Notes: generated by a model not told the origin, from the sequence alone. A DNA stretch of 64,000 nucleotides from Ylistrum balloti (GCF_031769215.1 NW_026782427.1:1-64000), one strand, 5' to 3'; numbered from the stretch's first letter, positions 1-64,000 are shown. Translations and numbers: made by a program.

Positions 1-832
1 TTAAGGGTGTGTAAAAGTCGTTACCTGTTGTATATGATAGCGGCAGTAATTTCTCCTTTGCGTTTGAGGCGGTAACAGACCGTTGTGAATTTTACATATA
101 TTTTTTATTCGTGCTGCAGTTGTATTATTCCATATTCGGAATATTATAAACATGTGTCCTCCAGGATTGAACTCACGGAATATAATGGATATATACACAT
201 TCTCAAATTTGGAATATTCAGCTGATATTATAAAGGATTGAACTTCACGGAATATAATGGATATATATACACACTTTCAAAAATAATCATGTATGTTTAT
301 ATATCAATAATTAATTTTCTTAAAGTGTAATAAAGGTCTTTTTTCGACCGAGGGCATGTGCAAAATCCTGTAAACATTTTTTTTTTATAAATATCCAATG
401 TACGATTTTGTGTTTATATAAAAATAATGTTATTAAATATGTATATTTTGTGCTTGATATTGGAGTATATTTTGATGTTATAAATGAACTTAAAAAAAGG
501 GGGACAGATTGAAAGAAAATAACAATAATACCCCCACTTTATGGTGTTTGCTGGACGGTGTACGTATGATTGTCTGTCACTTAGTCTGCATTCTACCAAC
601 CGAAGCGGTGGCTGTTACTGACGTCAGACTATTATCCGAACCCCTTTCAATGCTAAGCTTTCTTGTCTTCTATTCTTTTTATCAATATTATGAAAATATA
701 AGAAACGCAAGAAATTCAGTTTAAAAATTTATTTCCTCCTTTTTATGATTATCAACTCAATAAACGCAAGGAGGGGTACATTCATGAGGTGTTAACCAAA
801 TACATATACATTGCTCAAAATCACTCAGTCTA

Positions 833-1577
833 TTAATGCAGAATCTGATTCGGATTGCAGTCTGAACACAGCATCATTCCTTCCTGATTTTGATGGTCAC
901 CCCTCATCACACAAAGTTCTGTGTTATCGAGAATGTCTCCAGTGAAATCTGACATTACTGACATGGTGAGTTTCAAGCGTTCCCATTGTTCAAAGGTTAA
1001 AGCGACGCCAGCACGCGTGGCTTTCAGTTCGCTTTTGTCGAGGTCTGGCATAAACCACCGGCGAATGTTCACTCTTCAGTGACACGTAATTGTTACGTCC
1101 CAAGTGAATCATTACGTCTGCGTGCTCACCACCATTATATTTCTTTATTGCCTCGTCAACATCTTTGTAGTACCAAGATGACAGCTTAATCCAGTGATTA
1201 GGATCAAGAGCGCTTGCTTTTTTTGTTGGATATAATTTTCCTCTTTCACTGGTGTCATACATTCTTATGTGAATAAGAGTTTTTCCACAGAATTTGTTGG
1301 CAACTACAAAGCAGTCGTTGCCTATGTCCAGTTTACAATAATCATCATTTTGCTGTTTCGTGCCAAGATCTGATTTCTCTTGTTTTGAACGTTAGTACAA
1401 TGTCTGGTGTTTTTTCTTAGATTTCTTGCTATCGAAATGTTTTGTCGTTTCGGGTTTCTCTCTAACAAAATGCTCTGGTGATTGCGTTTCTTCATCTTTG
1501 CCAAACACTGGGGGCTGTGTTTCTTCAACTTTGTCGATCACCAAGGTAGCACATTGACTATCGCACTGTGTTTCCAT
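833..1577 (-). pseudogene. Tandem PC4/Sub1-like (ssDNA-binding fold) domain protein, disrupted
   Basis: ORF 1392-1577 continues in frame past a TAA into LDIGNDCFVVANKFCGKTLIHIRMYD...LYPTKKASAL (PC4-like repeat 1). A frameshift near 1075 leads to repeat 2 (HLGRNNYVS..VNIRRWF..KATRAGVAL..EQW) and a C-terminal HQNQEG..C..C. Confidence 0.65.
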
Positions 1578-1699
1578 GTCCTATATACTTTCTGTACGTA
1601 GCTCTCAAGCTGTCATGGTTTGTAGTGTTCAGATGTAGACTGACTGAAAGTCTGGCTTATATACCCACTCTTATATCTCCCGACTCCATAAATGGATGA

Positions 1700-1790
1700 C
1701 CCCATATCTGGAATGACCTAATATCTGGATGACCCCATAAATATGACCCCATATCTTGAATGACCCCATATCTGGAATGACCCCATACAT
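1700..1790. repeat. ~17-bp tandem repeat (atgaccccatatctgga), about 6 degenerate copies
   Basis: Directly visible in the sequence. Confidence 0.85.
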
Positions 1791-1799
1791 ATATATATG

Positions 1800-3003
1800 C
1801 TGCTTTCGGCATTGTCTATTTCCTTGAATGTCTGTATGATGGCAAATATATTCGAATGAGCGTGTTTCACCTTCTTTAGTTTCCCGTGCCAGGCTTCTAG
1901 GTTGTTTGTTGTTCGTGGTCCATCTGTTTGGAAGTGATTCCACAACCTTCCACCCACTGCTCTGTAACAGTCTGTGAAAGGTGTTGTGTTCTGTGGTACT
2001 TCAGCGTCTTCTAGATCTTCTAGTGTCTGTAACCATACGTCTTCTATGCAGTCCATGGGTACCAGTGGTAGAACAGCTGCACGGCGGATAAAGGGTCCTA
2101 ACATCTTCTTTGTCCCGGTATAGAGTTTGCAGTCCAGTTGTCTGTGCTTTTTTCCATACACACTGGGTGAAATGAAAAAAAAACAGCCTTCCTGGGAATG
2201 TCTGGCGAATGGCGTTGTGTACTGCTACTTCAAAGTCGGCGAATGCATGGGTTGGGGCGAAAGGCAGGTACAGTTGAGTCATGTGTTCCTCGAGTGTAGA
2301 TTCTTTGACTCTTTCCTGGTAGTAGCGCAAATACGACTGGCGTCATCCTTCCATCAATAACCACATGGATGCTGTAGATCTGATGAAACAAGCTCGGGCA
2401 CGTGTAAAATGTTCCATCACAGTAGAATGTGTCGGCAGTTGAGAGATATCCTAGGTTCTCTGCAGTGGCGAAGACTATAATTCGGTTCTGCTGGTCTCCG
2501 TCGTCAAAAAGAAGAAATCTGTCTCCGGTTGATGTTTCTGTCCACTTCCCTTCCAGTCTGATGTCAGAAACAGTCTTTGGTAGCGCTGGGGTTTCCTTTC
2601 GGCGGGCTCTGTAGAGTGTCGACTTGGCTGTATTGAAGGTAGGCAGTCGCTGTACCACCGCTTTGCAGTCTTCATCCCATTCTTCATCTCGGAGCTTGCG
2701 GAGTTCTTCGTATATTGCTGGTATGGGTCTGACTTCTTCAAGACATCTCTTGGTGATGCTGTGTCTGATCTGCTGTGCTACAACTTCTGCATGATCTGCT
2801 GGATGGTTGTGTTCCTGTCTTCCAAAAGCAACTGGTATGTTGTTAAGGGTAGAGAGGGATCCTCGACAATCGGCAACAGTACACCTCCAAAAAGATTTTT
2901 CACCATTTCTGTGTAGGATTCTGTAGATGAAACCATTATAGGCTAAATGCTGGCCCCCTTTCTTGTTAATTACGAACTTCAAATTCAGCTGTGCGGTTGC
3001 CAT
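1800..3003 (-). pseudogene. FLYWCH zinc finger + Mutator-like (MULE) transposase, frameshifted
   Basis: ORF 2230-3003 has YNGFIY..FWRC..C..HNH (FLYWCH) and DGTF..CP..F.QIYSIH. ORF 2001-2330 has DFEVAVHNA..FFHFTQ. ORF 1718-2161 has PRTTNNLEAWH. The three overlapping frames form one transposase. Confidence 0.9.
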
Positions 3004-3023
3004 GTTACTTGATATGAATGTAA

Positions 3024-3250
3024 AGTATGATGCAGTCGCTGTATTTATAGAGTGCAGTTGACTTGGAGTGTTCAGTGTGACAAGTATTCAGGTTATCAGC
3101 TTGGACTTCTCATCATCAGTTATAATCTGTGCTACAGTAGTTAAAACAACTAAATATAACAATAGATGGTGTGAAAGTATGAATATAAAGTATGATGCAG
3201 TCGCTGTATTTATACAGAGTGCATTTGGCTTGTAGTGTTCAGTGTGATAA
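3024..3250 (-). promoter_or_regulatory. Duplicated ~60-bp TATA-containing segment upstream of the MULE ORF
   Basis: aagtatgatgcagtcgctgtatttata...gtgttcagtgtga occurs at ~3024-3085 and ~3188-3250. On the minus strand it reads TATAAATA about 40 nt upstream of the ATG at 3003. Confidence 0.5.
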
Positions 3251-3757
3251 GTAATAATGTTTTTTTTCTATTGTTAAACAATATAATTTTCAAATAATTC
3301 TTTTTTTATTGAACAATATAAATTTCAAATTCTTTTTTCTCCTTAAATTTAGATAATATAGCATTCAAAAAAATCTTTTTTCCTAACATTTCAATTTAAT
3401 TCTCAATTCAAAATCTGTGAAAATATCCCCATTTTATACAAAACAAAGTTCGATGTCAATAGCTTGGTTTATTACTGAACGAAATCTACATTATATACTA
3501 TGGCAAATTTTAGGGGCTACTCTGTATTGTCCTATTATACGCTAACATCAAAATGAGCCTGTTAGTAATGCACTCTCTGAAGGCCCATGCTAGTTGATAA
3601 AACCTGAGGATAGCCTTGCAGGTGAACTGTGAAAGAAGTTATAAACTAGTTTATAACTCAAATAACTGAAAATCAGCCCAAAGTATGAATTGGGGGTAAA
3701 AATTCAACTCGCCTTGAATTGATCAGGCCAAATCGATTGAAAGCAAGATGATAATCA

Positions 3758-5100
3758 TCATGGTTGAAAGAGAGCCCTAATGTAACGTGTGAAGCAATTT
3801 GACGTCCAGCGGCCTAGAGTTTGAATCATGTGATCTTCAACTGCTGCTGCTGAAGTAGCTGCCCCTATGCGAAAGGAATGGCCATTATACCTAGAACTAT
3901 AAATACCTATGCGATTAAGAATATGCCTGAGGTACGATAAAAAACGATCAAGTGTAAGGACCCCATTGTTATCCACAAACAAGGGAGAGGAAGGGGACGC
4001 CCCCTGGGTGCGTCGCAAATGTAAAAAACGTTGCATACTAGTGACAGGACAGATATGTAATAATTTATTTTTAAAAATAGAAATCTGAACACCATGACGA
4101 AAAGGGTCTGTTTTTGACACTTTTAAACACAATGAATACAATGATAAATCTGATGCCAAAACAATATCTTCAATGCAGATAACATCGTGAACATCACATT
4201 GAGATCGTACAGTAAATTCTCCACATCGTAGAAAACCAAAAAATGCCATTTGACATGCACACAAAAGTAACAGATCTACATCATCCGAGAACACCCCAGA
4301 TGTCAACAAACAACATATGCGGTTCAAGATGTCATATGTAATAGGCAATCGTTTATTTTGTATGCTGCCTCCCTGATTTTGTTTCATACCGCGAAGAATA
4401 CATGCAAGTCTGCCAGTATTTAAAAAAGGATTGGCCTGGCCAGCCCTAAGGTAATGAAATCTTATTCCTGCCAAATAAATTTTAATAGTCAAAAATTTTA
4501 GGGCCAAGCTATGGTGGCAATGTGAGACAAATAAACAAGTCCTCAGACAAGGGTGGAAGATGTCCTGCTGTTGATAGAACGCCACACATGGTGAGGAATC
4601 GAAGGAGGAGCTGAATAGCCGCATTATATGTAGATGCTGTCCGCGGACTAATCGACAAGTCCCAAAGTCGGTTGACTTCAACCAACTGGTCATCAGAAGG
4701 CTGGACTGTGGAGGGCACGGAGTAGGGGCCCAGTCTGCATGTGGAGCTAATCGGCGAAACTTTTCCATCTGGAAACGAGAGAGAGCGTCTGCTATATTAT
4801 TGTCAATTCCAGGAATATGTTGGGCATGCACTGTAAAATTGTTCATCGCCGAACAAAAAGTCAATCTCCTCATTAAGTTCATAATCAGCTGAACTTTAGA
4901 ACGTCCTTTATTAAGGATCTCCACAGTGGACATGTTGTCACAGTGAAATAAAATTCTCTTGCGAGACCATTCTTCACCCCATAACACACAAGCTACCACA
5001 ATGGGATACAATTCTAAAAAGGCCATAGATAGCTTATCCTTGCCCCCTACTAATTCAGGAGGAAATTTTCCTTGAAACCATTTATTTCCAAAAATATGAA
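3758..5100 (-). mobile_element. Ngaro/DIRS tyrosine-recombinase retrotransposon, 3' half (RNase H + YR)
   Basis: RNase H motifs ELYPIV, CDN and HIPGIDNNIADALSR. YR catalytic motifs LRCGE, SKTD, HSFRIG, GRW and RYIR. The YR N-terminus lies in another frame (4509-4718). Confidence 0.92.
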
Positions 5101-5880
5101 GTTTATTAAATCAGCACAGCTAATGCAGAACAGAAGAATAAAGTGGAAAGTTCACCAGATCACAGCATCGAAAAACGTGTCGTTGTGACACAGCTCGCTG
5201 AACCGCATGGTTCACTGTCACGATTACGATAACCACAATCAACAGTCAAACATAGCGATACAAGGTTATCGGCAAAAGTCAAACAATAACATCATTATAC
5301 CTGGTTCCTTGGAATGTTCCTGCACTGTATCCAGACGGTCATTTCCCAGCCTTCCTTGGAAATAGAATAAAACACATCCATATACCGAGACATGTGCGTC
5401 GTCAACCCTGTAGAGCGACCTTCACCTTCGATGTATAGGGTTCTTCTAATCTCTGTGCTGAGACCGGTCACGCAAATGCGGAATGTGGGAATTTGCAAGG
5501 AGAAGTTACATCCCTTGGCTCTAGCAGAGACATCACATGGGCGCCAATGTAAAATAGTGTGTAGAAGAAGGACGCAGATCGACGCTTCATATTTTTATTC
5601 CATTTAATTAAAAAAAAACCTACAAAGACAATACACAAAGAATTAAGCAGATATCACAGATATTACTAATCCTTACATGATGTACATGAAGTGCTCAGTG
5701 AATACATATTTCATGTTATCACGCTAAAACTATTAAAAAAAACCAAGAATAATAATCTGTCTTTACAATGAATACTTTTATCATCATAAATATTTATCTT
5801 AGAATAGAAAATGCTTATACATTGTTACTATAATATATATATATCATATTCATAATTGACTACAATCAGTAAAATACACA

Positions 5881-6474
5881 TGTACCTACTCCGACTATGG
5901 GTCGGGGGTTTCACAGAAGAACTTCTGTACAAAGACTTCTTAATTTACGTACATGGATTATCTGTAAAAGATACATACCAACACATACAGATCATGTATG
6001 AACAAGATTTGCAGACAATATGAACGTTTTGGTCAATACTAATATGATTCTAATAACTTTATAATCTTTACCAATAATTTCAATCCTTATCGCTAATTCC
6101 AATTAAGACATACTTTTTCCAAAATTCACAATAATAAATAATAATTCAAAATAACCAAATAACTAAATGTTGTACATACCATATATATGATCTTCAGGAA
6201 GACTTCACAGAATAGTAAAAATTAGGAAGAACCGGACTGTGTGTAAGACGTCTGCGCAGTTCCTCTACAAATGTCTCTCTAAAACTGCGCCAAAAGCTAA
6301 CAAAGACACTGACCACTATAGCAAAACGAGGTAACACCTATATATAGAACCATAGAATAAGTAAACAGGTTAGACAAGTGACAGGTACGAACATACACGT
6401 ATACAGGTACACAGCCTAGCGACCATACGCAGCGCACATACACACGCAAACAGCACAATAAACGCGGCGTAACA
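5881..6474 (-). repeat. Possible solo LTR
   Basis: The minus strand reads TGTTACG...GGTACA with an internal TATATATA. No TSD match was found. Confidence 0.3.
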
Positions 6475-6525
6475 TTAAATTTAATTTAAAAGCAAGACAA
6501 ATTATAAAACATTATTTGCACTTTG

Positions 6526-8799
6526 TTACACACAGGTGACCCCAAGCAATATAGGGTAAAATTCTAAAATAGAGATATGCAAATTTTTGCATGTTTGTGG
6601 GAACACCTCATATAACCAACTATGTTTGAAATTGCTCCATAGCCACTCGTAGAGGAGGCATTTGTATATAACTGTAATGTGTAGTTGGACAAAAACTTTT
6701 CCTCTATGAAAATTGTACGACCATTGTATGTTTCGAGAAAGTGTAGCCAAACTTTCAGATCTGCCTTTGCTTCTAGTGTTGATCTAATGTGATGATGCGC
6801 TTGAAGAACACCTATAGTTAAATTGATCAGACGCCTGAGAAAAGGTCGACCCGGCATAATGACAGAGCAAGCAAATTTAAGAAGACCTACCAATGACTAG
6901 ATCTTTGAGCGTACACTTAGACTTTCCTAATAGAGTATGGATAGCCGTTGCAGCTTTCTCTACTTTATCTGTTGGCAATGAAGCCGTAGATGTAACACTA
7001 TACAGCATTATACCTACAAATCCCAATATGAATAGGAACTCCCGCTGAGCTACACACCAAAATTAATTGTTGTAAAGCAGCCGTAGCCTCTTCCTGTGTT
7101 TCAGCCGCAAACACAAAATCATCTAAAATGTGGATGACATTTCTACAACCTAACTTAGTGACCGCTATCCATTCTAAAGCGATACTAAAAGCCTAAAAAA
7201 ATCTGCAAGACATGGAGCAACCCATTGGTAAACAGGTATCATAATAATACTGGTTAGCGAAGGAAAATCCCAGTAAATTGTGGTCAAGGGGATGTACTGG
7301 TATAATTCGAAATGCAGACTTGATGTCTGTTTTTGCCATAAAGCAACCTGTCCCACATTGTTTCACTTTTGATATAGCATCTTCAATGCCTGCATAATGT
7401 ACCTCAGAAGCCTCGGGAGGAGTATCACTGTTAACGGAAGAACCATGGCGAGAGTAAGATAGATGATGAATAAGACGAAAATCTCCTGGGATTTCTTTGG
7501 TACCAAGCGAAGGGGAGATAATTTGAAATATGTTAGAGGTGGAGTGGGAAATGGACACAATACACGACCCAGTTTAACCTCCTTATCAATTTTACTCTGA
7601 AAAACACAAGGGTTTGACAGAGCCGACTGTAAATTAGGGCTGCTCTGAGGACCCTGTGACCCTTGAAACTCTAACCGGAAACCTGTAGTAAAACCCTGAA
7701 TAAGGTAATAAAGGAACTTGGGGTTATAACCTTCTAGGTAGTCTTTGAGTTTGTCTACATTAATTGGGTTTGTGACAGAAGAGGTGGCATTATGATAGAG
7801 CCTGATCTAAGGAAGATTGGGGGTGTTTTAATCCACACTTTCCACAAATGTGCGAGTACTTGCACCCTCAGCAGTGGTTGCCTTTGTTATAGCGAAAGCA
7901 GGTACCGGCATGGGAACGAAAATTATTGGTTGTAGCCGATTGAAATGACATAGCATTACCAGAATTTCTGTGATGAAAAGAAGGGGTCCTTAATCTGGAT
8001 GAAGTCATGGCTGTGCAGTATAACTCGAGCTCTAAAGAACCCCAAGCCATGTCCATGGCTTATTGTTTAAGGCGGCGGAAACTAGTATCATAGCTGTACC
8101 AGTCTCCTCCTGCCTTCGCAATATTTCGGACAACATGCTGATATGTAGCAAGACCCTCAGTGCATTCAGGGTATTTCTGTCGATAGACAGATGAAAAAAT
8201 GCTAAATGCATCAGTCCATCTTGCAATTGTCAGAAATTTCTTATGATGTGCCCGAGTCAAGCCAACACTGCCACTGTGATCTAATTGTAAAGTATATTTC
8301 AAATTAGTTTGGTCATGGTCATCCAAGATTTGTGACAAATCAACAAACTCACCATCCCATATATTTTGTTTTAATTCAGGAGACACCTTCTGGTGAAGGG
8401 GCCTACAAGACACTTGTGGTGGCTTGGCTGCAGGCAAGTCATTTACATCAAAATTTGCAACTAAAATTACTAAAAGTATTGGCACCTGTCTCAAGAGGAT
8501 GTGCTGACAACACTAGCCTCCCGCGCTTCAGAAGTTGCACTGACCGCAGCAGCAGCTGGGAGAGTTACCAAATCAGGCCTTTGTGCAGGAGTTTTATGTA
8601 TTTCCTTCATGACTGCAGCTGTCACAGTCTTGGTGATAAGGCCCAAAGTGTCTGGTGCTAGACCCAGGTTATCTGTGGATCCAGGAACCAAGCTGGAGGG
8701 AGTGGGCTGAGTCTGCGGCTGAAGTGTGGCAGTGTTGTCCAAGGACGCCTCAGCTGCCTTATGCTTTCTGCCTTTATTTCTGGTTGGCTTTGGTCCCAT
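6526..8799 (-). mobile_element. Ngaro/DIRS retrotransposon, 5' half (gag-RT-RNase H start), degenerate
   Basis: Gag: IWDGEFVDL..WTDAF..W..YD..FR, with a CFRYNKG.C..CKYSH.C..CG knuckle. RT: FRLIHHLSY, AKTDIKSAFRIIP, LPMGCS. RNase H: LYTNAS..GYG, LEFYPI. Many frameshifts. Confidence 0.92.
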
Positions 8800-9088
8800 T
8801 GCTGATAGCTAAATAGTAAAGAAATTAAAGATATGAATAAAGTGTCCAAAAATTACACCATGGAACCAACAGAATTGAATGTTATAAGATATTGATATAA
8901 GTTGATGCATGTAAGGTGTTCAGTAAATTCCTAGGAATGTGAAAACAATGATATAGAGCATGTGATATGAAAGAAAATGGTGGAGGGCAGGGGATCGAAT
9001 CATCTTAAGTCATATGAAAGCTCAAAGTGGTATAAATAAATCAGGGCTAACCAAATACTCAACACGGAGTTGGGTATAGGAATGTGTC

Positions 9089-9300
9089 CCTCAAAACCAG
9101 TTAACACTGGGCTGTTCAATGTCATGATGTCAAATGAATGATTACAACCTTTGTGCCCCTACAAGGTACCAAGTACCTGTAGTGCAGGTAAAATAATCAT
9201 ATAAAATCATCAGGGCTCAAAAATTACCCAAACCTGGGTAATAACATCCCTCAAAACCAGTTAACACTGGGCTGTTCATACATATATCTGATGTCAAATG
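9089..9300. repeat. Local direct duplication (ccctcaaaaccagttaacactgggctgttca...gatgtcaaatg)
   Basis: Copies begin at ~9088 and ~9248. Confidence 0.75.
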
Positions 9301-12300
9301 TATACAGCAAATGAAAATTACATAAAACATGTACATAGAGATATGACATACACTAGTACTGAGCTCGGTGTACAAATTTTGTGCCAAATCAAACCAAAAT
9401 AACCTCAAGTATCAGCCACAAGCCAACTGAAATTTAAGTATTAAGTATTATACCAATACCATATCAAAGAGAGCTACACTAGTAGTAAAGTACATTCAAA
9501 CACAGATGTGAAGCTGTATATGAAGATATTTAGTGGAAATGGGTGTCACGTGATGCCAAAGGTAATTTTTTTAAGGCGATGCCCTGGCATTAATTGTGCG
9601 AAAGGAAATATGGTAGCAAGGCTGAGACAAAAATGATTCACAATGTAGGCTTCAGCTGCATATAATGATGAACTCTACTAGCATGTGATATATAAATACA
9701 ATATAACTTAACCAAGAAGGTTAACATCTTAATATCAGTGTTATAAAAACATTTGAACTCGAATAAGAATAAGAAAGCAGATATTTGGTATACCTACCAT
9801 GTCTATATGCCATACATTTGGAACATGTGTAGACCCATTGAGTATAAGTAAGACGTGGATTCTTTTCAATCTTCTTTTATTCGACACAAGTAAAGTCTGT
9901 CATGGTTTGTGAGAGATGGTGTTCCTTCGTCCAGCGCCCCCTGGCCTTCTCTACCTAACACCAATATCTGTCGTCTATTTATCCCTACTGCCGAAATGAC
10001 CGTTGATCCAACCCCACTTAATTTAAGTATCTGAATCATGAATTCTCGCTGATGTTGGCTAATTATTGCTGACCAACATAATTCGTAAATCAATACATAC
10101 TAACATTACATAGGGATAGGTACATAGATAATACATAGATAGACATAGATACACGTGATGAAATCTTCCTGGTCAGTTTGTAAGTTAATCCTACTTCACC
10201 TACTTAGAGCTTAAATGTCTTGTCACTACAGAATAAATCGTATTAACTAAAGATACACATTAGGCCTACATGTTTCACCAAGGATCCCCGTATCTCAGAA
10301 TCCATAGGATACGAACCGAAATGTTTGAGACTTAAGACGGATGCTGTGCCAACTATTTTTGATTTTTCTTCAACCCCGAAAACACCTCGTCCTGTTAATA
10401 CGACGCAAGTAGCCGATTCGCCTTTCCTTTGGGAAACTCCAAACAGAAAACGGTCTATGAGTCAAGTTATACAGAAAAGACGCAGATTGGAGGTAGATAC
10501 ATCAATTAATTCAATAGCCTTCTTAATTTTCACAAATTATATCTCATCATCAGTCCTTTTCCAGGTAACTGTGGGTAGCTTTGTAATAGCTTTTCCTTTT
10601 AGACTCGGATTTGATTTATTTCTAAGACAAACCATCATTCGTATACATCAGACTTCACATGTAATTACATTTGATTTGTAACAAATCCCTGTGCTTCAAC
10701 GCCTGCGGCCTAATCCATAAAACTTGTGAAAATATAATTACTGTAGTGTAATGTATATTTATGAAATATCTACATAAACAGTAAATCATGGCCCAATTTT
10801 CACCAAAACTTGAAATATTAATCCTCATTGAAAACTTACATAAGTTCATTAAGGAAAATCTTAATTATAAGGAAGCTATGTCTTCCTTCGGGAGTTCAGA
10901 TTTCCATGATTAGTAAAGGAGGAATAGGATTCATGAAACTAGGCCAAGCTCTAACAATGTACAGTACATGTATATGGTTATTCTATACTGTCCTGAAAAT
11001 AAGTTCATTTTATTTTAGGTTTTATCCGAGATAACAGAACTACATCAAGGAAATGAAGCTGAAAATGTGGAAAACCTGCATATGGATGTTTGTACCAATT
11101 TGTATAGATCGGACCAATGCCATATTGAGACTCAGACCGATTCAAGCACAACTGCTGATAAATGTGTTGGGTCAGATGAACCAATGAATAATTATTCCGT
11201 GGGTTGTCAGACTTCTTACAATGTAGTTGTAAGTATAACCATTACTATATATTACCAGCTAGAGCATCCTTCATCAAATTATATTTTATGCATTAAAGCA
11301 TAATATAAATTCCTCAGGCCTATTCACTTCAGAAAAAAAAACAATATTATATTGAGACTTTGTTTCATGGACATTGCATTTTATAAATTTAATCAGTAGT
11401 ATAATCAGTACTGGAACTATATGGTCATACACATTAATGTAATTAATTATTAGATTAAATTTACTATAGTGAGAATGAGTGTAAAATTCAGTCATAACAT
11501 TTTCATATGTGTGGTATAAATAATACCATTAAGAAGTTTTGCCGTGATGATACATCTTAACTCTCATCTACAAAACAACACATTATCTAAATATATATAT
11601 ATATATGTTGTAGCGACGGAGACATGTTGGCCTTCAGGTAACATCAAACTTGAAACCAAGAACTACATCCTGTGCAGTACAGGCAACATGCAGAATGGAA
11701 ACCTCATCGACACAATGCAACCGTTACAGAAAAAAGTCTGATGAGTCATCAGCAAAATGTGTAGATAGGATAGATGATGATGATGAAGAGGATGATTCTA
11801 TACTACATGATCCAGACTGGGTACCGATGTATGAGAATGTTGAAGATGAGGATATACCTACTGAGGGAGGAACTGGTCTGGATGATGAGGAAACAGAACC
11901 TGACAAAGCTCGGAAATATGTCGTGTTTGAAAAATGTTTGTTGGAGTTGTTAGACTTTTGTCAGGGTTGCCATTGTACAAGTTTACATCATGAAAGAACA
12001 ATGATTGGCACATGTGTATGTATAACTTCCAAATGTATGTGTGGCTTTGTGCGCCGTTGGACCAGCCAACCTTTTTCCAAGTCAATGCCTTGGGGGAACA
12101 TTATAACTGCTGGTGCAATATTTTTCAGTGGCAGTAGTCCTGTTAAAACTTTGAACTTTATGTGACATGCCGGTATTTTGGGACTTAGTCTCACATCATA
12201 TAATATTCTACAGAGAACATATATTGTGCCCTCCACATTGTCATGCTGGCAGTTTCATCAGTCTGTTTATCTCACAGACATCAAAATCAGTGGTCATGCT

Positions 12301-13049
12301 CTAAAACTTGGAGGAGATGCCAGATGTTCATCACCAGGCCATACAGCAAAATATGGAAGCTATACAGTGATGGATGTACAGACTTCAAGGGTTGTAGATA
12401 TACAGCTAGTCCAGGTAATAAGATTGAAAGCATAGAAGTAAATTATAATTCCTGATCAGTAAGCTTTTATTAAAACAGGTTTTTCAAAAACTGAAATCAA
12501 TGTCTATGATTGAATAAAACAAAATGCAAAATACACACAGAATTTATCAAAATGCAGTGAGATGAGATAGTATCAATAACTAGTGTAATCTGCTAGGCCA
12601 AATGCATATATATGTATATATATGCAAGTTTTAATAATATAATTTATAAATGTAAGTAATGATTTGGATTCAGTGACAGTGACTAAACTCATGCATTAAA
12701 GTGGTTTCTACATAAACCGACTAGATTCCTAAGACAAACGTACATTCCATATCATAGTAATTGCCCACCATATTATATACATATTTGTATCATTTATTTC
12801 AGTCTAATGAAGTGAAGAATTCATATAATATGGAGTTGGAAGGTCTGAAACGCTGTTTGAAGTTTCTTCAAGAAGAAGGTGTGGATGTTTCGGATCTGGT
12901 GACAGACAGACACAGTCAAGTGAAGAAGTTTATGAAGACAGAACGACCTGATATCAACCACTGGTTCGATGTATGGCATGTAGCAAAGGGTAAGTTGAAT
13001 AATATTTTATATTGATGTTACATTTATTATAACACACACACACACACAC

Positions 13050-13470
13050 ACCGGGAATAAAGTTAGGGGGGTATATTGAAATCACTCTGTCTGACTGTCC
13101 ATGCCATCTGGCCGGAATATTGTTTAAAGTAGATCTAGACAACCGATCAACCAATTTTTTCTGAAACCTTGCATAATCTATCCTTATGATATGAAGTTGT
13201 GCAAGTTCGTTTTTCTAAAAAAATCGTTAACATTTTGTTCAAGATCAATATACACAGGTTTTGTGAAATAACATCTTACCTTGACAACTCCTCTTAGACC
13301 AGTGATCAGATATCAATGAAACTTAACAGTAATGCTAGCAATAGTTTGTAGATGTGCATGCACCTTCCTTTTCTTGAAATTTTGGTTACTTTTTGGTTTA
13401 ATTTTTTGTCGAAATTCACATGGGATGACGGTGCAGGGGTATTAGTTATCCTTTGGATGAAAGTTAGTTA
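13050..13470 (+). repeat. Non-autonomous Helentron-associated (HINE-like) interspersed repeat in an intron
   Basis: Starts gggggtatattgaaatcactctgtctgactgtcc, has a core with gaaac(c)ttgcata, and ends ggggtattagttatcc..gttagtt. This architecture is typical of mollusc HINE-like elements. Confidence 0.5.
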
Positions 13471-14059
13471 CTGAAGCATATCTACACATCATTTGTTTGC
13501 AACAAATTAACAATGGAAAAATACCATATAAAATTATATGGTCCACCTGCTCAATTAGTCAATAGAGTGGTTTTCTTCGGGTACTCTATTAATAAAACCT
13601 TCCACATGTTAAAAGATTAAGTTGAAATAATTTGTTTCATATAATTATTGTGAAATTAATGAAGTTTAAATTTACGCTTTATGTACATGTGTAACAATAA
13701 ATAAAACAAGTAATTTTATTTCCAGGAGTATACAAGAAGTTAGAAGCTCTAGGAAAAACCAAGAAGTATGCTCTAGTTGGACAGTGGGCTCGTTCCATCA
13801 GCAATCATGTATATTGGTGTGCTGCCAGTAGTCATGGAGATGGGGAATTAGTCCGCCAAAAGTGGAAAAGCATCACAAACCACATCGCTGATGTCCATGA
13901 TGGCCACGGAGACAGATTTCCAAACTGCCTACATGATGACATTGAAAGGAATTGGTTCAAGCCAGGTATGAATTAAGTTGATCTTTGTTTACAGGGGTGT
14001 AAGTTGAGCAAAAACACTTTAAGATGAAGAGTATCTGATTTTTTTTCTTTTATTTTTTA

Positions 14060-14260
14060 GGCCCCCCCCCCTTTCAAAGCAGAGGGGGTATATTACTTTG
14101 CACTTGCCAGTCTGTCAATCTGTCTGTAGGTAGACCACCTTTGTCTGATCAATATCTAATATATAATTCCTTGATTGTTATGATATTTCACATGTAGCAT
14201 GGTTATGGGAAGTAGATGACCCCTATTGATTTTCATGTAAAAAGGTCAAATGCCATTGGG
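14060..14260 (+). repeat. HINE-like repeat fragment in an intron
   Basis: cccccccctttcaaagcagagggggtatattactttgcac..gtctgtc..gtagacc. Confidence 0.5.
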
Positions 14261-15720
14261 TGCAATCCAACCTATAAAATTAGTGTTATGGATGGGTGTT
14301 TGGTTTATACATGTTATGCAAACATATCTTGTTTTCTTCAATTTTGTTTGTCCAGGCAAAATCATCAGTTCTATTTAGCTTAGATTAATTTGTAGAAAAA
14401 AATATTAAATGATGTGTTTTTCAGGTAGCAAGGCTTTACAAGAAGTGGAAAAGATTGTTTGCAGTAAACTACTGTTGCAAGACGTTGGTAAACTGTCACC
14501 AGCAGAACAAACGTCCAGTCTTGAGTCTTTCCACAATATTGTGAACTTTTTTGCACCGAAGTCAACCCACTACTTTTACAACCAGATGAAAGCAAGGTAA
14601 GCATGCACAGGATAAAATGGCATTATCAACAAAAAAAAAAAACTCACGTCAAGTACAATCTATGTATGCATGGTTATGTGGCCCTTTATATCGACCACCT
14701 CACTTATACTGTCCCCTCTCCGTCAGTTTATGAATCACCTGATGAAAAAGTTTGATAAGCTAATGTGTCCACTAAAAACTGGTCCCTTATGATATTTGCA
14801 TGAAACAGCAGCCAAGCTGGCCTGGCATGCATTAATGTCAATACCATATGACTTTACTTTTAGAATAGATGAATCTGCCGGGTATTTTATATAAAGATAA
14901 CCTTTACTTATATACATGTAAATAATTATATGTTGTTAACTTTTGTTTGGTTTTTGTTGACAAAATATTCTGATTCATGTAATTAAGTTTTGAAAAAAAT
15001 TATTTTACTATTAAAGCATCAATGATTTATCATTGATGCTTTTATAGTAAAATTTTTTAGTAAACTGTGGCATCATCCTTCTATCTTGTTTGTCACACAG
15101 GTGATCCAACTAGAATAACTAGCAGCCAACATTGGTGCTTGATAAGAGGTTTAACTGTATTGACTAATACCATATATAGCTGATGAATCAACATGATCTA
15201 AGACTTTCATTTTTCCTCACAGACTGTGCCTTGCAGCCCTACACTTTAATGCCAACTCATCACGACCTCAGGCAGTTGGAAACTTTGTCCTTTCCAAAAA
15301 GCAGAAAAGGAGATGCAGTGGCGAAAGAAATTTTTTTATCATTCACAAACAACAATATAAATCTGTTAAGAACAGCATTTCGGAAGTTGTTATTGACATT
15401 TTTGTTACTTTATTATGATACAAGAGATTCCACTAATATCATTCCAGTTAATATCACATTTCCATTTAATTTCACATTGTTCTCTGACAAATATGTAATA
15501 AGAAATTTAAGAAGTTGAATTTATATTCCCTGTCTTTACAGACAACATTGAAGAGCTCATGGAAGAAGTTGTCATGGGAAGACAAATGTTTAGCAGTTAT
15601 GGGCAGGCACAGCGTGCATTAGCTCAGGAAATGGAACGCCCACCACCTATCTCTATATACATGGAAAACTTGACAGGGAAAATGTGATTTCAAGTCAGTG
15701 TAGAAGATTCAATTCATATA

Positions 15721-18269
15721 TCAGAGTCGAGGGTAGCGGAATCCTGTGAAACTTTCGGATGGAAATGCCCTACGAATTGCAGCTACAGCACAAGCAGGAA
15801 TGACTTTCCTGTTTTTCTTGCCAAGGCGTTTCCATGTCCATCGTATAAATCGTCTGTATGCAACAAGTCGATACATCCTGTAATTGAGCAATATAAATTG
15901 TGGTTAATCAGTGTGACTTTGTAGACTGCATTCTCAAATATAATGACACAGACAAAATTCATTTATCTTATGATTGAAAACATGAAATTTGCATAAAAGG
16001 ACAGTTGTCTATATACAATTTATTTATTCTTTTCAACTCTTTTAGTGAATACCACCAAAATAATGCAATGAGTCCCAAAATTTGCATGAGTACAGAACTT
16101 GCATGTAGATTTATCACTGAAAGAATATGACATAAGACTATATTATAGAAACTATATCACCATTTGTATGTTTTATAGATAAAATATATCAGTTTTTAAT
16201 AGATCTATTAAGTGAGACAATATTACAACTACGTAGTTGGAAAGTTGATGTAAATACAAACCTATGTATGTTTTGTGACTGTCCTTCATCCCCATGTTCA
16301 TCGGCATATTCATAAAACGATGTCTCTAAAACATGGATATTCAGGCAGTTTGCAATGAATCCCTCATGATGAGTAATACATTCTATGTCTTCCAATTTCT
16401 CCTGTAGAATATTCATGTCTCTGCAACATTGTCGCTCTTCTTCTGTGGGCATGGGTGTACACAAATTACATGAACATCTATTGAAAAAATATATATAATT
16501 GTGCATGACATGGCATAGATTGATTTTACAGTATTTTTTATATTTATTTCTACTATATTTGCTTATTTATGCGCTTCAAAATAAATGCACTATTAGAGAA
16601 AATGTCTGTTTCAAATTTCAGGTTGTCACATTTGCTTATGACAACTAAAGATAATGTGCGTATGTGTGGGGGGAGGGGGTGGGGGTGGGTGTTTGAATGG
16701 TATAAATTTTAAACAGCTTGTGTCCATGTTTTTTATTCTTAACTTATTTTGATAGAATGTGTAATTTATGCATGAAACTAGTCAAATTAAAAATAATACA
16801 CACAGACATCATGGAAATAATTGCGAGAAAATATCAATTACGTTATTTCTAATTTTCTCTGTACTTTGTAACATTGATTAATAGTGTTGTGCTGATTATT
16901 AATTTTACATTGGTAATCAACAGATAAAATATCTGATTTAATCAATCGCTTGTAAAATCCCACAGTCGATTGTTGGATTGAAGTTGTTGATTCACAAGTG
17001 TTTGTCATTATTCAACCATCCAAACTCAGACATTGTTTTCCGAGTACAAACCAAGTATTAATGGATTGATAACTAAACTGAATTGTGTCATTAAAGTCAG
17101 CACCATGTATTGAATCATTTCTCATGGCAAAATTCTTTAAAACAATTTATCAATCGGAATAGTTCATCCAATAGACAGTTGTGAATTGCCCAGTTGATTA
17201 CCAACACTATTGATTACTGAATTAATGAGGTGTCATATCTTATGGCTATTATGCTGTGGAACATTTGTGTAAGAGTGGTTTGTATGTGTAACTAAATAAT
17301 GCAAATGGAATGCATGAATTATGTGTAATAATATAGAATGTAAATATGGAAGATGAATACATTTCGTGATGAACAATTTTAACAATATATAATAATATTT
17401 ATAGAATGTGATAAACAGTTTTAACAAGACAGTGAAAAGTGAGACTTTCACGAAGTTTCAGTAATATTCAAATGTTTTTATTCACGATAATTTAAGTTCA
17501 AAACTTGTTGATATTGGAAATAAACATTTCATGTCTACAAATAAACTGCTTGTACTATACTCAGTACATCAACTGAAGAGGCATTGTGGTTTTGTTTTTA
17601 ATTTTATATTGCAAGTAAATCAGATTCAAGTTGGATCAGGTCTGTTGGTGTAAAACATTTCCATTTGAAAATGCATGACCGAAATGTCGAAAAACGATTC
17701 ATATGATCTTTGATCCAGCCAGTAATCGTGACTGACCAGTAGGCCCTAGTCGTGATTGTGTGCACAAAACGGGACATCTTTGTTTAAAATAAGCAATAAA
17801 AATCAATGTTTTATGCCTTATTTTACTATCTTGATTTCTGTGTGTAAAATAGGTATTTCATTCACGACTACTGGTCGGGTCCCAAGGGTAGACCTAGGCC
17901 TGTAGGCCTACGAGTTTAAAGACGGATCACCGTGATGGATAAAACATATCTTCAAATAAGAAAATGTGATGACACAGTTTATCGACATTGAAGCATATAT
18001 ATCTTCAAATCTAAATTTGATAACTTAAATCGGTTGTGACCTGTATTCAGGAAAATTACAACAAAAACTAACCATTCCGTACTGCCATCATGATCAGGAC
18101 TAGCATTTTCAAGGCTAGAGTCACTACTGTCGTCGCTATGATCTGACGAATCCGAGTCATCTTGATCGTTGTCTTGTTTCCGTTGTGGTTCGTACATATA
18201 TGGCTCGATGTTTAAACAAAATGACACTTCTGGAATATCCTCAAAATCACTCAAATCAGGCGAATCCAT
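15721..18269 (-). CDS. KolX (P2RX7 C-terminal-like, Cys-rich) partner protein of Kolobok, 3 exons, ~189 codons
   Basis: Exons 18073-18269, 16262-16477 and 15721-15877. Motifs CSCNLC..MPTEEE..CC, CITHHEGF, YRLVAYRRF..W..LG...R.VIPACAV..IR..FP. The exon1/exon2 junction reads TG|A (stop), so the gene is probably disabled. Confidence 0.85.
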
Positions 18270-18523
18270 ACCGTTCGTCTATACAACAACTACAATGGCG
18301 GAACTGGCTTGGTCTTCTATGACGTCACCGGTTTTCCGGTTTCAGGAACGATAACTCATGCAAAATTTCCCGTAACCTCGACACACTTTGGTACTATTTT
18401 TTATTAATTTCTCGTATTTTACATAATTTAAAAATAAATATATATGCTGATATTTTTTTTTAATACTTGAAGAATGCAAAACGGCAGGAACAGTACTATT
18501 TCAATTTTCTATGTTTGTCACCT

Positions 18524-19900
18524 TTAACTCCATGATGTCGTATTAGAGCGCGGTACACCATCGAATCGTTTCTGGTACTCCCATTCGCGTACCAGAATAT
18601 TTTCCGGCCAGAATGTTGGATCTGTAGCTTTCCCGAAGTCACATTCACGAACATTAAGTCTGGCTGTATATGTGGGCTCATCACCTCCCCAGTATTTAAT
18701 TATTTTCATGTAGGTCACCTTGACACCTCTTTCAGCGGCAAAGCTAACTATGGAGCTGATCACCTCCTCCTCTTCAGCATTGGCTGTGATTCTAGACATA
18801 ACGAGTTGCCTGTTGCGCTGTTTGCGTTTTACGCCACGAAACTGATATGAGGACGTCCGTGAGTCATCACTGTTCTCGCGCTCGCCGAGTTGCTGTTTAG
18901 TATTGTAACCGTGGAAAGTTACGTTCCGTCCTCGTTGATTTGTACCAGGTTTCACGTCGTCACCTACTGTGACAGAGAGCACGCTAGAATCGCTAGCACC
19001 TTGCGCAATCTCTGCGTAGCTAGCGTGATGCGATGTAACAGACTGGAGAACAGCAGGTCCTTGTGACATAATATTTGATGATTTCTCATTCAGTACTTGC
19101 GGTACTTTGATTCTAGATTCAGACTGATCTGGGCATTGTAGCGTATTTTGTTTCGTCAAATCCATGGACAACCCCTTGTGTTCTATTTGTACTCGCAAAT
19201 CCTGTATGATATTTTCTAATGATTTTATTTCTTTGTCTTTTCGCTCATTTATAGCGCGGACATCATGTATTTCAGATTTCAGATCCCGAATATCTTCACG
19301 AAGATCCTTAGTGATATATTCTATCCCCGAAATCATTTCATTTCTCATGTTGACAATTAATATAAACAAATCAGCAACTGTTTGGTCGTTAAACTTGTTG
19401 TTACTATCAGAAATGGGCCCATGAGTAGTATGTGGCTGACCAGTACCGTTGTCTTCACGCACGATTGATTCCGTTCTATACACTTGTTTTGGTGAAGTGT
19501 CACAGGATAGTACTGATACGTCGGGATTTTCACACTGCGAGTTGTTTTCCACATCGAGTTTGTCTTTCGTTTTCGTCACCATATATTTAATGTCATTGCT
19601 TCCATTGCCACCGTCGATATAGTGGTATAATGAAAATATATCATCCAGGTATTTCTCAATCGCAGACGTATGTCCACCGTTAGTACGCTTAATAAGTGAC
19701 CCACGGGGCGTATCCGAACTTGTCTCTATTACCAGATCATAGAGTGATTGCCGGACGTTCGCTAGTTCATCAACACTGCTTTTGTAAATCGATCACAATC
19801 TTTTCTTGAATTTGACTTTGTCACACGATCCGACAGTTTCTCTTATATGATTGAACATACATATACACATATGGTTATATACACTCGCAAAGGCATCCAT
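18524..19900 (-). pseudogene. LINE (CR1/L2-type) ORF1 protein, truncated at its 3' end by Kolobok
   Basis: The 352-aa ORF extends upstream in frame through one TGA to an ATG at 19900. It has a coiled-coil and a C-terminal RRM-like region (LVMSRI..ARLNV..DPTFWPENILVREW). Its stop codon lies in the Kolobok TTAA target. Confidence 0.65.
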
Positions 19901-19912
19901 GTTGCTCACTGT

Positions 19913-20020
19913 GAATTCGACCAAATCTTCTTTGATAATATGATTCACAAGGTGAAAACTTACTTTGAACAAAACTTGTTAAGTGCTTTGATCTCTGAAA
20001 TACAAGATGACACACTGTAA
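19913..20020 (+). pseudogene. C-terminal remnant of a YqaJ-type exonuclease (ISL2EU partner gene)
   Basis: EFDQIFFDNMIHKVKTYFEQNLLSAL..*. It resembles the end of the YqaJ domain in the intact gene at 43565-46361 and is convergent with the transposase at 20436. Confidence 0.45.
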
Positions 20021-20435
20021 AGCTCAACCAGGAAAATGAACTCTATATATAGATTGTCTAATGATCTTTTTGACAAACAAGTAATGCTGTAAAAACTTTA
20101 TGAAAAATGTTACTGATAGTCATTTGGGAACCAGAGATTGACACATCCTGGTAATTAAATATACAAATCAGTGAAAGGGACATTCCTGCATTCGGACATC
20201 AAAAAACATGAAAGCTTTAGATTAACTTGTGAGTGAAATTGCTGTAATAATGTAAAGATAATAACTTTTACAACTGTGGAAAAATACTAATTTTCCTTTA
20301 AGTTTCATTTTTACAACCTAAATCATTTCAAACAAAGGAGTGCCTCTTTAACATTTTCCTGACATAACTAAGGACTGCTTTTGTTTTACAGTAATTATCA
20401 GCAAGTTAACTGCACATAATGATCACACATGACCA

Positions 20436-21901
20436 CTACTTTACAAGTTGGTTGTCCAAACTACACAGTGCTGCACTAACTAAAATAACATCATCAATTA
20501 CATTTTTCAGTTTCAGACTTAAGACCCCTTGAAGTAGACTGAAGTTTTTTAAACGTCCTATTGCCCTCTCAACGTGAATTCTTGCATGAGCAATCCTCCT
20601 AGTTTTTGTTGTTGCTTTACTGCAGAGTTGTCTTCCCATGGCAAATGGTGGCATATTTAGAGTAGCACCTCTTAAGGCAAGCTCTCCTAGGATAAGGAAA
20701 CCCCGATCAGCCATAATGTCATCACCATATTCTATCTTTTCCAGAAAGCCACTTTGCAGAACTATGTTTTTATCTGATATGCTACCTGTAAAAGCCCCAG
20801 ATACAAAACTGAATGATCCTGTGGGGGTTATTCCCATTAACACTTTTAAGGTATTGTGATGTTTGTATGCGGACCTGGTTATCTGTTGAGAGGAAGGCAT
20901 ACTGGGTTTCTGTATGAAAAACTCTGTGCAATCTATAACGCACCTTATGTGAGTAAACCACTTGAAACACTTTGGCAACTTCCTTCCACACTGTTCCCTA
21001 GATGGCCAACACACTAAAAACCTTAGCTCACGGGACATGAGACACATCCATGTAAAAAATATCCGGCTAACAGAACTTGCTGATATACCAAACATCTGTC
21101 CCAGTGTGGTGTTGTCATACCCTCTTCTTAGTCACAGAAGTGCCAAAAGGAATTCCTCCCATAATGATAGAGACCTTGGTCTTCCAACATTTGATACCTT
21201 AAATTAGAAAAAAGAAATTATTGTGTGCTGCAGCTGATTAGTTAGCTGTGTGCATTTATTATTTTTGTTATAAAAGCTGTAATTGTAGTCTTAAAAATAA
21301 TCCTTAATTTCAGTAATACTAATTTCCATTGTAAAAAAATTATCCTTAAAATTTTAATTACATTTGTGGGTAGATGTACACTGTTTTCATTAATTTACCT
21401 CAACTTTGTCCTTATTTGTTTCTGCTCCACACCAATAGGTCATGTTTTTAGCTTTATTTTTTAGCCATCCAAACACCAGTGAGAGCAATGCGATTGACAA
21501 CCCTGAAAGAGCAATAAACAAAACTCAACATAATCCCAGTAAAAAGTTAATTATGTCTCCCCTTTGAATGAAGGGAGACGTATTGTATATTCCTACAGGT
21601 AATGTACTTATTATTCTCTTCAGAAACATAAAAAAGAATATTTGAATCTTTAATTAATAATGCACTGTGCAACTTTAACTAAAACCAACCTGTGTAAAAT
21701 TTGCATGAGGAGTCATCTTTAGTTACATTAGTTACTGTCAGGTGTCGACGTATTAGGCCTTCATTTTGAAGCTGCTGATCGTCATAGTTCCTTAAGCAGT
21801 TGATAGTAAGATCTGAGTGCCAAAATTTCTGGTCTCCACACCATCTGTTTGTGTACCTCTCTCTCCTGGACCTCCGGGTTGAATAGTGTAGGCATGGTCA
21901 C
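20436..21901 (-). pseudogene. ISL2EU/Harbinger-type DDE transposase, multi-exon, disabled
   Basis: Exons 21690-21901 (DHAY..KFYTG), 21399-21502 and 20436-21197. Motifs IDCTEFFIQKP, YKHHNT, ADRGF, RIHVERAIGRLKNF. One in-frame TGA and a frameshift. Confidence 0.88.
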
Positions 21902-22047
21902 CTGTAGCAAAGGAATACTTATTATGGCGAAGACACATGATCAAATTGTTGATATTTTACAGAAGATTTCTTAGTAGTGCAGTTTTGTCGGGTGTTCCCT
22001 ATATCGTTACAAAAATGTCGCTTATGTAATTCAGAAATGCAAATCAA

Positions 22048-23309
22048 CTATTGCTGGGCCTGAGGAGTTGACTTCCTTTCTTGTACTACTGTAGTACAAT
22101 GCCCTCCTAGGTCCGTTGACCAACCCATACATAAGGATACTAAACACATTGTATTTGCCATAATAGTATAAATAGGAGACTGGAATTTACAATAGTGTCT
22201 TACAATACCCATACATTGGTTCATTTCTTCGGAGGTTAAGATCATAAACTGAGTCTTGGCTTCGTTAACAGCCAATGCATCTGCTTCTAATTTGTAATAT
22301 GCCAAAAGATAGGGTAAAGGAAGACTATGTACCTTATAAACAGTAAACTTACTCATTACGTCTAATAGGGGTATAGATATAACCACAACAAGACTCATTT
22401 CCCATAAGTGTTGTACATGTCACTGTCTTGTAAAATGTCCAAAGGTCAGTGTCAGGGTCAAAAGGGATTCGTATTCCTGATTCAAGTTTACTCTCTATTT
22501 CTAGCAACATAGCTTTAAGGTCAGGGGGTGAAATAACAGAAGGACTAAGATGTCCTAACGATAACATGTTGACTTGTAATTTCAAATGGTTCAAGTAATC
22601 TCTAGCTAATGCTACTAGCTCCTTAGCTTCACTGATTGCTCTGTCTAACTTGGTATAAGTACTCAAGTAAGTGTCAATCTCACTTATCGATTCAGTCAAA
22701 TTCTGCCCAAGAGATCTAAGCTTTTCTAGATTATCAATTATATCGTTTATATTCTTTCTGTTGTTACTTATTTGACCTTGGGCGGTGTGCAGAATACTTA
22801 GGCTTTCTCTAACGGCATGTTGCAAATTAACTTGATTATTTCTTAAAGCCTTAACATTAGTTTTTATGGTTCCTATATCATCTTCATCAAGTGTCCCGAA
22901 CAAAAATGATAACGCCTTTCCCACAATTGGGACAAGTGCTCTCTTCGACCTACCTTGATGTAAGGATTGTATGTTGAAAAGCTCGGTCTGTAAGAATTCT
23001 TGAGTTTTTTTTTTAGATTAGATACTTCATGTTGGAGCACCACTAAGTTATTTCTGAGTCCCGAATTTGTAAGTGGATACCAAACAATGGGTTCTGACAA
23101 GATTGACGTTGTTATTTCTGATAGGCTGTCATTTGGCTTAATCAAGATTTCTTGGTAAGGATTAAGTCTAATACAAAAGCTACTAACCACTTAGATCTGG
23201 TGATTGTTATCTCGTTTCTTGTCTCAAAGACTACGTTTTCTCTTATAAAAGTACTACAAGCACTGCCTAAGGTCAGCATGAAAAGGAATAATGGAACTAG
23301 TCTATGCAT
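22048..23309 (-). pseudogene. Envelope (baculovirus F / errantivirus env-like) gene of an LTR element, frameshifted and 3'-truncated
   Basis: Signal peptide MHRLVPLFLFMLTLGSACS. Furin site RSKR (22940-22951) followed by fusion peptide ALVPIVGKALSFLFG. Heptad region, then LSPSVISP and IPL..F..YKVHSLP. Frameshifts near 23160, 23005 (A-run) and 22390. Confidence 0.8.
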
Positions 23310-24067
23310 TCCTTTTCTTTGCACCTTCAGGTCGTCACTGGGCACCCTGAAATTAATCATAAGAAAACGTAACCAGACCAAACTCTCTGATTAGTTTATC
23401 TAAGATTTCTTGATCCTGTCTTAGTCTATAATATGGCCTAAAAGGAATATTTAAATCAAACCTTAAAAGGACGCAATATCTCTTCCAATATTTAAGTCTA
23501 GATGGTAGTAATGTTTCGCTAGCCTTTCCGTTTCTTAAATCGTCAACCTGTGAAATTCTGAAGATCTTAACATAATGCCGAAATTCTTTATGCATGTTTT
23601 GTTTTTCTACTGACCTAGTTGCACAAGCAATTCTTGAATATTTTAGTATTAACTGTCTAACAATATTTGATTCATAACTCCTAGTATCTCACTGAACAAG
23701 GGGTTTTCTGGGCCTTCTTGTCTAGTTAAAACTACCGCGGGCCATTTCCTACTTGCTTGCATAGTCTCCTTGGTTTGATTTTCCTCAGGACTGGTTCCTT
23801 TACTTTGTGGGGTTCGTTTTGTTTTATGAGAGCCTTTGGTCTTACCAATTGTCTATTCCCACGTAGACCCAATTCTGGTCGTCTCATTGACAATTTTTGT
23901 TCTACACTTTCAAGTTTTAATCCATTAAAATGGTCAGTTTTGAGATGGTACAATAAATGGAGAAGAGAAATTCGCTTACCTCCGTAGTTGTCTTCCCTTT
24001 TTCCTCCTTCTTATCCAAGTCCTTTCTTCTTTTGACCACTGACCTTGAGGGTCAGCAATCAATACTG

Positions 24068-24079
24068 GTCACGGCACCA
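24068..24079 (-). other. Primer-binding site (tRNA-His-like, TGGTGCCGTGAC)
   Basis: Lies 10 nt downstream of the LTR end and is complementary to the tRNA-His 3' end. Confidence 0.7.
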
Positions 24080-24089
24080 AATCAACAAT

Positions 24090-24705
24090 TGTAACCCTCT
24101 CGAACCGATCGAGAGACACAATTGAAGGACTACCGAAGGTGAAGAAAAGCGCCTTTTATTTCCGGTAAGCTTACAAAACTCTCTCGCTCCCGTACCTGCC
24201 CTGGTCCAAGGCCTCGTGACACCAGTCCGTCCAATACGCTGTCTAGTGACCAGAGTGAGGGACGATCTTGTCCCCTCCTATTTATGTCTAATGCCTACGT
24301 GACTGTCAAATTTGATGGGTGACCCCGATTGACCGAGACATTCTGGAGCCAAAACAGTCGAAAACAAATACAAAGCCTTCAATTCGGCAACACACGCCAA
24401 GGTCCGGTCTCCCAGTGTAAACAAAAGACTTTCAAAAATTACCTCACATAAACATTTGTCAGCGTTTTAGGTATTAACTATTGCGCAGTTTGTGCACCTG
24501 CCTCAGTAGCAGCAGTACAGCGTAGTAAAATGACCTTAATATATGTCCCCCACAGATCAATGACTGTGTGTCAGAACATATAACTAAAACAGATAATTCT
24601 GCTTAATAATAAAATAATATAAACATCAACTCAGTAATATAACCAAAACAGATAATAATGCCTAGTATCTAAAAGCAAGGGCAGGTAACCTTGCATAGGG
24701 TTACA
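24090..24705 (-). repeat. LTR, 616 bp
   Basis: Perfect 8-bp terminal inverted repeat TGTAACCC..GGGTTACA. Internal CATAAATA (TATA-like) and AATAAA on the minus strand. Followed by a PBS. Confidence 0.85.
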
Positions 24706-25139
24706 AACGTCCCTTTCTTGAAAAATGACATTATGGAAGGTATTTTGCATTATACCTTTTATATTTCTTCGAGCTGTACATAGGCTAAAACAAAATTATT
24801 ACAATCTATACATAATTATATATACAAGGTAACATTATTCTTAAAAATCTTTAAAAAAAATCCTATCCTTATAAACGGGGACCAGGTTAGCATATTTACC
24901 CATCTTTCTCACACTTACAACCGCATGCTGCATGCATTATTTTTACCGTGATTCCAATGGTTACATGCAATTCGAGCATGCAATATTATTTTTCCACAGT
25001 TCATTTTATCTATTTTGTTTTCACAGTTAATAGTTCATATCCGGAATCAACATCCACATTGTTGTATAAATGTAGTATACCGTTTCTATAATCCAGGGAT
25101 TCCAGCTTCCATAGTCCAGGGATTCCTTTAATGCTTATA

Positions 25140-25931
25140 TATTTAAATGTCGCTCTTTACACAATTCCTTCTCCAAGATCTAGTCTTGATATATCAAACC
25201 CTGGAGGTAAACCACCGACTTCCTGAAACTCAGTCAGATTTTCTGCCAACAGTCTATATCCACTTGGTTTATCGTCTGATTTACTTTTAATTTTAGAAGG
25301 ATCAACAAGTTTTTCATTAGTTATTGTTTGACATATAATACACAATCCCCAATTTAAATCAACAGGATCCACACTTCTGCTTTGTGATGACTCGGCAATA
25401 GGTTCTGTTACTTTCCGCTTCTTAGGCATGGCGTATACTTGAACTCTTCACTGTTTTACCTGAAAGTAGAGGAACATAACATTAGAATGGAATGAAAGAC
25501 ATACATTTTAATAAGTTTTGAAGATAGTTTTTGCACTTCTATGAGTATGTTAATACTGCCTTTTGTCATGGTAAGCAGCTGCAAAAAAGATCAATTGTTA
25601 TTTTAACCAAGTATACGTCTCCTATTTTCTTCTTGTGGGCCTAAAAAATAAGCATAAAGTATTTATAATGATATAGATTCTAGATGTTAAATAATGTAGG
25701 AATATGCACTTGAATTTCTCTTTTATCTTCAAAATAACGCGAGATACAAGTAATTGAAATTTTAACGGCGGCCATTTTGAAATCCAAGATGGCGGCCATA
25801 TTTGACCTCATATCACGTGTGTCCCGTTTGGTTTTTGACCCACATACAATAAAGGTGTTGTATGCAAAGTTTCATACTTTTGTCATAATCTGAACAATTC
25901 ATTTATATATTTGGACTTATCCACTATACTA
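25140..25931 (-). mobile_element. 5' end of a DNA transposon, probably Academ (XPG-type), with its first coding exon
   Basis: The terminus TAGTATAGTGGATAAG interrupts the Mag gag ORF. Subterminal aaaatggccgcc repeats. ORF 25157-25429 has NWGLCIICQ..L..P..GY..LAENL..F..G.LP..RLD.GEGI. Confidence 0.5.
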
Positions 25932-26969
25932 ATCTGGGTCTTGGCTTATACTATCTATCACTCTGACAGTACCTATGAAAAATTCATCATCACTTTCTTG
26001 ACTGACAGTATGAACTGCTTTCGGCTTCGGTTTTTGTTTCACTTTTGTCATACATTGTTTTGAGAAGTGATTTTGTCTATGGCAATTGTAACATTCTTTA
26101 CCATATGCAGGACATAACCCTTTATCAAGTTCATGCTGTGTACCACAGCTTCTACACTGCTGGTGGCTTGCGCGGTTTATAACGCTTATCTCGGTGTGTT
26201 CCTTTGTTTTTGACTTGACGTGACATTGCATTCTGCTTCATGTTGATCTAAACTTTTTATTTGCTCAGTACTGACTTCATGTGCACGACAAATCGCTACA
26301 GCTTTTTTCAATATCAGGTCAGATTCACGCAATAAACGCCTACGACATGCCTCATCTCTGATACCACACACAATGCGGTCTCTTATTAACCCAATTTTCA
26401 GGTTTTCGAATTCACACTGCTGTGCTTTATTCTTCAAGTCGGTGACAAAAGAGTCAAAACGTTCATGAATTGACTGTGATCGTGTGTTGAACATATGCCT
26501 AGTGTATGTAACGTTCTTTCGTGGTTCACAGTAGTCTTTAAACTTTGTTTTCAAGACTTCTATATTGTCTTTATCGTCCTCGGCAATGACAAATGTATTG
26601 TAGACACGGCATGCTTCAATGCCTGCAACGTGTAGGAATGTGGCGACTTGCACCTTCCCTACTTTCTCACCTATGCTTGTGGCTGTCGGATATAATTCGA
26701 ACCCCTGGATCCATTCTTTCCAGTTCTCTGACAAATTACCTTTTAGATTGAGTGTTGATGGAGGTTTGAGTGTTGATGGAGGTTTTAATTGTTCCATAGC
26801 ATGTCGTTTTCCAGTTTACTTCTGACACCATGTGATATACGACCAGTCTCTCAAAATGGCGTTCAAACTGTATTTTTTTATCAGGGTCGCTTGCCCCTTA
26901 CATAATAATAAAGGTCGCATACTGAGTAAAGGGAAGCAACTCGTACTAAAGTAAAGCAATTACATTACA
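25932..26969 (-). mobile_element. Mag-clade Gypsy element, 5' part: 139-bp LTR (26831-26969), tRNA-Leu PBS (26818-26830), gag
   Basis: LTR TGTAATG..ATCACA and PBS TGGTGTCAGAAGT. Gag NW..W..FELY..ATFLH..YCEPRKNVTY.R..F..R.Q, IRDRIVCGI and CX2C..H..CPAYGKEC..C...NHF..C knuckles, with a frameshift near 26200. Confidence 0.9.
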
Positions 26970-27201
26970 ATTACCACCTTTCTGAAGAATTATAGCATAG
27001 TTGAATCGACACTAACAACTCATGCAAATGTACACTTTTCTGTAGCCTGTCAATGGTGCCACCGGAGTAACCAGCCAGACGAATCTCAACCTGTGATAAA
27101 TTAAAATCTGGTGACAAACTAGGTTCGATATTCATAGAATGTTGGAGTCGACGAATGAAACTATGCCCCAGGACTAAACGATGATACTGTTCACTAGGCA
27201 T
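26970..27201 (-). pseudogene. N-terminal fragment of an SGNH-hydrolase-like protein, cut by the Mag LTR
   Basis: Block I-like LGHSFIRRL and block II-like GYSGG. After a frameshift, IILQKGGN (GxND-like) ends exactly at the LTR. Confidence 0.55.
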
Positions 27202-27625
27202 GTTTACGTGTAAAATATATACTTAAATGTAAATAATCCAAGGATTACGATGATCCAGACAAAGAAATGGCCAGGGGAAGAAAAAACACCTCCGTCACAG
27301 CCTCTCCAGTGTTGACAGTCCAAGTGGAACGGCGAGGTATAGACCAACAATAAAAGCGTCCGCCACTCAGATCCGGATATAAGGAAAATAATGTTTCTTT
27401 TTTGGTTTTTTGTAGATTAAATTGAAATTATATTAGGCTCCTAAGGGTTAACCTAAACAAGTAAGGGGCAACATAAAGGACAATAGTTCTATATGTGTCG
27501 CCACATAAAATTAGCTATGCATATTGCCACCATATATTATAATGCATATATAGATTAATATTGTGTATTTTGAAAAAAGTTGTATTTTCATTATCAAATA
27601 TGATAACTTTTATATCTTTTAATAG

Positions 27626-28273
27626 ACTAAAGTACAACAGCTGTCTGAGGAGAATGCAAAGGAGCTTTTGACTAAAGCCTTAACATTCCACCCTGGATTG
27701 ATGTTTGACATCATAGAGCCCATGGCCCCTCAGCCTGGAGGACACCATCAGCTCCACCAAAGTGGTGCACTTGCACCAGGTGTAGGGAGATGCCAACAGA
27801 AGCAGAGAGAGTTTGCTGTGGCTGTGCTGTGTATTGATCCTCCCAGTATATATTTATGTGGCTTCCAACAGTCTGCGATTAGATCTGATTTATCACAAAT
27901 GTTCATACAGGATCTTACATGAGTTACCATTTGATATGTTTATTTCAGAAACTTGTCTACTAATTTTCCCTAGCAAGCTGAATTGAAAAAAAAAATGTGA
28001 CTAGCTCCATAAATCACACATGAAACAAATCTAAGATCTTTATTATCACATGATCAAATTTAGTATAATTACTTAAGCAAATATATTGAAGAAGTTTATG
28101 TGATGAAGGCAAATAGGCACCAAGGATATAGACAGTTTATTCTTTGGCAGCATGGGAGGCTTGGCGCTGGGAATCGCAGGGTTATTCCAAGCTGCTGTAT
28201 TTGGAGAATCCGTGACCGATATCCAGATCCCTTTGGCCAGTAAAAAGGATTTGTCCCTGGAGGACTTGCCTGA
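27626..28273 (+). pseudogene. Second KolX/P2RX7-C-like gene remnant
   Basis: PKWCTCTRCREMPTEAERVCC (frameshifted), then a last exon [33 protein letters not shown]. Confidence 0.75.
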
Positions 28274-28294
28274 TAAATATTTGTTTTGACTTAT

Positions 28295-28610
28295 GGTGCT
28301 AGATAATGTGTGATGGTGTGACTGATGGTGCTAGATATTGTGTAATGTGTGTTGGTGTGACTGGTGGTACAACCTACTGTGTACAATGTGTTAGTTTGAC
28401 TGATGGTGCTAGCTACTGTGTAATGTGTGACTGATGGTGAAAGCTACCATGTAATGTGTGTCAGTGTGCCTGATGGTGCTACATATTGTAAAATGAGTGT
28501 TGGTGTGACTGATAGTGCTAGCTACTGTGTAATGTGTGGCCGATGGTGCTAGCTACTGTGTAATATGTGATGGTGTGACTGATAGTGTTAGCTGAAGTGT
28601 AATATGCAAC
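28295..28610. repeat. Minisatellite (gtgtgactgatggtgctagctactgtgtaat-like units)
   Basis: About 8 degenerate 33-45-bp units are visible. Confidence 0.85.
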
Positions 28611-28754
28611 GAGACTTAAGCATAAAATATGTTTGTTCATGGTTTCTCAGCGAAGTGGGATAATTTACAAATAACATTTCTGATTTTCAGTAAATTTATA
28701 ATGAGAAATCAAAACATGACAAAGTTTTAGCGGTATGCCAACTTTTTTTCACAG

Positions 28755-29738
28755 GTTAGATGCAACGCATGATGATGGATCACTAGGCCGTCTGATAAAT
28801 GATGACAGGAAGCCAAAGATGGTTCCGATTTGTGGAGAGCCCCATATTTTCTTCTATGCCATCAGAGATATACATCCAAGGGAGGAATTGTTATACTGCT
28901 ATGGAAATGGTCCATATCCCTGGAGAAATACTACAAATGTAAAGGACTCTCCAAATGATCTTGTATCCAGTATACAGAAGGATAGTATACCTGTGACAGA
29001 AACTGATGATACTGCTACATACAGTTCCAAGGAACCAGCAGCTGACATTTCTGTGTCAATGGTCAATATCCCTGCATCTGCAACTGATGCCAGCAAACCA
29101 GATACTGACTTTTGTAAGTATAAATTATATATATGTTACACTTTTTGTTTGTTTTTTTTTTTGTTGTCTTTATTTCTCTTGTGACACAGGAAGAGGATGA
29201 AAATAAGGTTCTAAAGACCTCTGATGAACAAATGATAAACATGTATCCCAGTAATCATCAGGAACTAAGTAAGATTATTTATCCTTTTGCAGTGATGTTT
29301 AGTAAACGATTAAGTAAACATATTATTTGCTGTATTGTAAAATAAAAAAAGAGAAACCATTTCATCTTTCTGTCACAAAGTTTGTATTTTTAAACTCATT
29401 ACTGTATTATCACTTTACCTGATGTGTATATATTACATTTTCAGTAACTACACACAGTCCTGAATGTATGTTATCAGATGTAACTGATGAAGATGTGATG
29501 GCTCCCTCATCGGTTGACAAGCATGACAAACCATCAAATCTACCCAGAGATACAGTTGCTACCCTGGATGATGGCATTGATAACACCCCAGTTTCAAAGA
29601 CAAATGTACAAGTAGTTATGATGGAAACTGATGATACTGCTACATACAGTTCCAATGAACCAGCATCTGACATTTCTGTGTCAATGGTCAACATCCCTGC
29701 ATCTGCAACTGATACCAGCAAACCAGATACTGACCTTT
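28755..29738 (+). pseudogene. SET-domain (KMT5A/PR-Set7-like C-terminal half) multi-exon fragment
   Basis: Exon 28755-29113 reads LDATHDDGSLGRLINDD..PH..FYAIRDI...EELLY.YG..YPW, followed by low-complexity exons with gtaagt donors. The N-terminal exons are absent. Confidence 0.7.
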
Positions 29739-29789
29739 GTAAGTATAAATTATATATATGTTACACTTTCTTTTATATTGTTATGTCTT

Positions 29790-29880
29790 TATTTGGTAAG
29801 CCAGATATTGATTTATTTGCCAGTCGCCTCAATCATCAACTTTTCAAACATATAACTTGTCGACCAGATCCTTTTGAATT
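29790..29880 (+). pseudogene. DIRS1-type methyltransferase-like domain fragment
   Basis: FGKPDIDLFASRLNHQL....RPDP. Confidence 0.6.
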
Positions 29881-30049
29881 TTAAAATAACGAAAATTCCT
29901 AAAGTTAAATAAGATTCATTAAACTGGGGCCTGCAGGTACACTATACATGTATATGAAATTTCAGTACATCAAGCTGTGAGAAGCCTTGTGTTTTTGTGC
30001 TTGTTGCGACAAATATGTAGAAGGTATCATTTTTTTTACAGTTCAATCA

Positions 30050-30790
30050 ATGGACATACAGGTAGAAAATGTACAAAAACCTATGTTCACCTGTCCAAAT
30101 TGTAATGGCTGGTTTACAGACAGGCAAACCTATGATTCACACCCTTGTGCTGACGTGGCTGCAGAAAATGGATCCCAAAGCACCAACTCCAGTTCCCAGT
30201 CCTCTCAATTATGATACTAACAAGGGTACAACTGCGACTAGTAGTTTATGGAGGAGATCAGCAACTTTAATGTTGATAGATAAATTTTCTATGTATCAAG
30301 AAAAGAAAGAATCTGGCCGCATGACAAAGAAGGAAATGTGGGACCTTATCAGTAGGACTCTCAGCTCCAAATGATATTCCTACATTCGTGAACAGGTATC
30401 TGGCAGATCACAATGCTAAATCGGGAAACAATCCAAAATCGTACGAATATGAAACTGCACTGGATGAACTGTTTGCATCTGACCCATGTGTACTGCCGGT
30501 AATAACTAAATCCTCATCAACAAAAAGAAAAACCAGCTGTAAAACTTAACTGAGTTCTGCGGAGACCGAGAGGATAGATGAATCCAATACTACTGACGAC
30601 CATGGGAATGACAGTACACCTCCTGATAGCACAACAGCTTGAGTTTCACGATCAAGTAGTAAGGAGGTAGTGGAATTGTTCAAAACCTATCTAGATGACC
30701 AGAAGACAAAACAGAAGGAAGACCTGTAGAGACGAGAAAGAATGCACAAGGAAAACTCTAAGTTATGAACAGTTTTATTAAGGCCATTAA
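30050..30790 (+). pseudogene. Zn finger + Myb/SANT (trihelix) protein, Harbinger-partner-like, degenerate
   Basis: CPNC..F..HPC, then W..SATLMLID....KKEMW..IS..L, then a C-terminal coiled-coil with stops. Confidence 0.55.
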
Positions 30791-31114
30791 AAATAATGGA
30801 AGTAGTTCAGCGGGAAATCACCCCATGTCCAACAGAAGTCATGATGCCCAGTGATAGATCACTTTTTTTAAATGGTTAGTTCATTGTCAAAAATAACTAT
30901 CATGTTATATTAGCAGTAATCTATATGCCTGGCATTTAGATCAAATTTATCATAAAATTGATTTTTGAACCTTTTGTTTCCATGATAATCAAAATTACAG
31001 TATATAAATATTTTTTAATGCATGATTTCTTTGTTCTATTCAGTGTTTATAATATTATTTCCATCTTTCGTTTTATTTTCAGAATGTTCAGCAAAAACAA
31101 AGTATGTAACTGCT

Positions 31115-31306
31115 TTTATCAATAGAACTACAAGATATGCCAGTGATAACAACGTTTTAGTTCCAAAACACAGAACTGTTTTTTACTCAAACCATTTTTT
31201 AATATCGAGTATCAAAGATTGGAATCTTTTACCTCCCGAACTTAAGGGGATCAATTGTTTTACTGCTTTTAAAAGACAACTAGTCAAACTTTTACTTGAT
31301 TTGTAG
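31115..31306 (+). pseudogene. 3' end of a CR1/L2-type LINE ORF2
   Basis: TRYAS....VPKHRT.FYSN.F..SSIKDWNLLP.ELK......FKRQL. Confidence 0.65.
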
Positions 31307-31409
31307 ACAATTTTGCAAGTTACTGCTGCTTTTTACGTTTTAGTGTAACCAAGTCTTTTATTTGTACACTGTATACTTTTTAATAATGTATGTAATCATG
31401 TCATTTTTG

Positions 31410-32450
31410 CCTTTTGAGGTGCATACAGATGCGAGTTCCAAGGCATTAGGCGCAGTTTTATACCAGGAAGAGAACGGCAAGAAAGCAGTCATAAGCTATG
31501 CCAGTAGAGGACTGAGTCGAGCAGAACGCAATTACCCTGCGCATAAATGGGCCGTAACAGACAAATTTCAGGATTATTTGTATGGAACAACATTTACTGT
31601 GTATACGGATAATAATCCCCTGACATACGTTTTGTCAACAGCCAAGTTGGACAGCTGCTCTAGCATCATATGATTTTTCAATCAAGTACCGTCCTGGAAA
31701 GTGTAACACTGATGCAGACATGCTGTCAAAACTTGAGTACAGTAATAGTGATGATGATCCAGAAGGAGAAATTGAGCAGATTACTATAAAGGCTGTTTGT
31801 TCCAGCATACAGACTCGTGCTAGAGCTGAAGTGGTCACCTCTGATTCCTTGATTGATCTAGATGATCTGGATAATGGTGTTATGGAAAATATGACACAAC
31901 GACAGTGGAGGAGCATGCATGCACAAGATAGAGTTTTGAGGCCAATGATCACAGCTATCAGAGATGCTAGGAAGCCACATAGACGGAATCTCTCCAAGTT
32001 ACTGAGATACTTTGACAGTCTTGTTTTGGACCAAGGTGTGCTTTGCCGTACTTCAAAGAGAAATGGGGAATGTGTTCGACAATGTGTGCTTCCTTCAGTG
32101 TTAGTTAACAAAGTTCTCCATTACTTCCATGATTGTGTTGGACATCCTGGAAGAGACAGGACACTCTCTTTGATTCAAGAGAAATTCTTCTGGCCTGGGA
32201 TGACAAAAGACGTGGATAAATGGATACAGAAGTGCCCTCGTTGCACCAGAAGGAAAACACCATGTTCTACGCAGAGATCACCTTTGGTACCCATAGTTTC
32301 AACACAGCCATTGGAAGTCATCTGTGTTGACTTTTTGAGACTCCATCAGATCAGGGAGCCAACTTTGTTGGAAAGGTTATCCAGGAGTTATGTTTGACAG
32401 CGGGAATAAAGAAATCACGAACAACACCATACCATCCCATGGGAAATGGG
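31410..32450 (+). mobile_element. Gypsy pol fragment (RNase H + integrase N-half), left of the AcademH insertion
   Basis: TDASSKALGAVLYQ..YASRGLS..ERNYPAH, TDNNPL, H..GH..C..C (integrase Zn finger), and [11 protein letters not shown] ending at the TSD. Confidence 0.92.
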
Positions 32451-33572
32451 TACTCCAACAATGTTAGAGGTTTTACACGGCGAGACACTTTTGATAGGCG
32501 CCGTGTAACCTCTAACTTCCCATAGGCGATTTACCCGATGCTGACAGGCCAATAATCAAAGTTCCGATTATAGCATTATTTATCAATTTTACTTACATTT
32601 AAATGACCAGCGATGTCGTGTTAATACCTCTCTTTGAAAAATCCATTATAAAATCCAGGTTGATAAGAGAAAACAGCATAAAATAATGATTTTAACATCT
32701 CCGTGGATAAGCTGATACAACATTACAACCGAAATTATAAATACCACGTGACTGCTCGGTAAATACAAAAATGGAATACACAATGCAAAAAAAGCGGAAA
32801 GCTTCGTCCAACAGTGTTCGTTTTTGATAGGGGCATCTAGTCTTGCCTACTAAACGCGAAATTGTTATGAGGAGAAAAGGGTCGGACTTATAAATGTGAA
32901 ATTTGTTAATTAATGTATTTTAAACAATTAGAACTTACTTATAGAATATAAAAACTACCAATATTACATCATGACCTACATACGCTGGTCGGCAGATTTA
33001 TTATCTGACGTTATTCGTATTCATTGCATAATTGGAATTTTTAATTAACATAATTTATAAAAAGGCATATTCATGATTTCATCCGAAATAATTCAGGATT
33101 TATAATTGCGTGGAGACAATGAACTGAGCATCACATAATGCACACGTTTCTTTCTTACACAAGATGTGTACAGACTTATCATTACATATTCAATATCTTG
33201 AAGGTTGAGTGTTACATCTATAGCTGGAATGATCGTTTCTAATCCATTATCGCTTTTTTTCAAACAGCTGTAAATTTGCAAATCTTTAATGGTAAACAGC
33301 ATGATGATGATAATGATTATGTTGATTTGAAATTTCTTTCTTCATTTTTTCCTTTCGTTTAATACGCCAATCGAAGTACATGTATGGCATGACACTGTCC
33401 GTCCAAACGTCCATTGTAACTTTCCGTTTGTCCGAAGGTTTCTCCGGCAGTTTTTTTGCGTTCTGTTTAGAATTCATAATCACAAGGCTATGTGAAGTAT
33501 TGCTTCTTGTCGAGTGAAAATTGGTTATGTTTTATAGGAAAAAGTTAATATTTGTTATATTTGTTCACAATG

Positions 33573-35378
33573 TTAACTCAAGCCGTCTCCATACACAACA
33601 GTAGGGTATGGTTTGCCATCTACAGAAGGCACATACTCTTGTATCTTTTTGTAAATTGCTATAGCTCCATTTGTTGATGATGGGTTCTCGTCAAAAACTC
33701 CTAAATTCACCAGGACTGACTTCTTCCTCATTTCATTTGAATGCATATGCATAATATGAGGAATGGCACAGTCATGGAAATTGTCCCGGAACCATGGAAT
33801 ATGTCGTGTCAGTATCCGCCCTATGATAGTCGACATGCGGAAATCCCTCTCGCTAAAGTCTTCTTCATTTGGGACGAATGTGTCTAGCGGGAGTTGTGCT
33901 GCGGGAGTGTTACCATCAAATGCCTGAAGATGAGTAACAGGTACTCTATTTATAGCCATATAACCCAGAGCCATGTTCATGTAAGTATTAGTTCTGTCTA
34001 CTGAAGGGTTCCTGGTGACTACCTTCTTTCCAACGTTGTCCCAGCAAGTTGTGAAACCAGGATGAAGTTCTTTCGCGACATTTTCTAACACTGTGTCTGG
34101 ATCATCATGAACAGGTGCGATGCCACTTAAGTCTAAGTGCATTTCATTTGGTTCCCTCTCATCGAAAGACTCTTCAAAAAACTCATTTAAATCTAAATCA
34201 TCTTCTTCATCAACCTCCTCCCCCTCCCCTTCATCATATGATTCATCTTCCGAATCTTCCCATTCCCATTCTTCTTCATTATCAGTTTCCTGCAATTCCT
34301 CATCAATAATCGTGTGTGAGAGGGCGGTGGACAACTCAAGTTCATCCTCATCCGTGGTCGGCTGTTCTGTCACACCAGAAGAAAGCTGCTCGTGAAGCTC
34401 TTCTTTCGTTGCCTTTGCCACTTCGTCAAAAGACTTTCTGATGTGATCAATGGCATTTACAGTGCCTTTGTAACCTAGACACAAACCTGTTCGACTGATT
34501 TGTTTTAAAGTATCCTTTTTCAGACCTCCTCTCCATAACTGTATAGAAAACAGTGTAGGTAAAAAGCTTGCCTTCCTTGGGGCCTTTGCGTGTAGGAGTG
34601 TAGCTAAAGCACATCCAACCATTGGTTTGAGATTTGTTTTTTGACCCCGCATGAGTGTTTCTGCACCTTTAACTGTCGTTGCTATCCCAGTCAAAACAGC
34701 TGATGTCAAGGGTGCAAGGGTTGCAAAGGTCGCCAGTGTTTCACTCGACGAAAATGAACTTGTATTTGCTAAGCTTACGTCCCTAAACAAGGGGAAATCA
34801 GACTTTAGAAGCTTTTGAATTTCCCCGCGAACAATTTTACTTACAACCGATTGAAAGTGCTTTCTTGAACCAGTAGTTTCGTTATATAACCCTCTAATTG
34901 CAGAGGAATATCTCCGTGTGCTGACGTTGTGTATAATTGGATCCCATCGTGAAGAATGCGCTGTTTTCCTCACGAAAATCCCTGATTTTGTTCGCCTCAA
35001 AGGTGTGCTGGTTTTTTGTTGAGTATTAGAGCTTGCAATTGTGACCGATTGTTGTGAGGAAGCCGAAGGCATCACCATAGCACTATCTTCATTTTTGGAA
35101 TGTATATATGAACCTTTCCTTGAACGACTCCAGAAGTCATCTACGGATTTCCGATATTTCCGACTATCAGAAAGGCTACTCCAGCAGGAAGGACAGAGAT
35201 ATTTCCCAGACCGCTTTTTGGAAACCGGTGTGAAGCTTGCATTTGATATGGACGACAAAGCTTCTCTTCCCGTAACTTCAGATTTTGGTAAAGTTGTTTC
35301 TAGAGAAAATCTGAAAAATCCTTTACCTTTGACCTTCTGTTTGAAGTTGTCTCCGCAGTTGGCACAAAGATTATCCAT
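33573..35378 (-). CDS. Academ-type transposase, C-terminally truncated
   Basis: N-terminal C..C...C..C, then G.CLGY, an acidic tract, WDNVG, NRVP, EMRKKS..VNLG..DENPSS and YGDGLS, followed immediately by TAA. The C-terminal catalytic half is absent. Confidence 0.75.
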   Translation of the reverse strand: MDNLCANCGDNFKQKVKGKGFFRFSLETTLPKSEVTGREALSSISNASFTPVSKKRSGKYLCPSCWSSLSDSRKYRKSVDDFWSRSRKGSYIHSKNEDSAMVMPSASSQQSVTIASSNTQQKTSTPLRRTKSGIFVRKTAHSSRWDPIIHNVSTRRYSSAIRGLYNETTGSRKHFQSVVSKIVRGEIQKLLKSDFPLFRDVSLANTSSFSSSETLATFATLAPLTSAVLTGIATTVKGAETLMRGQKTNLKPMVGCALATLLHAKAPRKASFLPTLFSIQLWRGGLKKDTLKQISRTGLCLGYKGTVNAIDHIRKSFDEVAKATKEELHEQLSSGVTEQPTTDEDELELSTALSHTIIDEELQETDNEEEWEWEDSEDESYDEGEGEEVDEEDDLDLNEFFEESFDEREPNEMHLDLSGIAPVHDDPDTVLENVAKELHPGFTTCWDNVGKKVVTRNPSVDRTNTYMNMALGYMAINRVPVTHLQAFDGNTPAAQLPLDTFVPNEEDFSERDFRMSTIIGRILTRHIPWFRDNFHDCAIPHIMHMHSNEMRKKSVLVNLGVFDENPSSTNGAIAIYKKIQEYVPSVDGKPYPTVVYGDGLS

Positions 35379-35408
35379 GGTTATCTTCAGAAAGGACACA
35401 ATGAATAT

Positions 35409-35865
35409 CACAATAAACAGTCACTGTTGTAAAGGTTTAGCGGTAGAACACCACCAAACACAAAAAAAAATCCACTCTCTGTTGTGAGGCGAATCACAAT
35501 AAAAACAGTCACTGTGGTAAAGGTTTAGCGGTAGAACACCACCAAACACAAAAAAAAATCCACTCTCTGTTGTAAGGCGAATCACAATAAACAGTCACTG
35601 TGGTAAAGGTTTAGCGGTAGAACACCACCAAACACAAAAAAAAATAACAATAAACAGTCACTGTGGTAAAGGTTTAGCGGTAGAACACCACCAAACACAA
35701 AAAAAAATCCACTCTCTGTTGTGAGGCGAATCACAATAAACAGTCACTGTGGTAAAGGTTTAGCGGTAGAACACCACCAAACACAAAAAAAAATCCACTC
35801 TGTTGTAAGGCGAATCACAATAAACAGTCACCGTGGTTATGGTTTAGCAGTAGAACACAACACAC
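35409..35865. repeat. ~87-bp tandem repeat, ~5.5 copies, between the helicase and transposase genes
   Basis: Unit acaataaacagtcactgtggtaaaggtttagcggtagaacaccaccaaacacaaaaaaaaatccactctctgttgtgaggcgaatc. One copy is internally deleted. Confidence 0.95.
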
Positions 35866-35925
35866 TGTAAGTCATTATCAGAGTAGAAACATAACATCTC
35901 TTACTGCTGTACACTCATACCACTG

Positions 35926-37356
35926 TCAGTATAATGGGTCTGTTGGACCGTCAGTTAAGTCCGCGAATTTGTTTACATCAAACTGCTTTACCTTACACGG
36001 GCATTGTTGTTGACAGCGTGAGCAACACATACATTTATGGCATAGACATCTTTCTGTGTCACAATCTCCTCCGCATGCATTTTCCAAAACAGTATGGTCC
36101 GCCTTATCACCTAGGTACTTTAAAATGGTCTTCCGGAAGCAAGTGTCTCCCTCCACAATAGACTTCATATCCTTATTGGTACCCTTTGCTGACAAAGTAA
36201 AGTTGTCGTACAGCACAAATGAGTAACCCGGTCGACCGTCCCTTGCACATCTGCCAGCTTCTTGCCAGTAACTCAGTATAGATTTTGGACTTCCAATATG
36301 CATAACTATGTCTACATCATCTATTTGGATACCCATACCCAGAGCTACAGTGGCAATCAAACATCGCAAATTTGAGTTAGTATCCTTAAAGTTCTTTATT
36401 ATTCTTGTTTTTGACTCCTCGTGTATACTTCTGTGGAACATTTCAATTATCGCATGATTGGAATGTTTTATATTGTCAACATATGCATCGATTCCCAAAC
36501 TGCGTCGGAGTAAAATGAAAACGTCAGCAACCCTATCTATGCTACGGCAATATACGATTATTTTTTTGGCAGCTGAACTTTTCTCCCGTAAATGAGTTAA
36601 CAGCCAATCCAACTTTTCTTCTAAATCCGTAGAGTCGGCCTTTTTGAAATCAAGGAATATATTAGGACGGTCTGGTGATTTATCGATAATTACTGCATCA
36701 TCTATTTGAAGGTATTTCTTTATATCTTGCTTTACCGCTTCAGTTGAAGTAGCCGTTAGAGCTAAAACAGGGGCGTGTATTGCTGATCGAAGTTCATGCA
36801 AATATCTGAAATCTCTTCTGAAATCCTCACCCCACTCTGACACACAATGTACTTCATCTACAACGAGGGCGATGGTGTTTTCCCTCCACACATTTGACAT
36901 AAAAATATCTTTCCAAAATGGTTTTAGTGCCGTTTCTGGGGAAGAAAACACAAAATTGAATGTTCCTTCTTTTATTCCTTTGATAATTTCAGGGTCCATA
37001 TCTGGCTCTATTTTTGCAGCCGTGAAATTCCAGTAATGAAGACTATTTATTTGATCGTCCATGAGTGCCCGTAAAGGTGAAATGACCAAGGTGATAGGAT
37101 TTGCTATATCTGCTAGCATTGCTGAAAGTACTGCACAAAATGTCTTACCATAGCCAGTTGGGAGCAATCCAATAACATTTTTTTTTTCGATGATACATTT
37201 TGCAGCTTCAAACTGTTCAGGTTTGGGTTCAAATTTGATGTTATATCTCCCTTTCACTGTATTAAACTTCTCTTTCAGCTCAGTTATATCCATTTTGATA
37301 AAACTTAACAAAATACAACAAGAAATGCAACCATTAACGTTAACACTTGCTTGCAT
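35926..37356 (-). CDS. RecQ-like SF2 helicase of AcademH (likely start ATG 37293)
   Basis: Uninterrupted ORF with motifs PTGYGKT, ISPL.ALM.DQ, DEVH, TAT, AT.ALGMG and QEAGRCARDG, plus a C-terminal Cys cluster. Confidence 0.93.
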   Translation of the reverse strand: MQASVNVNGCISCCILLSFIKMDITELKEKFNTVKGRYNIKFEPKPEQFEAAKCIIEKKNVIGLLPTGYGKTFCAVLSAMLADIANPITLVISPLRALMDDQINSLHYWNFTAAKIEPDMDPEIIKGIKEGTFNFVFSSPETALKPFWKDIFMSNVWRENTIALVVDEVHCVSEWGEDFRRDFRYLHELRSAIHAPVLALTATSTEAVKQDIKKYLQIDDAVIIDKSPDRPNIFLDFKKADSTDLEEKLDWLLTHLREKSSAAKKIIVYCRSIDRVADVFILLRRSLGIDAYVDNIKHSNHAIIEMFHRSIHEESKTRIIKNFKDTNSNLRCLIATVALGMGIQIDDVDIVMHIGSPKSILSYWQEAGRCARDGRPGYSFVLYDNFTLSAKGTNKDMKSIVEGDTCFRKTILKYLGDKADHTVLENACGGDCDTERCLCHKCMCCSRCQQQCPCKVKQFDVNKFADLTDGPTDPLY

Positions 37357-37674
37357 TTATAACTCACATTGGTTGATATAGCGCTGTTGTCATGTTATAT
37401 GACACCATGGGCAACATGGTAGGCCTATATATATATGTGTGTTACGAGAAAACATAGTACTTTCAGGGTAACACTGAGATTAAAATACCGCGGTGCATTA
37501 TGGGAGATGCTGGATCATCGATTCATTGAAGAAAAAAACTGTAGCCCAAATTTACAAGTAAAGTTTGGGTTATTTGGTATATTGTTTATAAACTACTGGC
37601 ACGTGTCTCCACTAATTTACATACAATGTAAACATTACAGTTTGGCGGGAAAAACTTAACAAGTGCATTCCGCC

Positions 37675-38373
37675 ATGGCGATGAAATTTGTTCTGGTCTC
37701 TGATTCAAGAGCAAATAACTTCGACAGCTATCACCAGCCAGATGATTTTGATATTGATTACCTAGTTGAAAGGGGAGCGAAGATTGAAAACGCAAGAAAA
37801 AACATACTTAGTTATCTGGAAAGTAACAGAGAGGAAAACATTGTTATAACAATCTGCGTTGGAATAAATGATCTACTTGTACTGAAAAGGAATGCTTCGG
37901 GGAAATACATCGTGCCTGCACAGAGAGACGTGTCTGCTATTTTTGAGGACATGAAAAGACTTAAACACGAAATTATCCAAAAGTGTCCAACTGCTCTCGT
38001 TGGTTTCATTACCATTCCCCCGGCATGCATACGGGAATTTAACAATATACACTGTAGACATCAACTGTACGACCTGGACACTACATGTATGATGCAAAAA
38101 AAACATGTGGAAGACGTTCAAAAAATTAATTCTTTTCTCAGGGGATTGAATATGGAAGAAGAGACAGGTGGCGGTCCTTCTTCAACAGTGGAATGGGCAG
38201 AAACCATTATGAGAAAACACAAAAAGAGATGCGGACGTAAACGTTATGTTAAAGAAGTGTTTAAATTTTCTTTTGGACATTTGTATGACGGATTGCATGC
38301 ACATTCAGATATGAAACATGTGTGGTTTGAGAAGTTAGTCACTGGCTTCCGTCGTGATTTGAAAAAAAAATAA
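37675..38373 (+). CDS. SGNH/GDSL-hydrolase-fold protein, 232 aa, intronless
   Basis: GCCATGG start context. Block I VSDSR, block II RGAK, block III GINDL, block V DGLH. Confidence 0.75.
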   Translation: MAMKFVLVSDSRANNFDSYHQPDDFDIDYLVERGAKIENARKNILSYLESNREENIVITICVGINDLLVLKRNASGKYIVPAQRDVSAIFEDMKRLKHEIIQKCPTALVGFITIPPACIREFNNIHCRHQLYDLDTTCMMQKKHVEDVQKINSFLRGLNMEEETGGGPSSTVEWAETIMRKHKKRCGRKRYVKEVFKFSFGHLYDGLHAHSDMKHVWFEKLVTGFRRDLKKK

Positions 38374-39003
38374 CTGTTTTACAATGTACCTATATATTAT
38401 CTTTGAAATGTATTTGTAATACATGTAAAAAGCCTGTTGTTTTTTATTATTTACCTCTAGACTTCATATATTTGTCGTGCTGGAACTTAATTTATCGGAA
38501 AATCTGACTGACTGTCTTTTTAATATCACTTTTGCAAAATGAAACGTAAACTGTTTTCCGTTTGTGATATATTTAGCAAACTATTCCGCTTGATACTCTA
38601 TTCCGCATTTTGTACCGACCGCGGCAGCCATTTTCGAAAGATAGGTCAACGAAGCGGCTTAATGTTGCAGGAGTGTGTTTCGAAGCATATTATTATTAAT
38701 ATGGTGTTAATTCATGGTTTGGACGTTCATATGGGATAATTAATACCTAAACTGTAAGTACACATTGTTGTCATCAAGTATTAAGTCATAAATAGACATA
38801 AAATTGAATCTTACGTTCCTCCCTGATTTGAGGGCGGAACGAGCATCAAAGAAATAGTGCTTGGGAAATAAGAGGTCGCAGTCGGCACAATAGATAGAAT
38901 TCCCATGACGTCACACATCCGGGCATCTTGCGACCTCCGCCATATTGTGGGTCAAGCGATAATAATCAGTCATTCGAGCGAAGCACATTTAAACAAACAG
39001 ACG

Positions 39004-41379
39004 ATGGTTCACTCCTGCGTAGTGTACGGCTGTACGAATCGGGCGAACGACAGGGGAACAAAGCGTGGTTTTTATGGATTCCCTACTGTAAGACTCCACG
39101 AGGACAAATGGACAGAAGAACTCAGCAGAGAGAGAAGAACAAAATGGATCGCGGCCATAGGCAGAAAGGACTTCGTGCCATCAACCCATTCTAAAGTGTG
39201 CTCGGATCATTTTTTAGAAGGTAGATTGTTGTCGCTGTGAGCTGGGGGAATTATAATATCGGTGGTGAAATGGTACAGCCTGCCACAAACAACCCATCAG
39301 CCACGTTTTCTTCCATCAACTAACTTTATTAACCTCAATAGAAAAGAGTTCCAAAATTGGAGTTGCGTCCCCTGGACCCGTGGGTCATGCCAACTTACCT
39401 ACCCAACACCCCAATACACAACAAGATAAACTGACATCAATTGATTTCATTTACTACTTAGCTACATAAAATATTTAAAGTCGCACGAGTTTTGGAAACG
39501 TGCACTAATAATGCGAATCACATTTATAATGAGACACTGTACAGTACAGTACAGCATGCGATAGTTTTGTAACATGGCATTTGGTGCAAATACCTGTAAA
39601 TCTGAACTTATTGTTTTATCCAATATTTATATGACGTGTTTTACTTCACTCGAAGTGATTTATTCCTAGTGGTGCTTTCGAACAACATACGAGTCCTGTA
39701 CCGGAAATAATCTTATATCTTTATTTAGGCTCTAGGCCTAGTACCGACTAGTAGTTACGTACGATCTTGTATAACTACAATGTATGTAGTAGATGCATTC
39801 TTTTAAAGATATCAATAATACCACGGACTTATATCTATATTTATAAGTCCGTGATAATATACTTTGATCATAACATGTCCTTATATTATCTCTTTTATCA
39901 TATATAAAAACCAGGTCAACTTCAAGTACATGTAACATACATACACTATCAGGCCTGTCTCACTATAAATAAATAGTGTGATGAAAAAATAAGTATTTAG
40001 TTCTGTAACCAGTTCATTATTTTTAATCCCATTCCTTTTTTTAAGATTTTTCTTTTTTTTTTGCAGGTAAACCATCAAAGATTTTTGATAAAGCAAATCC
40101 TGACTGGGTCCCCTCATTGAAGTTGAATAGGAAGTTGACATCTCCAACAACTCCAAGCAGCCAGAGTGAGCGTTTCCAACGGGCAAACCAACGTGATGAC
40201 AAGCGGAAACAGCATTTAGCTGCCAGAGCTTTAATGGATTTATCCACATGTAGTGTCCAAGACAGTCAGCCACAGGTGTGTGATTGGCTTCAGAAAGATG
40301 ACAAACCTGTTCACTTCTTCAAATTAGGACCTCTCTTCCCTGCAGAATCAGCGAAAGACCTAATGGAGGTTAGAAGTCAGGAAAAGGAAGAATTGTTGAA
40401 GAAGTTAAATGCAGAGTGTCAGGAGCGGACAACAGAAAACCTTACATTAAGGCAACATATCCTGGAAGGGCAGATATTCAGTGAGGATGCATTCAGAGAC
40501 AATGACAAGAAGGTAAACTGCTTCACAGGGCTTCCAGGATTTTTAACTTTGATGACTGTGTTCGACTTTGTGAAAGATTACATTCCAGATAGCGGCCGTG
40601 TGACATTCTCAAAGTTTCAGAGATTTATTATGACTCTGATGAAACTGCGACTTACACTCTCCCTTCAGTTTCTTGGATATATCTTCAATATCTCACAGCC
40701 CACCGCATCAAGGACATTCCTAACTGTATTGGACGTTTTATACATTAGACTGCGAGAGTTTGTTTACTGGCCAGAGAGAGAGGAACTGAGACTTTCAATG
40801 CCCATGGAATTCAGGAAGCATTTTGGCTTGAAAGTCGCTGTTATCATTGATTGTTTTGAAATCTTTATTGAGCGGCCTTCAAATCTTCTTGCAAGAGCAA
40901 AGACATGGTCTTCGTATAAACACCATAATACTGTAAAAATATTAATTGGAATAGCCCCTCAAGGATGTATAACCTATCTGTCAAATGCTTGGGGAGGACG
41001 CAGTAGTGACAAGTATATTGTGGAAAACAGTGGCTTTTTAAAGAAACTTCTTCCAGGAGATATCGTACTTGCTGACCGTGGTTTCGACATTCAGGAAAGT
41101 GTCGGTGTAATGTGTGCGGAGGTTAAAATACCAAGTTTTACTAAAGGAAAGAGCCAGTTGTCAGCACTTGAGGTAGAATCCACAAGAAACATTGCACATG
41201 TCCGCATTCATGTGGAACGCGTGATTGGACTGGTTAGGAACAAGTTTACAATTCTTTCAGATACTTTACCTGTAGACTATTTGATTGCGCGCACAGGAGA
41301 TGTTCCAGCTGTAGACAAAATTGTTACTGTTTGCTGTAGTTTGACCAACTTGTGTGGTTCTATTGTGAATTTTGATTGA
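39004..41379 (+). CDS. ISL2EU THAP-DDE transposase, 2 exons (39004-39220, 40067-41379), 509 aa
   Basis: THAP C..GC..W..CSDHF|GKP..PDWVPSL with a phase-consistent GT-AG intron. DDE motifs IDCFE, ADRGF and HVERVIG. No stops. Confidence 0.92.
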
Positions 41380-41606
41380 CAATGAAAACACTTCATACAT
41401 TTTACACTTAAAGTAGTGTATTTGTCAAAAGAATGTGAAATCTTGAAATTAGTGAATATGGCATTTTTTTCTGAATGATTTACTATTGTCTGGATCATAA
41501 TTAATCCATATTAAGAATATTATATATTATTAATATTTTATAACTCTATATTTAAATATTTGTTTGCAACCATATTGTGTTCAAATGATGATGCTGATTA
41601 TAAGTA

Positions 41607-42312
41607 CAGTCAAACTGTGTATAAAGGACACTGAGGGGAAGTGACAAGTATCCCTTATAGACAGGTGTCCTTTATATACCCATACAAAACTTGGAGACAG
41701 AGGTTTTTCTCAGAAATAAGTCCTGTCTGTCCCTAATTAAGTATTAAAGTATAAGAGAAATCTTACTACAACCTGATATATTTTATATGACATTTTATTT
41801 TAATCTCATCTTTTAGTTATTAAGATAACCACTTTGTGTATTTTTCTACATGATAACCAATCAAAACAAAAAGTTGAATATCAGCCTTTCTTGAACATGA
41901 GTGTGTATGATTTGTGTCTGTAGACACTTAAAGCAACAGCATCCCTTCCAAATCATTGACACTAGATAATTCTCTTGTGTATATGTAAACAATGACACTT
42001 AAACCATTCATTTTTATCATATCTATGAGTTTACTTGTTTCTTTGAAAACTATAAAATGTGCTTATAAATGATATAACTAACACTTGTAGTGATATATAT
42101 ATATTTAGATACAGTTACATGTACACAGAATATTCAAATGTTGTTGTCCTCTAAATAGAGGTTATTTTGCATAGAAAATAGTGTTTGGGGGAATTTCTAA
42201 GTCTCCTTTATAGAGAGTGTCCTCTATATAGAAGTATATTATATAGTAAAACTTGTTGGGGTTCCTGAGACTGTCCTTTATAGACAGGTGTCCTCTAAAG
42301 CAGGTTTGACTG
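41607..42312. mobile_element. Tc1/mariner-type MITE
   Basis: TA TSD at 41605-41606 and 42313-42314. TIR CAGTCAAAC..aaaggacac with repeated tatagacaggtgtcc subterminal motifs. Confidence 0.8.
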
Positions 42313-42494
42313 TATTAATCGTAGCACGAAATGTACATAGATGGTACTTGTAGTTTCTGTTTCTGCAGACCTGTCCTTTGTACTCAATATTACTGCCATG
42401 TAATGTATATGATCCCAGTGTTAATCATGAGGAAATATTAATATATTTTCAATAAATTAATTTTCAAGTATTTATTATGGCTTTGAATTGTTTT

Positions 42495-42812
42495 TATTAA
42501 AACAAGCTTACAGTAAGTGTTGCATGCAACACATGTCCCCTGCCATAAATTACAGTATTTATCTGCACAACTTCAATACGACAATTTCTGTTTTTAGTAT
42601 CAGTGACCTTTATAGTTGACCTTTCTTCCCAAAACCATATCAAATAATTCATCACCTTATAAGCTACCATTGTATGAAGTTTCATTCAAATCCATCAATC
42701 CGTTCTCAAGTTATCATCTGGAAACCAACATATAGACAGATACATATATAACAGACTGACAGAGATAAACACTATTGTCCCCCCTGGTTTCACCAGTAGG
42801 GGACTATTAAAA
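42495..42812 (-). repeat. HINE-like interspersed repeat
   Basis: The minus strand reads tagtcccctac..ggggggac, a tctgtc tract, a core gaatgaaacttcatac, and a 3' palindrome gtgttgcatgcaacac. Confidence 0.55.
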
Positions 42813-43094
42813 TGACTTAGGTCTTAAGTCAAACTAAATAAATTTGTCTACCAGGTATATTATGTAAACATACACCTGGAAACTCTTGATAATTGGAAAC
42901 AACTGCTTGTATTTCTAAACATTGTATATCAGGTATTGTCATTTTGTCATATCACACCAATGACAATATGACAATATACTACTGGAGAAAACAATGACAG
43001 ACACAAATAATTTAACTTTAAATACAAACAATTTAATTTCAAAAGGAGAGTCCATACATATGTACAATCACAATTAAATATTACGTTCCATCTA

Positions 43095-43430
43095 GTCTGA
43101 AAAGTTTAATACAAATTTAGCAATTAAAAAAACTTGCCAACAATTTCTATAAAATTTCATCATCATCATCATCATCATCACAATCATCATTACATGTGGC
43201 ATTGCAATCATCATCATCATCATCACATATGGAATCTACTTAAACAAGTTTAATACAAATAAAGCAATTAAAAAAACTTGCCAACAATTTCTATAAAATT
43301 TTATAATCATCATCATCATCATAACAATCATCATCTCAATCATCATCTCAATCATCATCATCATTACATATGCAATCTAGTTTAACAAGTTAAATACAAA
43401 TTTAGCAATTAAAAAAACTTTCTATAAAAT

Positions 43431-43464
<34 letters not shown>

Positions 43465-43560
43465 CATATAACATTGCAATCATCATCATCATCACATATG
43501 TCAATGCAATCATCATCATCAATCATCATCACATATGGCATCCAATATGTTATGTGACAC
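43095..43560. repeat. Three ~140-bp tandem units with (CAT)n microsatellites
   Basis: agtt(t)aatacaaat..gcaattaaaaaaactt..ttctataaaattt followed by catcat arrays, repeated three times. Confidence 0.85.
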
Positions 43561-43564
43561 TGAA

Positions 43565-46361
43565 CTATTTTTTCCTGCTGAAGACTGGTAGCTTCCTGCA
43601 TTCCGGACAGAACCATTCTGCATTCTTCCTTGGGGCACGCTTTAAGTTCACACATTTAAAGTGAAGCCATTTATAGGAACAGTTCTGGTTGTCACAGCCA
43701 ATAACTCTATCCTCTGTGTCATCATAGGGTTTTCTGCAAATGCAGATTGTCTCATCATCACCATTTGCATCCACTGTCGGTGTTGGTGTCAATGTGTTGG
43801 CAGTTTCAACTTTCTGAAGTTGTGTTGAAAGTACAGGTTTAGAGTAATGCTTACACAGTAACTCTGGAAGAACAGCACTTTTAAAAAACTTCTCTGCTTT
43901 CCCTCTTGCTTCCTCCCAAATGTCCAAGTCTGGCTGAATTCTCTCTATGTGGATGGCTTTATGTGTCCATACAACAAAATCACAAAAGTCCTTCTCGCAA
44001 ATGAAAATCTGAGCTTGAACCTGGGAATAGTATGGGTGATTCCTCTTTAGTCGTAGATCATCTCCAATCTTCTCCAGGCAAAAGTCCTTGTTGAGATTAG
44101 ACAAGTCCTTCCCTTTGCAGCTGTATGGGCACTTGACCTCCACACATCCATTTCCACAACAGGCACATGAAACTAGGAGGTCTGGTGTTGCTCCAAGGAA
44201 AGGGGACCGGGTATCAATTGTAAGTCCGCACTTGCTGTGATGCATGTCTTGATGGTCTGCTGTTGTTTTCTTGATGTATGCATCAATGGCTGATTTTTCA
44301 TGTTGACATCCCCAGTCTGTGGCCTTGCTTCTAAATTTTAAACTTTCTGGATAGCAAACTGACTTGATGACACTTAGCGATGGCTTCTCTGGATTGGTAT
44401 GGCAAACAGCATGAAGACGGGACGCAGTGATTCTCCCACTCCTGAACCGAAACCAATCTTTACTGCTTGCCTGACGGCGAGTTCTCTCCTCCACAGCTGC
44501 TGCCTGGGATGCTGTTACTATGATGTCATCGAAGATGATGTCACACTGGTTGTGAAGTTCATCTTCAGTCATTCCAACATACTCCTCATTGTACAACTCT
44601 GAGAGCACTTTGGGAAGATGTACACTCAGTGAGGCAGGTTTGAAGTGTTCAGCATAGCCTGGCATCAGAGACAACAATACAGACTTTGACTGGCTCTCAT
44701 GTAACCTCCGCAGGAAGCCATTCACTTCATCTTTGGAAGGGGTTGGTACATCATTCCTACGAGCTGCCCTCAGGGTTGGAGTTGTTGGAGTTGGTGGAGT
44801 TGTGATACTCTCGTCTAGTCTGCACTTTATTGTAGAGGCTGAGGTGAAATCGATATCTCTGACTTCATCGTATGTAACCTTTTCTATCCCTGATGGAAGC
44901 AGCCAGTAAGCAGGGGACTGTGTCACTGTCTTAGAATTGCGGATCTTCACTGCAGCCTCTATCCAGAACAGCAATGCTCCAACATGGGTGCAGGTTTCCC
45001 CCAAGCCAGCCATGCATGTACAGTGTGCAGCAAGAATTGTTCCATCGGAATTGGCTATGACCCATGGTTGAAGTGGCGCTTCATTCATCCTCTGGGAGTG
45101 GCGTACCTAAAACAAATACATTAAACTCATATAAAGGATATATTGAAATGAAAACAGGATATTGATTTTTCAATTAAACTAGCACACTGCTACCTCATAT
45201 TCAGGGCAGATAATTCATACATCAAGAATAAAATACAGAAAATGTCTGAGATATGAATGCTGCCGCCGCCCCCATGTGAATTAAAAGTAAAAAGGAAATA
45301 AAAGAGGATCAATTTGATTTCACGACATGACGGCCATGGGTAAAATTATGGCAGGGATATAAGAAGAAAGACTTGCTCTAGAACTCCCTCCAAAAAAAAA
45401 ATAAAAATAGATAGATAATAAATAAGTAATTAAACAAAATTAATCAAATGAAAGATTTGCAGTATTTCTCACAGTCCATTACATACTTGTATGAGGACAA
45501 AATTAAATAGATAAACTCATTAAGTTTAAAATATTATGATAATGCTTTTTTTATATAGGCCTATATAATTTAGCACCCTTTCATACTAGGCCCACCAAAA
45601 TTTCTTTATTGAAAATACTTTAACACTAGATTCTATTCAATCAAGCCTACTTTTTGTTATAACATTATACTTCATCTGAATTCTAGTCTTAATATCACAA
45701 TATTTTTTCTCAATTTTTTATTTGTAACTTCTGGCATAATCTACGGTTATAACACAGAGTATGTTATACATCTGGTCAAGTTCAGTTAACTCAAGTTACT
45801 CATGCCTACGCTTTACGTGGGTCATTTTACTAGGACAGTGTAAACATTGTCGTTTGAAGATCGTATTTATAAACGGGCAGCCTACAGTAGGGGGGTTTAG
45901 TTTTGATTATTTCTAGGCTCGGTCATAACCGGAACAATGACGTTATAAGCCCCCATTAATCGATCAAATCAAGCATAAGTTATGATCAGGACAGTACAGT
46001 AAGTAGTACTACACACCTTTGCAAACATCAGAATGTTCTTCGTAACGAACGATGAAATGTGGCCGACCTCCTTCACCCAACCGCAAACAAACTGGTTGTA
46101 GGATTCCAGGGACTTGTAAGCTTTCAAATCCTGCAATGTGTAGGCACTCTGAGTGTGGACCAAGTAATTAACGATGTCTGGGTACGTCACATCTGGAAGA
46201 CCATCAGGATCTGAACGCCAGTCGCTTTTCTTCACTTCATACGGATCTAAATGGTCTACTAGTTTAATTTTCTCTCTATAACGTGCCAAAGTAATCGGGT
46301 CAAGTCTGTCTGTATAGCTAACCTTGATTGGCTGTTCTGGAGGGCTTTTCTGCGACGTCAT
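43565..46361 (-). CDS. ISL2EU partner protein: SWIM finger + YqaJ/lambda exonuclease + PHD finger, 2 exons (46017-46361, 43565-45106), 628 aa
   Basis: The splice restores AK|VRHSQR. SWIM CTCMAG..C.H. YqaJ motifs RITASR, WGCQHE, GATPD, EVKCP, QVQAQ. PHD C.C..CD...C..WLH..C..W.C..C. No stops. Confidence 0.92.
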
Positions 46362-46523
46362 TGTTAGCGATGACTCATGCAAATTGATATTTAAATATGA
46401 ACTGCTTGACCCACAAGATGGCGGCGCTAATTCAAAGCCCCGGATGTTGTGACGTCAGCGAATACTATCTATAACATCAGATAATAAATCGGCCGACCAG
46501 CGTCCTCTTATGTTATAGGAGTA

Positions 46524-48590
46524 GGGAAATGGGTTGTGTGAGCGGTTTAACCGTACATTACTGGATATGTTAGGAACTTTGGAACCAAGTGAGAAACATG
46601 ATTGGAAGAAACACATTGGACCCCTGGTGCATGCATATAATTGCACTCGTCATGAAAGTACAGGACATACACCGTTTTATCTCATGTATGGGAGACATCC
46701 AAGATTACCAAGTGATCTAGTGTTTGGAATAAGTAAATTCCACGAAGGAAGGGATGACAGCTATTCACAATATGTAGTCACTAAGAAGAAGGTTGAAGTC
46801 TTCCTATGAGTGTGCAGCCAAAGCATCAAGTCGTGCCAAAGAGCGACAAAAGATAAACTACGATACTCGTGTAGGAGGCTCTTCTATCCAGACAGGTGAC
46901 CGGGTACTAGTGACGATTTTGGTACATGACGGTCGCCACAAGTTATCTCCCAAGTGGGAGGAGGATGCATACATTGTTCTTGATCAGCCGAATAAGGATA
47001 TACCTGTTTTTAAAGTGAAAAAGGAAACTGGCGAGGGAAGGATCCGAACTCTTCATAGAAATCTGTTACTTCCTATCTCTAGTGTGCCAGTAGTCACTGA
47101 CCAACCGAACAATGAAGAGGAACAGACCAGGACTGGTGAGTCGTGTGTTACTTCATTAGAGGATGAATCTTGCAATAGTGAGAGTGATTCTGAAGATTCA
47201 TATTTTGTTCCGACTTCTCCGGTAGCAGTTGGGAGTGCCCCATACACCACCACAGTAGATACTGCTGCTGCAGAAACCATTGTTGTCTCCGAACTCACAG
47301 ATGACGGTCCAGTTGAGGTTACGGAGACAGGAGGAGAAAGGGATATTGGTGACGACCAATCGTCCATGGATGACGAACATATTCCTACTTCTCGGCATGA
47401 TCCCATTACATCATCTGATGGTAATGAGGTGTCCATAAACGATGCTGACATTTTGGATCAGACAGCACACGTATACAAACCAGTTCCTGTGCCTAGAAGG
47501 TCAGTGCGGAAGAGGGAAAAAAACAAAGTGGCAGACATCAAGTGATTTTGTTTTAAATATGTTGCAAACCCCAGGAATGTGTGTTCAAAGTCCGGACCGG
47601 CTACTTCGTGTGGTGTTACAACGCCATACTCGTCTCAACCCGGAGGCAAAGGAATTTGTCCCAGTAACTGTCAATGCAGAGTCGTCTGCACCTGAAAGTG
47701 TTGTTGTATCAGACAGTAAGAGCAGTGCGTTACAAAGTGATGACTCCGATATGAATACTGATAGTGCGGTTGATTCTAGTGACTCTGAGGAAACGCGTAC
47801 TAAAGCTGTTGAAGGTGAGCATAGTGATGGTGCAGAGACTGTCACTGAACATCCAACTTCGATAGAGACAGCATGTGCTCAGCCAGAAAGTGGACAGTCA
47901 GATAGTGCGGACAATATTGGTACGGACTCTGGTGATGGTGACTCGCTCCAAAGAACTCTCCGTCGAAGCACGCGTATATTGCGCCCGTTATGCAGATTGA
48001 CTTATGGTGCTGATGGATCTCAGATGTCATACAATGCATGGTCGATTACAGCACATTCTGAAAGTTGTGACATTGATCTCAAATAATGTGTAGTGATGTA
48101 GGGAGACTATATATGTTGAATTTATGTGATTCTATTTTTTATGAACTGTAGCAACTTTTGTTGAACAATGGTCGACATAGTGTCGAAAAGTATTTTTATG
48201 GTTCTTCAGAAAGTGGAAATTATATTTTTTATACTCTAGTCAAATGTATTTGATTGACTTAAAGTCATAGATCATATATCGGTCAGGCCAGCCGTTGATC
48301 TTTAATACTGGGTCTGCGTACCTGGGTAACATTGTAATGACATCATGAGTATATTAGGTCTGTGTACCTAAAGATTTTTTTTTTCTATTTTGAGAACTGT
48401 AACATGTACATTCCTAGTCAGCAAAAGCGCATTTGTGATTTTGACCAAAGCATATTTTTATTGTAACGCTCAAAGGTACAGTTTGTTTTAGAGTTATATA
48501 TTGTGTGTTGATGTCGGGACGACATCAAAGTTACAGGGGGAGAGTGTAATTGTGTCAGCGTTTTGTTAGAGGGGTATATTTTTTTTAAAT
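46524..48590 (+). mobile_element. Right part of the split Gypsy element (integrase C-half, acidic tail, PPT 48535-48544, start of 3' LTR at 48545)
   Basis: CERFNRTL..YN.T.H.STG.TPF.LM.GR.P and K...KWE..Y. The sequence gtcgggacgac..agggggagag is followed by TGTAAT. Confidence 0.88.
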
Positions 48591-48649
48591 TGGCTACAGT
48601 CGAACCTGCCTATTTAGGTCGAGCAAGTATATGCCAATCGAACGCACCC

Positions 48650-51600
48650 GTTTCTGCTTGACTAACACAGTGTCTCCAGCTTCTAAAGCTGACTCGACAG
48701 CTCCGCGTTTCTGATCAATATAAAGTTTATTTCTGTGTTTCATTTCACTGTCGCGATCGCGAACACTTTCATCAACATGTCGCTCTAACTGTTCCACCTG
48801 AGGTAATTTCGTACCCCACATTAATTCAGCTGGCGACACTCCTGTCGTCGCATGTGGCGTCGTCCGATAGGCTAAAAGATAAGTTCTGAGTTCATTTTTC
48901 CAATCTTTTGACTCGGCATGCGCGATTTTAATACGCTTGAGTAAAGACCGATTCTGTCGTTCTACCTCCCCATTCGCGGCTGGATGCAATGGTGTTACGC
49001 GACGATGGTGTATGGCATTCTCCTCCATGTACTCTCTAAACATATCGGACTTGAACTGGGGTCCATTATCGGACGTGACAGAGCACGGTAACCCATAACG
49101 ACTAAACATAGTCTCTAACACATCAATCAGCTTTCCGGTAGACATGTCCTTAGTAATTTCCAGCTCATAATATCTGCTATAATAATCAACCACGACAAAT
49201 ACATAGTGTCCGGTTGGGAGCGGTCCCATGAGATCAATCGCTAGATCTTGCCATGGTCCTATCGGCAAGGGTGTGGGCGTTACTGGCTCAGCGTGTGTAG
49301 AACTATCAACAATTTGACAGCCATGACACGCTTTCACATAGTTTTCTACATCCTTGTCCATACGCGGCCACCACACTTTAGTTCGGAGTTGTTTCGTTCC
49401 CACGATACCTAAGTGTCCTTGGTGAGCTAACTCCACACATTTCCTACGCAACGCTGTCGGAATTACTAACCGGGTTCCTCTTAACACTAAGTAACCGATT
49501 TGACTGAGTTCTTCTCTGACTGGGTAGTACATTGGACACGACTTGTCCCACCTACGCGACATTAGACAGATTCTTACGTCAGATAGTTCTTGGTCGACCT
49601 TTGACATTCCCTCGACCTCACGAGTAGACAACGCAATTGGAGTTGCCTCCCTTGCTGTAAACCTGACAAACTCTTCTGTCTCAGACTCTAGCTGACTCGG
49701 TGTCGGACTGACTTTGAGAGCCGGGTTCACTAACCTAGATAACGCATCAGGGATGTTTGTTTTTCCAGGTGCATATACAACTTTGAAATTGTATGGCATT
49801 AACTTCACGATCCATCGCTCAATCATGGCGTTAGGTTTTGACCTAGGTCCATACAACACTTCCAGCGGTTTATGGTCGGTAACCAATTCAAACGCGACTC
49901 CCTGGAGATACAATCGGAACTTCTCGCAAGCCCATACCACTGCAAGAGCTTCTTTCTCAGTCGTAGAGTACCTTTTCTCCACATCTGTCAACGCTTTGCT
50001 GGCATAGCTTATCACCTGCGAATTTCCATCATTTGACTGAATCAACATGGCTCCTAATCCTACATTACTAGCATCGGTTACAACTGTCGTCTTGCTAGCG
50101 TCAAGCTTAAAATGACCTAATGTCTCTGCTCTAGACAAACTCCCCTTGAGCTTATCAAAACTGGCTTGTTCTTCCTTTCCCCAACAGAACACAGCACCTT
50201 TCCTCGTAAGTTTCCGTAATGGCTCAGAAACTGTGGCCAGGTCCGGAATGTATCTGGCACTAAAATTCACCAATCCTAAGAAGCTTCGTATCTCAGCCCC
50301 TGATGTCGGAGGTTTCGCCTCAATGATCCCTTTCACTTGATCTGCTGTCGGCCCTATGCCGTCCATTGAAACCATATGTCCCATAAACTGAATCTGATTC
50401 ATCCCTAACTGACATTTCTGACGATTCAATGTCAAATTATTCTCCAAGATCCTGTCAAACACCTTCGCAAGTCGACGGTCATGTTCTTCCTTAGTTTCAG
50501 CGTGGACGACAATATCATCAGATATATTTTGTACTCCTTCACAGTCATGGAATACTTGCGAAATAACCTGCTGGTATTTCTCTGGTGCAGAATTTATACC
50601 AAACATAAGTCTTTTGTAGCGATAAAGACCCTTATGCGTAACAAACGTAGTTATGTCTCTCGAGTTCTCGTCCAACTCAATCTGGTGATAACCGTACTTG
50701 AGATCTAACTTGCTGAATACTTTGCTACCGTTCATGTTATACATGATCTCATCTACTGTCGGAATAGGATGTCTCTCCCGTATAATTGCTCTCTGTTTGC
50801 TTGCCTCATATCAACACAAATACGAATGTCACCGTCCGGTTTAGGCACGACAATGCAAGGACTGACCCAAGGTGTCGGCTTCTCAACCTTTTCAATAATA
50901 TCCAAGGTTTCCAACTCATCAATCTTGTCGCTTACCTTCGCCCTCAAACTATACGGTACCCTATACATGTGTTGAGCTACAGGTCGGACTGTCTCATCTA
51001 TGTGTAATTTCAGCTGATAGTCTTTCAACTTGCCTATACCATTAAAACATGCAGAATATTTGTCCAACAGATCATCCGTTACAACGTTAACCGAGTTGAC
51101 ACCTATCCTCAACATTCCAAGTTCCATGGCGGTGTCCCTACCAAGTAAGGCCGGTCCAGATCCATCCATCACATATATTTCAGCTTCAGACTTGTGGTCT
51201 GTATTGGGTACGTGAACTCGAGTCTGAAATTTCCCAATGAGCTTTAACGGTGTATCGGACCCATATGTAAACAACTGTGTGTCAAGTTTTCTCCGACTTA
51301 CATGTAATGTGGTTCTGTTTCAATTGTTCCCACAACTTCCGGTCAATAATGTTCACCGTAGCACCACTGTCAACAATGAAATCAACATCCTGTTTGTCTA
51401 CCTGTAGGCGGAATTTCTCTGACCTAGATCTCTGACTGACATTAAAAGCATAGTTATTCTGTTCTGGTTCAACAGCACAAACATTTCCTTTCCGCGGCCC
51501 ATTATTCCTCTGCGAATATGAGCTACTACGTTTCTGAGAACTTCCGGGTAACTTACTCTTACAACATTTTGCGAAATGTCCCACTTTTCCGCATTCATTA

Positions 51601-52584
51601 CACCTTTTAGTCTTTGCTGGACATTGGGGATCACGTGACAAGTGTCCCTCACGATCACATCTGTAACATTTCATATCCGTCTTTGGTTTATGTTCATGTG
51701 TCCGTTTAGCATGACCCTGTTTAGCAGCACCATGACTTGACAAACTCACTCTGTTTAATGTTCCTTGATGGCTTTCCATCTTCTTTGCCTGTGTTTCAGC
51801 CTGTTCTAAAGTACTAGCCATCATTCGTAGCTGATCTAAAGTCAATTTGTGACCTTTCTCTAGCAGACGTTGCCGTAATTTGTGCGACCTACATTTTTCG
51901 ATGACTTGATCCCTAATTTGTTCGTCCGGCTTGTCAAATTCACAAAGCACCGATTGTTGTCGTAATTTGGTTACAAATTGTTCAACAGTTTCATTTTCCT
52001 CTTGTTTCATAGACCTAAATGCATACCTTTCATAGGGCACATTGATTTTTGATTTGAAATGTTTTTCTAATGCGGCGGTTGTTTTCTCGTAAGCATTACC
52101 TCCGTCCCCCTCTGGCAGTGTGAAAAAAATGTCCTGTACATCTTGACCCGCACAGTGCAATAACAATGCACGCTTTTGATCCACATCTGTTACACCCTTT
52201 CCTAATGAGAAAAGTTCAAAACTTCTTAACCATCTTTTCCAAGCTTGATGGGTTTTCATCGACTCCCCATGTGCGTCGAATGTACACATTCCATTCAACT
52301 CGATTTTCGCCATATTTCCTATATCTTCACTTGAAATAAGGTTGGATACGTCTTCTAGATCACTCACGGATTCTTCGAAGGCATCCTCGTCGCCAGATGA
52401 AGTGTCTTGGTCATCGGATGACAGGATAACAGAGACAGACATAAACACTCAACTCGTTTATTAACAATGGCGTACCGGAAGTCCCCCTACACAAGGGCCC
52501 GTTCGATAGGCACTAACCCTAAAGTCAATTATTCAAGGGCCGTAACTTTTGCGGCCTTATACACAAGTTATACTAAACACTACA
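48650..52584 (-). mobile_element. Steamer-like Mag-clade Gypsy retrotransposon; 5' LTR 52398-52584, tRNA-Ser PBS 52382-52395; 3' end lost
   Basis: 187-bp LTR TGTAGTGT..ACACTTCA and PBS TGGCGACGAGGATG. Gag from ATG 52313 with two CCHC knuckles. Protease VDSGA; RT KLDL..GYHQ, ISDD; RNase H TDAS; integrase H-H-C-C, IDLMGP, SDNGPQF, GEVER. Two frameshifts (~51290, ~50790). Confidence 0.9.
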
Positions 52585-54414
52585 GATTCCGATGACGAAA
52601 AAAGAATGGACAGAGCACGTTCCAGGGCCAATCGAAAAATAAAGGCTGCGAAGCAGAAATCTGTAACGAAATGGAGATCTCGGTACTCACCATATCAACA
52701 ACACCAGGTTTATCCAGCACCGATGGAAACAACCGGTCAACTGGATAAAATGGCTATTAGAACCCCGAGGCCCGGTTTGTATTATGGATGCGGTAGGGCC
52801 GGACATTGGAGGTCGGAGTGTCCAGCCATGTCAACTGCGGGATCCAGCACCGGTCAAAAGCTAAGTAGAATTTTTTATTCTAAGCATGGTCAGCATAATA
52901 GCGATGAAACCGCTCCGACGGTGGTTGTAAAAGATGTGCTTTCACCTTTTGGTAGGTTAAAGAAACGTTTTGTATATTGGAAAGCTTCTGGCACTTATGA
53001 CGCGGTTTTATCGGTAATAGCCAATGGTTATAATTTACCATTCAAAGAAATTCCGTCGAATGTTCGTCTGCGAAACAACAAGCGCGTGACAATATGCAGT
53101 TTGTTTATGCAGAGGGAAAAAAAATTGCTTCGTATAGACTGCGTGTCCGAGGTCAAAGTTCGGCCACGTGTTGTAAATCCTCTGACAGTTGCGTACAACC
53201 GGGCAGGTAAAGCACGTCTCCTGTTAGATTGTCGTCATATCAATCTATTCTTGCACAAGTTCAAATTCAAATACAAGGACGCGAGCATCGCTCGAGAAAT
53301 GTTTCATCAAGGTGACTTCATGTTCACTTTCGATTTAAAGTCGGCTTATCATCACATTGAAATTTATCCAGAGCACAAGAGATTTTTTTAGGTTTCGAGC
53401 CTGAAATGGGCGGAGTTACCAGTTCTTTTGTGTTCAATGTTGTTCCGTTCGGTATCTCTACCGCCGGCTATATTTTCACAAAGGTACTACGACAGGTTGT
53501 AAAGCACGTGCGATGTCAAGGTCATCGTTTAGTGCTGTATTTAGACGAATGTATTGGTGGACACGAAACGGTAGGCGGGGCTAGAGAAATTAGGAAATGC
53601 TTGACTGATTATGGCTTTCTTATCGCCGAGGAAAAGTGCCAAAGGGAGCCGTCCCAGACCGTCACGTGGCTCGGATACACATGGGCTATGAAAGAGGGTG
53701 TTGTTAGAGTCTCGGTTGACAGAGTGAATAGATTGTTGTTTTTGCTAAAACACACAATGGCTTTAGTGAGCGATCGAGGTCAGTTATTGTTCTCGGCCAG
53801 GTACGTCGCCAGCATTGTTGGGCTGGTTATATCAATGCAGGGCGTGATAGGGTCGTTAGTCCGTTTGCGGACACGTGAACTGAGCTCGTGTTTGTTGACA
53901 AGAGTCAGCTGGAATGCTGGAGTATTTCTCAATGCGAGAGCACTTGATGAGATAGAATTTTGGTTGTCTAACGTGCAAGATCTGAATGACAAAGGGTCTG
54001 AACTGAGGGAGAAAACGGTATTTTCTGATGCCTCTGAGACAGGATACGGAGGTTTTGTTATCCCGTGTGGGGATCCTCTTATGGAGGGAGATGAAGTGCT
54101 CAGTGTCGAGGACACTAATTATGTGCATGAGGCATTTGCCTTGACTGAAGGTCAATTCAACCTTCCAACGGTGAAGAGTTTGTACGCTCATCGTAGTCAT
54201 GTCGTTATGGGAACGTGGGACGATGCCGAGCGCATTGCACAGCTCCACGTGGAGAGAATTGGAAGCGGCCAAACGAGTTCTGTATAGTACTGTGGGTCAG
54301 GTCAAATGTCAGAATGTCGAATTGTTAATGGACAACAAGAACGTGTGTGCTATTGTGAAGGTCGGTAGCGGTAAAGCACACCTACAAAAGGTCGCTATGA
54401 TCACAATTGATTAA
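52585..54414 (+). mobile_element. DIRS-type retrotransposon fragment (gag end, RT, RNase H)
   Basis: DSDDEKR and a CYGCGRAGHWRSEC knuckle. VVNPL.V, FDLKSAYHHI, PFG, YLDE (catalytic Asp changed), SDASETGYGG, SSTWREL. Frameshifts at ~53395 and ~54240. Confidence 0.9.
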
Positions 54415-54828
54415 ATTTCCTTTAACAATATGGTACAAACTGGTTTGCTACTTTATCAAAACTGTGCTGGGTTTTGTTGAACTTAGGTGACCGTTTGGGC
54501 CCTTCGGCCTTTTGTTGATAAGGAAATGGAATTTTGATGAACATGATTTACCATATATTTAATATTTTTTATGGGGTTTAATTATGTAGTATGCTTTTCA
54601 GGAAACCGATCTTTTGTCAAAGTTTTATCATCAGTAGATGGGCCTGATATAAGCTGTTTACAGCAGACTTGGTAGTGACAGATCCTAGATAATTAGCTCT
54701 GTTGTTTCCGTTACTTTGTACAGCATCTCTTTTGCAAGTTTTGAAATATAAATTGATTCTTAACTTTGTTTATCTCACATTTTATAAGGGTTGGTGATTA
54801 CTTACATTTATGCTTTTTTTTTTCAGGC

Positions 54829-55060
54829 CAGGTCATCTTAGACATGAAACAACAGACTTGTTTGAAATTATTGTTTAAAGAAAACATTTCAATGCGCAGA
54901 GAACTGAAAATGAAAGAATGTAACAATGCTTATTGCTGGAAATGAATGCCTTAAAGGTCTGGAGTGGAAAAAAAGTAAAGAATACCATCCATAATTGGAT
55001 TATGAATGAAAAGAGGAAAACAAAAAAATGGTTAGGGAAATGAGCAAGGAACAATGATGG
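54829..55060 (+). pseudogene. Degenerate terminal exon, possibly helix-turn-helix/Myb-like
   Basis: An acceptor ttttttttcag is followed by a stop-riddled frame ending WSGKKVKNTIHNWIMNEKRK. Confidence 0.25.
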
Positions 55061-56961
55061 CACTTCCTGAAACCTTCAAATGACTGTTTTGTTAGGTCAG
55101 AGGTCAAAGTTTATGGTATAAATATTAATATTACCACATAATGAAGAAAAGTTCGTAAAAAGAAAGTCACTACTATTTTTCATGATCATTATAATGAATA
55201 CCACAACAGTTTTTTTATAAGTAAATATTTTATGATGTCCTGTTAAAAGTTTTTCTATTGTAATACATGTATGTAACGATATGTAAGCTGCACGTCCGGG
55301 GTTGTGTACATGAAATATGAAAGATACAAGATCAGAGATAAAGGCCCATGCAAAACTTTATATCTCATATTTATTAATGAATGGAATATGCATTAAGGTG
55401 TCCCATTTATATTGCATCACCATAGTTAAAGACTTCGGGTCTAATATCAAAGTCTTTACTAAAATAACTTATGGTATAATATGCTATTGAAAAGGAAAGA
55501 TGACTTTTTTCAAATAAAGAACACATGCTTTATTATCATCTAGTTTCAATTAATTCATGACTAAATATTTATGCATAAAGTTCTGTATGCAATTAACAGG
55601 TTTTTACTTGTTTATTTAGGTTTTGGCAATGTCGATATTATGACAGTTTGAATCCATTGTTCATCAGATAGATGCAACTTTGCATGTCAAATATCATGAT
55701 TTATACATGAAGATTTCGACAACTTATATTTTAGCAAGCTATCATCGGATGTGAGCAATTCAAATTGCCCTTCATCTGTACTTCGTCTATCCTTATGTAA
55801 ACAATTCTTGTTATAGTTATTTCTTGTAAAATGTTTCAAGGGATCACTCCCAAATTTCACATGTACCAGTAGGCTTGGTACCTGGCTGTGCATTTACTCT
55901 TTTTTCATACTGATCTGAAAAACAATATAGCCAACAGTTTGATTTTGACAGTTACAGTTTGTTATTGCTATTTCTAGTTTATGTTTTATATTTCTTGGGA
56001 AGTACTGGGGATGATCCTCAAATTTCATATTACATAACTTTCTCCCCTTATTGTTTATTGTCTGTTTTCTATTATCTGAAAAGCAATACACTTCTAAATG
56101 ATTATTGCAGTTTGTGGAGTAATACTGATAGGATCATTTTTTCTAGGTCCCTGTTTATTCAAACCAAACATTCAGAGGAAAGAATATAGAAAAGAATGAG
56201 AAATATTCAAGTTACAAACTTTCAATGGTGGGCGGCAATCACGATTCCTGTGATATATCGTGTTACATTTTGTATTTTTTCTTTTATTACAATTGTATTT
56301 TTTTTTCATCCTGAGGTTGAAAATAAAAGCACAGCAACTGAATATTCATGTGTTGTGATTGTTTTTATTTGATATTGCACAAGCTAATTTGCAGTAAATG
56401 ATCTGAAGTCCGTATGAAGCTAATCCTGATGATGTATATAAAATGTTGCTACCATACTTACTGACATCTAGTTTTATACACAAAACTGGTTTTCATAATG
56501 TAAATTTGATGTCCCCCACCATGAACTGGAGTGGACTATATAATGTAGTTTTGCATTTTGTCCTTTCCTGTTTTGTGCAGGTGTTATCTTCTAAACTACT
56601 TGTCTCTGGAATCCCATACTTGGCACATGGGTTCACCGTGGAGAGGTGACGTGTTGGATATCCTAACTATTACTACTTACTGCAGCTTCATATTCCGCAT
56701 TTGGATTGACAATGCTGAGGCTGTAGGTCACGTATCAAAAGTAGGTCACTGACCCACATCATGGGAAAAGCCTGTCTATGCTTTATCAGCTTTACTACTT
56801 TTTACTTGATCTTCACTTTATATACGGGTTCACCTTGATGTGTTTTACCATAAGTCACTGTGACTTACATTTTGACCTTGACCAAAATAGAATGTTCCAG
56901 ACTCTTTCATACTATGCTTGTCACTGGGACTGTATGCAACAGAGGTCATTACTTATTTAAA

Positions 56962-57045
56962 TGACTCCGCTAGGATTAGAACCCGGGACCTCTGGCTTAT
57001 ATATAATTACAAGTCCAACGCTCAACTGATTGAGCTAAAGAAAAG
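56962..57045 (-). repeat. tRNA-derived (Thr-like) repeat head / tRNA pseudogene
   Basis: A-box TAGCTCAATCAGTTGAG, anticodon loop cttgtaa and B-box-like GGTTCTAATCC. There is an AT insertion and the acceptor stem is poor. Confidence 0.55.
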
Positions 57046-57165
57046 TTCTCTCTAGCCGAACGGGATATTGCGGCCGTTTAAATACTTCGCTGAACTACTT
57101 TAGTATTACCACAATGTCCAGTGACATCATTTTAGTTTTTTGTGGTCTTGGCTATTCAATCTGAT

Positions 57166-57460
57166 GTTGCCACACTGTGTTTTAACAAAATGTCGCTGAA
57201 GTGAGGTACTTATTATGTACCTCGCTTGGCTGATGCAGTGTTGCCACACTGTGTGTGTACAAAATGTTGCTGAAGTGAGGTACTTATTATGTACCTCGCT
57301 TGGCTGATGCAGTGTTGCCACACTGTGTGTGTACAAAATGTTGCTGAAGTGAGGTACTTATTATGTACTCGCTTGGCTGATGCATTGTTGCCACAGTGTT
57401 TTAACAAAATGTCGCTGAAGAGAGGTAGGTTTGTGTACCTCGCTTGGCTGATTCATTGTT
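57166..57460. repeat. 74-bp tandem repeat, ~4 copies
   Basis: Unit tgttgccacactgtgt..acaaaatgt.gctgaagtgaggtacttattatgtacctcgcttggctgatgca. Confidence 0.92.
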
Positions 57461-58799
57461 ACACACTTTTATTAGGATTGTCATAATAGGCTGAATAGAT
57501 TTTTTATGTACATATACATGTATAAGCTAACACGTTTTCTCTGATATCCGCTTTATATAATTACCTTGAGGCTCCGACAGTAAATGGAATATTTACGGCA
57601 GATTATCGTTTTGACTAAAGTTTTCGAATATTTTTCTTACATTTCGTTACGTCATTGTGAATCTGACGTAACATAAATAATGCAAATAAGGGTTACAATA
57701 AAGCAAATGATGTCTTCGTGGTTGAGATAATTATGTTCAGTTAGTCGATACACTATAATTTAAAAGAAAATTATGCATGTGACGTCTATTGAAAATATTT
57801 TCATGGATAACCACTAGTTAAAGTGTGGTATACAGTATATACAAACCGAGGTATTTCTTAAAAGATATGCAAATCTACCTCTCTATGCATGTAAAATGCT
57901 TTGCGTACATATGTATAAATAACTGCTGCTTATATGACGAGCAGATCGGTAATTACTTAGCGTCAATTTTGTTTTGTGTGCAACAGGAACGGGAAAGGTC
58001 CATCGAAGTTTAGTGTGTAGATCTATACAATAAGACAGCGTTCCCCGTTGATTAGCTATAGGCCTACAGTACCCCTGAATGAGTGTAAAAAAACCCCTGA
58101 AAACTTCGGAAAAAATGGCGTATTGAAAGTTTAAAATACAAGTATAGAACTACACGTAGTTTCATTGACGAACTATCATAAGTATCTACGTTATACATTG
58201 ACAGTAGTGTTCGTTCACATTGTACTAATTCAGTATACGTAGAGCTCTGAATCTGCAGAGATATGGTCTTTATTTTAGACGGCTCATCTTAGAATCAAAA
58301 TAAGAACAAAACAAAATTAAAACTAAACTTTCTTTTAATTTCTCTGTATATCAAAAAAATATCTGCTAAGTAGAATCCATCAAAGATGTACAGTACAAAG
58401 GCCTACTCGGTATATATGTAAATTAAGTAATATATAATCCTTGGATCTTTTGTATGCATATTGAACTTGTTTTAGATGACGAAGAGAAAGAGGAAGTACG
58501 TGGAAAGGGAGGAGTCCGTCTCGGTCAATCAGTGTAGAATTGGTAAGAATGGATCAAATAAACTTGTACATTATATGACATTCTGAAGTTTAGTCTTTAA
58601 GATACCATAATATTCATCGTAATATATTCACAGTGTGCTTATAAAATCACAAAAAAGTATAATGGATGTGTTTATTAAAACCAGTCACAGAAGAAATTTG
58701 TGAAATCTATTGTCAAATGACTCAAAAAATATGAAGAAGCTTTCATTCAAGTCAATTGTTTAAACAGTACCAAGTTCTTCATTTCCATCACATAACTTG

Positions 58800-59040
58800 T
58801 GTTTCTTGCAATGGATTTCAAGTTATCAACCAAAGTTGGTGTGTTAATTGCTAGTATATATATTATCAAGATCTTGCAAGAGACCATTATTGGGGAAAAT
58901 CCCCATTTACCAGAGTTATAATAGGACTGGATTTTCTACAAACTTTGGTGTGTTGCTTCATATAATCAAGATCTTGGATGAGATTAATATTGAGAAAAAT
59001 CAGTCAAGTTGCTAAGTTATGGGACTTGAAATCTGTTAAA
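58800..59040 (+). repeat. Two diverged ~120-bp HINE-like core repeats
   Basis: aa(g/c)ttggtgtgtt..tcaagatctt..gaaaa..agttat..ggact appears twice. Confidence 0.45.
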
Positions 59041-60916
59041 AGTGGTTATTTCTGCGTAGGGTTACCACAATGTATTGGTATATATGGGTCATTCCAAGCT
59101 AAACCGTAATGTGGACACGGCTCCCAAAAATGATAAAATTTTCTCAGTAATATTCCTTTAATACTATTTATACTTGACTAAACTAGAAGTAAATAAATTC
59201 AATATATAGATCAAATAATTTCAACAACAATGTACGATAAATATTGAAAAATCTGAAAATTATAATTAAAATCCTCATTTTTAGCGCCATTTTTTGTGAC
59301 ATTTCACACCACCATAGTTCATGAATGACAAAGAAGATCGTGATGCGTGCCTGCAATGACTTCTTGTTACTTATTTAAAATAAATAATGTATAGCAACAC
59401 AGAAATAGTATGATTTTTATAATACAAAGCTTAAAAGTTGTTTTATTTTAAATAAAAAATTTGCGTTTGGACGTCACGGTGTCGGTCAAATAGTTGACAT
59501 TTATTGTGAAGAGCAAAACGTGATTTTCTCTTTCGTTTAACTAGGAAATGGACATGCAAATAATACCCGCGAGTATTTTAAATACAAATATGTCCTAATG
59601 AATACTGTAAACAGCTCTGATATAAACATAGGACAATTCTAATTGGACACGGATTCTGTCGGTCAAAACGTGGCGTACGAAACAATCGACTCTGATGAGA
59701 GTTAGTTTGATTAAAGATCGACTGGAGTTATCGTTATGCGTACTACGTCACTTCCGGAATCACGCAAATGTGAAATCAAGTGTGCGGGGACGAAGTATGG
59801 CCTCCAACGAGGTAAGTATTAGTGTCGGTCAACTACATTTTGTGTTGGTCACGTCTGAAACGTGTCACTATTAGCCACATCTACACGAGTTAGCTAAGAT
59901 TATAGAGTCTATACAGTTTATGTTAAAAAACCAATGCCGTTTCATTTCAAACATTGTTCAACTGAATGAGTTTATGCGCGTAAACACAAAGTGTTGTTGT
60001 GTACGTGATTTTTTGACAGGCGACCAATGACGAGTGCAGAACAGACGTTACTTTTTGACATCGATCGATTTAAAATGCATGTGTTCACTAACGTACACAA
60101 CAGTATAACTGCTGATTGATTTGTTTTTAAGTTGTAATTTTGCAGCCATATTTCGGTTTATTTACATTTCAAAGTGACGACAAATAGTGTACAAGAGCAA
60201 GACATTTGTTATGGGCTTTGGTGGGAAAAGGTGTTGGATGTTGCGTACGTAGTCAGTTGACGGTCTTGTATCGTTTCGTACGTGCATAGGTGGACAAAAC
60301 ATTTGTTGTCATTCCTAATTTTCATAACGTACAAAACATTTATTTCCATTTAATTACAACTAAGTGTGCAACCGATGTCTTTGTTACTATCATTTAAAAC
60401 TGGAGACAATAAAAGCATATTTTGCTTACAAATCCAAACTCTTGACTTGCTGCTTTCATTAGGAAAGCTGTCTGCTGTTGCGTACATTATTTTAGACACA
60501 CATTTATTGTTCGTACGTTACATCTTGACATTGCACTTCAGGTTTCTGTCACGTACGAATCATTTTATTTCTATTTGATTGTTATAACGGCGTGGAACTG
60601 ATTTATTTTTAACTTCATAGAAATAAAGACTATCAAAATATCTGGTTTACAAACCTGCAATCATCTGATTTACACTGCTTTCAGTAGGAAAGCTGTCTGC
60701 TGTTGCGTACATTATTTTAGACACACATTTAGATTTTTCGTACAATAATGATGGGTAGTGGGTAGATGTGCATGAAGTAAGGATTTTTTGGTTCCGCACT
60801 GTCCGTCTGTCCGTTCGTTAAATTTTTTTTCTGTAGCCAAGTTAAAGCTTTTCAACATTTTAATCTGCAAATGATAACATAGTGGAGCTGCATCACCGTA
60901 ATTTCGTTATGGATCT

Positions 60917-61075
60917 GGGGCAGTGGTGGCCGAGTAGTCTAGGGTACTGGCTTGTGCTACAGATCACAGTATGAAACTTGTACGAGTTTGAGCCATCACC
61001 ATTCCGAAACTGACCACCCCGATATGAGTACAGTAATCATGAAGGGACGTAAAATACCACTAAATTGAAATCAAA
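60917..61075 (+). repeat. tRNA-derived SINE
   Basis: A-box ggtggccgagtagtctagg, a degenerate B-box, and a tail gggacgtaaaatacc..aaat. Confidence 0.5.
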
Positions 61076-61134
61076 ATCCTTCTGACCTTTTTCATTACAA
61101 AATTTTCCTATATATATATGTGATTTATTTTCAG

Positions 61135-64000
61135 AACTTGAGACACCAAAAGTGAAACTTAAGGAAACATGTGCGTTATCCAGCACAGAGCGCAGTCGCA
61201 TGTAAGTAACCCATGTGTGACACAGTTTGGTTGAAGACCGACTCAAACATTTTTGTTGGGAGCCAGTGAAAATTTGAATCAACTCGCCCAAATTGCATGT
61301 TGATATACTTTAATATTATTAATTGGAATGTGGAATGGGATGCTGTTTGCCGACATATTGAGCATTACATGCTTAGATTAATTTATCCAAGCCAAGTATG
61401 CACTCCCTCAAAGAAATTTGTTTTTTTTATATTAGTGAAAGCGTACTTTACTTCTTGAAGCTGTTCGTTTTGCCTGAATTTTTGTCTCGCCTTTTGCTGG
61501 CGTCGACGTTAAACAAAATCCTAAACAAAATGTTAAGGTTTCCGTTTAACTGTAGTTTATGAAAAGTACTGGGGCCACAGTAACCAAACTTGACATAAAA
61601 GTACCTTAGGTGATACCTCTCTCTCTCTCCCCCATTAAAAAAAATCCTAAACCATTCGACATGTGCATAGGCGAGACAAATCATTCTGCAGAATTCTTGT
61701 AAAATATACCTGTTTATATTTGTGTTTAGCTGATATCAAGGAATTAGAAATTAGGAATTATTAATTATATAGTTATCCCCTGTGGAAAGCACTTTGTGCA
61801 CATTAAAGATTCCACAGTGACTGCCTAGATGGACATCTCAAATTAAACCGGAGATGATAATCTTTTGGTATGTGTCTGGTTTGTGAATGATTCTGGTCAA
61901 TTTTACAGTTATCCAAACCTTTCAGTTTCCTTCTTGTATATTATTAGTTTCATTCTTGGACAGTTCTAGTTCTTATAAGTACAGTTTGTTCTAATGCCTA
62001 TGGCAGTTTGATTGTGGCTCATAAATTATCTCCTGATTTGTACATGATCTTGTATTTGCAGTCGCAGACAACGATTAAAAGAGGATCCAGTCAAGTGGGC
62101 GAAATATCTCGCATCTGAGGCAGCTCGTAAGAGAGTGGAACGAAGAAGAGATCAGACTGATGAACAAAAAGCAAGAACCAGAATGTTGAACAAGAAGAGA
62201 CAGGAACGTTATCGATTGAAACAAAAAGAAAAAGGTGTGACCCTGAAACCAAAACCAAAACCTACAGGCATGGTTACGAGAAAGGAACAGGAGAAGAAAA
62301 GAGAGTATTGGAAGTTAAAACAAAGGGAGTACCGGGAGAAACGATCAAGCCAAAAAATTAGGAGATGCAGGGAAAAAGACAAAATATATAGACGCAATCT
62401 GAGATCGCCCAGCATTGTTTTAACAACAACACAAAATAACACTAAAAAGACAGAAAACATCTCAGAAGATGCAATAAGAAAAGCTGCTTCAAGATCTAAG
62501 GCTAAATTACCAAAACGACCAGAGACATTTGCTAGAACGATCAAGTATGTACTGGAAAAAGCAACGCCAAACAAGCAGGAAGCCGTGAGAAGGAGTGGCA
62601 TCCTGTGGAGTCCTGGCGCCAAGAAAAAGTTGAAATTTTATGAGAAAGCTTTTGACACCCTAAAGAACGCTGTAAAGGAAACCAAATGCAAACGGGAAGT
62701 TGTGTCTGCCTTTAAAATCATGAAGAAGTACAAGATGCAGACGTCATTGTCACTCGCCCTTGGGGTGAGAGCAGGGTTTTTCAGCTCTTTTTCTGAAAAC
62801 CGGGCAAAACGAAGCGACAGAACGACAGAAGCAACGAAATTGAAAATAAATTTCTTCTACAACTGTCCCACTGTTGCCACAACCATACCAGATAGGAAAG
62901 CTGTGAAAGATGGTGTTGCACTGAAAGTAATAGACCGACCACTCAAAGACATTTATCAAGAATTTGTCAAACAACATCCTGAAGAAAAGGTTAGCTTTTC
63001 AAATTTTGCTATGAACCGGCCTAAACATGTCAACACGACAGCAAATCAGAAGTGGTATAGCTGCCTTTGCGAGTACTGTACGAATGTTGACCTCAAGATC
63101 CGAGCACTGAACATTTTTCTAAATTCCAAAAACTACCAAGAACTGAGAATAGATAACCGCTATCGTGCAGTTGATCTAACCATGTGTGAGAGTGGGAATT
63201 TTCACCATCGCAGATGTATTGAAAGGAACTGTCCCAACTGTAGCACAGACAACATTATTACACACCTCCAGCCGGTTCTCCAATCGCATGGAGCCGAGGA
63301 AATACCATATATGGCATGGGAGAAGGTGAAGTAAAAAAACCGCAGGGGGAAGGATGTCACAAGAGTGATGATGGCTCATAAGAAAGAGAGCTGCCAGGCA
63401 ATGGTAATCAAGTTGATGGATCAATTGGCTCCAATGGCAAAACATTTGTTCAATGCCAGATGGCAACAATCTGCCTTCACCAAACTGATCAAGAACATAC
63501 CGAACAATTGGGTGGTAATTAATCTTGACTTTGCAGAAAACTATGCCTGCGTCTCCCAAATGGAAATCCAAAGTGCCCATTGGTGTCACCACCAGATCAC
63601 TATCCATCCTGTTGTAGCCTACTACAAGTGTACCAAATGTCCGGAGGTTGTTCAGGAAGCGATATTGATAGTAAGCGATGATTTAACACACGATGCACAT
63701 GCAGTCCAGACATTCGTGAAACGTACCAATGATCACCTTCAAACGAAGCGAAATCTAATTATTGAGCATGAAGTCCAGTTCTCGGATGGGTGTGCAAGTC
63801 AATACAAGTCACATCAACCATTTTCAGACATCTCCCATGCTAGGGAAGACTTTGGCTTTGACATTGAACGTCATTATTATGGATCCCGACATGGCAAAGG
63901 CCCCTGTGATGGGGCGGGAGCTGTCATCAAAAGCTCCGCACGAAGGGCAGTCAAAGGTCAAAGGTGCGTGATAAACAATGCTAAAGACCTTTATGACTTT
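61135..64000 (+). pseudogene. Sola2-type DDD transposase; exons 61135-61201 and 62062 to beyond 64000; one in-frame stop
   Basis: The splice gives ALSSTERSR|IRRQRLKE. The frame continues past TAA at 63332-63334 into DFAENY, EIQSAHW, SDDLTHD, FSDGCASQYK and HGKGPCDG, and stays open to the window end. Confidence 0.8.

Follow-up and report, generated by a model that had tools for sequence, protein, structure and literature searches.

An AcademH-type DNA transposon family of scallops with a third gene, encoding an SGNH esterase of probable Gypsy origin

Anatomy and boundaries of the element

The window, a 64,000-nucleotide stretch of DNA, contains what appears to be one copy of a Pectinidae family of AcademH-type cut-and-paste DNA transposons. 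The family would have three genes: one for a RecQ-like helicase, one for a large DDE-type transposase whose DUF6589 domain is interrupted by a PHD finger, and one for an SGNH esterase that stands alone. The element consists of positions 32451-38891 and 46473-46523, separated by a nested transposon (Table 1).

Table 1. Features of the AcademH-type element and of the transposon nested within it (window coordinates)
Feature	Position	Strand	Remarks
Left target-site duplication (TSD) copy, GGGAAATGGG	32441..32450		identical 10-mer at 46524-46533
Left terminus, TACTCC...	32451..32516	+	imperfect ~20-nt terminal inverted repeat (TIR); subterminal palindrome 32463-32516, 12 nt from end
Filler replacing 3' 40% of transposase gene (PHD finger and C-terminal part of DUF6589)	32804..33575
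Transposase, N-terminal ~600 aa, truncated	33573..35378	-	ends just past GDGLS motif
86-88-bp tandem repeat, ~5.4 units	35404..35878		between helicase stop and transposase start
RecQ-like SF2 helicase gene, intact	35926..37293	-	455 aa from ATG used by annotated orthologues
Spacer between divergent helicase and esterase start codons	37294..37674		381 bp; E2F-like site TTTGGCGGGAAAA at 37641-37653
Stand-alone SGNH esterase gene, intact	37675..38373	+	intronless, 232 aa from ATG
Right non-coding part	38374..38891	+	runs to nested insertion; left palindrome arm 38870-38886
Nested unrelated transposon	38892..46470	+	~7.6 kb; AT duplication flanking both ends; not part of AcademH-like element
Nested transposon, THAP ORF	38905-39240		Pfam match
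Nested transposon, HTH_Tnp_4/DDE_Tnp_4 ORF	40117-41379		Pfam match
Nested transposon, YqaJ+PHD ORF	43565-45088	-	Pfam match
Last 51 bp of element	46473..46523	+	right palindrome arm 46492-46509; terminus ...GGAGTA
Right TSD copy, GGGAAATGGG	46524..46533		directly after terminus ...GGAGTA

The left end agrees with that proposed in an earlier note on this DNA, GGGAAATGGG immediately preceding position 32451. The same note had placed the right end, with its TSD, at 38891, which is wrong: no target-site duplicate follows that position, the nested transposon occupies the sequence from 38892 onwards, and the second GGGAAATGGG follows the true right boundary at 46523. When 38811-38891 and 46473-46523 are joined, they form an unbroken alignment with the right end of L006, a copy from Mizuhopecten. 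The host sequence is a Gypsy integrase gene; with L001 pol as the query, its frame breaks off at 32450 (aa 1113) and is taken up again at 46525 (aa 1111). These are the positions predicted by a 10-bp duplication, hence the interruption of the frame fits the TSD.

The TIRs are imperfect, with 15 of the 20 terminal bases being complementary between the two ends of the window element, and the TACTCC...GGAGTA termini are kept in three further copies (L004, L006 and L012), the left terminus being 84-90% conserved in L004 and L012. A palindrome with arms of around 18 nt lies 12 nt from either end of the element. Folded as DNA, the left one has an energy of -18.1 kcal/mol (z -6.9), and the equivalent right hairpin in L012 and L006 has a z of -3.9 to -5.7. 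The nested transposon, which has inverted ends of around 70 nt (38890-38957 and 46472-46404), is inserted 51 bp short of the true right end and is absent at the orthologous position in L006 and L012. The AcademH-type element would have entered the Gypsy integrase gene, producing the 10-bp TSD, and a PIF/Harbinger-type element would later have split it.

The three genes and their conservation among scallop copies

The helicase matches PF00270 (DEAD, 9e-21) and PF00271 (Helicase_C, 3e-16), is 83% identical to its Ylistrum counterpart and 69-80% identical to proteins annotated as RecQ-like or WRN-like in Pecten and Mizuhopecten, and has a pN/pS of 0.13-0.18. The tandem repeat downstream of it is represented in other species by only one or two copies of a 29-33-nt core. 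Beyond this repeat lies the transposase gene, which the earlier note had described as truncated and which is cut at 33573-33577: contigs of other copies run past 33575 into the expected coding sequence, and the sequence left of 33577 is a different, deeper repeat. The remaining piece is 70-82% identical to the pieces in L004 and 70% identical to the L012 gene. It has no Pfam match by itself; the full-length transposases of L012 and of a Mytilus element (L007) match PF20231 (DUF6589; 3e-28 in L007) and PHD. The filler shows no resemblance to the transposase C-terminus of L004 or L012 and contains 31 nt of the element's own right end in inverted orientation (32981-33011). Lacking the C-terminal 40% of its transposase, the window copy is non-autonomous.

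The helicase and esterase genes lie head to head, at the distance of about 380 bp given in the earlier note. Their spacer is otherwise unalignable between species, but the core of the E2F-like site, GCGGGAAA, is found exactly once per element, within the spacer and oriented toward the esterase gene, in the window copy, L004, L013 and L006. The arrangement may represent a bidirectional promoter driving co-expression of the two genes, and the conserved site suggests expression in dividing cells.

The esterase ORF contains the DS, G, GIND and DGLH motifs pointed out in the earlier note, with the block residues S11 (VSDSRA), G34, N65 (GIND) and D205/H208 (DGLH). Amongst 80 family members, the serine is conserved in 79, the glycine in all 80, the asparagine in 57, the aspartate in 79 and the histidine in all 80, and seven members match Lipase_GDSL or Lipase_GDSL_2. 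An AF2 model built from the alignment of these 80 sequences (pLDDT 96.8, pTM 0.91) has the three-layer alpha/beta/alpha SGNH hydrolase fold. A Foldseek search of the PDB with this model gave 172 matches at E<=0.001, the best 50 of which are all SGNH/GDSL esterases with a probability of 1.0; the matches include sialate O-acetylesterases, PAF-AH and GDSL lipases. Both the fold and the Ser, Asp and His positions in the sequence are as the earlier note had anticipated. The protein would be an active enzyme, and its putative substrate would be a host lipid or O-acetylated sugar rather than anything in the chemistry of DNA transposition. The ORF is covered by a 2141-nt contig from an independent DNA run, spanning 36447-38587, and neither a reverse transcriptase nor an endonuclease was found near it among the ORFs and Pfam matches of the window.

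Five sister copies were analysed: L004 and L013 (Ylistrum balloti), L005 (Pecten maximus), and L006 and L012 (Mizuhopecten yessoensis). They occupy different genomic sites in three other scallop species, and segmental duplication of one ancestral locus is excluded as their source by the differing flanks and duplications. L012 is complete, being 7.3 kb long and bounded by a perfect 10-bp duplication, GTATGATCCC. All five have the gene order SGNH <- -> helicase -> transposase, with the esterase ORF in the same place and orientation, and the ORF is not called in the annotation at any of the five loci. Together with the selection signal described below, this makes the esterase a constant and selected component of the scallop family, and the module of helicase, transposase and esterase genes suggested in the earlier note is upheld; neither of the findings that would have counted against it, sister copies devoid of the ORF or a separate fragment with its own boundaries, was encountered in these copies. 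Of the six copies seen, three, representing two species, have an intact ORF, and the other three (L005, L006 and L012) have a broken one. Broken ORFs are expected of decaying copies, yet they show that the esterase is dispensable once a copy has inserted.

Between the window and Ylistrum, the esterase has 67% amino acid identity, differs at 71% of four-fold degenerate sites and has a pN/pS of 0.20, so the proposed comparison across copies indicates purifying selection. Four-fold site divergence over the same comparison is greater for the esterase (0.71) than for the helicase (0.54), and the two genes may not share exactly the same history. An abundant, internally deleted derivative joins approximately 32797 to 38554, having 38554-38891 in common with the window element. 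Short deletion derivatives that have nothing but the ends in common reach a higher abundance in the DNA runs, a third organism's among them; this abundance implies that the family was mobile.

Assignment of the family, and origin and maintenance of the esterase

The presence of an SF2 helicase beside the transposase, the 10-bp TSDs of the window copy and L012, and the terminal inverted repeats are all as described for AcademH, and the DUF6589 domain with an inserted PHD finger in full-length relatives is consistent with Academ, in a comparison made at the level of Pfam domains. The assignment rests on architecture and duplication length. It is rather improbable that the element belongs instead to another helicase-bearing superfamily, be it a Kolobok-type helicase lineage or one not yet described. 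Apart from PHD, the only Pfam match of the transposase is to a domain of unknown function, which leaves some room for this reading, as does the scope of the comparison. However, Kolobok makes 4-bp TTAA duplications, and the PHD finger fits one animal AcademH sublineage, reportedly having such a finger inside its transposase. Furthermore, a duplication of 10 bp sets AcademH apart from other DDE transposons with a helicase: AcademH makes TSDs of 9-10 bp, AcademX making those of 3-4 bp (PMC10045372).

The only close relatives of the esterase in 5.8 billion proteins are P0001 and P0002, each of which precedes a gag-like ORF, the gag-like ORFs of the two contigs being homologous; in L001 a PR-RT-RH-IN pol follows as well. 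Three further members (P0127, P0135 and P0138) are likewise encoded by ORFs in front of gag or RT. Genomic context was sampled for these five out of about 420 family representatives at 50% identity, and all five, on three separate branches, are in LTR elements. The window esterase matches the profile of this Gypsy-borne pre-gag SGNH family over its full length and is placed inside its tree, but its own neighbours are the helicase and the transposon end. The transposon esterases form a clade sister to P0001 and P0002 (UFboot 99, SH-aLRT 98), and a tree keeping the Gypsy ORFs together without them is rejected by the AU test (p 0.0035), for which the groups were chosen on inspection of an initial tree. 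This nesting suggests capture from a retrotransposon. No SGNH gene was found within 10 kb in the related Mytilus (L007) and Ruditapes (L008) elements, whose transposase and helicase genes face each other head to head; hence the linkage sought in other molluscs is found in Pecten and Mizuhopecten but not in these two. The esterase appears to be specific to the scallop lineage of elements, where it fills the slot held by the transposase gene in the Mytilus and Ruditapes elements.

Given the anatomy and boundaries of the element, its conserved gene order, the esterase's fold, catalytic motifs and tree position, and the selection signal, all established here, we consider it probable that this is a scallop AcademH-type family with three genes, the esterase having been captured from Gypsy and kept by selection. 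The capture was most likely from a pre-gag ORF, before the four sampled scallop lineages had separate versions of the element, and purifying selection would since have preserved the catalytic residues. Transfer in the opposite direction, from an AcademH transposon to Gypsy elements, is distinctly unlikely: whilst the strongly supported sisterhood of the two groups does not by itself give a direction, the five sampled contexts are all LTR elements, the transposon sequences form one long-branched group at the tips, lying within the Gypsy ORFs, as the AU test bears out, and the more distant AcademH elements examined lack the gene. There is next to no chance that the ORF is a stray piece of some retroelement, Gypsy or otherwise, that landed in this copy, or a host gene beside the helicase. 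Nested transposons do fill the window, but the ORF lies inside duplication-bounded elements at unrelated loci in four species, with no gag, LTR or other retroelement remnant flanking it and no boundary within the contigs spanning 36447-38587.

A neutral passenger, captured once and carried between the helicase and the right end without use to the transposon, would have precedents, as gene capture is known among DNA transposons and in particular among Helitrons, one of which in platyfish took up a host SGNH gene (PMC4021074). The broken ORFs in half of the copies seen and the abundance of deletion derivatives that move without any gene point the same way. Nevertheless, we regard such neutrality as improbable: synonymous sites are saturated, yet 67% of residues are conserved, as is every catalytic position; the pN/pS is near that of the helicase; three copies, representing two species, retain an intact ORF; and its position and orientation are constant, with the E2F-like site recurring in Ylistrum and one Mizuhopecten copy. 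The selection signal and intact catalytic residues lead us to favour an esterase kept as an accessory enzyme that would aid propagation of the element.

Comparison with known systems

The scallop element resembles AcademH in having separate genes for a large transposase and an SF2 RecQ-like helicase, a PHD finger inside the transposase, 10-bp TSDs, short imperfect TIRs and an occurrence in molluscs. It differs in that the esterase, rather than the transposase, is head to head with the helicase, and in having a third conserved gene that we have not found described for any Academ. The palindromes 12 nt from the ends may be a further difference. A search of a literature library found no link between Academ and esterases, but a prior annotation may exist in the Repbase AcademH entries or in Kojima (2020, Mobile DNA 11:15). 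The AcademH repertoire would hence gain a third gene, and an unannotated gene family is flagged in scallops.

The Gypsy pre-gag ORFs (P0001, P0002, P0127 and P0135) encode proteins of the same family (E 1e-44 to 1e-51, 38-43% identity), sharing size, catalytic motifs, a basic K/R-rich beta-hairpin insert near the C-terminus and a stand-alone character. However, theirs is the first ORF of a retroelement RNA, before gag-pol, whereas the scallop esterase is a gene of its own in a DNA transposon, divergent from the helicase, and lacks the acidic C-terminal tail of around 35 residues found in P0001 and P0002.

Esterase genes have been known for twenty years in LINEs, some LTR elements and Penelope-like elements. 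To our knowledge, the roles proposed (RNP assembly or packaging, and targeting of RNPs to membranes) all assume a retroelement life cycle, presupposing an RNA intermediate. GDSL/SGNH esterases are found in the ORF1p of CR1, L2 and RTEX LINEs (PMC3905857), as ORF3 of bdelloid Vesta LTR elements, and in Athena/Terminon elements (PMC5408684). The earlier note had pointed to LINE ORF1 and Ngaro cargo; the relatives found are instead Gypsy pre-gag ORFs. As in these systems, a catalytically intact SGNH esterase, judged here by sequence, seems to be kept as a mobile-element accessory, and swapping of one accessory ORF between element types has already been described; the hosts there are all retroelements, however, and the LINE esterases, compared by description only, are fused to coiled-coil domains, whereas the scallop protein is a single domain.

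The exchange of accessory genes would thereby extend across the divide between class I and class II, with the same enzyme in two unrelated classes of mobile DNA. A DDE transposon with a selected esterase from the Gypsy pool would be a natural control, as the benefit must need no RNA, gag or reverse transcription. Selection in a cut-and-paste element, which has no RNA intermediate, capsid or reverse transcription, would argue against a role in RNP assembly. We tentatively raise the possibility, itself rather doubtful, that SGNH esterases are fitness factors independent of transposition mechanism, acting on the host rather than in RNP assembly, and form a module moving between bivalve retrotransposons and DNA transposons. 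If so, the targets would be membranes, O-acetylated glycans or a host restriction or signalling pathway, possibly aiding germline access or cell-to-cell spread.

The nearest class II parallel is the platyfish Helitron (PMC4021074), which also has an SGNH gene aboard. There, however, a rolling-circle element took up a cellular gene recently and in a single species, whereas the scallop gene comes from a transposon-borne family, is conserved in at least four species and resides in a DDE cut-and-paste element.

Structure and boundaries of the element

The element carries genes for a transposase, a RecQ-like helicase and a putative SGNH esterase, the positions of which are listed in the table. In the ORF listing the start codons of the divergent helicase and esterase genes are separated by 381 bp, matching the figure in the earlier note, which had proposed a three-gene AcademH transposon at 32451-38891. 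Pfam assigned the helicase ORF to the SF2 helicases (DEAD, 9e-21; Helicase_C, 3e-16) and returned no match for the transposase and esterase ORFs of the window, which has no N runs; a search of its 30-42 kb region against Rfam likewise gave no match. In sister copies of other species the minisatellite is represented by no more than one or two copies of its 29-33-nt core, hence the array has expanded in the window's lineage or in this copy.

The left end that had been proposed stands, as the 10-mer GGGAAATGGG at 32441-32450 is followed by TACTCC. The right end requires revision: the 10-mer is absent after 38891, and its second occurrence is at 46524-46533, directly after a sequence ending in GGAGTA. 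The host Gypsy pol gene breaks off at 32450 (residue 1113, using the pol of the retrotransposon locus L001 as the query) and restarts at 46525 (residue 1111). Fusing 38811-38891 with 46473-46523 gives a sequence that aligns gap-free to the right end of a Mizuhopecten copy (L006), with 83% identity over 132 nt. The element therefore consists of 32451-38891 plus 46473-46523, with a 10-bp target-site duplication and short imperfect inverted termini.

The intervening 38892-46470 is a separate PIF/Harbinger-type element, self-comparison of the window revealing an inverted repeat pair at 38890-38957 and 46404-46472. Its combination of THAP, HTH_Tnp_4/DDE_Tnp_4 and YqaJ-PHD ORFs is the set typical of ISL2EU-type PIF/Harbinger elements. 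A palindrome with arms of around 18 nt lies 12 nt inside each terminus of the AcademH-type element, with DNA fold z-scores of -5.7 to -6.9, and the insertion point of the nested transposon is exactly the loop of the right-hand one. A boundary of the nested element at 38870/46510, marked by the inverted match AAGAGG.../...CCTCTT, was rejected because the Mizuhopecten right end aligns through to 38891; this match is the outer element's own subterminal palindrome. At least two Gypsy-type pol genes are present in fragments within the window.

Features in and around the element, in window coordinates
Feature	Position	Strand	Details
Gypsy pol hosting the whole nest	31362-32450 and 46525-46725		RNase H and integrase zinc finger up to 32450, resumes at 46525
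Transposase ORF	33573-35411	-	612 codons
Minisatellite	35404-35878		86-88-bp units (~5.4 units, 85-99% identical), between helicase stop and transposase start
Helicase ORF	35926-37356	-	476 codons; 455 aa from the ATG at 37293, the start of annotated orthologues
Esterase ORF	37663-38373	+	First ATG at 37675, giving 232 aa
Nested transposon	38892-46470		7.6 kb; ~70-nt inverted ends, AT duplication
THAP ORF of nested transposon	38905-39240
HTH_Tnp_4/DDE_Tnp_4 transposase ORF of nested transposon	40117-41379
YqaJ exonuclease-PHD ORF of nested transposon	43565-45088	other strand
Second Gypsy-type pol	48594-50744	-	716-aa RT-RNaseH-integrase ORF

Sister copies and deletion derivatives

TBLASTN located the same arrangement in five out of five sister loci from scallops: the helicase is flanked upstream by the closely spaced esterase ORF, which runs on the other strand, and downstream by the transposase. 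These loci are on separate contigs with unlike flanks, and the esterase ORF has not been called as a gene in any of them. It is intact in the two copies from Ylistrum balloti (L004 and L013, in which the product is 67% and 67-68% identical to that of the window, respectively) and broken in those from Mizuhopecten yessoensis (L006, 58-60%; L012, 63-70%) and Pecten maximus (L005, 46%). The window helicase is 83% identical to a Y. balloti protein, 74-80% to proteins of M. yessoensis and 69% to one of P. maximus, which marks the window's genome as that of a scallop. The copy at L012 is complete, being 7.3 kb long with the same termini as the window element and a perfect 10-bp duplication, GTATGATCCC; it has a 922-codon transposase ORF and lacks the nested element. 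The constant placement of the esterase gene, and its position within this duplication-bounded copy, support the proposal of a three-gene element. The right end of L004 is not recognisable, and a target duplication sought there was not found. Contigs of independent DNA runs from the window's species span the helicase, spacer and esterase (36447-38587) with six differences.

The truncation of the window transposase was also correctly recognised: the ORF stops shortly past the GDGLS motif, beyond which other copies encode a PHD finger and around 300 further residues, and full-length relatives match Pfam DUF6589 (3e-28) as well as PHD. As an unrelated, repeated sequence of approximately 770 bp (32804-33575) takes the place of the missing C-terminal part, the window copy is non-autonomous. 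Within this filler, 32981-33011 repeats, in inverted orientation and with 29/31 matches, 31 nt of the element's right-end sequence at 46473-46503; aberrant gap repair or template switching following excision may have left it there.

A gene-less, internally deleted derivative of about 0.7 kb, joining ~32797 to 38554, was found in contigs of runs X1, X3, X6 and X10. It is deeper than the full element in the DNA runs, although these are contigs and depth is only a rough guide. A near-identical form, with three differences in 338 nt, is present in runs bearing the label of a third organism, which indicates either very recent activity, a closely related species or interspecies transfer.

The predicted esterase and the divergent spacer

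Searches of Pfam and of PDB sequences with the single esterase ORF as the query gave no match, and a PDB profile search from an 80-sequence alignment gave nothing useful; the SGNH family was recognised only through a fold search and weak Pfam matches of some relatives (seven to Lipase_GDSL models among the 80). Only two relatives were recovered when 5.8 billion proteins were searched by word index; a profile search of a 50%-identity library gave 420, of which 80 were aligned for AlphaFold input and conservation counts. An initial AF2 model from three sequences (pLDDT 56.5) was discarded; that from the 80-sequence alignment has a pLDDT of 96.8. Its top 50 PDB matches in Foldseek are all SGNH/GDSL esterases, with probability 1.0, including sialate O-acetylesterases, PAF acetylhydrolase Ib and bacterial GDSL lipases. 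A viral library gave matches to SGNH domains in phage tail proteins. The catalytic columns comprise Ser11 (79/80 sequences), Gly34 (80/80), Asn65 (57/80, with Cys in the others), Asp205 (79/80) and His208 (80/80), and the window esterase has all five residues. Fold and residues together uphold the SGNH assignment made in the earlier note. The protein lacks an N-terminal hydrophobic segment. A conserved K/R-rich beta-hairpin (residues ~179-198), inserted ahead of block V, could serve as a nuclear localisation signal or contact nucleic acid.

Between the window and Ylistrum copies, 67% of esterase residues are kept despite 71% divergence at four-fold degenerate sites, giving a pN/pS of 0.20; that of the helicase is 0.13-0.18. 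The two recent Ylistrum copies have few differences from one another and a pN/pS of ~0.55, as expected of decay after insertion. Relative to L004, the 71% divergence at four-fold sites in the esterase (37675-38373 versus 9114-9809) exceeds the 54% in the adjacent helicase, so the histories of the two genes may differ in part, for instance through recombination between subfamilies.

The esterase-helicase spacer is unalignable between species. The octamer GCGGGAAA forms the core of an E2F-type site (TTTGGCGGGAAAA at 37641-37653 of the window) and is found exactly once per element in the window copy, the two from Ylistrum and one of those from Mizuhopecten (L004 ~9859, L013 ~9859, L006 ~9701), always in this spacer and always pointing toward the esterase gene. 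Such an E2F-like site would fit a promoter that serves both genes and is active in dividing cells.

Origin of the esterase and known carriers of such domains

All non-Academ contexts examined were LTR retrotransposons with the esterase ORF ahead of gag. That of L001 and L002 (P0002) is followed by a gag-like ORF and a PR-RT-RH-IN-PHD pol, and that of L003 (P0001) by an ORF 58% identical to the L001 gag-like ORF; the others are P0127 (L009), in a tandem pair of Gypsy elements, P0138 (L011) and P0135 (L014). The 12 kb L009 contig (GCA_040505915.1), on which the esterase ORF lies between the two tandem retrotransposons, is labelled as a Sedimenticola MAG, and is almost certainly animal host DNA mis-binned into a bacterial metagenome-assembled genome.

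In a maximum-likelihood tree, the transposon esterase clade is sister to P0001 and P0002 (99/98) and nested within P0135 and P0127. An AU test rejected a tree grouping the five retroelement ORFs without the transposon clade (p 0.0035, the groups having been named after a quick tree). In related elements of Mytilus edulis and Ruditapes philippinarum, the helicases of which are ~50% identical, it is the transposase that stands head to head with the helicase, and no esterase lies within 10 kb. Retroelement remnants (gag or 5' UTR) were sought around the window esterase gene, and none were found. The simplest history would be that the ancestor of the scallop family captured a Gypsy pre-gag ORF once, alongside a rearrangement that would have shifted the transposase gene downstream of the helicase.

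In CR1, L2 and RTEX LINEs, an active SGNH/GDSL esterase that binds acidic phospholipids is part of ORF1 (PMC3905857); such esterases also occur in bdelloid Vesta LTR and Athena/Terminon elements, and have been exchanged between types of retroelement (PMC5408684), and a host SGNH gene has been captured by one Helitron (PMC4021074). No link of Academ, or any DDE transposon, to an esterase was found in the library of papers searched. AcademH has been described as having a transposase, a helicase and 9-10-bp duplications (PMC10045372); the evidence supports the window element being an AcademH-type variant that additionally carries a predicted esterase gene.
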